From Takakia lepidozioides (taxonomy: Eukaryota; Plantae; Bryophyta): a stretch of 64,000 nucleotides of DNA. Both the position numbers and the translations under genes were made by a program. Within the stretch, counting starts at the first letter, position 1. Each line of letters opens with the position of its first letter. Shown here piece after piece: positions 1 to 64,000 of the stretch. The DNA is taken from NCBI GenBank assembly GCA_030704615.1, contig CM060732.1:55490001-55554000 (forward strand), written 5' to 3'. The notes below the pieces were generated by a model that was not told the DNA's origin, searched no databases, and saw only the letters and a program-made list of their open reading frames with translations.

Positions 1-350
1 AACGTTTTTAGGACTACGGCTTTGGCGGAGTCATAAAAACTGCACTAGGTAGATGACTACAAAGCGCTGAAATGCATTGCAGTCATAGTTTTATGACTTT
101 GTAGTAATGGATATCACTACATGACTCCGGAAAGTGAGGGAGCATTGGTCAAACATTATTGACCATGATGACAGGGATGGTTTATATGACTAGTGTGATA
201 TGTTTGACTACACGTGGACGACGTTTCATGGAATCTTATGACTCCATGACTGAAGATGGTTTCACAGCTCTATTTATACGACTACATCACTACACGTGTC
301 ATTTTGAAGGCACATATAATGCAAATAAGGTTGCCCATTAGGTTTTAAAA
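1..350. mobile_element. CACTA-type subterminal repeat array (ATGACT/AGTCAT motifs); terminus probably just outside the window
   Basis: Dense dispersed ATGACT(A/C) and AGTCAT motifs in both orientations, the same motif that follows the CACTACAACA terminus at 32646. Confidence 0.55.
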
Positions 351-1142
351 AGTTAAAAAATTGCTAATAAGGTTGTCCATTAGGGTAATCGTGAACAGAA
401 AGGAGGGCTGGGACTTGGCCTTTTTTTGTCTCCTGCGCCACACCACATAGCCGAGGGATGGAACGCGATGATAGCAGGATATACAGGGGCGTGGGATGGA
501 GGCGTTGAGCAAATGATGCACGAAGGAGAAGAAGAGGAGGAGACGAGACGAGGAGAAGCGAGCTCGCCGTTCTTGGGAGAGTCAGCTTGGTCTTAGCATG
601 CGTGTTTCAATCTCTGACTACTTAGCTACGCCGTAGTGATTCGATCTCACAGACCAATCCGACATTACCTAACTACAGACACAAGCAACACACACAAGAG
701 GTCCTTTTAGGTTGATGGTCGGTCAAATCCTCCATGGGTCAGGACAGGTCAAGGACATTGTGGTAGGGTGCCTTCTTCTTCAACCTATTTCAGCCTGTGT
801 TGCCCTCTCATCAGACTCGGCCGCAAGATGCATATTGAATTCTGTAAGTTAGGTCGTTGGATAGATCTGTGGTGGTTTGGAATGACTTTGGCAAGTTACT
901 GCCAGTGTGGCAGCATGGAAGTATCCAAAAACATATAATAGAGGTGAGGAGAAGCTTTGGGGTGAACACTTTCCGACCCCAGTCAATGGTGGGACAATGG
1001 AGACAAAAAGGCGAATGCCTGTTGGACTACAGAGAGAAGCAGATGCATTTCAGATTGTGATAAGTAGGGTTGGGGTGTTTTGGGGAAGAACTCCACACCA
1101 GTATGGTTGGGGTGTTTGCTGGTAGAATTCTAGGCTGTCAGA

Positions 1143-1588
1143 GGCATGGATAGCTGAAGGAGCAGGGATAGAGTGTGGGTCCAAATTCATCCAAGAGGGC
1201 TGGATTTCAAGCTCCACATTACCTATGATTCCCTGTGGAAGGATAGCTACAAGAAACCTACATGGGTAGATGGTCAACTGGAAGCGGCAACAGCAGCAGC
1301 ACAATTGATAAGGTCAGGCACTTCTACTGAAGGCACCTCCTTCAGCACATTTCACCCTGTTTTTCCCTCTTATCCGTTTCTTGCGAGCTGTCTTCTCTTA
1401 TCTGTTTGTCTGCCCAGTCTTCAGTGAATGCGTCAAGGCTTTGTGTTTTGGCTTCTTCCTCGCTTTTGTCACCCTCTCCCATGAATATCTCTGGTTGGCG
1501 CTCAAACCCTGCTGAGCTGTAGATGTTGTCCATGCCAATGCGAATGTGGACCCACACATCTATCCCTGCTCCTTCAGCTATCCATGCC
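1143..1588. repeat. ~46-bp inverted repeat (1143-1188 / 1542-1588)
   Basis: GGCATGGATAGCTGAAGGAGCAGGGATAGA(G/TG)TGTGGGTCCA(A/C)ATTC is present on opposite strands. Confidence 0.85.
1203..1373 (+). pseudogene. Fragment paralogous to the 33460-34089 ORF (DFKLHITYDS...FHPVFPSY)
   Basis: About 57 codons align with the C-terminal part of ORF 33460..34089, with synonymous differences in this frame. No ATG start. Confidence 0.65.
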
Positions 1589-2652
1589 CCTGCACAAATC
1601 ATGCATACATCCTCGCCTTGCTGCTAGCAGCTGACAATGACAGCCAAGTTCTATGACCCAAACCCAAAGTGAGCACAATGGCTTTGTAAGGCCAATGCCT
1701 ACAGGGCATATTCAATACTACAATGAGGATACGCAAGCAGCAGATACCATGTGCAAATAAAAAAACAACAAAGGTGGTGAAGGTGCGCAACCTGCCAAAG
1801 AGAGGGCGGAGTTGAGGAAGGATGAAGCAACTACAGACATTGCGAAATGCTCTGATGTGGGCAGAAGGGAAGACCCAGGCCCTGTCGGGGTTCAGCTGGC
1901 AAAAGAACAAGCTGCTGACAATCCATTGTGTATTGTCTTTGACCCATGGCCAGTATTGGTCTTTTGTTAGAACCGTTTAGACTAGGGGGTTGTGGTGCGA
2001 AGCTGACAAATCTGCCCATCTGGCACATGCGAATTGTTTTGCCAAAGGTTATAAACGACCTCTGGCGTTCTTACATGTGATGTGGAGAGTGCCAGGGTTT
2101 TGAAACGTAAACGTTGCTTGAATAAAATCCTTAGTATTTCCGGGTGGCTTACACCCGTGAACCCTAACGCCCCCGGGAGCAGCAGTTGAATTATGCAACG
2201 GAACGTAACCGAAATTTGCGGAGTGGCGTAATGTCACTCCTGCCACGATTCCCCCATTTTCGCGTCTTTCCAGCATCTTTCCGAGATCAGACGAACCAAA
2301 GGAGCGGGACGCAAAGAAGATGCCGGGAAGAAGCCTAAAAGAAACCTGGGCGCCTAAAAGAAGGGACACGTGGCGGGATTATTTTTTTCAATGAACGTTA
2401 CGCAGGTAAGGGCCGAGGTTGGGTAGCCAGTGAGCATGCTCGACCTTTTTCGGTTTGAAGAGACGCCTCGTAGACCGCAAGCTTCGCGCACATCTGCAAT
2501 CGAAATGACGTGGCCGCATTCCAATATCTTTTCTCTAAGCTAACTTCCATTTTTTAGGTTTCCACTTTAAATTTAGCTTCGATGAGTATTCTGATGATCA
2601 TTTTAAGCGTATCTGCTATACTAAGCCACCGCTATTAAATTTTTACTTAGCC

Positions 2653-4441
2653 ATGGCAGCTCGAGCTGCCTTTCTCGAAGTGCTCTCTTGTTTGAATATC
2701 ATCTCTCTAATCCCCAGCACTGATAACATAGTTCTCTTCAGCAAGTACACCATGGCGCTTAGAATCTCCATCGATTTTGACAACGATTCCACAACTGCTA
2801 TTGACAACTCGCAGCATCCCCACTTCAACACATCTGACGCATACATCAAGGCGGAGCCCCAACTTCCACGGCTTGTCGTGCAGCCTTGTAACGAGCGGCA
2901 GGTGCTTATAACGATTCCCCAGCAAATCAAGGCACTTTCAGAAAACAATCGACCAAACAATGACTACTTTTCGTGTGAGGCAGAAACAAGAAATGCAGAA
3001 TATCCTACGGACTATCTAACAGAGGAAGAAGAAGCATTCCAAGAATTTTGTGTAAAAAACGCCCCAGAGTCTGAGCCAGGTTGGAGATCGCCCTCCCCTT
3101 CTCGAAACGCAGAATCATCAGGTACTATTCCTAGCGGTCTTCCAGAAAAGTACGGATTATACGACACTACGCACTACTTTCAACTTGAAGATTACCACCT
3201 GGGCGAACAGTCTCAACCTCAAGAAGAGTTTCACGGAAGTGCTCAATCTGGCCAAGCGAGCATAATTCAGCCCACACAACCTACACTTGGCTGTGATGTG
3301 GAGCTTACAGCGTTAGACAGTTTGTGGTATGATCGTTTTGAGGTTGTCGTGGATGCCTCGATGACGCCCTATTTAGCATATTAACATCTAATGCTCAAAC
3401 TGTGCGAACGAGTGGCCCAACAGTAACTTCACCGCTAGCTACTGTTACAAAGATTGTTGACAAACGTCTTCATATACAGCTGCCACTAGCAGAAATCAAG
3501 TGTGCACTGCTCAGAGGCGATTCCCTCTAATGGCTCGACAACTTGGACTATTGCAAGAACTCTGCTTTGGGGAACAGGATGGTGCTCTTACCCACACTGG
3601 TCCACATATCAGGATCAACAAATTATGGATTGATGTCTTTATACATGGCCAGGGCACCTTTTTGTTGCGATTCCTACGTTTTGGACAGGCTCGACCATCC
3701 ACACTGGAATACAAACATATCTTCTCAGGACCATCTACTTCACAAGCCAAAGCATTGGAAGGGGACCTGGTCATACTCCCGGCTGTCAAATTTGAAGATG
3801 AGAAAGTTTACAGACTTCAGGCAGGTACTTGGCTGGATGGCATGGCTACTGGCGCTATCCTGGTTCGTGAATGGGGTACACACCCCACATTCGTGGATTT
3901 TTGGATTAAAGAACCCAGAGTCTGGCACATGCTTGTTGCATCTGCCTACACTAGCGAAACACACGAGCTCATCAAGGTTACATACCTACAGGAATGGAGA
4001 TCCTCGAAACTCTTTGCTGGAGATAATCACACATGGTCCCTCTCTGCCGAATAACGACGACAACGTCAGGAGGCAATATAATCCTACAACTCTGAACTAC
4101 AGGTGGGATCTTTTCCATCTAAAATCTGCAGCCTTACATGATGGCTCATTGACTGCCCAACTCATGACTGGACCTGATCCTGCCTCCAGTCATCTATTGT
4201 ACTTTACACTTGGCTGTTGGGACCCTGGTGGATGTTGCTTGCTTCCAAATTGGCCATTTTGCAACCCTCCAGGTTAAAGATGGTGGACCTTCTCTGTGAC
4301 GAAGACTCTTTGTTGGACTGGCGGTGACTTTCAGCTGCCCTTGAGTCTGGAATGCCCTGCGGAAGGTTGGTGTGGAGTAACTTTGGAGGTGCACCTCCTT
4401 CCTGCCTGGTTTGGCAACACCAAAGTGCTGCCTTTCTCTGA
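2653..4441 (+). pseudogene. Decayed long ORF of unidentified family
   Basis: ORFs 2653..3384 and 3500..4054 continue past TAA/TAG/TGA stops that are compatible with C>T from CAA/CAG/CGA, with one apparent frameshift near 3490. No motif recognised. Confidence 0.35.
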
Positions 4442-7400
4442 TCATTTCCTAGAGGTACTCCCACTACCCACCAAACCCCCTTGCATTATTCGCTACATCT
4501 TAATGTTGTCCCCCCTTCTCTATAATTCTGTTGCTGCATATTGCCCGTGTAGTCAGCCTGCTTTTGATTTCTTGCAATCAATCCAAGTTCTACTAACCCC
4601 AATCGATAGAAGCAAACACGATACTATCCAACAATGGCACCTCTTACGCATATATATCCCCTTCAAAAGCCACAAGATGGCCATAATCCAAATTACCCCA
4701 GCCCTATTTGCTGAAAACACACCTGACGCTATCATCTCACACAAAAGCGCCCCTTACAAGAGCCACAGAGTGGCCACACTCTTACAACACCCCCATGATT
4801 TAACCTTGCCAATTCTCACCCATTTTTCTCAAGCAAACCAAAGCTATATTCCATCTCTAAAACCCTCACATAATTTTAAACACCTCTCTCCATTACTGCC
4901 AAGAAGCATCCACCACCTCCTTAAAACATATAGCCAAATTATTGACTCACTCCAGAACCACAAGGTGGCCACAAACTCATCTAAACTCCCAAGCTTTGTA
5001 ACAAATGTACAGCCTATACACAACACTGAAATACCAGCCCATACCCAACTCCTTCATTTAAATTTCAACCAGTATACCACTAACATGCTCAGGAACCTAA
5101 ATCAGTATATCAAAAACCCTCACTACCTGCCTTGGATGACAACCCACCAGCCAGCTCCCCCAATCCCTTCAGAGCTAAATCGATCTCTTTTACACCATGA
5201 CCACGCCACAAGTCAAACCAACACAATACTGCTACTCCTTGTCGATCACAATAGGAATAATTCAATAACACATGTCCTTAAACTATGGCCTAATGAGCAA
5301 CATAGGTACATTGTGTGCCCACTCAAATTCTCAGCGTGGAATATACAACCAATTGAATATAACGGACAGTGTATACCTAGCTATTTCAGCTACATGCCAC
5401 ACTTGTGTGAGCGCCATCTCTGCAATAAATACCAATGCTATTGGCTGCTCATTGTTCTCTCTGTTTTCATCTTCCAAGTTAATCTCTTGGATTTCTTCTT
5501 CCTCACTCATATAACTCAACTGTAGTGGTGTTGGAGAGTATGAACTCTGCGTTGGCTCTGCCACATCTTCCTCTCCTTCTTTGTCTTGTGATTCAGAACC
5601 TGGAGTTCCTGCTTTTGGTGTTCCATTGTCAACTCTGATCAAAGATTTATGTCCCTACTAGCATTGGAACTAACTACACACCTAAATCACCAACCCTACT
5701 CCTATATATGCACATGCATTTAAACCTCACCTACTACCACTTTTTTGCCCAATGGCACAAAAATCTAACCCAAGCATTAAATACCCTAAAGACTAAAATG
5801 ACGGCAACCGTCTCCCAAAAAACCGTCTCCACAAGCAGAGGCCGAAGCAGCAATTCGCAAGCTGATGGGCACCGACAACGTTGAAAGCCTGCGTCACACT
5901 TCTCCCCTGCTACTCCTTCCTAATCGTCACCATGTCTCCCTTGAACACCACGATACAGACTCAAAATTTTATGGTAAGCCTCGGTGGTGAGAAGTCGAAC
6001 TGCTCAGATGTTGAACTTGATGTCGATCACTTGCCCTTCATGAATCGTCTTGCAACACTCCCTCTCTTCAAAGCTGTGAAACAATCACTGCATCGCCTTG
6101 TCTTGATTAATTACAAGTCTAAACTGCAATCAAAAGACTTTAGCAGGAAACACATTGTCCGCTTCTGATCGTCATAAACGGATTGCTTTGCTCGGCCCTC
6201 ATGACCGCCACTAATCAACTGTAGCCGTGGCCCTCAATCTGGTAGTTGCATAAGATATCACACTGCGAAGTCATCAACCTAATTCATGCCCATCATCTGG
6301 CAGCAAGCTGCTTCTCCCGCAAGCCCTGCCTTGTACAATCGTGATCATGAGTGCCAATGACGGCACAATATCTATAGCCGCACCCCACCAAGCTGTTTTC
6401 CCCCGTGAGTTCATAAAGTGCTAAGTGGTGATCACAAGGAGAGCGGCAGCTCCGCCTCTCCTCATAGGCTCAAATCATCACAAAGCAAACAGATGGCACC
6501 GTCTCACCCCACCTGCACTTGCACAACATACCAAGTCCTTCCCCCGTGAGTTGATCTTTCAGAAATAGATCATCAAAAGGCGGCACCGCTTCCCAGCTGC
6601 ACACCCTTCCAAGCATTGCTCCTCCCCTTCTTTCGACAAATCGTTTTTCTCACTTTTAAAACAAACACTCACAAGTGCTAAAACTAAACTCACCGCTGGC
6701 ACTCACAGATGCAAGATGATCTCTCTCGAGTGATAAGAAACTAAAAACACACTGTTGACACAAGAACATGAAATCCAACACCATCACTCATCACTCTTTA
6801 AAATAGTAGTCAAGCCAGGGGCACCCCAAGCTATGGGGACTCCACCCCACAACAACCTATGCTCCCTTCATAAGCACACTCAGATTCTAAGCAGTGAAGG
6901 AGCTCGGTCGTGCAGGCTCAACTCGAGAGAGATGAGCCGCACGATTGACGCTCTCATGAAGATAAGACGGTTCAGGTGTCAAACTAAACTTGACACCTGA
7001 CTTAACACTTGAACTAAATCCAAGTGTTAAATACAAATAACTAGATTTATTCTAGTTAATTTCACACTGTGTTTATTTAACTTGACACTTCAAGAGAGTG
7101 CATGGTGGAGCGAGGTGTTGATGAGAGCTGGGCACAGTGTATGAATTGAGGGGCAAATATGCTAGACAGTTGAGAGAGTAGTGTTGTGTGGTTGCTGTGT
7201 GGCATAACTTAGGGGCCAGCTGAACTAGTAATGCCATTGTGCAGGATATTTCTCTTTTGTGATAGCATTGGGTTCTACATTTAGCTGTGCTTATGATGTT
7301 TGGCTCAGATTTTTGTTGGCAGGTCTTATTGATTGAGCTCGAGTTTTGGGCACAACATACATAAACATTATTTGTATGATGTTGGTGGGAGTAACAGGCC

Positions 7401-7899
7401 ATTGTTCTCCGTGGCACTGGGACATCCTTTCGCCCTTTGTTGCCATCCTTGTATGAGAACGGTTCATTCCAAAGATCTAATCTCAGAGTTGTAATCCGGA
7501 GATGAAATGTCTGCAAAGTTTGCCAAGTATGATGGGAGGATTGGATGAGGGTACTACAAGATTTGTTAGTAGAAGTAGCTTGGATTGTAATTTTTACGGT
7601 ATTATGAGTAGAATTGTCATAGTACTGTAAACATATAGGGTATTCAGGGGGATACCAAGTGTGTAGTGGGGAATTGTGGCATGCAATTCTGTAAGTGGTG
7701 TTGGTGAGAGAGCATGAATGAACATTCCAAGAGAAATGGTGCATAGCAGAGTAGTATTTGGGGAAAGAGAATACGATAGGTATTATTACAAGCAAAAGAT
7801 ATACAAGGGTGCAAAGCAATCTACTCAAAGAGAACCAGTCTTTGGAGAGATATGGTCGGAACTCATACTGCTTTCTAGTCCTGCCTGTTTTTTGGAGGA

Positions 7900-9417
7900 G
7901 TTGGCTGACTGATCAAAATCTGGTTCCAGGGTATTGTTGGTGTCCCGTTGTAATTGCGCTAGTCATTGGGCCAAGGATTGCCGCCTGGCTGCGGGTCTAT
8001 CGGGTAAATTTGCCAGTGGGCTTGGTAAGAGCAAAGGCAGACAGCTTAATCATGAGTGTATTGAACTGGGCTTGGTAACCAGGATAGCGCCAGTTCTCAG
8101 CGAGTTCTGTGCTGTGATATTGATTCGTCTACCCATTAGGAAGACGTTCGTTTTGTTCTCCCACATGTTGTAGACAGTAGCATTCTTACATGTAATGTAG
8201 ATCGTGCCTCCATGGAGAATTCGTTCATTTGATGGAGTATTGAGGAAGAAGGGTCTTGCAACATTCTCTCGTCCAAACAGCTGCAAGACAACATTGCAAA
8301 TGACTTCTTGTGACGTGATAGCTCGAAGATTTTTAATGACAAACCGTGAGCGCGTCTCTTTTACCTTTGAAAGCTTCAGGCGGAATGACCTTTCCGCTTG
8401 TGGTCTGATTGCGTTCAGCTACCTGTAATATCTCATCCTCATGACGCAGACCTTGAATGAGGGCGAGTGCCCTGGTTTCCTCTGTTGCAGTGTATAGGAA
8501 CCCAAAGCTAGATTCAACTCCAAGCTTGCCAACATATAAAATTTCGAGATCTAATCCTGCATTGTAGGCTTCGTATATGACATTGGCAGTAACTTGAGTT
8601 CCCTGGACGTACGTCTATCATGGTGGAGCCTTTGACATGAAGCGAGAGGCGGTCTCCACTGCTTTCTGTTTCGAAACTTTTTTCTACCTTTCCTTGGATG
8701 CTACTGCCCCTAGACATTTTGAGTATAAACGCGCAGTGGGGCGGAGCACTTCAGCGCCAAGAGGGATATTCATGTGTGCAAGGTGAGCCTGCGTCAGTTT
8801 CGTATTTTCCGAGCATTTCATTGCAGTTCCTTGTCTCTCGAAACGGATCAGGATCTGGTATTCCACCGATAGCCCTGTGGAGGTGTGTATCTCGGTTCCC
8901 TTAGGTATCTGCATTAGATGTAGGAATTGACCTGCTTTGTTGTCCGGGCGCTGGGTAGGATATAATATCTGAGGAATCCGTGGAAACGCCTTGGGGCATT
9001 CAAGTAGTTCTGCAGCATACTCCTCGGGTGATAGTCCAAGTTGAAGCAATTCTGTAGGTGATCTGTATTCTTGTATGATTGGAGCATCGTAGACCTTAGC
9101 GAGCTCTCCATCGTGGCGAATCCAAGCCATAGTTGGAACGTGAATTCCATTTGGTTGTGCTGAGGTTCCTCAGAGCTGCGACCTCGTTTGCTGTTAGATG
9201 GTTGTTCCGCGTGAGAGCTGTCTGCGGTGCTGGCTGTGCGCTTGGCTGACAGAGATTGTGATGTATCCTTGGGGAGCGAGTCACCGAGTAGGAGTGTATC
9301 CATGTTGTTCTTGAACGTCGAGGAGTGCGACTGCGACATTGTCTGATCGTTTGCAAAGCTCGACGTTGGAGTGACTGGTTCAAGCATGATTTTTGAGTTG
9401 TTGGTGTTGAGTGGCAT
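7900..9417 (-). mobile_element. Probable degenerate LINE ORF1 (disordered N-terminus, RRM-like segment)
   Basis: Frameshifted ORFs 8914..9417, 8684..9130 and 8050..8286. The segment KNLRAITSQEVICNVVLQLFG...GTIYITCKNATVY...LMGRRINIT has an RRM-like pattern. The sense strand is C/A-rich. Confidence 0.35.
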
Positions 9418-10170
9418 CTAGTAATTTTTGGAGTTGCAATATAGAGGGGCCGACTCATTGTAAATTATCCAAATGAGTTGCCTTTGGTGACGTGTGTAGG
9501 GCATGCGTGATTTTGTTGGCTGAGCTGGAGCTCTGGTATCGAATGCTGGGACAATGACTTTGGCGGCGGCTAGTTTTAATGGAGTATCATTTAATGTGCA
9601 TTGATGTTTATGATAAGACAGAGAAGGTGGATGGATATGGCACTTGGTGACGGCTAAGTGCTCCTGATGCATGAATTCATGGCGTTTGATGCTTATGGAG
9701 AAGCGTAATGAAGGCTCTGCAGCCTGATTCCAGGCCTAATTGCCATGTGCATTGGCGGCTATGTCTTCACACTGGAAATGTGGCTGGAATTGAATGAGTC
9801 CAGGGTGTTTTGATGCTTCTGGACCTGCACATTGAGGGCTATGCAGCCTGGCATCTGAAATTTAGGTCTGATTACCAGGCTTTTCATGCGCAAGTGCAGC
9901 TGGATCTTCGGTGGAGAGGCTTTTCCCTTACCTTTGGACTGGATCCCCAGATGTAAGGGGGCTAGTGATGAAACCATTCCAGCTCCTCCTGATACTGCAA
10001 TGAAGAAGAGGCTGTGGGCACTCCTGCTCCTCCCACTTGCTTCCTGGTTCTCTACAGCTCCATTCGGTGGTTCTCCTCTTCCATCTCTACGTCTAGCCTC
10101 ATTGAGAGTAAGGTGAAGGTGCTGCGCAGTGCAATCGCCCCTCAATTGCACATGGAGAGGTCATGGAAAT

Positions 10171-10434
10171 GCTCTTGTTGATCTCTGCTCCTTCCATCCT
10201 GGTTTGGCGATCATTATCAGTAGTGTCAGCCCCACGCTCACTGCCGGCAAGATCAATAAAAGAAATTTTGCCAACGACACGGTTTCCTCTTGAGTTACTG
10301 CCTTCTGCTCTCTTGATAACAAGCTGAAGGATAGCATGAGATCTAGATGACTCTTCATTGGCACCGGTGGAGCCAGTGCTGCGAGCAGAGTTGCCCTTGT
10401 CAATAAACTCCTTCACCACCTCCACATCTGACAC
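10171..10434 (-). pseudogene. Isolated kinesin-13 motor-domain fragment (switch I/II) within a chimeric ORF
   Basis: RSTGSTGANEESSRSHAILQL...GKISFIDLAGSERGADTTDNDRQTRMEGAEINKS is the kinesin-13 switch I/II signature. Flanking residues of ORF 10099..10620 are unrelated to kinesin and there is no P-loop. Confidence 0.9.
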
Positions 10435-10633
10435 TAGGTCCGAAGATTGGTCTGAAGAGAGAGCAAGTGCAGATGGCAGCTGCCCACCAGGTTCTGACAG
10501 AGTATCATCAGAGCTTGTCCCTGCATTAGGGATGGCTCGAGTGCTTGCATCACGGAAAAGAGAGCCTAAAACTGCACGCATACGTTGATGGTGTTTCAAA
10601 CAGTACACCTTGGTGGCCATTGGTAAGGGAATC

Positions 10634-13600
10634 TGTGAGAACTACATAGACGTGTTGGGAACTCGTAGGTAACTTGGGAGCAGTTTTTAATGGCGCAAAC
10701 GTTTTGGTGTTAAAAATAAAAATAAAAAAAAAAACCCTTTTGATCTAATTTAAATGATTTAGAGCCTAATTGGTCATATCTTTGTCAAATGGACTCCGTT
10801 TGACTCAGTTTTTGGGGGGGTAGCTGCAGAAAGGGGAAATCTACCTATCTACCTATCTGGTTTTAGTTTTTTGGACTCTGCTAAAAATCTATGGAATTTT
10901 TTGAGTGTGAGTGTGCTTTGAAAGATCCACAATTCTGTTTCTAGAACCTATTGTGGTCTACATGAGAGACAAATCTGGGGATGTCCTCCTTGTATGGCTG
11001 GGGGAAATGAGGACGTAATTGAAGGGCAGGTCTCTTCTCTTAGCCTGTGCACACAATGGGACAAGATTTATGTTTCTCAAGGAACTCAGACTGATTTGAG
11101 TGGGGAGTAGTTGGACGAGTTGATTGCATACTGGGAGTCAGGCATTAGCAATAGACAACAAACTGCTGTAGTTGGCGTTGCGGGCCTCAATATTGCTTCG
11201 GACAGTCAGAATTCTGTTGGAGCGAGCAGTTCTGCAGTTGTAGGTGAAATACCAAAGTGGGTGGAAGCTAGGCTTGGAACACAGCCAAAGACAGCCCCGG
11301 GGACCAAGGTGTTCAGCCACAAGGCCGTGGTGTACTAGAGCAAAGGAGCAGGAGCTACACAAGTTTTTGCAATCAGACATGGTTGCAGCCGGACACGCTC
11401 TGCACAAGGCAACCACGAGCGGGGGTTCATTAGCATTGACAAGTTTGTTCTACTTGAAGGAGATGCAGTCATTCCCAATGAGGACACTCGCAACCGTCTC
11501 AAAGCTTTCGAGTTGAGAGACTGTCAGACCCTACCTTTATTTTCTTTAGTATTCAGTGAGCGGGAGATAGGGAAGTATTGCTTTGTCTCTACCTGGCAAA
11601 AAGAGGAGGAGGGTTGGTTAGAGCGAGCTACTGTAGCTTAGGACAAGGTTAGTGGCAGGTTTCTAGACATAGATATATCTCTTACACCTTACCATCATGC
11701 AGAGCAAGGCACTTTGAGAGAAGTTTGGCAGTTGATAGCATAGATCAGGATTAGACTTGTTTGGTCGGGCCTCTATTCTTCCCCTCCCTCTCTTTACTAT
11801 TTTCATTACTTTGTACCTGTAGTTGCCAAAGCCTCTCTTGGTGGAGGCCAGTCAGTCTGGGGTTTTTGGGCTGGGATATTCTGCAGGATCAGCATTGCAG
11901 ATGGATTTTGGTGTGGGGGTGTTGATGTTTTGATTTCTTGTGTTTAGATCCCCCCCAACACCTGCATGCTTGACTGTGCGCCATGTTGGTTTTGTGTGGG
12001 CGCTTGCTTTCATAGGGATTAGGCCGGATTTGATCACCGGTCAATCCTAGAGTATGTTGTCGGTGGTGAGGCTGGAGTGATGACCAGCAAGACCACCAAT
12101 GTTTCTTCTATGGTGAGACTGGGTTGATGACCAACCAACCATATGAGTTATTGCGGTGGATGCAGGTGCAGGTGCCCTTAGCCACTGGGATATGACCCTT
12201 AATCCGCAACAGGTGCTCACCCGTGTCACTATTAGAATTAGTACTAGAGCCTTATAGTGTTACGTGGGGGAGGTGCGGGTTGTGAGTGTCATCACGGAGT
12301 TACCCAAGGGTTTTGAGGGGAGTATGGCTACAAGCAGTAACAGTGAGAGTGGGTTCACAAGACGAGGTATTTGGTTCAGACCATCTTTACCTTCACCCTC
12401 AACTAGTGCAGAGTCTGACACAGACTCGGAGGCTTCATCAACAGGTGTGCAGTTTCTTTTGCCATTGTTGTGGGACGACATGGAGGAGATGTATGGAGCT
12501 ACCAAGGGGCCTCGTAGGTACTCTGGACCTATGGGCACAATCGAGCTGGATGACTTTATCCAAGAGTTCGACAGCTGGTGTGATTTGCAGCAGATGCGCA
12601 ATCCACAGCTGTTCACCCCATTCATGGCGTGGAAGGGACTGTTCCAGCATTTGGAAGGCCCGCCTATGGACGATTACCACGAGTTCAGGCGATGACATGA
12701 AGCAGAGATTGAGGAGTGGAGGATGTATTGGTCACCTGACTACGTTTTCATTATTCGAGGCACGACGCGACAAGTAGCTGCATCAGCACCAATATCTCCC
12801 ACTGCCAGCACTAGTAGTGGAACAAGTAGTGCAGGTACTTCTGCAGGTGGTACCAGTTCAAAAGGTGCTACTACTCCTCCTGCCACGACTACAACACATG
12901 TGCCTAGATTCAACCCGGTGGTGGAGTTCTTCCAGGAGTTGCGGACGAACTACCAAGGCGTACGGACAGAGAAGTTGCGAAGTTTGCAAGACTTCCAGCA
13001 CAAATCCAGTGAGAGCTTGCGAGAGGCCTACACTCGTATGAGGCGCTTGATAAGTGCGACCCAAGGGATTACTGAAGCTCAGGCAGTCCTGTTCTGGTAT
13101 GGAATTTTGGACAAGGAGCTCAGGAGAAGGGTGCGGGATGCAACCCTGTTACAAGCGGCCCAACCCACATTAGCAGATATGTTTCTGCTGGCTGAGCGGA
13201 TTGAGCTCAACATGGTGGAGGAGCGAGTTGTTACCATTAGATTTGGCAAGAACATGCCTGCACGAGGCGCAGCTGCCAGACAATAGGTACAAGGGACTGC
13301 CCAACAGCGTGGTCAGGGTGGCAAGGATGCCCAACCCAAATTCCATGGAGCTTACAGGGGACCTCAGGTGCAGAAGCCAGTAGCTTCTTTTGCAGGCCAA
13401 CAACAACCAGGGGTGGTATGTTGGACATGTGGAGGACCCCTTGTCAAGAAAAATTGCCCAGAGAGTGGCAAAAGGTCGGCACAAGCACAGCCTGCACAAT
13501 TGCAGTGTGGGCATTGTGACAAGTATGGGCATGGAGATGCCCAGTGTTATGATTTGCACCCTGAGTTGCGGCAAGGCCAGTTCCAAGAGAACAATGGTGG

Positions 13601-15075
13601 CCGAGGGCGAGCTGGAGCACCTCAGAGAGGACGAGGTGGTCAGGCACAAGGTGTAGGACGAGGGCAAGCACAGTATGGCCAAGGACGTGGAGATCAGGGC
13701 GTTGACCAAGGCATGGCCAACCGGCTTCAGCAACTAGAGCAAAGGCTTGCTGCCATGGCCACAGCTCAGGTGGTACCAGCTCCAAGACCTGAGGGTCCAC
13801 CTCATGTTCATCCTCAGCAGCGTCATCCTGACGGAGGAGACATAAGAGGCATGGGATTTATGTGTGGGGCAGCACTACCACTAGTGCACGGTAGAGTCTG
13901 CTGCAGCCATCACTCGAGGAGCAGTACGAGTTCCTGAGCCACGAGGTGCAGAGGTGGAGTTAGATCCACAGCGTGGGGAGGCAAGCCGTCAGGCTAGATT
14001 GTCTCAATCATTCATCTTGGGGGAGACAGTGTCGACGACATCCATGGCACCTAGTTCTCGTCCGACAGATACAGAGGCCGTTATTGTGCCATTGGGGAGA
14101 GCTACACGTGCAGCACTGGCACCTGTTGCCAAGGCTAGTGCAGCCAGTGTGTTGTTGGGGCAGCCACCTCTATGTGTCAAGCCCCACTGTTCTCGGCAAC
14201 CATGATTGCGACGCCGGGGGTAAGACCAGCTGCAGTGTTCAGACTAGCAGCAACACTCTGTGAGAGTGGGGAGGTCACTTCATCTTCTGTGGAGTTAGTG
14301 GAGGGTGTAGTGGCAGAGGGATCCTCGGATTTGAGGGTCAAGACTGCCACGGCTGCGCCATGGCAAGCTGCAGCTGTCAGGTTGACAGAGCTGCCAGCTA
14401 GGCCAGCCTTTGAGCGCGCCATGGTGACACCTAGAGTTGTCTTGTTAGACAACCAGGATGACATTTTCTCTTTGAGTGGACCGGCAGACAAGAGGTACCG
14501 GCCACTGTGGGTCTTGTTGGACTCGGGAGCTCAGCCACTGATGTTGGGCAGAGCTGCTATTGCAGGTTTGGGCCTCATGGAGGCGGACATGGAGCCTTGT
14601 CCTTTCCAGATACAGACATCTTTGGGAGGATCAGAGCAGGCTCGGGGCATGACACGGCGTGAGTTGGCCATTAAACTACAGCCGGATCATCCTAAAGATG
14701 GCTCAGTGATGCGAGCCAAGGCCATTGTGACAGATGCGGTCTCTTACAATGTCCTCGTTGGTGGGGCAGTGTTATATCCCATGGGCTTCACCCTGGATTT
14801 TTGGGAGGAGTCAGCATCCTACAGGCCTGGATGGCAGTCAGGGGATGGTCGTCGTGTACAGCTCCCTGTGACATTCATTGGGGGTGTTGCTGCTGCCCAG
14901 CGGGGCAAGATGCCAACACTAGCAGCCTTCATAGCTGCAGTTAGTTGGCCTGGAGAGTTGCTGGAGGGCAATGCCCATGCAGAGGATGTGCCACCTCCAG
15001 CAGAGCAGGATGACATGCATGGTACAGCGGAGTTGCCTGCCATGGTTGCTCACACTCCATTGTGGGGTACGAGCA
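10634..15075 (+). mobile_element. Truncated Ty3/Gypsy LTR retrotransposon (putative LTR/leader, gag, protease; RT/IN missing)
   Basis: Degenerate iMet PBS-like TAGTACTAGAGC at about 12239. Gag from about 12324 with in-frame stops at 12693 and 13284, zinc knuckles (CWTCGGP..KNCP; CGHCDKYGHGDAQC) and aspartic protease LLDSGAQP in 14172..15158. The 5' boundary is approximate. Confidence 0.8.
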
Positions 15076-15482
15076 AGGATTTTTACTGCTCCATCCTCGT
15101 GATGGACATATGTATGTGGAGATATTTGGCTGAGAAAGACATGGCTTTATTGATTTAAGAGAATGAATGTTTTATGTAATCCAGAATGCTTCATTTTACA
15201 GTGATTACTGATCTCGTTTGTTTTTATGAGCAGTATGAGGCGGCTCTGGAGCTAGCATCACAGGGCTTTGCAACCCTTCCAAGCTTCCTTATACGGGTGT
15301 GCTTCCTTAATCTTTCTGAAAGTTTATGTTGGGTGATAAGCACTACATCATAGTTAAAAACGGGTTTTCAAGACAATGCTTAGTAGTAATGCAAATAGCT
15401 TTCTAACCTCAGAACGACTGCAATTACTGAGTGAAATCCTTAGATCAAGAAAGTCAATTGAAGTGGATATTGGTTGTTGTGA

Positions 15483-18167
15483 ATAACGAGAGCATATATG
15501 GAGTAAATGCTGGCCATGGCACCAACAGTCGACTGTTTGATATAGTTGGTAAAGTTGGTTCACCCAGGGTGAGGTGAACAACTACCACAACAGTCAATGT
15601 TCGTGTCAATGTACTGCTATTGTATATTTCTTTCCCTCTGGGTTCTTTGCACTCAATGCACCTCACATGTTAGACTAGCATCCATAGGGAATTTTCAACT
15701 GAGTTGTTATTGTCTCGCAGCTTGAGGTCACTCCCTTTTTACTTGCCCCAACATCAGTTGATGACGATCAACAGGATGTGTCGGCTGGTCCTTCAGAGGA
15801 GAAGACAGTACCACCGGCCTGCTTTACTCAAGTGCTAACAACTGCCGGACATGCTTATGCTTCATCAGGGCACCTCCCTTTGCACCATCCGGCCATTTTA
15901 TCCTGCTGCTTAAGAAAGGAGGGTAAGTGGTCATTCCCTCCGGCCCAGCCCAATCGAAGTCAATAAAACAAACTTGACGCGTAGTCAAATTCACCATTAT
16001 GTTACTGAGCCGCACATCACCACGAACAGCCCTCAACTTCAATATGTGGACTTGGTCCAGGGCTGCCCCAACGCATGCTTTGCATTGTTCCCATTCGTGG
16101 GGAGCCATCTGCTTCTTCGCTAGTTATGAACGTACTTCACCCAGAGGAAACCACCCTTCACCAACAACCAAATACTGCATTGTTATGGTCTTCCAATCTC
16201 CGGGCCAAGCAGTAACACTGACTAATTCAAGGGCACATCCAGCAAAACACCAACTGCGGTGTACCGCCTCACCATAGCGCTGAGAAAATTTGACAATCAC
16301 CGGTTTGCCACCAGACTCCACAAAATATACTAGACACTGTCCTACTCGAGTAACTCGAGCCGGAGGATATTCTTCTGCTAAGTGATAGGGCCAGCATGCT
16401 ACCGAAACCCTTTTCCTGCTTGTAGTTATCTGCAGTCTGTCGTAAAACGTACGAAGCTCCAACAACAGCTGCACCAAAGCTCTAAGTACTCGAGCCAAAT
16501 GCTCTATGTACCGCTCATCAGCCAGCCTAAAGAGATGCAGACTAGCTGTTAGCGGCTCAATCACTGGATGCTTATGAAACACCGCACCATTGATGCGTAT
16601 ATGCGGGCCAACAACCTCAATCAAAACGATTGGGCAGCAAGATGAAAGATGGGAAGTTTCTGCAAGACTGGCCCACTGCGCATATGGTGTAAGGTACTCT
16701 GCATAATACATGCCAGATTCCATGTAGGCATCGCCAGTTAAATCACATTCTGGCTTGACTTCTATAATCGCAAGTAGTTGGTTCCCGCTGAAGATAGCTG
16801 GATCTAGCTCCTCCATAGCAGGGCGCCCTAGTTCTTTCACTTCAAAACGATCAGGATGTTGTATCTCGAGGATTTCTTGTATGACCTGTACCAATTGCTT
16901 TTTGCGGCATTCCTTAGAAAGAAAGTACCCTTGCATACTACACAATGCCTCCACGGCCTTCCAACAATTTGTTGAAATTTCTTCTTGTCCATGCAACTGG
17001 TCCCGAAATAATGCAAAATACCTATGCGCCAATTGTATTGGCATACCAGTAGCTAAGGCTAGGCGATGGTTGTGGAGCACTGGTCCCCCTGAGGACTCCT
17101 GCAGCTTCCACATAGTTTTGTGCTGCTTCGCAGCTACTGATGGCGAGATCTTAGCATCCTAGAACCGTCGAATATGGTCTGCTTCGTCGGTCACTGTGGC
17201 AGAGACCCCCCCCAAGTAAATGAGACAGAGGTTCAGCAACTATCCAATTCTGAGCTGCATTATCTGATAAAATCGAATCATACGGCTGACCTATGTCCCT
17301 CTGAAGGATATGCTATCTGAATAGATACATACCTGCCTAAGAAGTAGGTAGCTCTTCTCGCAAACAAGCCAATAGAAGCTCGTCGGTTGGAGGGTCCTTG
17401 TCATCGACCGCCTTTGGATCTTCAGGAGACATGCCCATGATTGCAAAGGAAAATTGCGCAGCAGAATTAACATTCTCTCAACCCCCTCCTCTGCCATCTC
17501 GCCTATAACCAGCACCTCCTCCTCCTCTTACACTGCTCTGCTCAAACCTCGACTACCGAAATGGGTCTACGAATGAGTCACCAACCCCACACACTCTCCC
17601 TACTTATCAACACACTTTTGCTAATTTCTTTGCTAATCTTGGATCTTTTTTTTTTGTTCATTTGCATGTTTTGGGATCCTTCGCTGCTATTTCATGGTTT
17701 CTTTTCTCTATTTTTCAGGACAAAAAAAATCCCTTCTTGATGGTGAAGGAGATAGCTAGCTTTGGCGCCCGAGGCCTCTTTCAATGTGAGCCTGCAAGGT
17801 GCGGATGTTTGAATTTGTATGTGCGAGACGATAGGTTTGATGAGGATACCAAGGAGCTCATGGATGAAACTGTACTGGCCAGTATAGATATTCACTCAGT
17901 CTGGCCATACCAATCAGGGTTCATTTCTCCCAAGCTCGTTGCAGACGTACCCCAACTAATCCTCACACCCACTTGTTCACTATAGCTCCTCATGTGACCT
18001 ATGTAGTGATCATTGACACGAACATTGACTATTGTGGTAGTTGTTCACCTCACCCCAGGTGAACCGAACCAACTTTACGAACTATATCAAACAATGAAGT
18101 GTTGGTGCCATGGCCAGCAACAGCTGCTCACTCACCCCCCCCCCCCCCCATAGATGCTCTCGTTAAT
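15483..18167. repeat. ~130-bp inverted repeat pair (15483-15611 / 18011-18167) flanking the CRN-like gene
   Basis: TGCTGGCCATGGCACCAACA...GGTGAACAACTACCACAA.AGTCAATGTTCGTGTCAATG matches the reverse complement at 18011-18119; the match extends to GCTCTCGTTA past a poly-C insertion. Confidence 0.85.
15824..17460 (-). pseudogene. Crinkler (CRN)-type REase-fold + protein kinase-like effector pseudogene
   Basis: PD-(D/E)xK-like LDPAIF...IIEVKPE..GDAY.E..YY, then VKFSQRYGEAVH, RGDVRLSNIM, FIDFDWAG...YP...WPDG. ORFs 16124..17113 and 15824..16108 are in the same frame across one TAA; another TAG at about 17160. Putative GT-AG intron at about 17196-17332. Confidence 0.8.
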
Positions 18168-18498
18168 TAAGGAGGCATTGTTTCGCATTACTGCCCTCCC
18201 TTGTGCCATCATCTCGCTGCAATGAGGACGTCGCATGTACAACTGTCGCACAGGGAAAGAGCCACATGCCATTTGGATCGTTAGATCCGGATGATCTTGC
18301 CTATCGATTTCTAGAAACTCTACCACCTGCCAGCGCAAGGAGCCTTGGGTTCAAACTCTTTCCGCTTTCGCCAAGGGGTCGAGCTATGGAGGGAACTCTC
18401 ATTTAGGTTTCGCTTACCCGCCTAGTATCCGTGTCATGCACCTCCATTTAAGAAGACTTGCACCGCCTCTTGCACTTGCACATGAGGCTTTGAGTAGA

Positions 18499-19656
18499 CA
18501 CTACAGCTAATGAGGGGGGTTTGCGACGTCGAGCCCGCTGCGACACCGTTACGACGCCCAGCCATCATAAGGTGGCATGAAGGGGGAAAGAGGGCCCTCG
18601 CTGCGACGGATTTTTTTTCTTGCGACGCCCCGGCGTTAAAAATCCCTATTTTATTTATTTTATTTTATTTTGGATGTTGTGACGCCAAGGCGTCGCAAAA
18701 GCGTCACTAAGGGCACCCCAGCGCCTCTGCGACACCAGAGCGTCGGAACAGCATCACCATAGTGGGAGTTTTTTTTTTTTTTTTTTGGGCTTTGCGGCCC
18801 TCAACTTCACAAAAGCGTCGCCGGGGGCGCCCCGCGCTGGGACGCCCGACGTTGCGATGCCAGGGGGTCGTAACAGCGTCGCCACAGAAGGTTGCAATGG
18901 TGTTGTGGTTAGCTCAGGTCATCACAAGATTTCATGTTGAACATTGACTCTTGCGGCGTTGACCATGGACTCCGGTTCTGTCAAATGGCGATATGTTCAT
19001 TGTTCTACATATCTGATGCAATGCATACTTGAACCTAAGACCTCCACGTTATAACATTTCTAAAACACTACAAACTAACCAACATACTTACGCTACATCT
19101 ATGTATCACAAAAGCAATCTAAATATATATATACACATATAAAGATTTTCTTCAAGAGCCTTCAAGTTCATTCTAAGGGGGTCTCTCTTGTGACGTCGGG
19201 GAGTTGCAACCTCCACAGCCTTAGTGCCCAGCCCCAGCCCCAACATCGTCGCCGTTGTTGTACCCCCCCCACCGCCAAGCGCCCCAAGTGACGTATTTCA
19301 AATTCAAATTTACCCCCTTAAATTGTGACGTCCGGGCGTCGCACTTTGCGACCCCCGGACGGTGCTAATTCTGCATTGCAGAGTAGGGTTTTTTATTTTT
19401 TATTTTATTTTATTTTAAATCCGACGTCCGGGCGTCGGAAATCGCGTTGGCGTCGCAAATCGCGGTTTCGTCTATTTGCGACCCCCATTGGTCACAAATT
19501 TGCGACGTGTTTTTGGCGACGCCCTTGTGACGGGCTTGCGACGCCCGGGTGTCGCAAATTTGGGTTTCCCCCCCTGCCCGAAAAGGGTTGTTTTACGACG
19601 TCGCGGCGTGGCCACGGCGTCGCAAACCCCCCCCCCCCCCCCTTTTTCATGTAGTG
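18499..19656. mobile_element. Complete non-autonomous CACTA (En/Spm) element
   Basis: CACTACA...TGTAGTG termini, perfect 3-bp TSD AGA (18496-18498 / 19657-19659), many GCGACG/CGTCGC subterminal repeats at both ends, no transposase. Confidence 0.93.
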
Positions 19657-21034
19657 AGAGTTGCTGATCTTGGACAAGATTAGTCATATTTGTCAATGGA
19701 TTGTATCCATGTGACAAAGTTGTGCTAGGCTTTGCAATATGCAGTGTCGTTGTTACTTAGAAAAAATTACCTCCCTTGTCGCTTCCACAAACCGAACACT
19801 ACATGAGTTGAGTTCGCATAAAACTCATCAAACATTCTTGACAGTAGCCACCGGTTCGAGATCACATGCCACAAAGTCGCCAATTGATGTTCCTCATAGG
19901 CCAGATACGTAAGTTGTGTGCGTTGTTTTCCTTTATGGCGAAAAATCGCCAGATTTCGACTTGGAAACTCGGTCAGCTACTTGTACAAAAGAATTATGGG
20001 GGGTAAAATCCGAGATTTTCACCAAAAAGCACCACGAGATAAATTTCAGGAGCCTAATCTTGCCGACGTGGACCAATGAGAACGTGACACCTGGAATATA
20101 GCCACTTTTCTAATTTTGTCACCTCGATATTATCGCCACATAGGCACTAGGTGGAATTCACAGATGGCCCCGCCAACGATTTAGCAGATATGAAAAAAAA
20201 AGTTGTGTGTTGGCGTTGCAGCGGCACGCCTTCCACCGACGAGGAATGCATACCTGTCAATTTTCCACATACGGTATTTACGCCGTGGAAAGTTCCCTCC
20301 CGCGTAGCCTCCGAAAATTTCGGGCCCTTACCTCGGGCTCCCGCCCTCGGTCCAGGGCCCTCAATTTTCGGAAGGCTCTTGGAAGGGATCTTTCAAAATG
20401 TGGGTTATGGTTGCCCTAATTCATAGACAGCTCAAAGTTATGCGATATTTTCGCTTGGGGGCTCTATGACAGCTTTAAGGCAGGTTCACTTGAAAATGAC
20501 TTAACCAAAACAGGCACATGTAAAGTATGAATGATCCTCCTCCAACTTTGACCAACTGCCAACAGTTCCTCCCTTGGCCAATTTCTGTCCACTATGGTTT
20601 GTCGGATGTAGAATCTCGTAGGGACCGTCTGTGAGGCTGAACGGATATCATCTCGTCATCCAAAAATTGTTTTGAATAATTTTGATTTTCTTGCAAAAAG
20701 ACCTGAGAAATTGGGGCCCACACATAACGATGGCAAATCGCCTACTCTGGGCTGATTGCCCTGAAAATTCGGAACACACTAAACATAGGATGCGAGTTGA
20801 ATGCGCGCGTGCCAGCCTGCCGGTATGGTCGCCGGGGCTTGAGCCGGGACGCCCTTGACGGGGCCCGCAGTCAAATCCCCACCCCCAAGCCGTGTCGTTA
20901 TGCTTGTATTATAGTACAAAACAAGAAAGCGGCGGGTAGCTTGGTGGCTGGATGCATCAATCACGATGCAAGGGTACTAGGTTCAAACCATGGCCATGGT
21001 GCGATGGAAATTGTGTGTTTGAGGATTTGACTAA

Positions 21035-21515
21035 GGGTCGTACCACACTAGCGGCAAGAGGGCCAGCGGCACTCAATTTTGGACCCTCCTATCGGTTTAA
21101 GGGAGGGCAGTGTGCCGCTTTGCCTACCACACTAGTGGCGGCTGCCAACGGAGAGGCTCCGACCTGGCGCCTACATCTCACATTATCGTGAAAAACGGAT
21201 TTCCAGGCAGTGTCCCTTGGAAATCCACAATTTTAGGAAGACATTTTGTCGTGACGCGATTCTCCCGCCATCACGAAGCTGATCTCCCCGTCGTGCGATG
21301 GTCTCTCCTACCTCTTTGTGTCTTCCTGGTTTTAGAAATGGTTGTTTTTAGAATGAAAAGGTAAGGTAGTTGCGATTTTTTTGCCGTTGGGCTTATGCTA
21401 TAGTGTGGTAGCCGATTCATTGCCGCTTGGTGACATGAGCCTATATCATCCAACAATCCCTAGCGTGCAACTACCACGTCACTGCCGTTGGTGTGCTGGT
21501 AGTGTGGTACGGCCC
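21035..21515. mobile_element. PIF/Harbinger (Tourist-like) MITE
   Basis: TIRs GGG(T/C)CGTACCACACTA with TAA duplicated on both sides (21032-21034, 21516-21518). Confidence 0.85.
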
Positions 21516-21557
21516 TAAGGTACCATTAAACTTTTGTATCTCTTAAAAAATTCTAAG

Positions 21558-21917
21558 TCCCTCAAGCGGATCTCCGCTCCCCTGGTCCCTGGTCCCCTGT
21601 TCCCACATATATACCGCTCCCTTGTTCTCCTTGCTCCCCTATTACCGCTCCCCTGTTACTATTCCCGGCTCCCTTGTGCTATTGCTCCCATGTTTTACTG
21701 CTTCGCCACTCCAATAATAGGGGAGCGGAGAGCAATAACAGGGGAGCAGGGAAGTGGGGAGAAATAATAGGGGAGCGGAGAACAGGGGAGCAGAGGAGCG
21801 GGGAGCAATAACAGGGGAGCGGAGGAGCGGGGAATAGGCGAGCGGGAACATGGGAGCGTCGTAGTGGGAACAAAGGAGCAAGGGCTGGGAACATGGAGCG
21901 TGGGACCCTTGGAGGGG
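21558..21917. repeat. Foldback-like element built from inverted GCTCCCC / GGGGAGC arrays
   Basis: The left arm repeats (CC)GCTCCCC and the right arm repeats GGGGAGC(GG); the switch is near 21710. Confidence 0.75.
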
Positions 21918-23078
21918 CGTGAAGCATACACGAGGGAAGTGGGGGTGGGGATTTGACTGCGGGCCCACAGGGCCCTCTGGTTAGCTCCGGGGATCGTACC
22001 GGCAAGCCTCGCACGTGCGCATTAAAAACCCATTCTATGTTTAGTGTAAACCTTTTTCATCCAAGGGGTCATGAATTTTTCAAAAGTCAACGAAGGGTGG
22101 TGGACGTTTAAGGGTTAAATAGTTATCTGCAAAAGTTATTAAAATTTTAAATTTGTTTGAGGCCCAATTTCGGCCTGGTGGGCGTTAAACCTAAGAGATA
22201 GAAAGTGGAGGAGATACATAAGCTAAGTTTTAAGAAAGTGAACACGATTTTCAACCACATACTGAGCAAACTCAATGTAGATGCTTGACAGCAAAATATC
22301 CAGCCACACAGGCCCAAGTAGAAAGTTACTCCTATATATAAGGAAATTTGTCTATTAAATGTTTCGGAACTGTGAGCTACCTGACAAGCTTGAAGTCAAA
22401 GTTAGATGATGTGTTGGAGTACATCTACACCAACACATTAAACTATCATCAATATCCGACCAGATGAGTAGTCTTTGGAAGTTTACCAACCACAATGTAA
22501 GTTTTCTAGATGACACATTAATTTTAACATTCCACAGTGATTAGGCACATGTGAACTGAATTCATCTTCCGAAATAAAGCATGGGAGCCGAAGTAGTACT
22601 CGCGCTGTAGAGATGGCAAAAAACTGCAATTTGCGGTTCAGGCAATAGCAACGTATTACCACATCATCAGCCTGGCCCAAAGCGCCCTTTCCTGAGTGAA
22701 CTATATCCACCAGCACTTGCTCTCTCTCATTGCTTCGACATGTGCGAGACAGAATAATTATTTTTAATTTCAGTCGCTCTATGAGGTTTCTACGTTATTT
22801 GGACGTGGGATGGATGTGTGAGTCAGCAGCTGGGGGCTGGAATAGAGAGGATGAAATCGAGCCTACATGATCGTATGATGCGAAGGGATAGTGTGGAATC
22901 CAACACAGCTCAACAAGTCACAAAAAATCTATGATTCTCAATTTTCACCATTTGAGTTGGGAAGATAATAGGAATAATGTAAGAACTTAATGCACACGTG
23001 CAACCTCTGACAGGATGGTACACTGGTCTTTGTCATGTCAAATCTTCCCCACCCTCTCTTGAGAGTGACATGGAACTG

Positions 23079-23625
23079 AAGGAGTGTAAACTCCAGTGGG
23101 GGTTACACTGGGTTACACGACGAGGTATGTAACTCCACTTGGGGTTACATTGGGTTACACGACGAGGTGTGTAACTCCACTTGAGGTTACACAAAAGGGA
23201 GTGTAACTCCACTCGGTGTAACTCTTACTTGGTCTCGGAATTTGACTAAGTCCAAAGTTGACTAAGTATAAAATGGACTAACCACAGTTACATGAGAGAT
23301 CGGGGTTACAAAGGGTTACACTGACCGGGGTTACACTATAAAAGCCTCCCATCAAGAATCAAACCCTGAACCTCACGGCCTGCAATGCCACCACCTTACC
23401 ATCACGTTACCCACCACAACTTACAACCCACTTGGATTCTTAAGTATTTAATAGTGAAACCGAGGTAATAGGGGTGGGGGAGGATTTGACAAGGGGCCCG
23501 CCGGAGGAGCCCAAGCTACCAGAATCGGGCGAAAGTACCGTCAGTCACACACGTCCATTAAGTTCTTACATTATTCCTATTGTCTTCCTTTGAGTTGGGT
23601 CTGAAACCCGGGGAGTTCACTCCTT
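23079..23625. mobile_element. MITE-like element with 42-bp internal tandem hairpin units
   Basis: Ends AAGGAGTGTAAACTCC / GGAGTTCACTCCTT are inverted. GTGTAACTCCAC..GGTTACAC units recur with period 42 (23111, 23153). Confidence 0.6.
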
Positions 23626-23664
23626 GTAAAACTGTTACCATCTGCGAACAAAAGGGTATGATAG

Positions 23665-24434
23665 CAGTGTTGTACTGGCATGTCCATTTTGGCATACCCG
23701 CCTGGTCCTGGTAGGTTCAACTTGGCTGTTGGGTCCAACTGGTACGGCCTGGGGTAGATTAGGAAGACTGGCTAGGGTAGGTTATAGGATGGGTATGGGT
23801 ATTTTGAATTGTGAGATACCCTGGTCCTAGGCATGGGTATGACAAAAACTCAAATAACGTACTGGGGTGGTATGTACAATGGTATGGTTATATTTCTAAT
23901 GGTTGGTATCTTCGACAATTACTTATATATTATGGTATTTTAAGGTTAACTTCATTATATTTATTTGTCTTTTATATTTGTACCCACAAACCCCTGCTGT
24001 ATTTATAATTTATATTTTTGGTACACGGTTAATCCAGATGAATCCCCTAGCCAGGGATTACAAGTGGTTAATCCCATAATCTGGATCCATGCGGCTCAAA
24101 TAGTGATGCCAGCGGCTGGGAGCCCAAAGATATAGTGCTATTCTTTATATTGCACAAATATGAACGAGGATAAGCACAAAAAAATTGTGTCATTACACAT
24201 ACCCATGCTAGCTTGGGTTTATCAATCCTCAATACGGGTCTTAAGCCAAGTACGAAAATAGTTCATACTTAGACTGGTATGGTAAAAAGGGGGTAGGTCC
24301 AGTGTTCAAAACCCGGGGTCCAGGGTATAGCCGGGGTATACGCCCCAAGACATACTCAACTGGTATGTTCTACAATACCCTACTCTTACCAATGCACATA
24401 CCCCGGCCGACTAGCACATACCAGTACAACACTG
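23665..24434. mobile_element. hAT-like MITE
   Basis: 14-bp TIR CAGTGTTGTACTGG / CCAGTACAACACTG; near-perfect 8-bp TSD GTAT(G)ATAG / GTATATAG; a related empty site is visible at about 28955-28987. Confidence 0.85.
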
Positions 24435-24724
24435 GTATATAGTTGGGGGGTATTATTTGGTTTTTTTTTGTTTTTTTGGTACCCTTGCATTACACAATTT
24501 TGTAATACCGGGTCTTTTGTAGACACACTATTTTGAATTATAAAAAATACTAGATTCTTTTATTAGCACCCAAATTTACTTTAAAATAATATATAAAGTT
24601 CAATTTGAAGCCTGGGAAAAAAACAGTAGCAGCACATGCACAACAAACAACAAAATACATGAACTTTATTCAAGCCAATATGACCTACTGTCGTTCACTA
24701 ACAAACTCATTCAAGGAGTCTGCA

Positions 24725-25520
24725 TATATTGAATCGAGACGTTTGTTTTGTTTTGTAGCGTTGTTGAGATCTCCCAAACCGCGGGTCCCAGCACGGGTGT
24801 TTGGTGTCGTTGGAAAGCCCTCGATGAGGACGGGTGCGCCGACTTGCTCTCATGAACTTTGGACCAGCGATGAGGGAGATGTGGAATTCCAAGTATTTTG
24901 GGTCACTGGAAATTCATGAAAAATAACAAAGTGGGCTTTCCTAGAGCAGTGATTGGCCCTTGACGTGGGGGATTTGGAATTTCAAGTACTTTTGATCGTT
25001 GGAAATTCGTGAAAAAATAGCAAAGTGGATATATGAAGCCTCGATAGGGGAGATTGCAAAAATAGCAAAGTGGGCTTCATTGGAAACAATGACGTGGAGA
25101 TCTCCCAAACTGCAGGGTCTTTGGATACATAGGGGATTGCACTTGGACTTAGATGACATTAGATAGTAGAGGTCGCACTTGGGCCTCTACATGGGAGGAG
25201 CACTTGGATACATAAGAGTTTGCACTTGGGCTTAAATGTCAATTATTCACACATGGGCCTCAACATAGGAGACGCACTTGGATACATAGGGCATTGCACT
25301 TGGAATTAGATGACACTGGACACAACGACATATGCTACCTTAGAGGTCGCACTTGGGTTTGGACATAGGAGACGCATTTGGATACACAGGGGATTGCACT
25401 TGGACTTAGGCTATCCTAGAGGTTGCACTTGGGCCTCGACATAGGAGATGCTTTTGGATACATAGCGGATTGCACTTGGACTTAGATGACAGTGGACACT
25501 TGGGCCAATGGCACATGCTA
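24725..25520 (+). mobile_element. Non-autonomous repeat (possibly Helitron-like) with internal GCACTTGG(A/G) minisatellite
   Basis: Interrupts the 23639-24724 repeat copy; about 20-bp GCACTTGG units at 25120-25505; no TIR/TSD found. Confidence 0.4.
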
Positions 25521-25609
25521 CCCAAATACTATCTAACACATATATAGTAGCAAGTGCCTTCTACTCACCATTTAAGTAAAAAATTGCAATTTATTGCTAG
25601 AGGATCTAG

Positions 25610-26130
25610 AAGATGAAAGTTAGGATTGTATGTACTCGACATTGACCCGGGAAAGAAACCTCCAAAACTACTAGGAATAGAATTCACTCTAGTTGAAGGA
25701 AAGGTTGATGAACATTTGTGCACGCACAATAGACTGGGGCACCTATACTATCCAAGTCTTCATGGCCACTTGTCCAACCAAAATGTGACAAAAAAAAAAT
25801 CCCTATCTATCTCTCATTACCTGTGTATGTGACGGTTTGCCAATTTGGCAAGCAATGCAGAGAGAATTTCCAAATAAAAGTGAAAATAGAGCAAGCAGAC
25901 CTTTAGAACTCCTTCACTCTGATATATGTGGCCCCCTAGCCACAAATCTTTCAAGGGGTCTAGGTACTTTCTTACCTTCACATATGACTTCTCTAGATAA
26001 ACCAGCTGGATTTATTTTACAGCATGAAATGTGAGGCAACTCTGATAGTCTTCCGGAGATTCAAGGCTCTTACTGAGCACGAAACTGGGCTCAAGATTGA
26101 AGCACTTCGAAGTACTCGTGAAAGACATGC
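25610..26130 (+). mobile_element. Ty1/Copia GAG-pre-integrase/integrase fragment
   Basis: HNRLGH motif, then C.GK..R..FPNKSENRASRPLELLHSDICGP; frameshifted. Confidence 0.85.
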
Positions 26131-26148
26131 ACCCAACTGGCACAAGGA

Positions 26149-27243
26149 TTATTGATATTGAGTGGGTAATGTCGAAGTACCTTTGTCTGTTGTGGTCTTG
26201 ATCGGAGTCGCATAAAGTGCAAATGCCGCATTTTTTTTGGTAGCTCTCATGAAAGCTCTAGCTCCAAGGAACATGGGTTGAATATCTTTGATATTTCTAC
26301 ATTTTTGTCTTGCAGAAAATTTTCGCGATCGCCAGTCGATATCAGGATTGTGAAGTACGAACCAGGGAAGTCCAAGGATCACAGGATTCGTAGACTCTCG
26401 CATCAAGTATAAACGTCTTGAATATTTCGTACATTGGAAAGGCTACGACATTAGCGAACGAACGTGTGAACCTTCATCCAACCTTGCCAATGCATCTGAC
26501 AAAGTCCAAGAGTTTCATCAGCAATATCCAGCTAAGCCCCGAGCTACACGTCAACAAGACGTCACAACGATGATGTCAGCCAAGTTAACTTCAAAGTGAA
26601 GACTCCACATTCAATGTATCTGATACACACTAAAGAGGGAGGTTCTCCAACTCTAAGCAAGTCCAAGATTTTACCGCTCCTCGAAGAACTCGGCGCTGGA
26701 GGAGGGGGTGATGTCACGGACATAGCCTAGAGGAACTTACCAGGAGTAAATACTAGAAGTTACCAAGTTACCAAAAGTTACCGTGATCTACCATAAGTTA
26801 CCATAAGTTACCAAATTACCGAGAGTTTATCAAATTACCGAGAGTAACTTGGGAAACTGCTCAGGAAGCTTCCTTTGGAGGAAACTTCTCCATCAAGATA
26901 CCTCATTTGCTTAATGAAACTTCTCCATCAAGAAACCTCTTTTGGGAAAGCCTCTTAAGGAACCTCCTAGTAGCCAGTACATATAGGAGGCGACACTGGA
27001 CACTCTGCAGTCTACAAGTTCAAGCTACTCTTGTTCCTAGTCCTAGTACCCCAGTCCAGTTCCCAGCATTCAAGTATTCGAGTCGAGTTCCAGTATCTTG
27101 TACTCTTGTCCATTGTTATAAATATCATCTTGATTCATGTTTATCCACCGTGCATTCGGCCCCGCCGACCTTGACTTCTTGTCTAGTCTTGTACCTCTAG
27201 TCTGATCGCTTATTTGTGTTCAATCATGTTCTCGTCCTTGACA
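26149..27243 (+). mobile_element. Chromovirus (Tcn1-like Ty3/Gypsy) 3' remnant: inverted protease piece, chromodomain, PPT and LTR 26712-27243
   Basis: Plus strand DSRIKYKRLEYFVHWKGYDISERTCEPSSNLANA..VQEFH (chromodomain); PPT GGAGGAGGGGG; LTR TGTCACGGAC...GTCCTTGACA; minus strand VILGLPWFVLHNPDIDW. Confidence 0.9.
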
Positions 27244-27690
27244 GGTGCTCCATAACAAAGGTTCTCCTTTCGCGATCAGTTTTCTCTTCCAAGTCTGTAA
27301 CCATGTTGAAGCATTGTCGAGTAAAAAAGAGCGTATGAACATTCCGTAGTCCAAATCACTTGATAAAAGGAAGTATGACAGATGTACCTCCATTCAATAA
27401 ATCCACCCTTCTAGCACTCTCAAGGCGCGGCTTCCTTTATGCGCTCGATCTTGCACGTTTAGATCATCTTTTGCAGTAATATATCCGACCCGCCAGCAAC
27501 AAGTCTCGGGCGGTTGATTGTCTTACTTGTTTAAGCTCCTCCATCACCTTATTGTTTTGTTGTTGGGTCGTGACAAGAACATTCTGCAAGTCGTGCGCTC
27601 CATTATCCATACCGTTTGGTCATTGGCTTGATGAGTAATGTGTGCGTTGTCCACCATTTCTTCGTTGTCCACCATCTTGCTCCCTACTCC
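27244..27690 (-). mobile_element. Degenerate retrotransposon gag N-terminal fragment
   Basis: Minus-strand translation LEGWIY*MEVHL...FIRSFLLDNASTWLQTW resembles a gag capsid start. Confidence 0.45.
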
Positions 27691-28254
27691 TTGCTTCGTA
27701 GTGTTTGTCTTCCCAAATTGTACATTATATCTGTTTTTCTATCCTAATACAATATGTAAATCATACAATCTCAAATCATCCCGTACGTGACTATTGGTAA
27801 TACAAAATGAACGTTTGAACTCATGACAACGTTTCTGAATTCTACTCCCAATTCTGCAACTAAAAACCTTACCAGATAATGTTTGTCGATGGCGCACACA
27901 TTGATACTAAATACATTTGGCGGTGAAAAATTAGGCGGTAGGTATCTACCTCGATCCATGACCTACGTATATACACATATATATACCTTTCAATCTCTAA
28001 TTATAGGAAAGACAACAAGTCATGGATTTTGTAACACTTCTTAATCGTTCTTCCCCAAATCTCCGTACTATCATATTTGGAAGACTGGATATGTTGTATG
28101 GGTTTGGGGAGGGATGGAGTGATCCACATATGAGCCTGCCTCGGGGGCCCGAGTGTCATTAGCCCGGCCAGTGGCCTGAGCCTGATGCGCTAGAAGGAAG
28201 TCATCGTCCGATTGCCTCAGATGACCAGCTGATCCAATTGCGCAGATTTCAGAC

Positions 28255-28987
28255 CTAGGGGAGGTCACTCGGCATGAATTCTAAACCATGTGCAATAAAA
28301 CATATGGTCCAACAAATTTTAAGAAATAAAAATTCTAAAAGATTTAATTTTAACAAATAGTGGTGGAATTATGAAAATTACATTATAAAAAAACATAGGG
28401 GTACTTATTTGCCTTTGTGGTACAATTTTTTTAAAGAATGTATGGTAAGAAAAAAAAATGGAGGGTCAAGGCACCCCATTGATCTCATGAACAAGTCACC
28501 AAGAAGATTGCTACTGCGGGGCTAACTATCATGGTCTTACTGAATTGGTTTACTAAGGCCCGGGGGAATCTTAAGTTCAAATATGATGGGTACTGATCCT
28601 AAATGGATAGATGTAGATATGATTATCTCTATTGTCACTTTAACTTATCAACCAGAGAACAACTTGTATGTGTTAGATAATAATGATGCAGACTCATTGA
28701 ATGAGTTTGTTAGTGACCGACAGTAGGCCATATTTGCTTGAATAAAGTTCATGTATTTTGTTGTGCATGTGCTGCTACTATTTTACTTTCTCCCTTCAAA
28801 TTGAATTTTATATAATACTTTAAAATAAATGTAGGTGTTTAATAAGACAATCTAGTATTTTTTACAATTCAAAATAGGGTGTCTATAAAAGACCCGTATT
28901 ACAAAATTATGTAATGTTGCAAGGGTACACAAAAATAATAGTAATAATAATAATAACCCCCCAACTATATCCCTTTGTTCGTAGATG
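28255..28987 (+). mobile_element. Deleted DNA-transposon-like repeat with further copies at 23639-24724 (inverted) and 32024-32240 (direct)
   Basis: 28685-28987 is the reverse complement of 23639-23664 plus 24435-24724; 28255-28460 matches 32024-32240; coding remnant KWIDVDMIISIVTLTY...LNEFV*. Confidence 0.7.
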
Positions 28988-29409
28988 ATCACAAAGTTCT
29001 ACAAAAAGTGACATGGACCTCGGGGTTGCTGACTGTTACCATAATCACTTGGTTCAAACCATGAGGCCAGTGATGGACACGACATAGTTCCCATGGGCCC
29101 AACACTCTCATTGAGAAAGCTGCACGAAGCAGCAGTAACCAAAGTTTAACTAGTTAAAAAACAGACATACACTTTTGTGCCTTTAGGGAAAACATGCTAT
29201 CTTGCAACCTTTATGCGTGTGTGTGTGTGCAAGATTCCTCATCACACACACACACACACACACATTGCCCTAAATGCAGAAAAAAGAGTACCGAAATTTC
29301 ATAGTTGTAGCTGCATATGGATCAACAGCATACGAATGCATTTGTATATGAGCACCGACATGGATACACACATCAAACTAAATAATTAGTTGCCTAATTG
29401 AACTTGGAT

Positions 29410-30713
29410 CTTCACTTGAACATCTTCCTGCCTCTGACTGCAAATTCTTGATCCGCAACCTCCTCATCATCAGCATGTACTAGCGCAGATTCATGCAAAG
29501 CGCGTCAACACCATTGCCACACCAAACTCCCACCAACGTTCGCCAGATTGAAACTTACATCGTATTATGTATTATAATTCATGGTGCCATCAGCCCTCAT
29601 ACAAAAAGCCATTATTGAGAAAGATCACACTTCTTCGCTGCACTTGTAGTATGCAGCTCCAATTGAGGTGCACGTCTCTATATAGTTGTGTCCATACGGC
29701 ACCAACACCCCGTTGACGTTGCCTAAATAATAGTGGAGACCAACACCCCATCGACGTTGCTTAATCAACTATTATTTAGGCAACGACGACAGGGTGTCAG
29801 TGCCGTATTGACACAACTATATAGAGATATCTGCCATAAATATCTCGTGTTCTTGTGCCCCTGACTGGTAAAGAGGCAGCAGGCCCTAAGAATAGTCCCG
29901 TCAAGATATGGTCCCAAGCAAGTATAAGTAAAACCACCACAATACTGTTTTGAACAGTCATGCCACAACATACACACACATCCATGAATTAATCATTTGT
30001 ATCCGCGTCTGTTGGAAATTGGAACAATAAATGCATAGGATACATGTCGAGAGCATATTGTCATTCCAGTAGCACACTTCATCCAAATCCACGAGCAGTA
30101 GGTGGGTACGAATTCGAAAAATTTGAACAAAAAGTGAATTTTGTTTTTTTTTATTTAAAAAAAAATGTAGCTGGAGGTATCTATTAGTGCTGCACGGATA
30201 GTTGATATATTTTATATCAACCGGTTACGGATGTTTGACTTTAACCCGATACTTAGAGAACCGTAATATATATCTATAACACTCAACTCCAAAAGCACCC
30301 ACAACAATGGACAGGTTGATTATCGAAAATCTACTGCAAGACATGAAGTTGACTGCAAAATCTTGCCATGGAAGCACCATACCAAAATTCACCGACGAAA
30401 AGTATTTTGATCAGCAGGTAGCTGCAGAAGACTGAGAGATGAGGAGCATTGGACAATCACGGGTTCCAGGAGTAGATTAGAACTCCAAATGTACGATAAG
30501 CAATAATAATGATTCATAGTTCATTAAATAACACTGGTACTAGTCAAATGAGATGAACAACACCAAACACATGAGGGAGGACATAACAATTTCCAACTAT
30601 TGGAGATGCTTATAATTCACTTCACGCGGGTCACCCTGTGCTTGAGCTCCATTGAGCACTACCGACATACAGAGCACAGCTAGAACCGCCATCTTTTGCC
30701 ATGAATTAGCCAT
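29410..30713 (-). pseudogene. Putative small secreted cysteine-rich protein gene, interrupted by a hairpin MITE
   Basis: Signal-peptide exon MANSWQKMAVLAVLCMSVVLNGAQAQ followed by a GT; downstream segments YCGGFTYTCLGPYLDG..RACC and ETCTSIGAAYYKC. Exon phases could not be fully reconciled. Confidence 0.4.
29683..29819. mobile_element. 137-bp hairpin MITE with TA duplication
   Basis: About 55-bp inverted arms (TAGTTGTGTC...GCCTAAATAATAGT and reverse complement); removal restores CTCTATATAGAG. Confidence 0.8.
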
Positions 30714-31274
30714 GAAAATAAAAATAAAAATAAAAATAATTAGCCATGATATTGATCTTCGCTTGGAGCTCACGTCGAGGAACGAATCACAGGAGACCGA
30801 TGCTTGCAACTGTTGTCTATCTTCCTACCCACCAAGATGGCCTTAGATCATAGCTGGTATATGGTATCAGGATGAGAAACTACTAGTACTGAATCCTTGC
30901 GAGTGATGTTATGATTGGTAGACCTGCATACTTGAGTTTTGTGAGTGATAATGGAGTGTTACCACTATCCTGCCTTCTTAAAATATACTAGGTTCAACCA
31001 CTGGGTTATTGGGAACGGGGTTGGTGCGTAAATAGTAGCGAAGCCAGCTTGTGTACTAACCACGTTTTGATCTTGTTACCATGTTGGACTGTGTGGTGTG
31101 TCGTTTACGAACTTACAACTGATTTTTTTTATTGCGTGTGAAACACGTCATTTCCCTACGTAAAGACCAATGTTCAGCGGGTATTACATTTTTTAATATC
31201 AGCCAGGTCCTGGTATTGAAAACAAATTGTATTTCAATACCAGCCGGTTCCATAGTATTGGAATATTCACTTAA

Positions 31275-31939
31275 CCCCTAAGTGCCCGCGAGGCCCCAAA
31301 CGGGCCGTTTCGGTTTTGGACGGGCTGTACAAGGCATAGATCTGGGTCGATTTGAGTGTTTTTTGGTGCTGCGAAAGGCCCTCCGCGTCAGCTAGGGGCA
31401 TGCAAAAGGGATTCGGCTGATTCAATTTTAGCCGTGAGATCTTAGGGTTTGAGTGGTAGGGGGGTCGGCGGTTGCCTTCCTCCCGCGTTTTCTTCTCGCT
31501 TCCCACGCGCTTCTCTCTCTCGTGCTCTATCGCTCACGCCAGGTCACAGCAGGGAGCCGTTGACTACCCACCAGGGGCTGTATTCTTGGCCAAATGGCCT
31601 GATTTTTGCTTTGACAGGTGCAGCACCTCACTCGGATGAAAAACTCTGTCCATCAGCCTCATCCATTTCCAACCCGCCACTCAAATTTCGAAAAAACAAA
31701 AGTTTTCCTGTGAAAACTTGACACATGTCCAAAAAATGGGCCCCACATGCAACGGTGGGGTTTATGCAGATCTGGCATGATTGGCCCTAAATTTGGCATG
31801 CAGGGGCAGGGGGTAGGTGGGGAGAGCTTGTCTGGTCAATTTTCCAAAATTATAAAAAAAATCAAAAATTACGAAGGATTTTGTGGCAGGGGGTCTGGTT
31901 TTTTGTGGAAAGTCAAGCATGCCTGCGGGTGTTTAGCGG
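31275..31939. mobile_element. piggyBac-like non-autonomous element (TTAA TSD, CC...GG termini)
   Basis: TTAA|CCCCTAAGTGCCCGCGAGG ... CCTGCGGGTGTTTAGCGG|TTAA; imperfect TIRs. Confidence 0.6.
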
Positions 31940-32374
31940 TTAATTCTAATATCCGCCGGTTCTCAATAGTAGTATGATTTTTAATTTGTGGACGGGTATC
32001 AATAGGACGGGTATTTGTCATACCCTAGGAAAAGTCACTCGGCATGAATTCCAAACCATGTGCGATAAAACATAGGGTCCAACAAATTCTTAAAAAATAA
32101 AATTTCTAAAAGATTTAATTTTAACAAAGGATTGTGGTATTATGAACATTCCATTTAAAAAAAAAATAGGGGGTACTTTTTTGCCTTTGTGTTACAAATT
32201 TCTTAAAAAGAATATATGGAAAGGGAAAAAAAGAGGGGGGGGCGGGGTTTGTAGATCTAGGATTCCCTTCACCATTATGATTCCTCTGGGTGGATGAACG
32301 TAAGTAGGTGACTATGGATGAAGTATTGTCTTCCATCTTAACTAACTAAGGAACAAACTTTAGTTTCGCCAAAC

Positions 32375-32645
32375 TGTCGAGGACGAGAACATGATTGAAC
32401 ACAAACAAGAGATCAGACTAAAGGTACAAGACTAGACAAGAAGTCAACGGCGGGCCCGAATGCACGGTGGGTAAACATGAATCAAGATAATCTTTATAAC
32501 AATGGACAAGAGTACAAGATACTAGAACTCGACTCGAATACTGGGAACTGGATTGGGGTACCAGATACTGGAAACTGGATTGGAGTACTGGAAGCTGGAC
32601 TGGGGTACTGGGATTGAGAACAATACAATAGTAGCTTGAACTTGT
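32375..32645 (-). mobile_element. Partial LTR of the same chromovirus family as 26712-27243, cut by a CACTA insertion
   Basis: Reverse complement of about 27014-27243; similarity stops exactly at CACTAC 32646. Confidence 0.85.
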
Positions 32646-33050
32646 CACTACAACAGATGAGCGTTTTTATGACTGCACATATGACTATTTTTTCAGTCCT
32701 ATATGCGTTCATGACTACATCACTCTATAGTGAAAAAAACCCTGTCATAGCGACTAGTCTTTAGGACTGCATTTTGCAAGTCATAGCCGTGACTGCGTGC
32801 GTGGCACCTGGAGTCATGCATAAGAGAGTGATGTAGTTACAACTCTATGACTTACATACGACTAACTATATGACTACATTGTCTGATGAGCGTTGCCTAC
32901 ATGGAGAGGCTTTAGAGGAACACGTGCACCACTGCGCAAGCGACACGTCACGACACCTGTTGCACTTCAGATGTGACATGTGGCACTTAGACATAATATA
33001 TGACTAGCATATATGGCAGGGTTTATGCCACGTGTCATCAAGAATGTCTC
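32646..33050 (+). mobile_element. CACTA element end with ATGACT subterminal repeats (partner end not found)
   Basis: CACTACAACAG terminus inserted in an LTR, followed by repeated ATGACT/AGTCAT. Confidence 0.8.
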
Positions 33051-33459
33051 TGAAAATAATTTAATAGTTATATTTGTAATTTTAAACTCTTAAATTTATA
33101 TTTTATTTTTGAAAACAGGGGATAGCAGCTTGGAATTTTTTATTAAATGGTATTATTGTTTAATTTAATAATGTTATATAAAATAAAAATAGATTAAATG
33201 ATTTAAATTCTTCATTATATGGTGAAATTCTGATATAAAAACAGAATGGACCCCTCTTGCATACTAGCAACCACAAGGACATTCAAAATAGACAAGTACA
33301 GGGAAATACACGCCCTGTAAATTATATTACAAAAATCCAAATGAGACCAATGTCCCAATGGACACCTCAAAGGCCACAAGGTCCAAAAATCCATGCCTGA
33401 AAAGGTCCAGTAAGCAAAAATACTAGTTTGTTTTGGTGCTACTAGAATCAAGGACCCTG

Positions 33460-34089
33460 TTAAACAATGCAATACTTTCGGCCGATTTGATAAGAGGGAA
33501 AAACAGGGTGAAATGTGTTGAAGAAGGTGCCTTGATTAACAGTGCCTGATTTGATCAATTGTGCCGCTGCTGCTGCGGCTTCCAGTTGACCATCTACCCA
33601 TGCAGGTTTCTTGTACCTATCTTTCCACATGGAATCATAGGTAATATGGAGCTTGAAATCCGGCCCTACCGGGGGGATATAAAGCTCATCGTCTTCCACG
33701 GTGGGAGGTGCGGTCTGGAGGACGCCTGCTGCGCTATGCTGCAGCGGTTGACGCATTTCCATGGTTGCTGCCCCTTTTGTGTCCGCCTCGACATCCCTGA
33801 CATCTGAAAACTTCGTTGCATTCTCATGGGTGAGTGGAAAATCCAGGTTTTGAGGGTGCTGTAGATGGATACGAGGATGCGAGATTGTAGCGGTTGCCTG
33901 GGTTGTCTCGTAGTTCATGTCGAAAGACTTTGATGTAGGCATATTTGACATTTTCTTTGGAAGTTGGAAGAGCGTATTGGCGGCGAGAGAGTGAGGCGAT
34001 AGGAAAGGAAGGATTCTATGAAGTCTTGAGGCTTGCTCGCAAGCAGTAGGTCCAAATTTGAATTTATTGTTTCTCCACTGTTGGTGCAT
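33460..34089 (-). CDS. Hypothetical 209-aa protein, divergent from the FLASH-like gene; paralogous fragment at 1.2 kb
   Basis: ATG-initiated ORF; coding-frame conservation with 1203-1373; may be truncated after FPSY. Confidence 0.45.
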   Translation of the reverse strand: MHQQWRNNKFKFGPTACEQASRLHRILPFLSPHSLAANTLFQLPKKMSNMPTSKSFDMNYETTQATATISHPRIHLQHPQNLDFPLTHENATKFSDVRDVEADTKGAATMEMRQPLQHSAAGVLQTAPPTVEDDELYIPPVGPDFKLHITYDSMWKDRYKKPAWVDGQLEAAAAAAQLIKSGTVNQGTFFNTFHPVFPSYQIGRKYCIV

Positions 34090-34335
34090 TGTGTGTCTCG
34101 CGGTTCAATTGACCAGACGAAACAGAGGTCGGCACTCATGGCTGATACTTATGAAGATACCGTGTCTTCTCTGGAGCAAGAGGGTCTTTTCTCTTTTACT
34201 CTTCCGTAGCCCTGGACAGCGCCCCGGACTTTAATCCTCACAGGCGCACAACGCATCCTTTGTGCTAGCCTTCTCCCTCCCAGACACGTCTTTGACAGCT
34301 GCAACGAAGGAAAATAGATGCCCACAAATGCTGAA

Positions 34336-34344
34336 AAACCCTAA
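34336..34344 (+). promoter_or_regulatory. Telo-box AAACCCTAA in the divergent promoter
   Basis: Exact motif 64 bp upstream of the ATG at 34408. Confidence 0.55.
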
Positions 34345-34407
34345 CCTTAAAAATAATTCCTTGGCCTCGTCCGCTTTCAACTATCCATCTGTTGCACCAT
34401 AGTCGCA

Positions 34408-36975
34408 ATGTCAGGTGCTCTGTTGTCAAACACAATACAAGGAGGAGGTAATAAGTGCAGTAGCCTCCTGGCCATTCGCCTGCGTGGAGCCGAGCCTCTG
34501 GGTTCGGTGAGAATCTCGGTATGGAACTGTCTCATATAAAAGAGGGAATGCATCAACCAACGAGGATGGTTTTTGGCATTTGCATGACTGCAGAGGAGGC
34601 GGACTTTTTATACAACGATCTATACGAGGATGTTGGCGGGGGCAAGCAATTGCTGAAGACTTCTTTGCAAGAGGTGTGACTGCTTGCTAAAATACACTGG
34701 TGTGGTGTCTGTTAAGGGAAAGAGAGAGGAAAAGAGACCCTTTGTATTACCTCTCAGAATTGTGTTACGCCTAGCCCTGGGCATAAGCTTGTCCTCTGTT
34801 GATTAAGGCCACCTCGAGGAGCATTAAAGAAGAACTGGTGAGAGAAGTGCAGTTTAGCTTCTTAGTTGTATACCAATTGTATGTCGAGTGACAAGTGTGG
34901 GGTGGGTGTGAAGTCTCATATACAACAACCCAACTCTTGGCATTTTATCAAAGAACCATCTGGGGAATCGTACAAGTGGTGTCTAGCATGGCAATATTGT
35001 CCTATCCATTCTGCTTAGCTGGTTATGGTAATATGATGCTCACTGAGGCAGAGTGGCGAGATACTTCCAGAACCAGACCTGCACCTTTCTCTCGCATGAG
35101 CAGATTGTGTGTCTATTCACTGTCGGCACCAGCATGAATCTCTTAGCATACATATTGATGGCGGGCCCATTGGTAAAGTTAGGAAAGGTGCTGAAGTTTG
35201 ATGGCTTGCTGGTTCAGATTGAAGAGCGACTTGAGACCTTCAAGAAACAGGAGGCAGAATTGCAAGAAAGAGTGGAAGCTTTGCAGAAGGAGGTGTGGTT
35301 CAGTCGACCCCATTATCTTGATCTCCACTGTTTCCTTTAAAGGTCTTGAATGTTACAAAGCATTACAATGTACTTGTTTTCTGGTGTTTTCCAGTGCGGT
35401 CATCTGATCTAGATGATCCGGGAAGTTTGTTTCAGTGATAGTGTTTGTCTTCACCCTTGTTCTGGAGTACTTAGATTCTTCTGAGAATATTCTAGTTAGT
35501 GAAGTGAAATGCGTGACTCACACTAGGAGTAGCAGTCAAAAGTGCCTACATCCTAATAGGAGGTACTATCACTAGGTGCTCGCTCTGGGCTATCATTCCT
35601 CTTCTGCTAGTACCATGTGGGTCTCCAGTAGCATGTGGTTTGTGTACTGATTGGCTGGAGGTGGTTGTCAACAGAATGAGGCATTGCAGCAGGGCAAAGC
35701 TGTTTTGATTCGCAACATTTCTTGTCTCTTCAAGGCATGTCATACCTTACTCCGGAGATTCCAAGTTAATATGCTTGATCTTGGAAGCATGTTTTGGCTG
35801 GCAGCTTTACCAGTACTGAACCCTATTTGTACTTCCCAAGCAATGATGGATATTGTCACTCGGGCATTTTGCCAGGGACCTCCAGGAGCTCCATCATGTT
35901 AGCTGAGAAATGCCGAACTATATAATTTATGAGTTGCATTCATTGTAAACTGAAAAGCCCCAAGGTTGGCAAGCAGCCCGAGTAGCACCGGAGAACGAGA
36001 AAGAGTTTTCCAGCCGACCATGCATAGCCCAGGCATAGCATGATTATTGATCCAAGAGAAATTTGGGGAGGGAGAGGATGGGTGTAGACTGGAGAGAGAG
36101 TGCCGGGGTTTGGGCCCAAGGGTGGACTACATTATTGCAGTGTGCTTGTTTGCAGCATTGTGGTAGTTGTGTAAACTCACATGATTGGGTATGTGCTTGT
36201 GTAAGGGAGAGCAGACAGCTCAGATGGAACTTGCAAGGAAAGACAAGCAGATCAAAGAGCTTCGTGATGAGTAATTTCCTGTCATTCCATTCTCCCTTCA
36301 ACAAACATGTCCCTGCTCTGCCTCTCCCCTACAGTGATAGTGCAATGACATCCACTTGTGTCATGTTTTCAGGACTGGTCCATGATCGCTAGAATTAGCC
36401 GAGTTTCAGTTTCATGAGTATCCAAATTTAGCAGACTGGATGAGGGCTCTAAATTGATGGGGTGAATCGCTAAGGACCTGAAATTGATTTGGCTCATAGG
36501 TTTTTCTCTCCTCCTTCTCTTGTCCCTGATGTGTACCCATTTCCAGCATATTAAAACTGCCCTGGAACCCACTTGTTGGTGAAAATTCACATATATCTAC
36601 CGAATGATCTAGTTGTAATGTTGGTAAATCTGTTGGGGTGTTTTCAACCTTCAAAGAAGGCCAAGTTGGAGCACCACTACTGTCTGTTGCCCAAGGTCTT
36701 GTCCTCCATTGTGGACAAGAATAAACATCATCACCACTTTCCTTTGTAGTTACTGCAAGAAGATTTTATTGGTCTTAGAATCCATTCACTTAGCTAACAC
36801 CTAACTGCAGTAGTTACAGCTTCATTGGTTGATTCTCAGGCTCAATGGGCTTTGGCAGGAACATGCGACTGAAGATGAAAGACGCACCAACAGATCCCAG
36901 TCCCTCCCACAACAAAAGGGCAGAATACCTCGCAACTACAGCAAGTGTGGGGCAAGATATAAGGCCAACACTTGA
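34408..36975 (+). CDS. FLASH/CASP8AP2 N-terminal-domain-like coiled-coil protein (~137 aa); exons 34408-34414, 34594-34673, 35218-35292, 35675-35734, 36215-36270, 36840-36975
   Basis: Phase-consistent exons give MSEEADFLYNDLYEDVGGGKQLLKTSLQEIEERLETFKKQEAELQERVEALQKENEALQQGKAVLIRNISCLFKTAQMELARKDKQIKELRDELNGLWQEH...; intron 4 uses a GC donor (AAG|GCATGT). The last exon is less certain. Confidence 0.75.
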
Positions 36976-38163
36976 GAGGAGTAGTAAATGCTGGACTCAG
37001 GCATGCTTGTCACGGAGTCATCAAGCTCTTGATAGGGAGACAGACAGTCGCAATGGAGGAATGGGGGATCCCCGGCAAGGGCTTGGTCATGATAGAAGGC
37101 CCCATGAAATTGAAACCTTTAGGTGTAGACAGGATGAAAACCATCGGCACTTTGATGATAGTAAGAGGCAAAGGAGTTTGAGTAGTGATGGGATCTACAG
37201 CTTTGAGGGAGTTAGACATACGAGACCAGAAGAAGGGAGAGGAAGTGGTTCCAAGGGCACATGGCAGGCAAGAAGACGAAACAGTGAGTCCAATGATGAG
37301 TTTCCAAGAGACAGGGACAGAGTGAAGGTTTCCAGGCAAAAAAGGTAGTACATGCTATTGAGATAATCTTCGTGCTCTCTCTCTTTCACCGTGTCTCTCA
37401 TGTACTTATTAAGGAGATGACCACATCCCAATGGACCTCAAGTGGGGAAGAGATAAGTGCCGCCACCATTTAGAGCTCAAATCACAGAATCTGCAAAGCA
37501 AAATGTCTGCTCTTTGGCAGTTTAGCATTACACATCAACTCTACACATCAACTGTCCTGTCCCTTTCGAGATGCACTCTTTCTGTGCACACCTGCGAAAC
37601 CTAGAACCATGGACTGGCACTGCATCAATAGAAACCAGGTAAATTCCCCTCTAAGAAAGAACATTAGCAGGACACCCAGATTCTGGTGGCTTCCAATTTT
37701 GTTTCTTTTCTTTCTTACCCAGGGCAATCAACACTGCACCACCCTAGAGTTGCTAGTAGCCCTTTTAGTACAACCTCCCTGAGGGTTGTCCCATATCACA
37801 TAATAGAAAATAGAAAATGGTTTAACATCCGTCAGAGCGTGTCTGGGGAAGTTGTTCAGTGTGGGGAGGAAGAAGAAGACAGGGATCTGATGTGCAGTGT
37901 GCAAAATGAGGGAGTTCGGGAGGGAGGAGGTTGAAGATGAGGCAGAAGAATTGCATAGATGAAGAGTTCTGGTACTGCTTGGGGTCACAGGTGGTGAGAT
38001 CGAGATGGGGCTATTGGAGCTAGGGTTCACAGCAGTTCTTGTTAAGATCTGCACAGGAAATGCAATGACAGAGGAGAGGTAGAGAGAAGGAGAGAGATTG
38101 TGGGTGCTGCAGGTCTTTCGTCAAAGGAGAAAAACCTGATCCGGTGGATTGGAAGAGGTGAGA

Positions 38164-40317
38164 ATGACCTCAACGCTGGCCCCCGGGCTTGCCCGGAAGT
38201 TGAAGAAGGTTCTGGAGACGCGTACAGATTCGCCCGAGTTGCTGGCATCTCTTGGCACACTCTCTACATTTTATGTAGAGAATACACTCCAATCCAGACG
38301 CAACTTGCGAGCCACGATCGAAAGTCGTGGTCTCTCTATCAATGAAGAGTTTTTGAGAGCCTCAGAGGCAGCTCAAAAGGCTCTGGATGCTGTAGAATTG
38401 GAAGTCGCTGGCTTGGCAGAGTGTTGTGACAGAATTGCGAAATCTTTGAGCAGCTGCAGCGGTACAACGAGCGAGATAGTGACGGCGACTGAACGGCTGA
38501 AGCAAGAACTGGAACACAGCACACAACGTCAAGATCTCATTGCCACTTTTTTGATCAACTATCAGCTCCGCCCTGAAGAGGTGACCTCACTACGAGAAGA
38601 GGATTTGAGTGAGAACTTCTTTAAAGCACTGATACGTGTCCAGGAAATTCATGCCAACTGCAAAGTGTTGCTACGGACGCATCACCAGCGGGCGGGACTG
38701 GAGTTGATGGACATGATGGCAGTCTACCAGGAGGGAGCTTATGAGCGGCTATGCAGGTGGGTGCAGGCCGAATGCCGGAATCTGGGGGATAATGATACTC
38801 CTGAGGTAAGCGACCTGCTTAAGACTGCTGCTGGATCCCTGAAAGATAGACCTGTGCTCTTCAGATACTGTGCTGAAGAGGTAGCTAACACACGGCACAA
38901 TGCCTTGTTTCGGAGATTTATAAGTGCGCTCACGCGGGGTGGGCCTGGAGGAATGCCAAGGCCTATTGAAGTGCATGCACACGATCCGCTGCGCTATGTT
39001 GGGGATATGCTTGCCTGGCTACATCAGGCACTGGCCTCAGAGAGGGAACTATCTATGGCACTTTTTAGCACCGATGCTACCTTGGGCACGTCATCACGAC
39101 GGTTTTCTACAGAGGCTTCCCAGCTAGTGTCGACAAAATCAGGTCGAGTCTCCAAGGAATGGGAATCAGAGGGTGTGAAGACGGAGGGAGATATGGCTTT
39201 TGTGCTAGATCGCGTGTTTGAGGGTGTTTGCCGGCCCTTTAAAGTGCGGGTGGAGCAAGTGTTGCAATCACAACCTAGCTTGCTACTGGCATTCAAACTC
39301 AACAACCTTCTTGAGTTCTACAGTCACACCGTGTCCGAGTTGCTAGGTCAGGGTGCAGCCCTGTCGGTAACAATTAGGGAAGTGCGGGATGCTGCCCAGC
39401 GCACTGTGTTTAACATTATGAAGGGCCGTGGGGACAAGCTGCTGCGATACCCTGCCGCCGTTGCTGTGGATCTTTCTCCCCCTCCTGCTGTTGCGGAGAC
39501 TGTATCACTGCTGCTGGAGCTCATTGACAACTATGAGAGCATGATGGTGCCCGAAGGCAGCAAAAAGCCAGATTTTGAGCCTGTGATTGCAGCTACTCTG
39601 GACCCCCTTATACAAATGTGTGAGCAGTCAGCTGAGGCTTATGGAGTCAAGTTATCAGGTGTCAGACGCAACAACAGTGGGCTCTCAGATTCTGGGCGCA
39701 GGCTTGGAGGCTTGTCGTCCTCATCAGTGGAGACCACATTGGATGGCAGCTCGATGTCTCTTTCTGCCCTGGGAGTACTGACAGTCCGCACAATATTCTT
39801 AGTGAACTGCCTGGCGGCAATTCAGCAACCATTGGTAGTTTACAAGGTGGCAGATGCTTATGTCGGGTCTCTGGGTGCAAGGATTGAGAGCCACGTTGCT
39901 GCACTAGTTGACCAAGAAGTGGGCATAATTCTTGAACGGTGTGGGCTTCAGAAGAAAGTGGCCTACATCAAGGATCGATTGCTGAAAGGCACGCAGCCCG
40001 AAATTGTGTTGAAGGAAGAGGAGAGCGACGAGGACAAGCCAATGGCAGAAAGTGATGGGATGCACCCCGCTGCTGTATCAGAGTCTCTCAGACTTTTCTT
40101 TGGTCTTGTGGCTGGGAATGAAGGGGCTGTCCCTGAGTTTGAGCAGATACAGGTCCCACAACTAAGAAGTGAAGCATGTGTGCGTGTGGCAAGAGCATTA
40201 GCTGATTCTTATAAAGTTGTGTACAATGCGGTGTCAGATCCCGCCAGTGGATACCCTGAACCCAAGACCATGCTCCGGCATTCTCTGGAGCAGATGAATA
40301 CTATTCTTGGACTATGA
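38164..40317 (+). CDS. COG6: Conserved oligomeric Golgi complex subunit 6 (717 aa, intronless CDS)
   Basis: LAPGLARKLKKVLE start and RRFISALTRGGPGGMPRPIEVHAHDPLRYVGDMLAWLHQALASERE are COG6 hallmarks. First ATG is at 38164 (the track start at 38149 is TTG). Likely 5'UTR intron at 37639-37722. Confidence 0.96.
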   Translation: MTSTLAPGLARKLKKVLETRTDSPELLASLGTLSTFYVENTLQSRRNLRATIESRGLSINEEFLRASEAAQKALDAVELEVAGLAECCDRIAKSLSSCSGTTSEIVTATERLKQELEHSTQRQDLIATFLINYQLRPEEVTSLREEDLSENFFKALIRVQEIHANCKVLLRTHHQRAGLELMDMMAVYQEGAYERLCRWVQAECRNLGDNDTPEVSDLLKTAAGSLKDRPVLFRYCAEEVANTRHNALFRRFISALTRGGPGGMPRPIEVHAHDPLRYVGDMLAWLHQALASERELSMALFSTDATLGTSSRRFSTEASQLVSTKSGRVSKEWESEGVKTEGDMAFVLDRVFEGVCRPFKVRVEQVLQSQPSLLLAFKLNNLLEFYSHTVSELLGQGAALSVTIREVRDAAQRTVFNIMKGRGDKLLRYPAAVAVDLSPPPAVAETVSLLLELIDNYESMMVPEGSKKPDFEPVIAATLDPLIQMCEQSAEAYGVKLSGVRRNNSGLSDSGRRLGGLSSSSVETTLDGSSMSLSALGVLTVRTIFLVNCLAAIQQPLVVYKVADAYVGSLGARIESHVAALVDQEVGIILERCGLQKKVAYIKDRLLKGTQPEIVLKEEESDEDKPMAESDGMHPAAVSESLRLFFGLVAGNEGAVPEFEQIQVPQLRSEACVRVARALADSYKVVYNAVSDPASGYPEPKTMLRHSLEQMNTILGL

Positions 40318-41340
40318 GCCATTTTTCTCTTAGGAAGGTAGAGATGAGGCCAGCACCTCACAAATGTTGTGTAATGACTGTTGTCATAAGTGCGACTCCT
40401 GAAGAGTTGGGTTTCTCTTGGTAATGATTTGCAAAGGCTTACTGAATGGGATGTTTCTAGCCGGAAGGGGTTACAGGTTGTTGCAACAAGATGTGAGTTG
40501 GGAATGTGACAGAGATGGTGTCAAAGACATGGTGACAAAAGCTTCTTTTGACCAGAGACTTGAATGGGGTTCTCCCAATTAAATCCTGTGTGTGAATAGT
40601 TACTCAATCGAAAGGTCAGTCTGCAAACATGTTTGAGGTGTTATCTACACCTCTGCTGTCTGCCCTGCTGCTCCTAACTGTAGAAGTATAACCTGACATA
40701 ATCAGTAAAAGAAACTACTACTCCTTCAATTCCTTTTTAGCATGATGATGCTGAGCTTCTCTCTTGGAAATCTCCGGTCATGATTGCGATAATGGCACCG
40801 GTTCCCTGCAGCTTCCGAATACATCACACTCATTCATTCCTAAATGAAGAAAAATGTAGTAAATCGAAATCTGTAAGAGTTCTGGATCTTTGACTCCCTA
40901 CACGCTTCTAGTTGCAAAAGTACAGGCATAAATTTGGTGGAGCCACTCCATCTAGCAGTGATGATCAACTCGGATGGTCCAATAATGCACAGTGAATAAA
41001 GTCGAGAAAAGACCCAAAGATCCACCGTTGCCGCTTTTTCATCGACATAGATTTGTGCATTCAGATCCATTGGCAAAGCTATTCATCATTTAGCAAAAAG
41101 TCTCCAAGTCTGATAAAGTCCAACAACCTCAAGTCACCCTCAACTTGGCGCTCCTTTCCCTGCAATCCTCCCCACCGTCGAGATCCTTCAGACGACAAAC
41201 TTCCAATCCCAATGCCATGTGGGGCTACTTACTGCACTGTACTTTCCAAATTCCCAGTGCTTTTATAATGCGATCACGCCCTCGGTACTACCCCTCCGCA
41301 ACCAGACCAGACCACACCTACTACACCAACACACACACGC

Positions 41341-41343
<3 letters not shown>

Positions 41344-41376
<33 letters not shown>
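41344..41376 (+). repeat. (CT)n microsatellite in the 5' region of ACBP copy A
   Basis: Direct reading. Confidence 0.9.
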
Positions 41377-41381
<5 letters not shown>

Positions 41382-41827
41382 TTTCTGTTCTCGGGAGTCG
41401 TGCGAGAGACAGATGGGGAGTGCGAAGAATGCCGCTTGTGAGGGTTTGAGATCCGGACCGGCTGCTGGGCCGGTAGTGCTGACTGGTGACCGACGGTGCG
41501 AGGACATAGTGACTGGTACCCGCCGGTCGTGTTGACTGGTGACCGACGGTGCGAGGTCATAGTGACGGGTGGACGACGGTCGTACCTACCGGTGATAGAC
41601 GGTGTGAGGGCGTAGCGACCGGTGACGTCCGGTTCGCCCGGTGCATGTCTTCGTCTGTGAGTCACTCTGTTGCCTCTTATCATCTTTTCTGTGTTTCTTC
41701 TGCGTCCAGATTTGTCGGCCTCACGAGCGTAGGTGCCAACTCCCTGCGGATTCCTTTCTCTCAATTGAGGACACATCGTTCAAGTGTTGGATTCATTGAA
41801 TTTGAGTTTTTGAGAGTCGTTCAGGCC

Positions 41828-44800
41828 ATGGCGGAATGGGAAGAGGTACTGCAGGCCTCCATCATAGGCCTCATATTTGCTTTCATGGTGACAAAGCTTG
41901 TCACCCTCATAGTGTCCTTTCGCGGGGGTAATTTTCGAGTGGCGCGTGGGGATGGTTCTGCCGTGGGGTTCATTGCGGAGCCCGAGTTGGCCCCCGAAGA
42001 GCTCAATTGCTCCTTTGTTCCTTTGGATGATGCAGCAGATTCTGATGTGTCTGCAGAGGATTCAATTTCTGGCCATGATTCGGATTCTGGAACAGACATT
42101 CCTTCTGTGTTGGTTGAAAATGTGGGGGAATCTGGGCTTGACCTTCAGAAGGTCGACAAAGAAGATGATAGGATAGGCATTTCTGGCGATAAGCATGAGG
42201 GAGCAGAAGATAGGGTTGCATTCTATGGTGAACATTCTTTGAAAAAAATGGTAAGTTATGACCATCTTCATCCTTGTTACTCAAAATCTGGTGTATCAAT
42301 TGAAAATTTGAATTTGACAAAGCTTACTGACGTTCAAGTACACTCAAGCTACACATTAGATACTCCTTGGAGTATGGAATTTGAACCTTTTCAGTAATGA
42401 GATGTTCAAGAATGACTGCATGAAACCCTCGAATATTTGGTGAGGGTCGTCAGGTTTAATAATTTGGTCTGGATGTGAATTTGCCCACGGTAGGTTGCTC
42501 CTGGTTGGTTAAAATCAGCCACAAAAGTGGCCTGAGCATATGTAAGGGACTAACCAGGCTTGCTTCCTTGAATGGATGCTCCACAGAGCTTAATATTGGG
42601 GTGATGGAGCTTAGGGTAATGGACTGATCCTCTAGGCTGTACATTAGGTTTACCTCATACACTGAGGATATCGAGAGGCAGAACTGCAAACACTTAAGGA
42701 AAACTTGCAAACCTGATCACATAGGATTGCAAACTTTACTGCAAGACAAGTATTGAAGTTGTGTAAACTGGGGAATCATTACTGGCAGATTCAAGGAATG
42801 AGGAAATTCATTTGGTGGATGTGCCCTGTCGGCCACCAGGATAGGGATATTTTCCCTATTCACGTGTGAGTTGTAAGACTCCTGTGGGAGTTTCTGGCTT
42901 CTCACAGATGTTTGTACATGGACTTAATCATGTCCTCCCAGAAAGTGCAACTTCAGATAACCCTAGGGTTATAGACTCACCGGAGCGCCTGTGCAACACA
43001 CCTGGATCAGATTGTGCAATGCTGAATCTGCCCTGTGCATTGAGTAGAATTGGAAATAAGTACTATTTTCATGCAGGGCATCTGCTCAAAAGCACGATTA
43101 CCTTTTGAGATGCTTGAAGTGAAGGTTTCAATCAAAAGCCCTCTCATGTAAAGTCCCTGTGACTGTGTGTCTTTGGAGGTCATGTTTGTTGGATAGGTTA
43201 GAAAATTAGGTTGCGTATGGATCAATAGTTCAATGTCCTCAAGGATCCAGTGAGGGATTCAAAAGCTTCTCTTCTCTTATAGAGAGGCCTCTGTGGTTGA
43301 GAGAATTCTGGACAGTACAAGAGTATTGGTCCGAAAGCTGCAGTTGTGAAGAGGACAAATGACTTTCAACCATGCCCAGTGTCCCTTGGTGGGGCTCTTT
43401 ATTGGTGGCTTAATGTGTTGTTGTGAGATGCTGGATCACAAAGGCTGTCAGAAGAACCTTTCTAGCATCTAGAGTACTAAGAATTGACTGTCCATCGACT
43501 CTAGGATATATTATTTCATACGAAGAATCTGGAAGCACTGATTTATAGGTAAAAGTAGTTGTGTTTCTGGAAACTGCATGATCTTGTGGAGTGCCTTTCT
43601 GTGTTCTCAGCTGATGATTACATCAACTGCTTTTTTCCGCAGACTGATGAAGCACATATGGATGCGGTTGCCATGAAAGAGGTTGAGGAGGGGGAGGATA
43701 CTGATGAGTGGGAGGGTGTGGAAAGCTCCGAGTTAGAGGAACTCTTTGGGGCAGCGTCATCTTATGTTGCATCCATGGTGGCATTACCTGATGTGAAGCC
43801 TTCAAGCGATGCCATGCTCCAGTTGTATGCTTTCTATAAAATTGCAACGGAGGGACCCTGCTCTACTTCTCAGCCATCTCCTTTCAAACCGTCAGCCCGT
43901 GCCAAATGGTATGGAATTGACTCTTGTACCTCTTTAAATGTCCTGTAAGGGTTGTACTACTTATGAGGAACACTTGAAATTGAGGAGGTGCAACTTGGCC
44001 ACCAGAGAAATATCAGGAAGACTCGTATTTGCAAAGCAAGCTATCTTTCAAGCCTTGATCTTAGAGGGTTTGCCTTTTGTCATACAATTTCATTGTTGGG
44101 TTACAAGTTCATCATGGTCATCTACTATTATGGGTATCGGTCAAGGGGTAAAAGTAGAGTATGCGGTGACAGAGAGTTACACTGGCAGGCTCTGAGAGCG
44201 AGATGATAAAGGAGGGGGCCATTGTGGTGGCATATATTGTGCAAGGAACGCTTGGCAGAAGCTGGGCAACCTGGCACCAGAGGAGGCCATGCAGGACTAC
44301 ATAGCTGTCTTGACGAGTATAAATCCCACCTGGCATCAAGGCGTCCAAAAGGTACCAACCTTTAGACGCTGCCTTTTCACTTCTATCTGTCTTGCCCCTC
44401 CCTTGTCTCTCTCCCTTTTGCTCTCCCTTTTGCTTTCCCTCTTTCCAGGGCATAGCAAGAGGTAGAGGGGAACCATACCAGTCCCCTCCTAAATCCATTA
44501 AAGTTTAACCTGGAACTTGAGTATCTATGGGTCTGCAGTATGTTAACCACAATCAGCGCTCACTGAGAGAACCTCAATATGGCTGAACTTCCAGACAAAG
44601 AAACCCCCTGAGGAGAAAATGGAGCAGACGGGGGCAAGCAGCTCGCAAACTAGTGGTCAAATGGGTCCAGTTTTCAGCTCACTGGCAATGAGCGAGGAAG
44701 GTGTTGAAGAGGAGGGGTGGGTTCTCATCTACTGGGCTTCTTGTTGTTATTTGAAGTCAATATGTGGAGTGCTGTCTTTCCAGCAAACTGTGTGTCACAA

Positions 44801-45831
44801 CATAATTTGGAAATTGCAAATATGAATGATAATTTCCTTAACAAGATGGTTACCGCTATTGCAAGGCATACCATCGCTCGCAATAAATCCTCGGCTCTGG
44901 AATGCTGTGCAGATGCATGGAGGCGATCCATGCATGTGCCAGAGAGGGCGACCTTGTTGGCCTTCGCCAATTGCTGGATAAGGGCACCGCAGTTGATCTG
45001 ATAGGTAAGCTGACCACACAGCATGATGTGTAATCCGAAAATGACATTTTCACGAACCAAGGTCGAGTCCATGTGAGTGTCTCTAAGTTTCATGGGGCTT
45101 TTGTGATGGATTCTAAAGCATTTGGCTTTGTGAAGGTAGTCACAGCTAGTCTATATCAGTAATTTCAGTTGCACTCAAGCCTATTGGTGGCAACTGGTGA
45201 CCCTGTGGCTTCGCGAATTGATGCTGACCTTGCTCTGTGCAGACAGTGATGGTCGTACACCTTTGATTTGGGCAGCTGATCGCGGTCAGTTGAGTGCAGT
45301 GGAGTTTCTTCTAGTAAAGGGTGCAGAGATTAATGCTAAGGTAAAACCTGATCTCTGCCTGTCATCCAAGTTATGAGAAACCTGATCTTTCAAGGATTTT
45401 GTCTTTATCATAACTTCGCCAATGCAGTTTGTACTCTGTAATGTAAGTGTAAACATAATTGATTGAGAAGAAGTGGACCATCGAAGCATCAACCCAAGTA
45501 GGATAGTTGAGTTAATCTGGGCTACTTCGTAAAGCCAGACATAAACAATAGGTCTCTTCGGTCACCATCTTGATGGAGCTCTTCATGAGTAGTGACCTTA
45601 AATGAAAAATGCATCCTTTGGTTGTCACTTTTGATGAGTTGGGCTCTGCCTGGTTCGCAGGATATAGAGGGACAGACAGCTTTACATTACGCCACAATAT
45701 GTGAGCAAGAGAAAGTTGCCATGCACCTGCTTGAGCATGGCGCTGACATGACGATTGAGGACAACGAAAATAATACAGCACTGAGTCTCTGCCCTGCTCA
45801 CTGGCAGTGGATGCGGTCCACTCCCACTTAA
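41828..45831 (+). CDS. ACBP: Membrane-anchored acyl-CoA-binding protein with ankyrin repeats, copy A; exons 41828-42250, 43643-43908, 44246-44351, 44595-44716, 44913-45004, 45243-45340, 45661-45831
   Basis: N-terminal TM (LQASIIGLIFAFMVTKL), acidic linker, ACB domain (EWEGVES.EL..F.AA...LQLYAFYKIATEGPC...ARAKWNAWQKLG), GPVFSSL, ankyrins (GRTPLIWAADRG, GQTALHYA); all GT-AG and in phase. Confidence 0.93.
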
Positions 45832-47504
45832 AACTTTCTCACTCCCTTTCTTCCCTGTCCCTTTCTCTCTCTGGCGAATCCCGAACTCAGCAACCAATTT
45901 GGCCATTTAAAAGCTATGGAGAATATCTACGTACAGACAAAAATGGATAGCTTTTGCAGAATCCATCCAGTTGCTCTCCATTGTCTGCTTGTTTCTGGCC
46001 CTCTGGGTTGCGCTTCTCAGTTCTTTCATTTTGACTTTGACATGTATGAGATTGTCCCTAAATTCAAGAAAGATCTGGTGAATTGGCTGGAGATTCTGGT
46101 TCTTGCTTGTGATACTGATGGCAGTGACAGTGTACTGAACGGTTGTTTTGACCGACCCTCGAGGGCATGGGGTGCAAGATCCTAACCGTCTTGTAGCTGA
46201 TTGAGGGATTTTACCCACAGTGCATGACTCGGAGCCTAGCCTGAAATTACTGTAGTTATTGCGGACAGCAGATGGTAATCTGATCAGGGCTCATGAAAAG
46301 AGAGTACCGGTTTAGCATTCATGGGACTTACAGCCTGGAATATACTAGGTGCAGGAGCCCACTAGGTAGGCCTGTCATGCCACAGCCTCAGCATCTCAGG
46401 CTTAAATTTGCATAAGCTTATGTGGAGGTGTTCCAAAGCAGCCAACCCAAGTGGGGTCACCCACCCACTGGGCACTCCTAAAGTTGTATACAAGTCAGCC
46501 TCATGGCAACCAGCTTGCTGGAAGATTGCTCATGCCCACAGTGATCTATCTCAGTAACTGGCAAGCAAAACTGCGCTCAATGATTCACAAGTAACTTGTT
46601 CTCTTTCTGTCTGTGTATATGGCTCACTTTCATGTGATCATTTCTGCATGAAATCTGTTTTCTATCAATGCTTGTCTTGTTGGGTACATAGGGACATTTA
46701 TTTTTCAAACTTGACAGAATGAGTGGTCTTCATGCTTGCTGCACAAGGTGCAAGAACAAATCAACATTAAAACAAAAGTGTGGGCTTCTACTATCATTCA
46801 GATACACCACATTTCATATTTCTGCCAGAGCAGAAGATATAGGATACCCAAGTTCCAACGGCCAATAATTTGTCCAATTTCTTTCAAGATCAACTTGAAT
46901 GTATGAGGATGCACCATTTCAGTTTGGAATGGCAAGGCCTGCATACATCAAGCACTTTATTAACAAGATATGCGGACATTAACAATATATGCATTTTCTG
47001 ACAGTACCTTTGAGAACATGAGGCCACAGAGCTCACTTTCCAATTATTGTGCACCTGAGAAGAGTCATCTCGGTTGTGACTCGATCTATGTACTAATTTC
47101 AAATCGTCCCTGGTGGGACCTTGGTTCACATCCACTGTTTGCAATGTACATTCATGATCTCTCAACCTGTCTGTACTCGACCACTATGGTCTGTTCACAG
47201 ATGGTTAACTGTACATATCTGTATTGCGAGTGAGAACCAGGACCACCAGCCGATTCACCAGATCTTACATGAATTTATGGCAATCTCGCACTCGCCACAG
47301 TCGAAATGAAAGAGAACTGAGGAGCACCCAGGAAGGCCAGAGCAAGCAGACAGCAGAGAGCAACTGGACCAATTCTGCAACAGCTGTCGGTGTTTGTTAT
47401 GTACATAGGTGCTCTCCATTGGCTGTCAGGGCGGCCGACGTAGATGCTCTGCTGAAAAGAGGTCAGACAGAGAAAGATTAAAAAGAGGGAGATACATGAC
47501 AATC

Positions 47505-50500
47505 TTAAGTTGGGGTGCCCCTCATCCACTGCCAGTGAGGAGGGCAGAGGCTCACTGGCATAGACCCGTCATTGTCTTCAATTTTAGTATCAGCACCATG
47601 CTGCAGGAGGTGCATAGCAACTTTCTCTTGCTTGGCACATGTGGCATAGCGCAATGCCGTCTGCCCCTTAAAATCCTGCATTCCACAAAGAGCCCAAACT
47701 CATTAAGAGGACTAAATCAACATTTGGTTAAGTTTGCATTTGCATTTGAGGCTGCTTGTCCAGAACTGCTACATCATGATGAAGCTGCAAAAGTAACCCC
47801 AACTTGATGTACTTGACTCTCTGTGACTGCTCTCCCTATTGGTAGAGAAGGCCATAATTTCCAGGGTGACTGTATGGTGAGTCATTCAGCCTGAATATCT
47901 GGCTATCTGGACGTACGTGACAAACTGGAAACATACCCTTTACCTCTGATACTGACTGACCGACTTCATGCCTCTACAACAGTTATCCTCTCTTCACAGC
48001 AATTTTCCCTGGAATAGAAAGGCACACCGGGATGGAATTCACGTAGGGGTTTGGCTTTTAGTTCTTTTGTGATCATTGATGTCGCACTTGTCTGACGACT
48101 TCCAGAAGCATTTGAAAAGTTTTGAATGGGAGGTCAGACTTGAAAAATGAGGTTTACAATCCACAATAAGATGATTGAGAGATCAGGTTGACCTTAGCAT
48201 TGATCTCTGCACCCTTTGATAGAAGAATCTCTACTGCACTCAACTGACCGCAATATGCCGCCCGAATCAGCGGTGTAAGGCCATGAGTATCTGCATAAGC
48301 TCAAGCAGTCACATGTGGCCTTTTAGCATCCACCAGAAACTCCACAGAGAAGCCCACTACTTCAGACAAATCTGAATTGCCCTTCTTCAGAGCAGCACAG
48401 AAATTGGAAATCTGAAACTGAACAATGGGAGATAAGATTGACAACCGCAACAGCCAAAGCCAAAGTAAGTGCACCAGCAAGGCAATGCCCCTTCCTACAG
48501 CTGGGTGAGCCATGTCACTAAACCCAGAACAAGTGAACAACATATCCAAGATTAGAGGGTTACGGTTAGCAGGTACATGGCAACTACTCTGAACACTTAC
48601 ACCTGCACAGAATGCTCATGCGGTCCTGGGTCTGGAACCAGGAAGGGCAGGTAGGACAAAAACTTGTTCATCTCACTTTACTGACAAGTTGCTACCAGCC
48701 ACAACTCACATTGATTTGATGGCTTGTTTACCACATGATTGATGATGGTAATCTGTTGGATGCTTTGGAATACTGACACAAATCAGTTATCCCTACTTTA
48801 GGCATACTATGACCAACAGGAGGTGTCAGGAACAACATACACTGAGGACCTCAAGTAGATCCACTGTAACTGGCCGTTTCGTCAAAAACCATTCCCAGAT
48901 TATACCCTGGTGTGGAGCAAGCTTACCTTTCAGATCAACTGGGATGCCCTTACCCAGGAGTTGGCCAAGGCCCAACAGGTCGCCCTTTTCGGCACACACA
49001 TGAATTTCCTCCATACTTCTGCCAAGCCACAAGTGCGAGCAATGTTAGGTCGAACTGATTGCAGCTGCACTCTTTGGAAGACACATCATTCGACCTGATT
49101 AGATGCTTTCAGAAGTCGGGTGATATTATAATCTGTGCCCAGCAACCAGCCTGAGTACATTGTGGTCCCCTGTCCTCAGCTCACAAGAGGTCTGAGAAAT
49201 CCCTCATTGGCTGCCCTACCCCTTCTAGTTTGACTCGCAAAAGTCGTCTTGTCATCACACTGATTGTCTTCCAGAAGAAATGAAACTCCAGACAGGGACA
49301 TAATGGATCAAAAAGAGTCAACGATATGAACACTGCAATAGAAAGAATCTCACCCCTCATCATCAACACCTTGTTCTGGTGAGCTGAAAACTGGGCCTTT
49401 CTGATCAAGTAGCTGTGAGCTGCCCGAGCTCTCCAACATCTCCTCGGGTAGCTTCTTGCTCTGAAAGTTTGCGCAGGCAACACTGGATTTACTCATTCAA
49501 TTTCCTTTGTGATCTCTGTTGATGCTAAACAACTGCAAATCCTACTGGGTTAAGGGCTGGCATGAGGGAGGGAAACTAGTCAAAATGAAAGGAGAAATTA
49601 ATTACCTCCACAGGAGACACCAAGGGCCCGAGGTACAGAAGCGGAAGGACACATGAGAACCATAGAAAGAAAACAATAGCGCCACACATTTGAACTACAG
49701 AAACCACAGAACCCAAAAAGGCTCAAAAGTGCACAAAGGCAGAGCACCTAATGCAGGTGAACTGCTAGGGATTGCTCTGTAAAAGACACCAGTATCTGCC
49801 CTGGATCTGCGACAGCGAGGGCGAGAGATTGTACTCATAAGACGTTGTTTGCCGTAGCCTTGTGGCCATTGACCCCGCGCCCAGTTTGAGCGGGAACAAA
49901 AGGGACAGAACCTACCTCTGTCAGGGGCTGACGTTGGTAGTAAGACTTACCTCCATATAAAGAATTAATCCGGGTTTTCCAGATATCCTCTAGAAATCCC
50001 TTCACACAAGCATCAATCTGCTGTGTGTGATTTGCCCAAAAACTAGGCCTCAGGAGGGCCTGGGCTTTTGGCTCAGCCTCGAGACTTTCAAAGTTGGTAA
50101 ACAGGGATACAGGCACAATTCCCTTAATAGATTTGAAGAGAGCGTCTCTTTGGTGAGAGAACCCCGGACAGTGTATCAGAAAATGAATACTGTCTTCAGA
50201 TTGCCCACACAACGGGCAATTGCACTCTCCCTTTCCTCTCTGCTTCTGTTTGCTGTTCAAAGGTAGGCTTCCTGCCCTGAGTTTAAATTTCAGTCTAGTG
50301 CCGAGAGTGGGTAGACCCTTGAGGTCATCCAAGATGTCCTCCCCCATGTCACAGACTGGAAACAAGTTCAGGGAAGTTTTCTGCCTAACTTCATTTTCAT
50401 CAGACAATCTCATGGCAACAGACATGGCTGAGGACACTACAGCCTCTAAGTCAGATTTATCCAGCAGGGTCAAGACTTGCGGATCCAGGTCCAGGTCCTT

Positions 50501-53500
50501 GAGGATGTCTTCTACTCTCTTCTGCCAGGACTTAGCCTGTTTGACAGGGCGATCCTGTTTCCAAGATATAGAGTCGATTAATTTAGGATATCTGGTGTTG
50601 GGCATATGTTGCAGCTGACCCCACCATCTGACCTTGAATTCATCTCGTCGGGAGCTTAAGGACGGAATGCCAAACTCACCCCGAACAGCCACATTGGCTG
50701 TTTTGGAGCATGCTGACATACACTCCTTAAGCACCCCCACTTGAATGGATTCTAGAGACTTAGCCTGGTTGGAGTTATCAACCCATATAGCAGATCCGTA
50801 CTCCAAGGCAGGTCTAATAACGCGACAAAGCATGGTTTTCTTAACCTCAGAGTTGACCCCTCTGCAGTGGAAAAATTTAGTGAGCCCCAGAGCTTTGCCC
50901 TTGCCAGTTTGAACAACTTTCCGGATATGTGCATCCCAATTACAATTGGAGGAGAACTCAACGCCCAGGTAAGTGTAGGAAGGGAGGATCTCTTGGCTAC
51001 CCCACTGTTAAGATCACTTCCTCCCTCTCCTCTGTCGTTGAATGCTACCACTGCACATTTGCTGACATTAGCCTCTAGCCCCCAAAGATCAAAGTATCTC
51101 TTCGCGCAATCAATCAACTCCTGGAGATTGGTTAGAGTCTCCCCTATGCCTGCGAAGTCATCCGCAAACATAAGGGCTGGTATGGTGGTATCACCCACCC
51201 TTAACCCAAATCCCTCACTTTCCACATCCTCGAGGAGTTGATTGGTGAAAACATTGAAGAGCAGAGGGGAGAGAGTACATCCTTGTGCTACACCTTGGTC
51301 TATGTCAAAGAAGTTGGACTTCTGTCCGTTAACAGTGACACAGCTTTTGGTGTGAGCATACAAGTTGTGGACAACTCTCCACATCTTTCCCTTGATCCCA
51401 CAAGACCAGAGGCGGAACCATAGGCCATCTCTCCACACTGTGTCATAAGCCTTTTTGACATCCAGGAAAAAGACATAAGTGGGTTTCCCTTCTTTTTTCC
51501 TTCCCTGGATAATCTGGCTTAGAGTGAAGATATGATCCACACAGCCCCTGTTTCGCCGAAAGCCAGCTTGGCCTTCGTGGAAACAACCTCTAGACTCCAG
51601 ATCAACCTCGAGACGAGTACTTATAACTCTGCAGAATGTCTTGCCAACAGCATTGAGGAGCGTGATGCCACGGTAATTCCCCGGTTCTTCTCTGTCACCC
51701 TTCTTGTATAGATTGACAATGACCCCCTGTCGCCAGCGAAAGGGGATCATTTCAGTCTGCGAGGGCGAGAGAGATAGAGAGAGGAAGGACATGATGAAAA
51801 AAGTGAAAAGGCAACCTTCTAAGGTTGATACCTTTTGAAGGTCTTCATGCCAGGTGGGATGTATACCCGACAAGACAGCAATGTAGCTCTGCATGGCCTC
51901 CTCCGCAGCCAAGTTTCCCAGCTTCTGCCACGCATTCCTTGCACAAATATACGCCACCACACAGGTCCCCTCCTTTATCATCTCGCTCTGAGAGCCTGCA
52001 ACTGTAGCTCTCCGTCACCGCACACTCTACTTTTACCCATGTGAATGGTATCCACAGTAGATGCCAATCATCAGCTCAAACCCAGATCCACAATCTAACG
52101 ATAAATAAGGGTACTGAGTGTGCAGAGTTCTTCTGGAGCCTAAGTTGAAACAACCCTGGGTTAAACCACAGGCCAAGAAGAAACTTTCATACATAAACTC
52201 AAAGCATGCATAAATAGTTCACTTCAACAACATCTGTCCTCATGCAAACAAGATTAGACTTACTACCATTTGGCACGAGCAGCCGGCTGGAAAGCTGACG
52301 GCTGAGGGGTGGAGCACGGCCCCTCAGTTGCAATTTTGTAGAATGCATACAACTGCAGCATTGCATCACTTGAGGGTTTCACAGCAGGCAATGACACCAT
52401 GGATGTTGCATACGATGATGCCGCCCCAAACAGTGCCTCGAGTTCAGAACTTTCCACGCCCTCCCACCCATCGGTGTCCTCCCCCTCTTCAATCTCTTTC
52501 ATAGCAGCTGCATCCTCACCTGCTTCCTCACTCTGCGACAAGGGTGACATATGAAAAGACAGCACCATGGAAACAATATCCGACCCATGAAACAACAAAC
52601 AGGACGGGTTCAATCAGATGGTTGACCTGCAAGATACCCAAGTAAACTAGAAATGTTTAGGTTGACCATTCACTATATAAAGTCCACAGGACCTAACAGA
52701 CCACGTCTGGTCCATCAGCACTACAACAGCTAGGCTATGTGGGACATGTCAGACTCAAGGAGACCCATCAAATTCACTCCTCATGTCCAGCATTATCTTC
52801 ACTTTACGTACTAAGTGATTCTTAAATCTCCTAAAAGAGGTCCGAGTGTGGCAAGACTATTTACTTATGGATCTGGTACCACCTTCGAAACAGAAGGTAG
52901 TATAGCCATTTGGGGTGAAGTGACACCACAAGTTACGCTTGCTTCGGCAAGAGTCTTCCCCCTTTTTTTTACTTTTCGATCTGGCTTTGGTCAAAAGGAT
53001 TTAGATCAACGAACCATATTGAATCACACGTGGATATCAATTAAAATTTATGTGCAACTGGACAGTGGCGAGGGTGAGAAGCCCTATCATGGTCCTTCCC
53101 CATCCAAAGTACTGGGAGCCTGATTTTGGCAGGAAATGCATATCGATCTTTCGAATTTCTATCTAATCTGCAATTGAAGAAGTTTTGCAAGCCAATTTAT
53201 AAGTTTCCTATATTTTGTATCAAATAGGTGCAGATCTGCACATTGACATCCTTCAGTGTGGCGTCCAAAACCTCATATGCAGCTCCACAAGGTCAATCAT
53301 GTCCTGTAGGCAAATGTTTATTGGCTCCACAATCCGAAATATAAAGGTCAAGGCAGCGCCTATCCAAGAAAGCACTGCTGGCTACTACCTTAGAGGTTTG
53401 CGTCAGGCTCATTCACCGACCAAGGTATCAAATCCGGTTGGACTCATTTCTGAGCCACTGAGAAGAGGTTTAGCTTATCCATTTCTGCGATTTCTAGCAG

Positions 53501-54248
53501 AGACTCCATGGAGATTGTGGTTCAATAATTGTTGGTTATGGCGAAGATTTTTTTACCGCAATCCCATGGAATACTTGCTGGAACCCGTCGTGAACGATTG
53601 AGATAGAATTCTCACATATTCTAGTGATATTTGAATGTCAGAGGCTAGTCAATTCAACCATCCTGTGAAGAGAGGTCGTGGGACATAAGTCGACGAGAAG
53701 GCAACACGTTGAGCTCGACTGCGATTTGACGCGTAAACAGTATCCAATCCGAAGTATTGCAAAAGGTGCAACCTCGTCAAATTTTCAAGTGGCACGGAAG
53801 GATCCAGGATGTGAAAACTCACCAATAATTGCAAAGACCGTTCACCAGAGACTCCAACCCTGTCGTCCACTCCCTCGTTCTCATCGCTAGGAATTGCTAC
53901 CCTCTCATATCCTTCTTCAACCTTCTCAGATCCAAGCCCCGAGGCGGCCACATCTTCAACCAAACCAAAAGGAATGTCCATCCCAGACTCCGACTCATGG
54001 TCATCACTATCGTCCTCCTCCTCAGATGCATCCGATTCTGCCTCATCCAAAAGAACAAACGAGGCGTCCAGCTCTCCGCTACTAGCCAATTCCGGCTCCG
54101 CAATCAAAGCCACGGTAGCATCGTCCCCGCGCGCCACGCGCAGATTCCCCCCACGAAAGGACGCTATGAGGGAGTAGAGCTTTGTCACCATGAAAGCAAA
54201 TATAAGGCCTATGATGGAGGCCTGTAGCACCTCCTGCCATTCCGCCAT
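47505..54248 (-). CDS. ACBP: Acyl-CoA-binding/ankyrin protein, copy B; exons 54248-53823, 52532-52267, 51937-51832, 49460-49354, 49018-48927, 48290-48193, 47675-47505
   Basis: Same intron positions and mostly identical exon lengths as copy A (266, 106, 92, 98, 171 nt); open frame throughout. Confidence 0.9.
49829..51758 (-). mobile_element. 5'-truncated RTEX-like LINE (RT + C-terminal CCHC) in intron 3 of ACBP copy B
   Basis: KKGDREEPGNYRGITLL, QAGFR, FLDVKKAYDTV, GVAQGCTLSPLLF, LMFADD, CPLCG..EDSIHFLIHCP; 14-bp TSD GCGAGGGCGAGAGA (49815-49828, 51759-51772); one frameshift. Confidence 0.93.
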
Positions 54249-57200
54249 GGCCTGAACGACTCTCAAAAACACTAGCTTCAATAAACCCACCCCTCGATGT
54301 ATGTGTTCTTCACAATTCCACGAAGAAATCCAGACGAAGGTCCTCAACTCCGAGACCGAGAAATCTGGAAGAAGAAGAAGAGACACGGGAAACAGCGACG
54401 AGAGCAACAGAAGTGACGCAGAGAGACAAGAGGCGCACACACCCAGCAGCCTATCCGGGCCCATCCCCCACCTCACCGGCCGTCACCGGTCGCCTAGTTC
54501 TTCCCGACCGGCATTCACCGGTTTCCGCGTCCTCGCACCGCCTATCACCAGCGGTATCAACTGGTCCGTACGCCCCCTCACCGTTGGTCACCAGTCAGGA
54601 CGACGGGATCCTACTCTGCAGTAGCAGGTTCGATTCCCGATTCCTTCGTTTCCAGGACCCTCAATCTGAGTGTGAGATCGTCGTCTACCTTCCCCGAGTA
54701 CCACCTCCTTGGATCTTCTTTCTCTCCTCATTCAGGGGGCGGGTGGTCTGGGCTACTTACATGATACACAGCCCCACGGGAGTTGCAAGCTGCTCCATTC
54801 CATACCCAACCCTCTGATCGTCCCCACAACGCTACCTCTCTCCTTGCAGCTTCTGTCTTGCTTCACACGCTGCTTACTCACTGCCAGCCAACTGCTTCTT
54901 CAACTCGGCTTGATTACAAAGCAGGTTATAAGCTTATACAATCTCCGACCTTCTTCCGTTCAGATCTCAGCTCCCATGACTATGTTATAATTCACCTCTA
55001 CAGTGCACACCAGGGGCCCATGAGTGTGGAGCAGCTCAAATCATGATGAGGCACTGCTGTGAGCGATGCCATAGCCCCGTGACCGATCCCTCTGCTTATT
55101 GCTTGATTACGAGATCGATGGATCCCTGCGGTTGCTGCACAGCAGAGACCATAACAGCGATGCATCGAATCCACTCTTCCCACATGTACCTACACAGTGT
55201 CTGTGTGTTGGTGCAAAACTGTCTCAACACATTTCCTTTGTGGAGTTGTTTCGTTGATGGGTCCGATCCTGATGGGCGACATTGAAGCGTACCCCATGAG
55301 ACTTGTGCTACACAAGATTACTCACACACAAATGTGTCACCTTTTGTGTCAACCTTCTTCTATATTTGCCACGTATGTATACTTTTTCTTTTTTGCACCA
55401 TAGGGTTGAATTTGTTTCTGTGGTAAACTGATTTACTTTCTATAGGTACGGTTTCAGAAACCTGGCCCACCCAATCATGCATACTGACTGCATTATCCAT
55501 TATTAGGGCACTTGATTTACAGGCCCAATATACTTTAAATCAAGAATTACAGTCCACCGCCACCCTGGATTATCGTTACGAGCTTTCAGTAACAAAAAAC
55601 TTTATGGCCCTTGAGTCTTGGGGTTTAATTTTTCCCCATTCAAATAAAGTTCAGGGCTTCATCCCTTTGCGAAAAATAAAAAAATAAAATCAGATAACCA
55701 TATGGACAGCCGGGGTGTGAAGCCTGATTCCGGCGCTATGGGTTTGTTCCCCTTCCTCTACCAGACTTAATCCTATATGGGGAATGTAGTCGATAGATGG
55801 GCTTGGCAGAGAAGACAGAATCTCACGAAGAGGACACCACGGACTCAGACTTCCAAAGCATTGTCATCCACCCACTCAAGTACACTGTTACACCCAACGT
55901 ACGCTCCCGTAAGACCCAAAAGCCACCACCCTCACTACCACGGCATAGAGGCTTAAATAGTATTAGGTCATAATGTAATCCTAGTGCCGCGTGGCACTTA
56001 CATATAGGTCCACCGGATGCCCTTCCATCATAGCCATAGAAAGAAGCCGAATCACCCATACCCATCCTAATCTAATCCTAAACCAGCTGTTAGAATAAGA
56101 CAGCCCCTAATAAAGTCATCAGCTGTTGCCAGCTCATCCTCATGCGCAAGGTCTAAGTTCATCCAGACTTCATCCTGACTCCGTCTATCCCTAAATCATC
56201 CGGAGCGCATCCCTCCTCCATTCATCCATGTTGAAAAGGAAGGTGAGAAGAAATCCCAGCTCCACATATGTGAAGCCAGTTGGGGCCACAAGAAACTGCG
56301 AGCTCCTGCGAGTGATGAGCTCAGGAAGAACAAAAATGAAGCCTAGCCAAAACAAACTACACACCCGGCACACAAGAAATGAAAAAACCTAGGGAAGAAA
56401 ACCTCACCCTGCAAGCTGGGTAGAGGACAAAACATCCCATAGGAAAAACCCCAAGTGCTACAATTGGTGTAGAAAAGTAGCACGAAATTCACAGCTTGGA
56501 TCTTAGCTGGGTCAGGACTGATGCCAGTAGCAGAAAGTAGATGGCCCAAGAAATGGAGTTGTTCCATACAAAAATCACACTTCTTGGCTTTAACTTTAAG
56601 CCCGGCTGCACGAAGTGCACACAACCCGTTGCAAATCCAGCAGATGAGCATCAAACGTGGTAGAATAAATGTTGATGTCATCAATGTAAACTAATGCACA
56701 CTCCCAACGAAGGTTTCCTAAAACAATGTCCATAAGGCGCTGAAATGTAGCAGTGGCATTGCAAAGACCAAAAGGCATGGTTTCAAATTGGAAGAGGCCC
56801 ATCCTGTAAGTGAAGGCTGTATTCTCCTTAGCAGCAGCAGTTAAAAGAACTTGCCAAAAGCCAGAGGCTAAATCTAATGAAGAGAAGATAGTGGCCCCAT
56901 TAAGTTGATCTAGCGTTTCATTGATGCATGACAAAGGGTAGACAACTCTCTTTGTGATGGCATATAAACGCCGAAAGTCAACGCAAAAACGGGTTGAGCC
57001 ATCCTTCTTATCCACTAAGACTATGGGACTGGCCCAAGGGGATATGGAGGGGGTGATCACACTAGCATCAAGCATCTTGGTAATCTCTTCCTGAATGACT
57101 GTAAGCTCACGAACACTCTCCCTATAAGCATGTTGTTTGATAGGCTTACCATCCGTGATGATGTCATGATCCAGAAAGGTGGTGCGGCCTAAGTCATGGA

Positions 57201-57440
57201 GCTCTTTACTAAAGATGTCGAGATTGTCAGGTGCAGGCGATTAATCTACTGAGGAGCAAGATGATCACCCACTTTGATATCATTTAAGACCTGCTGGAAA
57301 TGTTGATCTGCTTCAGGAGTAAGCGTGCCTTTGGCAGTGGAGCCAGAGTGAGAGACAAATGCCTGGAGTTGGTCCACAAGGGAGTCCACCAGTCCAATAT
57401 CATGAAAACTGAGACCTTTCTGAACAGAGGCCAACTCAGA

Positions 57441-57710
57441 CAAAGGAGAAGCAGTGAGCCTAGCAAAGACCTGACCCTTGCGGACACTAATGCTAATACG
57501 TTCTGGATTAGCAATCAGTAATCTGACCACTCCCTTGAATCCCCTGTCTAAAACCCCAGAAGCAACCATATAGTGTTTTTGGAGGGTAAGTTTTTTCCAG
57601 TCCTCAACCTCAAGGAAATGACCTGTAGGGCAAGCAAAAGCTAAGCCTGTAGGTACTATGCGCTGAGAAAAAGCAGGGATGCTGAAGTCAACTGGAGAAC
57701 GTAGCAACAG
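57441..57710 (-). other. Degenerate dUTPase-like domain between protease and RT
   Basis: SIPAFSQRIVPTGLAFACPTGH...SGVLDRGFKGVVRLLIAN...VRKGQVFARL follows the trimeric dUTPase pattern VPTGL / GVIDxDYRG / KGDRIAQL. Confidence 0.75.
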
Positions 57711-60641
57711 GATATTCTTGGCCACATGTATAGGAAGTCCAGACTTCTTACCTGGTGGAGGGAAATGCCATTGGTACAAATTGTCACCAAGTGGTTGGAA
57801 CTGGCTGAATCTGGCCCAATTATAATGCAAACCCATTTGCTCCTTCAATTTCTCAGCTTGAAGCTTGAGACGAGAATAGTTGGCCATAGAGGTCCCAGCG
57901 GCAATAGTAACATGGCTTAGACTCACCTTGTAAGGGTGCCCTTCACCATTGTGAAGGCACATAAGATTGTTCATGATGTCAATGCTGGACTCTGCACCCT
58001 TCATCCAATCCAGACCCAGCAAAATTTGTTCACCCATGGTGACAATGCAGGTTAGCAAGACATTTTTCCTACTAATGCGGATAGGTAAAGTGACCAACCC
58101 AATGGGTTCATATGCCGTGCCATCAGCTATGGTAACCTCAAGGCCACGAGCAGAGCTAATCTTTAATCCAAGAATGCGAACTGTACTAAGTGGAATGGCA
58201 GACATGGTACATCCAGTATCAATAACACATGGAAAGGAAAGGTGGCCCACATGACATTGTGTCATCAATGGGTGGATCCGGTCCCTACTGATGCGCTTAT
58301 AGGCCTCACAGTACATGAGTTTGAAATCACAAGAAAGAACAGCACTTACCAGCGTGTTGGGGTTCTTACCATGGTCATCTGGCACCATCATAGACGACCG
58401 GGTTCGTTGAAAGTACCCTTCTGTTTTTTGTCTCTTTGTAACTATTCAATCAAGGCAGACAAGTCAGATTGGTAAGGGCAACACCTGGTGTAATGCTTGA
58501 TGGACTTGCAGATCAAGCATGCCACCACTGAGGTCCTAGCTGACGAATGCCAGCATGGGTCTTACCTTGAGGCCTCGATCTGGCAGGGACTGTAGAGTTC
58601 CAGCCTACCTCAGCTTTGAAGGCTTGAAGTTCTCCCTGGATTTCATTACAAAAAGATGACTACTCATGCACAATGGAAGAGACCAGATCTTCTGTAATAC
58701 CTTTCACCCCAAGGTCCCCATCAGTAGGCTCTACACAATGACCCTCACTAGCCAGATGAGTGTGTTTCGTGTTGGCAACTTTAGACAGGCCTGCCTTGGC
58801 AGCTTTGAGACGTAACCTTTCTTCAATCAATTCCACCATCTCATCTTCAGTGGTGTAAGTCTGTTTTTGCAGAAACACTTTCTCAGCAGGGAGCAAGCCT
58901 TTTACAAAACAATGTTTCAAAATAGCATGTCTCTCTGAGGCAATCAAAATTGACTTATAGATTGCAGTTCGCAAGTCAGTGTAGTATTTCCACACACTGT
59001 CGCCATAATGAAATTTTAAGTTTGGTGTGGTGTAAGCTATGGGCTTTTCTTCACGAAAGAGCTTGCGAGCCAATTCTCTGGCTTCTACCCACGTAAGATC
59101 ATTTTTGTCTTTAATGTTGGACTCAAACAGTTGCCCGGCTTCTCCCTTGAGACAGATCCGAAAGGACTTGACTTGGAATCGTGGGGGAACTCCATTCATT
59201 TCAGTGCTGATTTCAAAAAATTCCAAGAAGGACTCAAAATACTCCCCTAAGTTATACTCAGGGTATTGCTGTTTATGCATTTGCTCCCCATGATGAGTTT
59301 TCCGTGGAGTAATATCCGAAACTTCAGTTTGTTTCAGCAACATCTTCATAAGCGGGGGGCAATTTGAAATCGCTCCCATGGCTTTACACAGCTCGTCCAA
59401 ATCAAATGTGGGTCGAGGCACAGTCGCCGGATCCTTGTGATCTCCGGACGACTTTCCCCTTTCCATGTTATTCTGTTCATTAGTTGCTGTCTCTTCCCTC
59501 TCCTCCGCTGCACGTTTTTCCAACTCACTTAGTCCCATTGTCTCTTCTGCTTCCCTTTCTAGCATAAATCTTGTAAATACAGGCATGAGAAGAGGAGTAC
59601 ACGGCTACATGTCCAAAGGGGCACTGAGCTGTGAATCCCACCCAGACACACATTGGGATGTGATGAAGTGATGCTTGTGCAGCAGGTACACTCATTCTCC
59701 CAAGAATGCCCACAGTTCCTCTTCACCCTTGAGCCAAAAAGTCACGTGCACGATGCTGCGTACCACCTTTTCCTTCACCAACAACGTATGAGCAGGATAT
59801 GCCTTGGCTTCTTCAGCCTTGTAGAGACCTACTGTTTCACGCCGAAAACACACCCCCGGAAAGATCAACACATCACTGGGACAAAAAGGGAATTCAGAGT
59901 CGGATATACCTGTGATGAGCTCTTCCCAAGTGGGATCCCGGGTAGGGGCAGACGGGACTCGAGGCCTTAAATTAGCAAGCAGAATTGATGTACCTCCTTT
60001 AACCAGAATTGTGGAATGCCCAAGACAACCCAACTAAGCTTCTCACCACTCTCCAACTGCTCCTTGGCACTAGCAAAGGGAATTTGTAGAGTGACTTCCC
60101 TGGAATGAAGCTTGAGGAGAAGGCGTGCAGCATAGGCTCCCTGAAGAGACTCGCGAATGCGCCGGCTCTGTTCCCTCTGCTCCGCTTTGGTGCGTATGGG
60201 TTTGCAAGCCTCTTTGCGCGCAGTTTCCTCAAAGGTCTTGGCCTAGAACTCCGAGGGCGTGTCCAGCGGGAGCTCAGGCCATAGAATAGGTTCTCCCTCC
60301 AGGTAATTGACAAACACCAGCTGCTCAAGCAACAGGGTACATGCAAGCTCACAAATGTAGCGGGATTCCAACGCCAAAGTCTGCTTCAAGCGCGGGACCT
60401 CGAATTGATCAAGCTCAAACCAACCACGCTCATAACTGGAAGCCATAGTGCTTAGTTGCGAAACTCTCAAAACACAGAAAAGCTCGAGCAGACAAACTCT
60501 CTTTCTTTCTTTCTTTGTGCGCGATACACAAGCCGCCATTTTGCTATTACCTCTCTCTTCAATCATGCAGGATCCCCCGTACACAATCTACTGTTCTCAG
60601 GTGCTTCGTACGAGCTAAATCCTCTGTCAACGATTTTTAGT

Positions 60642-60659
60642 TACCCCGTATCTCCACCA
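60642..60659 (-). promoter_or_regulatory. Primer binding site complementary to the 3' end of tRNA-Ala
   Basis: Minus strand TGGTGGAGATACGGGGTA immediately after the 5' LTR; plant tRNA-Ala ends ...TACCCCGCATCTCCACCA (recalled), one mismatch. Confidence 0.75.
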
Positions 60660-61643
60660 TGATTCCGGCGCTATGGGTTTGTTCCTCTTCCTCTACCGGA
60701 CTTAATCATATCTGGGGAATGTAGTCGATAGATGGGCCTGGCAGAGAAGACGGAATCTCATGAAGAGGACACCACGGACTCAGACTTCCAAAGCACTTTC
60801 ATCCACCCACTCAAGTACATCGTTACACCCAATGTACGCTCGCGTAAGACCCAAAAGCCACCACCCTCACTACCACGGCATAGAGGCTTAAATAGTATTA
60901 GGTCATAATGTAATCCTAGTGCCGCGTGACACTTACATATAGGTCCACCAGATGCCCCTTCCAACATAGCCATAGAGAAGCCAGATCACCCAGACCCATC
61001 CTAATCTAATCCTAAAGTAGCTATTAGAATAACACAATCTAATCCTAAAGTAGCTATTAGAATAAGACAACCCCTAATAAAGTCATCGGCTGTTGCTAGC
61101 TCATCCTCATGCGCAAGGTGTAAGTTCATCCAGACTTCATCATGGCTCCGTCCATCCCTAAATCATCCGGAGCGCATCCCTCCTCCATTCATCCACGTCG
61201 AAAAGGAAGGTGAGAAGGAATCCCCCCTCCACAAGGGTGGAATTGAAAAAAGGCCTCAGCCCCTCTTCTAAAAAGAAAAAAGAAAAGAAAAAGAAAAAAA
61301 GAACAATTAAGGGTATTAAGAGTATTAAGAATATTAAGAGTAACACGTATTGATGCCACGCAGATGGTTGACAAATAGGACAGGAGCTGTATTTGGAACA
61401 ACACATCCAAACAGGAAACACTGTGAAAGTTCCAGGAAGCAACCTGCAGTCAGGATAAACCCCCTCCCTGAAGCTTGGAGCCCACACTGTTCCCTGCGTG
61501 CATGGGCTGCGAAGACGTCCGTGAGAGCGAGTGCAACGTAATGGCCCATCCCGATCAAGAAATTGATTTTCAAGCTCTCATTAATGCTCTACCAGAGGTC
61601 GATGACGACCAGTTGTTCCAGACTGGATAAATTGCGAATGGTG

Positions 61644-62050
61644 TGGATAAATTACCAATGGTGGACGACACTGGACTACCGGATTCAGCTGTTTTTCAGG
61701 AATTGGATCCCAACGTAATGGCCAAAGACCAGTTTTCGCGACAGACTTTATGGATAAATTGCCAATGGTGGACGAAACTGGACTACCGGATTCAGCTGTT
61801 TTTCAGGAATTGGATCCCAACGTAATGGCCATTTACCAGTTTGTCGAGACAGACTTTATGGATAAATTGCCAATGGTGGACGAAACTGGACTACCTGATT
61901 CATCTGTTTTTTCAGGAATTGGATCCCAACGTAATGGCCATTTACCAGTTTGTCGAGACAGACTTTATGGATAAATTGCCAATGGTGGACGAAACTGGAC
62001 TACCTGATTCATCTGTTTTTTCAGGAATTGGATCCCAACGTAATGGCCAA
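61644..62050 (+). repeat. Tandem minisatellite, ~3.8 copies of a 107-109-bp unit
   Basis: TGGATAAATT(A/G)CCAATGGTGGACGA starts at 61644, 61751, 61859, 61968. Confidence 0.92.
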
Positions 62051-62394
62051 TTCTTATCAAGAAACTAAAAAAAGAATAGAGATCCTGAAGACAACCAAAT
62101 TGCTTTTGCAGACTACCCATGTGACCACAGGTGTCCGCGATGTTTGTCTGATAAGATCCGGTTCCTGTATTGGAACAACAAATCGAAGGGTCAACCTCGC
62201 TGCGTATGTAAAAGTGGAGTTTGCCTCAATTTCACCTTCACGTTGGGTGGAACGCTGCGGAAGAAACGCAGGGGGCATGCAGGATGATGGAGGCATACAA
62301 GTTGCAATACCCAAAGTTCACTGCGCTGTAACTACCCATCCTGTCACTTCCATGCCGACACACGCTTCTTCTTCCAAGCTAAACTTCATGTACG

Positions 62395-62800
62395 GAAATG
62401 AAATGAAATGAAATGGTGCTTTATAACGTCCGCGGAAAGCTCATAGAGCTTATGGGACAAAATGGAAGAAAACATGAGAGAGGAACAAATCCAGAAACCA
62501 CAATTAATGTTCTAGCGATTGTCTAAGGGTGAAGGCCTCGTGTAGGTAGGCTGCCAAGCATTTTTGATCCTCATAGTGGAAGACATCAGTGAGAGTTTGG
62601 GTTCCACTGAATAAACAGTGGAATCTCCAACGGATCTCGTAGTATAGAGGGCAGTAGAAGAAGAAGTGTTCTTCAGTTTCAATTTCCTTGCTGCGCCCTA
62701 TGCAAGCTGGACGTAGGCGGTCCTCCCGTTGCAGGTTTTCCCATCTGCCAGTCTCTATCCGTAGGTTGTGGGAACCCACCCTGAACCGGAGAAACTGCAC
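62395..62800 (-). mobile_element. RTEX-like LINE 3' fragment with (CATTT)n tail
   Basis: FRVGSHNLRIETGRW...EIETEEHFFFYCPLY.EIR; tandem GAAAT repeats at about 62395-62414 on the plus strand. Confidence 0.85.
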
Positions 62801-64000
62801 TATCCGTCTACGAGAAGCTCAATCTCATTTGGACCACGGATTATATAACCAAGTTCTGTACAGATCCATCTTGAGGATAGGGTTGTTGCTTCATTTGCTC
62901 AGGATTATAAGCGACGTACACTGATCTTTTGAGGACAAGTTTTAGAATCAATTCACGAAAATAATTTTAAGGCTTACAAGTATTTTTGTCAGGCTACATG
63001 TATATGCAGCAAATCCAAAATGGGACCGAAACCCCTCGTACTTTGTACACGAAGTTTGAAATTCAATGGCATGATCCGTTTGATTGATCATTCCTTTGTA
63101 TCGACAGGATCTCCGTACTGACTCTTATTGTTATTTTTTCAGTATTGGCTTGTCATAATTACTTCTTAGAGCTTGGAGGATTCTCCCCCTCTCTAATTCT
63201 TAATTTCCTCTCCGTATAATTTATCTTAAATCTTGGTTTCTTGAGTTGTTTACATGTTAATGCAGGGCAGGGGTTGCAACAAAGAGTTCATATCCTTGAG
63301 CCCACTAGAACAGCTAGGCTGGAGGGACTGCATGAATGATCACATATATCCTCTGCATAGCTCTGCGTATAACTTGAAGTCAGGTGCAAGATATTTCAAA
63401 GATATTTCCTCGACGTTCAGTCAACATGTAATGCAAGGTTATCAGCACAGTTTAATCTTCGAATTCTGGCCTGCTCTATGGAAAATTGTCTACATATGTG
63501 ATTGTCACAATAATCACCATATCAGCCTCATCGTCTAGAGGTCGTGGGTGCGCACACTGTTTGTGTCGCGGCTACAAGCTCCTATGCAATCTTTTGCAGA
63601 AGGTCTGTTAGTCTGTACATGATTTTACTACGACACTCTTATGAGGCAAACCCATGACAGACGATCTGGATCAACCACGTTCTATCAATCTCAGCCATTC
63701 GTTTTCTTGGCTGAATGTCTGCTTTTTTGCCATCTTTTTATGAGAAAGCTATTTAGTTCATAAATACTTTCCACAGTAAAGGAAAAGCAATAGAGTCAAC
63801 TCAAGATTAACATTCAAGGTCACCAACAAGCCGAATACCACTGCAATTGCTATCCATAATATCTTTGATGCTTCCATTTCGAGCTGATCTCTGAATTGTA
63901 GTGAATGCTGAAGATCCAAGGGATCGCTGCTGAACGAACTCAATCGATCCCACATGTCAGCCTAGGCAGAACTAGTTGAAGAAATGAAGCTAGAACTAAG

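Follow-up and report, generated by a model that had tools for sequence, protein, structure and literature searches.

In animals, FLASH connects the cleaving enzyme with histone mRNAs. Lsm11 is a U7-specific protein of the Sm ring and, to our knowledge, the enzyme complex that makes the ends of plant histone mRNAs lacking poly(A) is not yet known. The closest described counterpart of the gene reported here is the N-terminal domain of human FLASH (CASP8AP2; PDB 6ANO, 6AOZ, and 6AP0), in which L118 and I119 are needed for Lsm11 binding and K129 and D130 form a dimer ion pair (PMC5636114). In Drosophila, where the U7 snRNP of the animal system is proven, the LDLY motif of FLASH reads LDIY, showing that a change in this motif is tolerated, and an N-terminal fragment (residues 1–178) restores processing in depleted extracts (PMC3884669); a minimal FLASH can therefore suffice. 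Stem-loop histone mRNAs without poly(A) and SLBP were described in March 2026 in green algae, Physcomitrium, a fern, and a cycad (PMC13130582); the same paper reports the loss of this pathway in angiosperms and Selaginella and leaves FLASH, Lsm11, and the U7 snRNP unmentioned. Lsm10 and Lsm11 have been reported in land plants in a preprint (bioRxiv 10.64898/2026.10.14.759114), which also reports FLASH 'widely outside metazoans', its text giving neither a plant example nor an architecture and naming only Rozella for a U7-like RNA outside animals. A literature search for a paper on plant FLASH returned nothing beyond this preprint, whose figure or supplements might hold a plant FLASH.

The window (the whole 64-kb stretch of DNA analysed) contains an expressed, spliced, and conserved gene for a 254-aa homologue of the FLASH N-terminal domain, which does not qualify as a complete animal-type FLASH. 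The transcript evidence consists of assembled contigs of two public runs that cover the stretch; their RNA status is a guess, yet they are spliced at GT/GC-AG sites. The contigs of both runs cover the exons and skip the introns, and contig depth cannot quantify intron retention. The main features are as follows.

33679–33829, plus strand: exon 1, comprising the 5′ UTR, the ATG, and one base; joint found in both runs; 33679 is the start of the contig rather than a mapped 5′ end
33830–34593, plus strand: intron 1, GT-AG, 764 nt, phase 1; contains the telo-box (34336) and a previously proposed micro-exon (34408–34414)
34594–34673, plus strand: exon 2, residues 2–28, with the acidic L-Y-x-D-L-Y motif, candidate counterpart of FLASH LDLY; spliced contigs, motif in all relatives
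35218–35292, plus strand: exon 3, residues 29–53, coiled coil; spliced contigs, 75 nt in relatives as well
35675–35734, plus strand: exon 4, residues 54–73, RNISCLFK motif at its end; spliced contigs, PDB alignments of relatives
35735–36214, plus strand: intron 4, GC-AG, 480 nt, phase 0; relatives have a GT donor here, and the probable algae lack the intron
36215–36270, plus strand: exon 5, residues 74–92, with R81, K82, and D83; spliced contigs, top PDB match FLASH (E 0.73)
36859–37481, plus strand: exon 6, R/S/D-rich tail of 162 aa, TAG stop at 37346–37348, and 3′ UTR to at least 37481; both runs

Five spliced joints (33829 to 34594, 34673 to 35218, 35292 to 35675, 35734 to 36215, and 36270 to 36859) were found in both runs, and the exon phases are compatible across the gene model. 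Translation would begin at the ATG at 33826–33828, upstream of which an in-frame stop is located at 33805, and the coding parts of the six exons (4, 80, 75, 60, 56, and 490 nt) add up to 765 nt, or 254 aa. The first-pass annotation had also proposed six exons, and its four middle exons, their phases, and the peptides quoted from them agree with the contigs of both runs, as does its GC-AG intron, which is spliced out in both; its first and last exons are to be replaced. In place of a 7-nt start micro-exon at 34408–34414, both runs splice 33829 directly to 34594, and the sole contig over 34408–34593 is unspliced (34123–34622, one run). The last-exon acceptor proposed at 36840 was likewise rejected, since both runs and the relatives, whose last exon begins with E-N-x-R-L-K, support 36859, which changes the frame and opens the 162-aa tail. 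The 137-aa protein derived from the earlier exons was thus wrong at both ends and missed the tail. In the last exon, the RNA differs from the genome by two indels (+6 and −3), which keep the long frame. A telo-box upstream of the gene had been taken as fitting expression in cycling cells; it gives no evidence for this, because it falls within intron 1 of the main form and because the two copies present in 64 kb, counting both strands, compare with about 0.5 expected by a rough estimate. A minus-strand 209-aa open reading frame at 33460–34089, considered as a partner gene, was discarded as it overlaps exon 1 and belongs to no Pfam family.

Alternative transcript forms were also observed. The unspliced contig at 34123–34622 runs into exon 2, the frame of which is open from 34464 and contains in-frame ATGs, so that an N-terminally extended form is possible; one relative (L002) possesses an extended first exon of that kind, bearing a second copy of the motif. 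Contigs lying within the GC-AG intron 4 (35752–36032) were found in both runs, and retention of this intron would stop the frame at about 35900, ahead of the RKD segment. Together, the unspliced contig and the intron-4 contigs suggest intron retention or an alternative start. In a second species (L065, 873–1024), an acceptor lying 90 nt early in intron 3 adds a stop, giving an unproductive splice form.

The protein is composed of about 97 aa containing the acidic motif and the coiled coil, followed by a disordered R/S/D-rich tail. As judged from sequence comparison, residues ~54–92 share homology with that half of the N-terminal coiled coil of human FLASH which binds Lsm11 (human residues 100–137). 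The searches were made with single window exons or with natural open frames of relatives rather than with the joined window protein. When the natural exon 4–5 frame of L065 was compared with the PDB, human FLASH was matched with an E value of 1.5e-5, the next match being at 0.81, and a profile of five natural plant and alga exon 4–5 frames matched FLASH at 1.4e-7, with the next at 0.05; the homology to the FLASH N-terminal domain proposed from the first reading is thereby supported. With exon 5 of the window alone, FLASH ranks first of 177,635 PDB sequences, weakly (E 0.73), and the fused exon 3–4 of L042 is aligned gap-free in the same register, extended upstream (E 0.5). PDB searches with window exon 4, exon 2, and two-row exon profiles were unhelpful, Pfam holds no family for any window exon or for the frames of the relatives, and the Atlas searches returned generic coiled coils and unnamed clusters only.

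At a constant offset of 47, residues N54, L57, N67, L71, R81, K82, and D83 correspond to human N101, L104, N114, L118, R128, K129, and D130, the human residue numbers and roles being taken from PMC5636114 and the PDB alignments (N114 from a PDB alignment). The two proteins thus share a homologous Lsm11-binding segment in one register, in which N101, L104, L118, R128, K129, and D130 are kept, whereas F72 replaces I119; this position is F in the window and in all plant and algal relatives, and the adjoining L71 matches L118. A long helix is also common to both: AlphaFold2 predicted a single long helix (pLDDT 90) for the natural exon 2–3 frame of a relative, a monomer prediction of low information. 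The likeness might in principle have arisen by convergence between FLASH and an unrelated plant coiled-coil protein, since coiled coils inflate scores, exons 2–3 match generic helices only, and the match to FLASH spans about 32 residues. This explanation, already largely refuted, appears very improbable: the profile match at 1.4e-7 is five orders clear of the next one in a library rich in coiled coils, the shared N-I-S, K-T-A, and R-K-D are not heptad filler, and a DLY motif occurs at the expected distance.

That motif, at residues 7–12, reads NDLY within a doubled L-Y-x-D-L-Y where human FLASH has LDLY. The spacing from DLY to NIS, previously put at one residue off the human value, is indeed 55 residues (Y12 to N67) against 56 in human FLASH (Y58 to N114). 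The match of the motif itself to LDLY is looser than first proposed: a DLY is present at near-human spacing, but its first residue is N, exon 2 alone finds no FLASH in the PDB, and the second tyrosine is not invariant. What is invariant among the relatives is a core of L-Y-x-D-L; the tyrosine after it is replaced by F in L042 and by I in the probable algae. The counterpart of the human tyrosine may for this reason be Y8 instead of Y12, with the motif aligned four residues earlier. A candidate motif matching LDLY is present at the level of sequence, and it is not significant alone.

In a search of 1.84 billion proteins, exon 4 yielded one match, which in another plant is a chance open frame spanning this exon. 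The loci of that plant contain exons 2–5, of which exons 3–5 have the same lengths and phases; their intron 4 has a GT donor, and the last exon begins in the same way as the 36859 form. An exon-4 DNA pattern gave 54 matches in metagenomes, 17 of which were accompanied by neighbouring exons; the other 37 lacked a neighbouring exon and were taken as chance. The window gene is closest to a close plant group of eight relatives, including L064 and L065, with identities of 73% in exon 2 (L064/L065), at most 68% in exon 3, and at most 83% in exon 5 (83% to L065); the source plant is probably an early-branching moss. The first exon of L064 is likewise ATGG|GT, and the spliced transcript of L064 is L065. 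The JGI samples from which this group was obtained are presumably Sphagnum-associated. A further plant (L042) lacks intron 3, and eight contigs from Antarctic rock communities, which probably represent green algae, lack intron 4. Orthologues with the same introns are present in other plants, and green algae probably have them too. Compared with another plant, exons 4 and 5 show 10 synonymous versus 3 replacement codons and 7 versus 1, respectively, and the best-conserved part across plants and probable algae is the Lsm11-binding part. Homologue searches with the window tail and with an exon-4 region each gave no useful matches, a search with the tail of a relative (L001) found only close genomic copies, and a locus search with the exon-5 alignment gave nothing useful.

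In total length, the protein differs greatly from human FLASH (254 aa versus nearly 2,000), and its domain begins at residue 1. The tail consists of 16% R, 11% S, and 9% D, is predicted to be disordered (pLDDT 49), and has no Pfam match; the transcript shows no splicing from the tail past the stop and on into the 3′ UTR. In the relatives, which are likewise short proteins, tail identity is low and composition similar. The C-terminal SANT/Myb domain of animal FLASH, which binds NPAT, is absent from the 254-aa protein according to Pfam and structure prediction, because the tail is poorly conserved and has neither a family match nor a fold, and the central Ars2-binding region of the large animal FLASH is also absent, the whole protein being 254 aa. 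In place of these parts, the window protein carries the short R/S/D-rich tail.

Such an architecture could be read as that of a FLASH descendant repurposed, for example, as a general cleavage/polyadenylation adaptor or a speckle protein via the R/S/D tail, independent of histone stem-loops. The composition of the tail, which resembles low-complexity regions of splicing factors, the absence of the NPAT- and Ars2-binding parts, and the departure of the front motif from LDLY are consistent with such a change of role. We nevertheless consider it unlikely, given that constraint, across the range from mosses to probable algae, is strongest in the segment that binds Lsm11, and that mosses do make histone mRNA without poly(A) (PMC13130582). 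The stem-loop/SLBP pathway of mosses, ferns, cycads, and green algae is the one that the window protein most likely serves.

We favour, with a probability of roughly 0.65, the reading by analogy with animals that the gene encodes a minimal FLASH, which would serve as adaptor in a histone pre-mRNA cleavage complex of the U7 type. By analogy with animal FLASH, two copies would form a parallel coiled coil, the C-terminal half of which would bind one Lsm11 N-terminus on the U7 snRNP, and the front motif would recruit symplekin, CPSF100, and CPSF73; the pre-mRNA would then be cut just behind the SLBP-bound stem-loop, as in animals, giving a histone mRNA without poly(A). More speculatively, the R/S/D-rich tail may replace the NPAT-binding module and provide nuclear or condensate targeting, and retention of the weak GC-AG intron, which would stop the frame ahead of the RKD segment, may tune the amount of protein. 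The short FLASH would probably help to make the tail-less histone messages of mosses and ferns.

The U7/Lsm10/Lsm11/SLBP-type pathway suggested in the first-pass annotation is a plausible setting for such an adaptor. Rfam found nothing in the 64-kb window, and a stem-loop pattern scan of the window and of the loci of the relatives gave nothing useful. A FLASH orthologue might also work with Lsm11, SLBP, and cleavage factors in the absence of an animal-type U7 RNA, either because the guide has diverged beyond recognition or because the cut is placed by proteins alone. The Rfam U7 model was run over 3,424 plant genomes, and the text of the preprint that reports this names no plant match (10.64898/2026.10.14.759114), as would be expected in such a case; Rfam models are, however, known to miss divergent small RNAs, and the surface best conserved here is the one that would bind the U7-specific Lsm11, so that this arrangement seems improbable. 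The stronger proposal that mosses and green algae possess complete U7-guided cleavage of histone mRNA, with the FLASH core of ~95 residues, devoid of the NPAT-binding module, as the whole adaptor, appears evenly balanced. If it is true, this core would represent the minimal FLASH of the common ancestor, a U7 RNA should await discovery in plants, and the complex would be brought to plant histone genes by another route than in animals.

The pathway claim is likely to be true and was largely anticipated by the work of 2026, and the surprise is limited because it is already in print that the pathway is not animal-specific. What is new here is the minimal architecture and a defined gene for a knockout test, and the corrected gene model adds to the value. 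A conserved short FLASH would supply the connection so far missing between the CPSF73 nuclease and the side of the pathway formed by the stem-loop and SLBP, and one small gene would serve both as a knockout target and as a bait for Lsm11 and the expected plant U7 RNA. The conserved core also indicates where in the human protein of 2,000 residues the ancient part lies. As the gene escapes Pfam and catalogues based on open reading frames, it may be undercounted in surveys of pathway loss.

The surroundings of the gene differ between species, with COG6 adjacent here and Mo25 beside L064, and a functional gene cluster was therefore rejected. COG6 (38149–40317) is a single intron-less open frame of 722 codons, whose transcript starts by 37895, ~400 nt past the end of the FLASH-like transcript. 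Immediately before exon 1, the segment at 33488–33667 is matched by many contigs of very high depth, mostly with 90–99% identity, in both runs, and contains on the minus strand a stop-free peptide with no Pfam match; it probably derives from elsewhere in the genome, as a piece of a repeat or of a gene family with high expression. At 16124–17113 on the minus strand, a 329-aa open frame with no Pfam match looks, by eye, like the beginning of a gene that is kinase-like or carried by a transposon, and an intron-less fragment of a kinesin motor (9759–10620, minus strand) is probably processed or transposon-captured. Downstream, two similar genes for acyl-CoA-binding proteins face each other (41549–43948, plus strand; 52263–54476, minus strand), the latter followed or interrupted by a LINE-type reverse transcriptase (49835–51981), and an LTR-retrotransposon remnant at 56343–59586 on the minus strand has a dUTPase domain adjoining an aspartyl protease.
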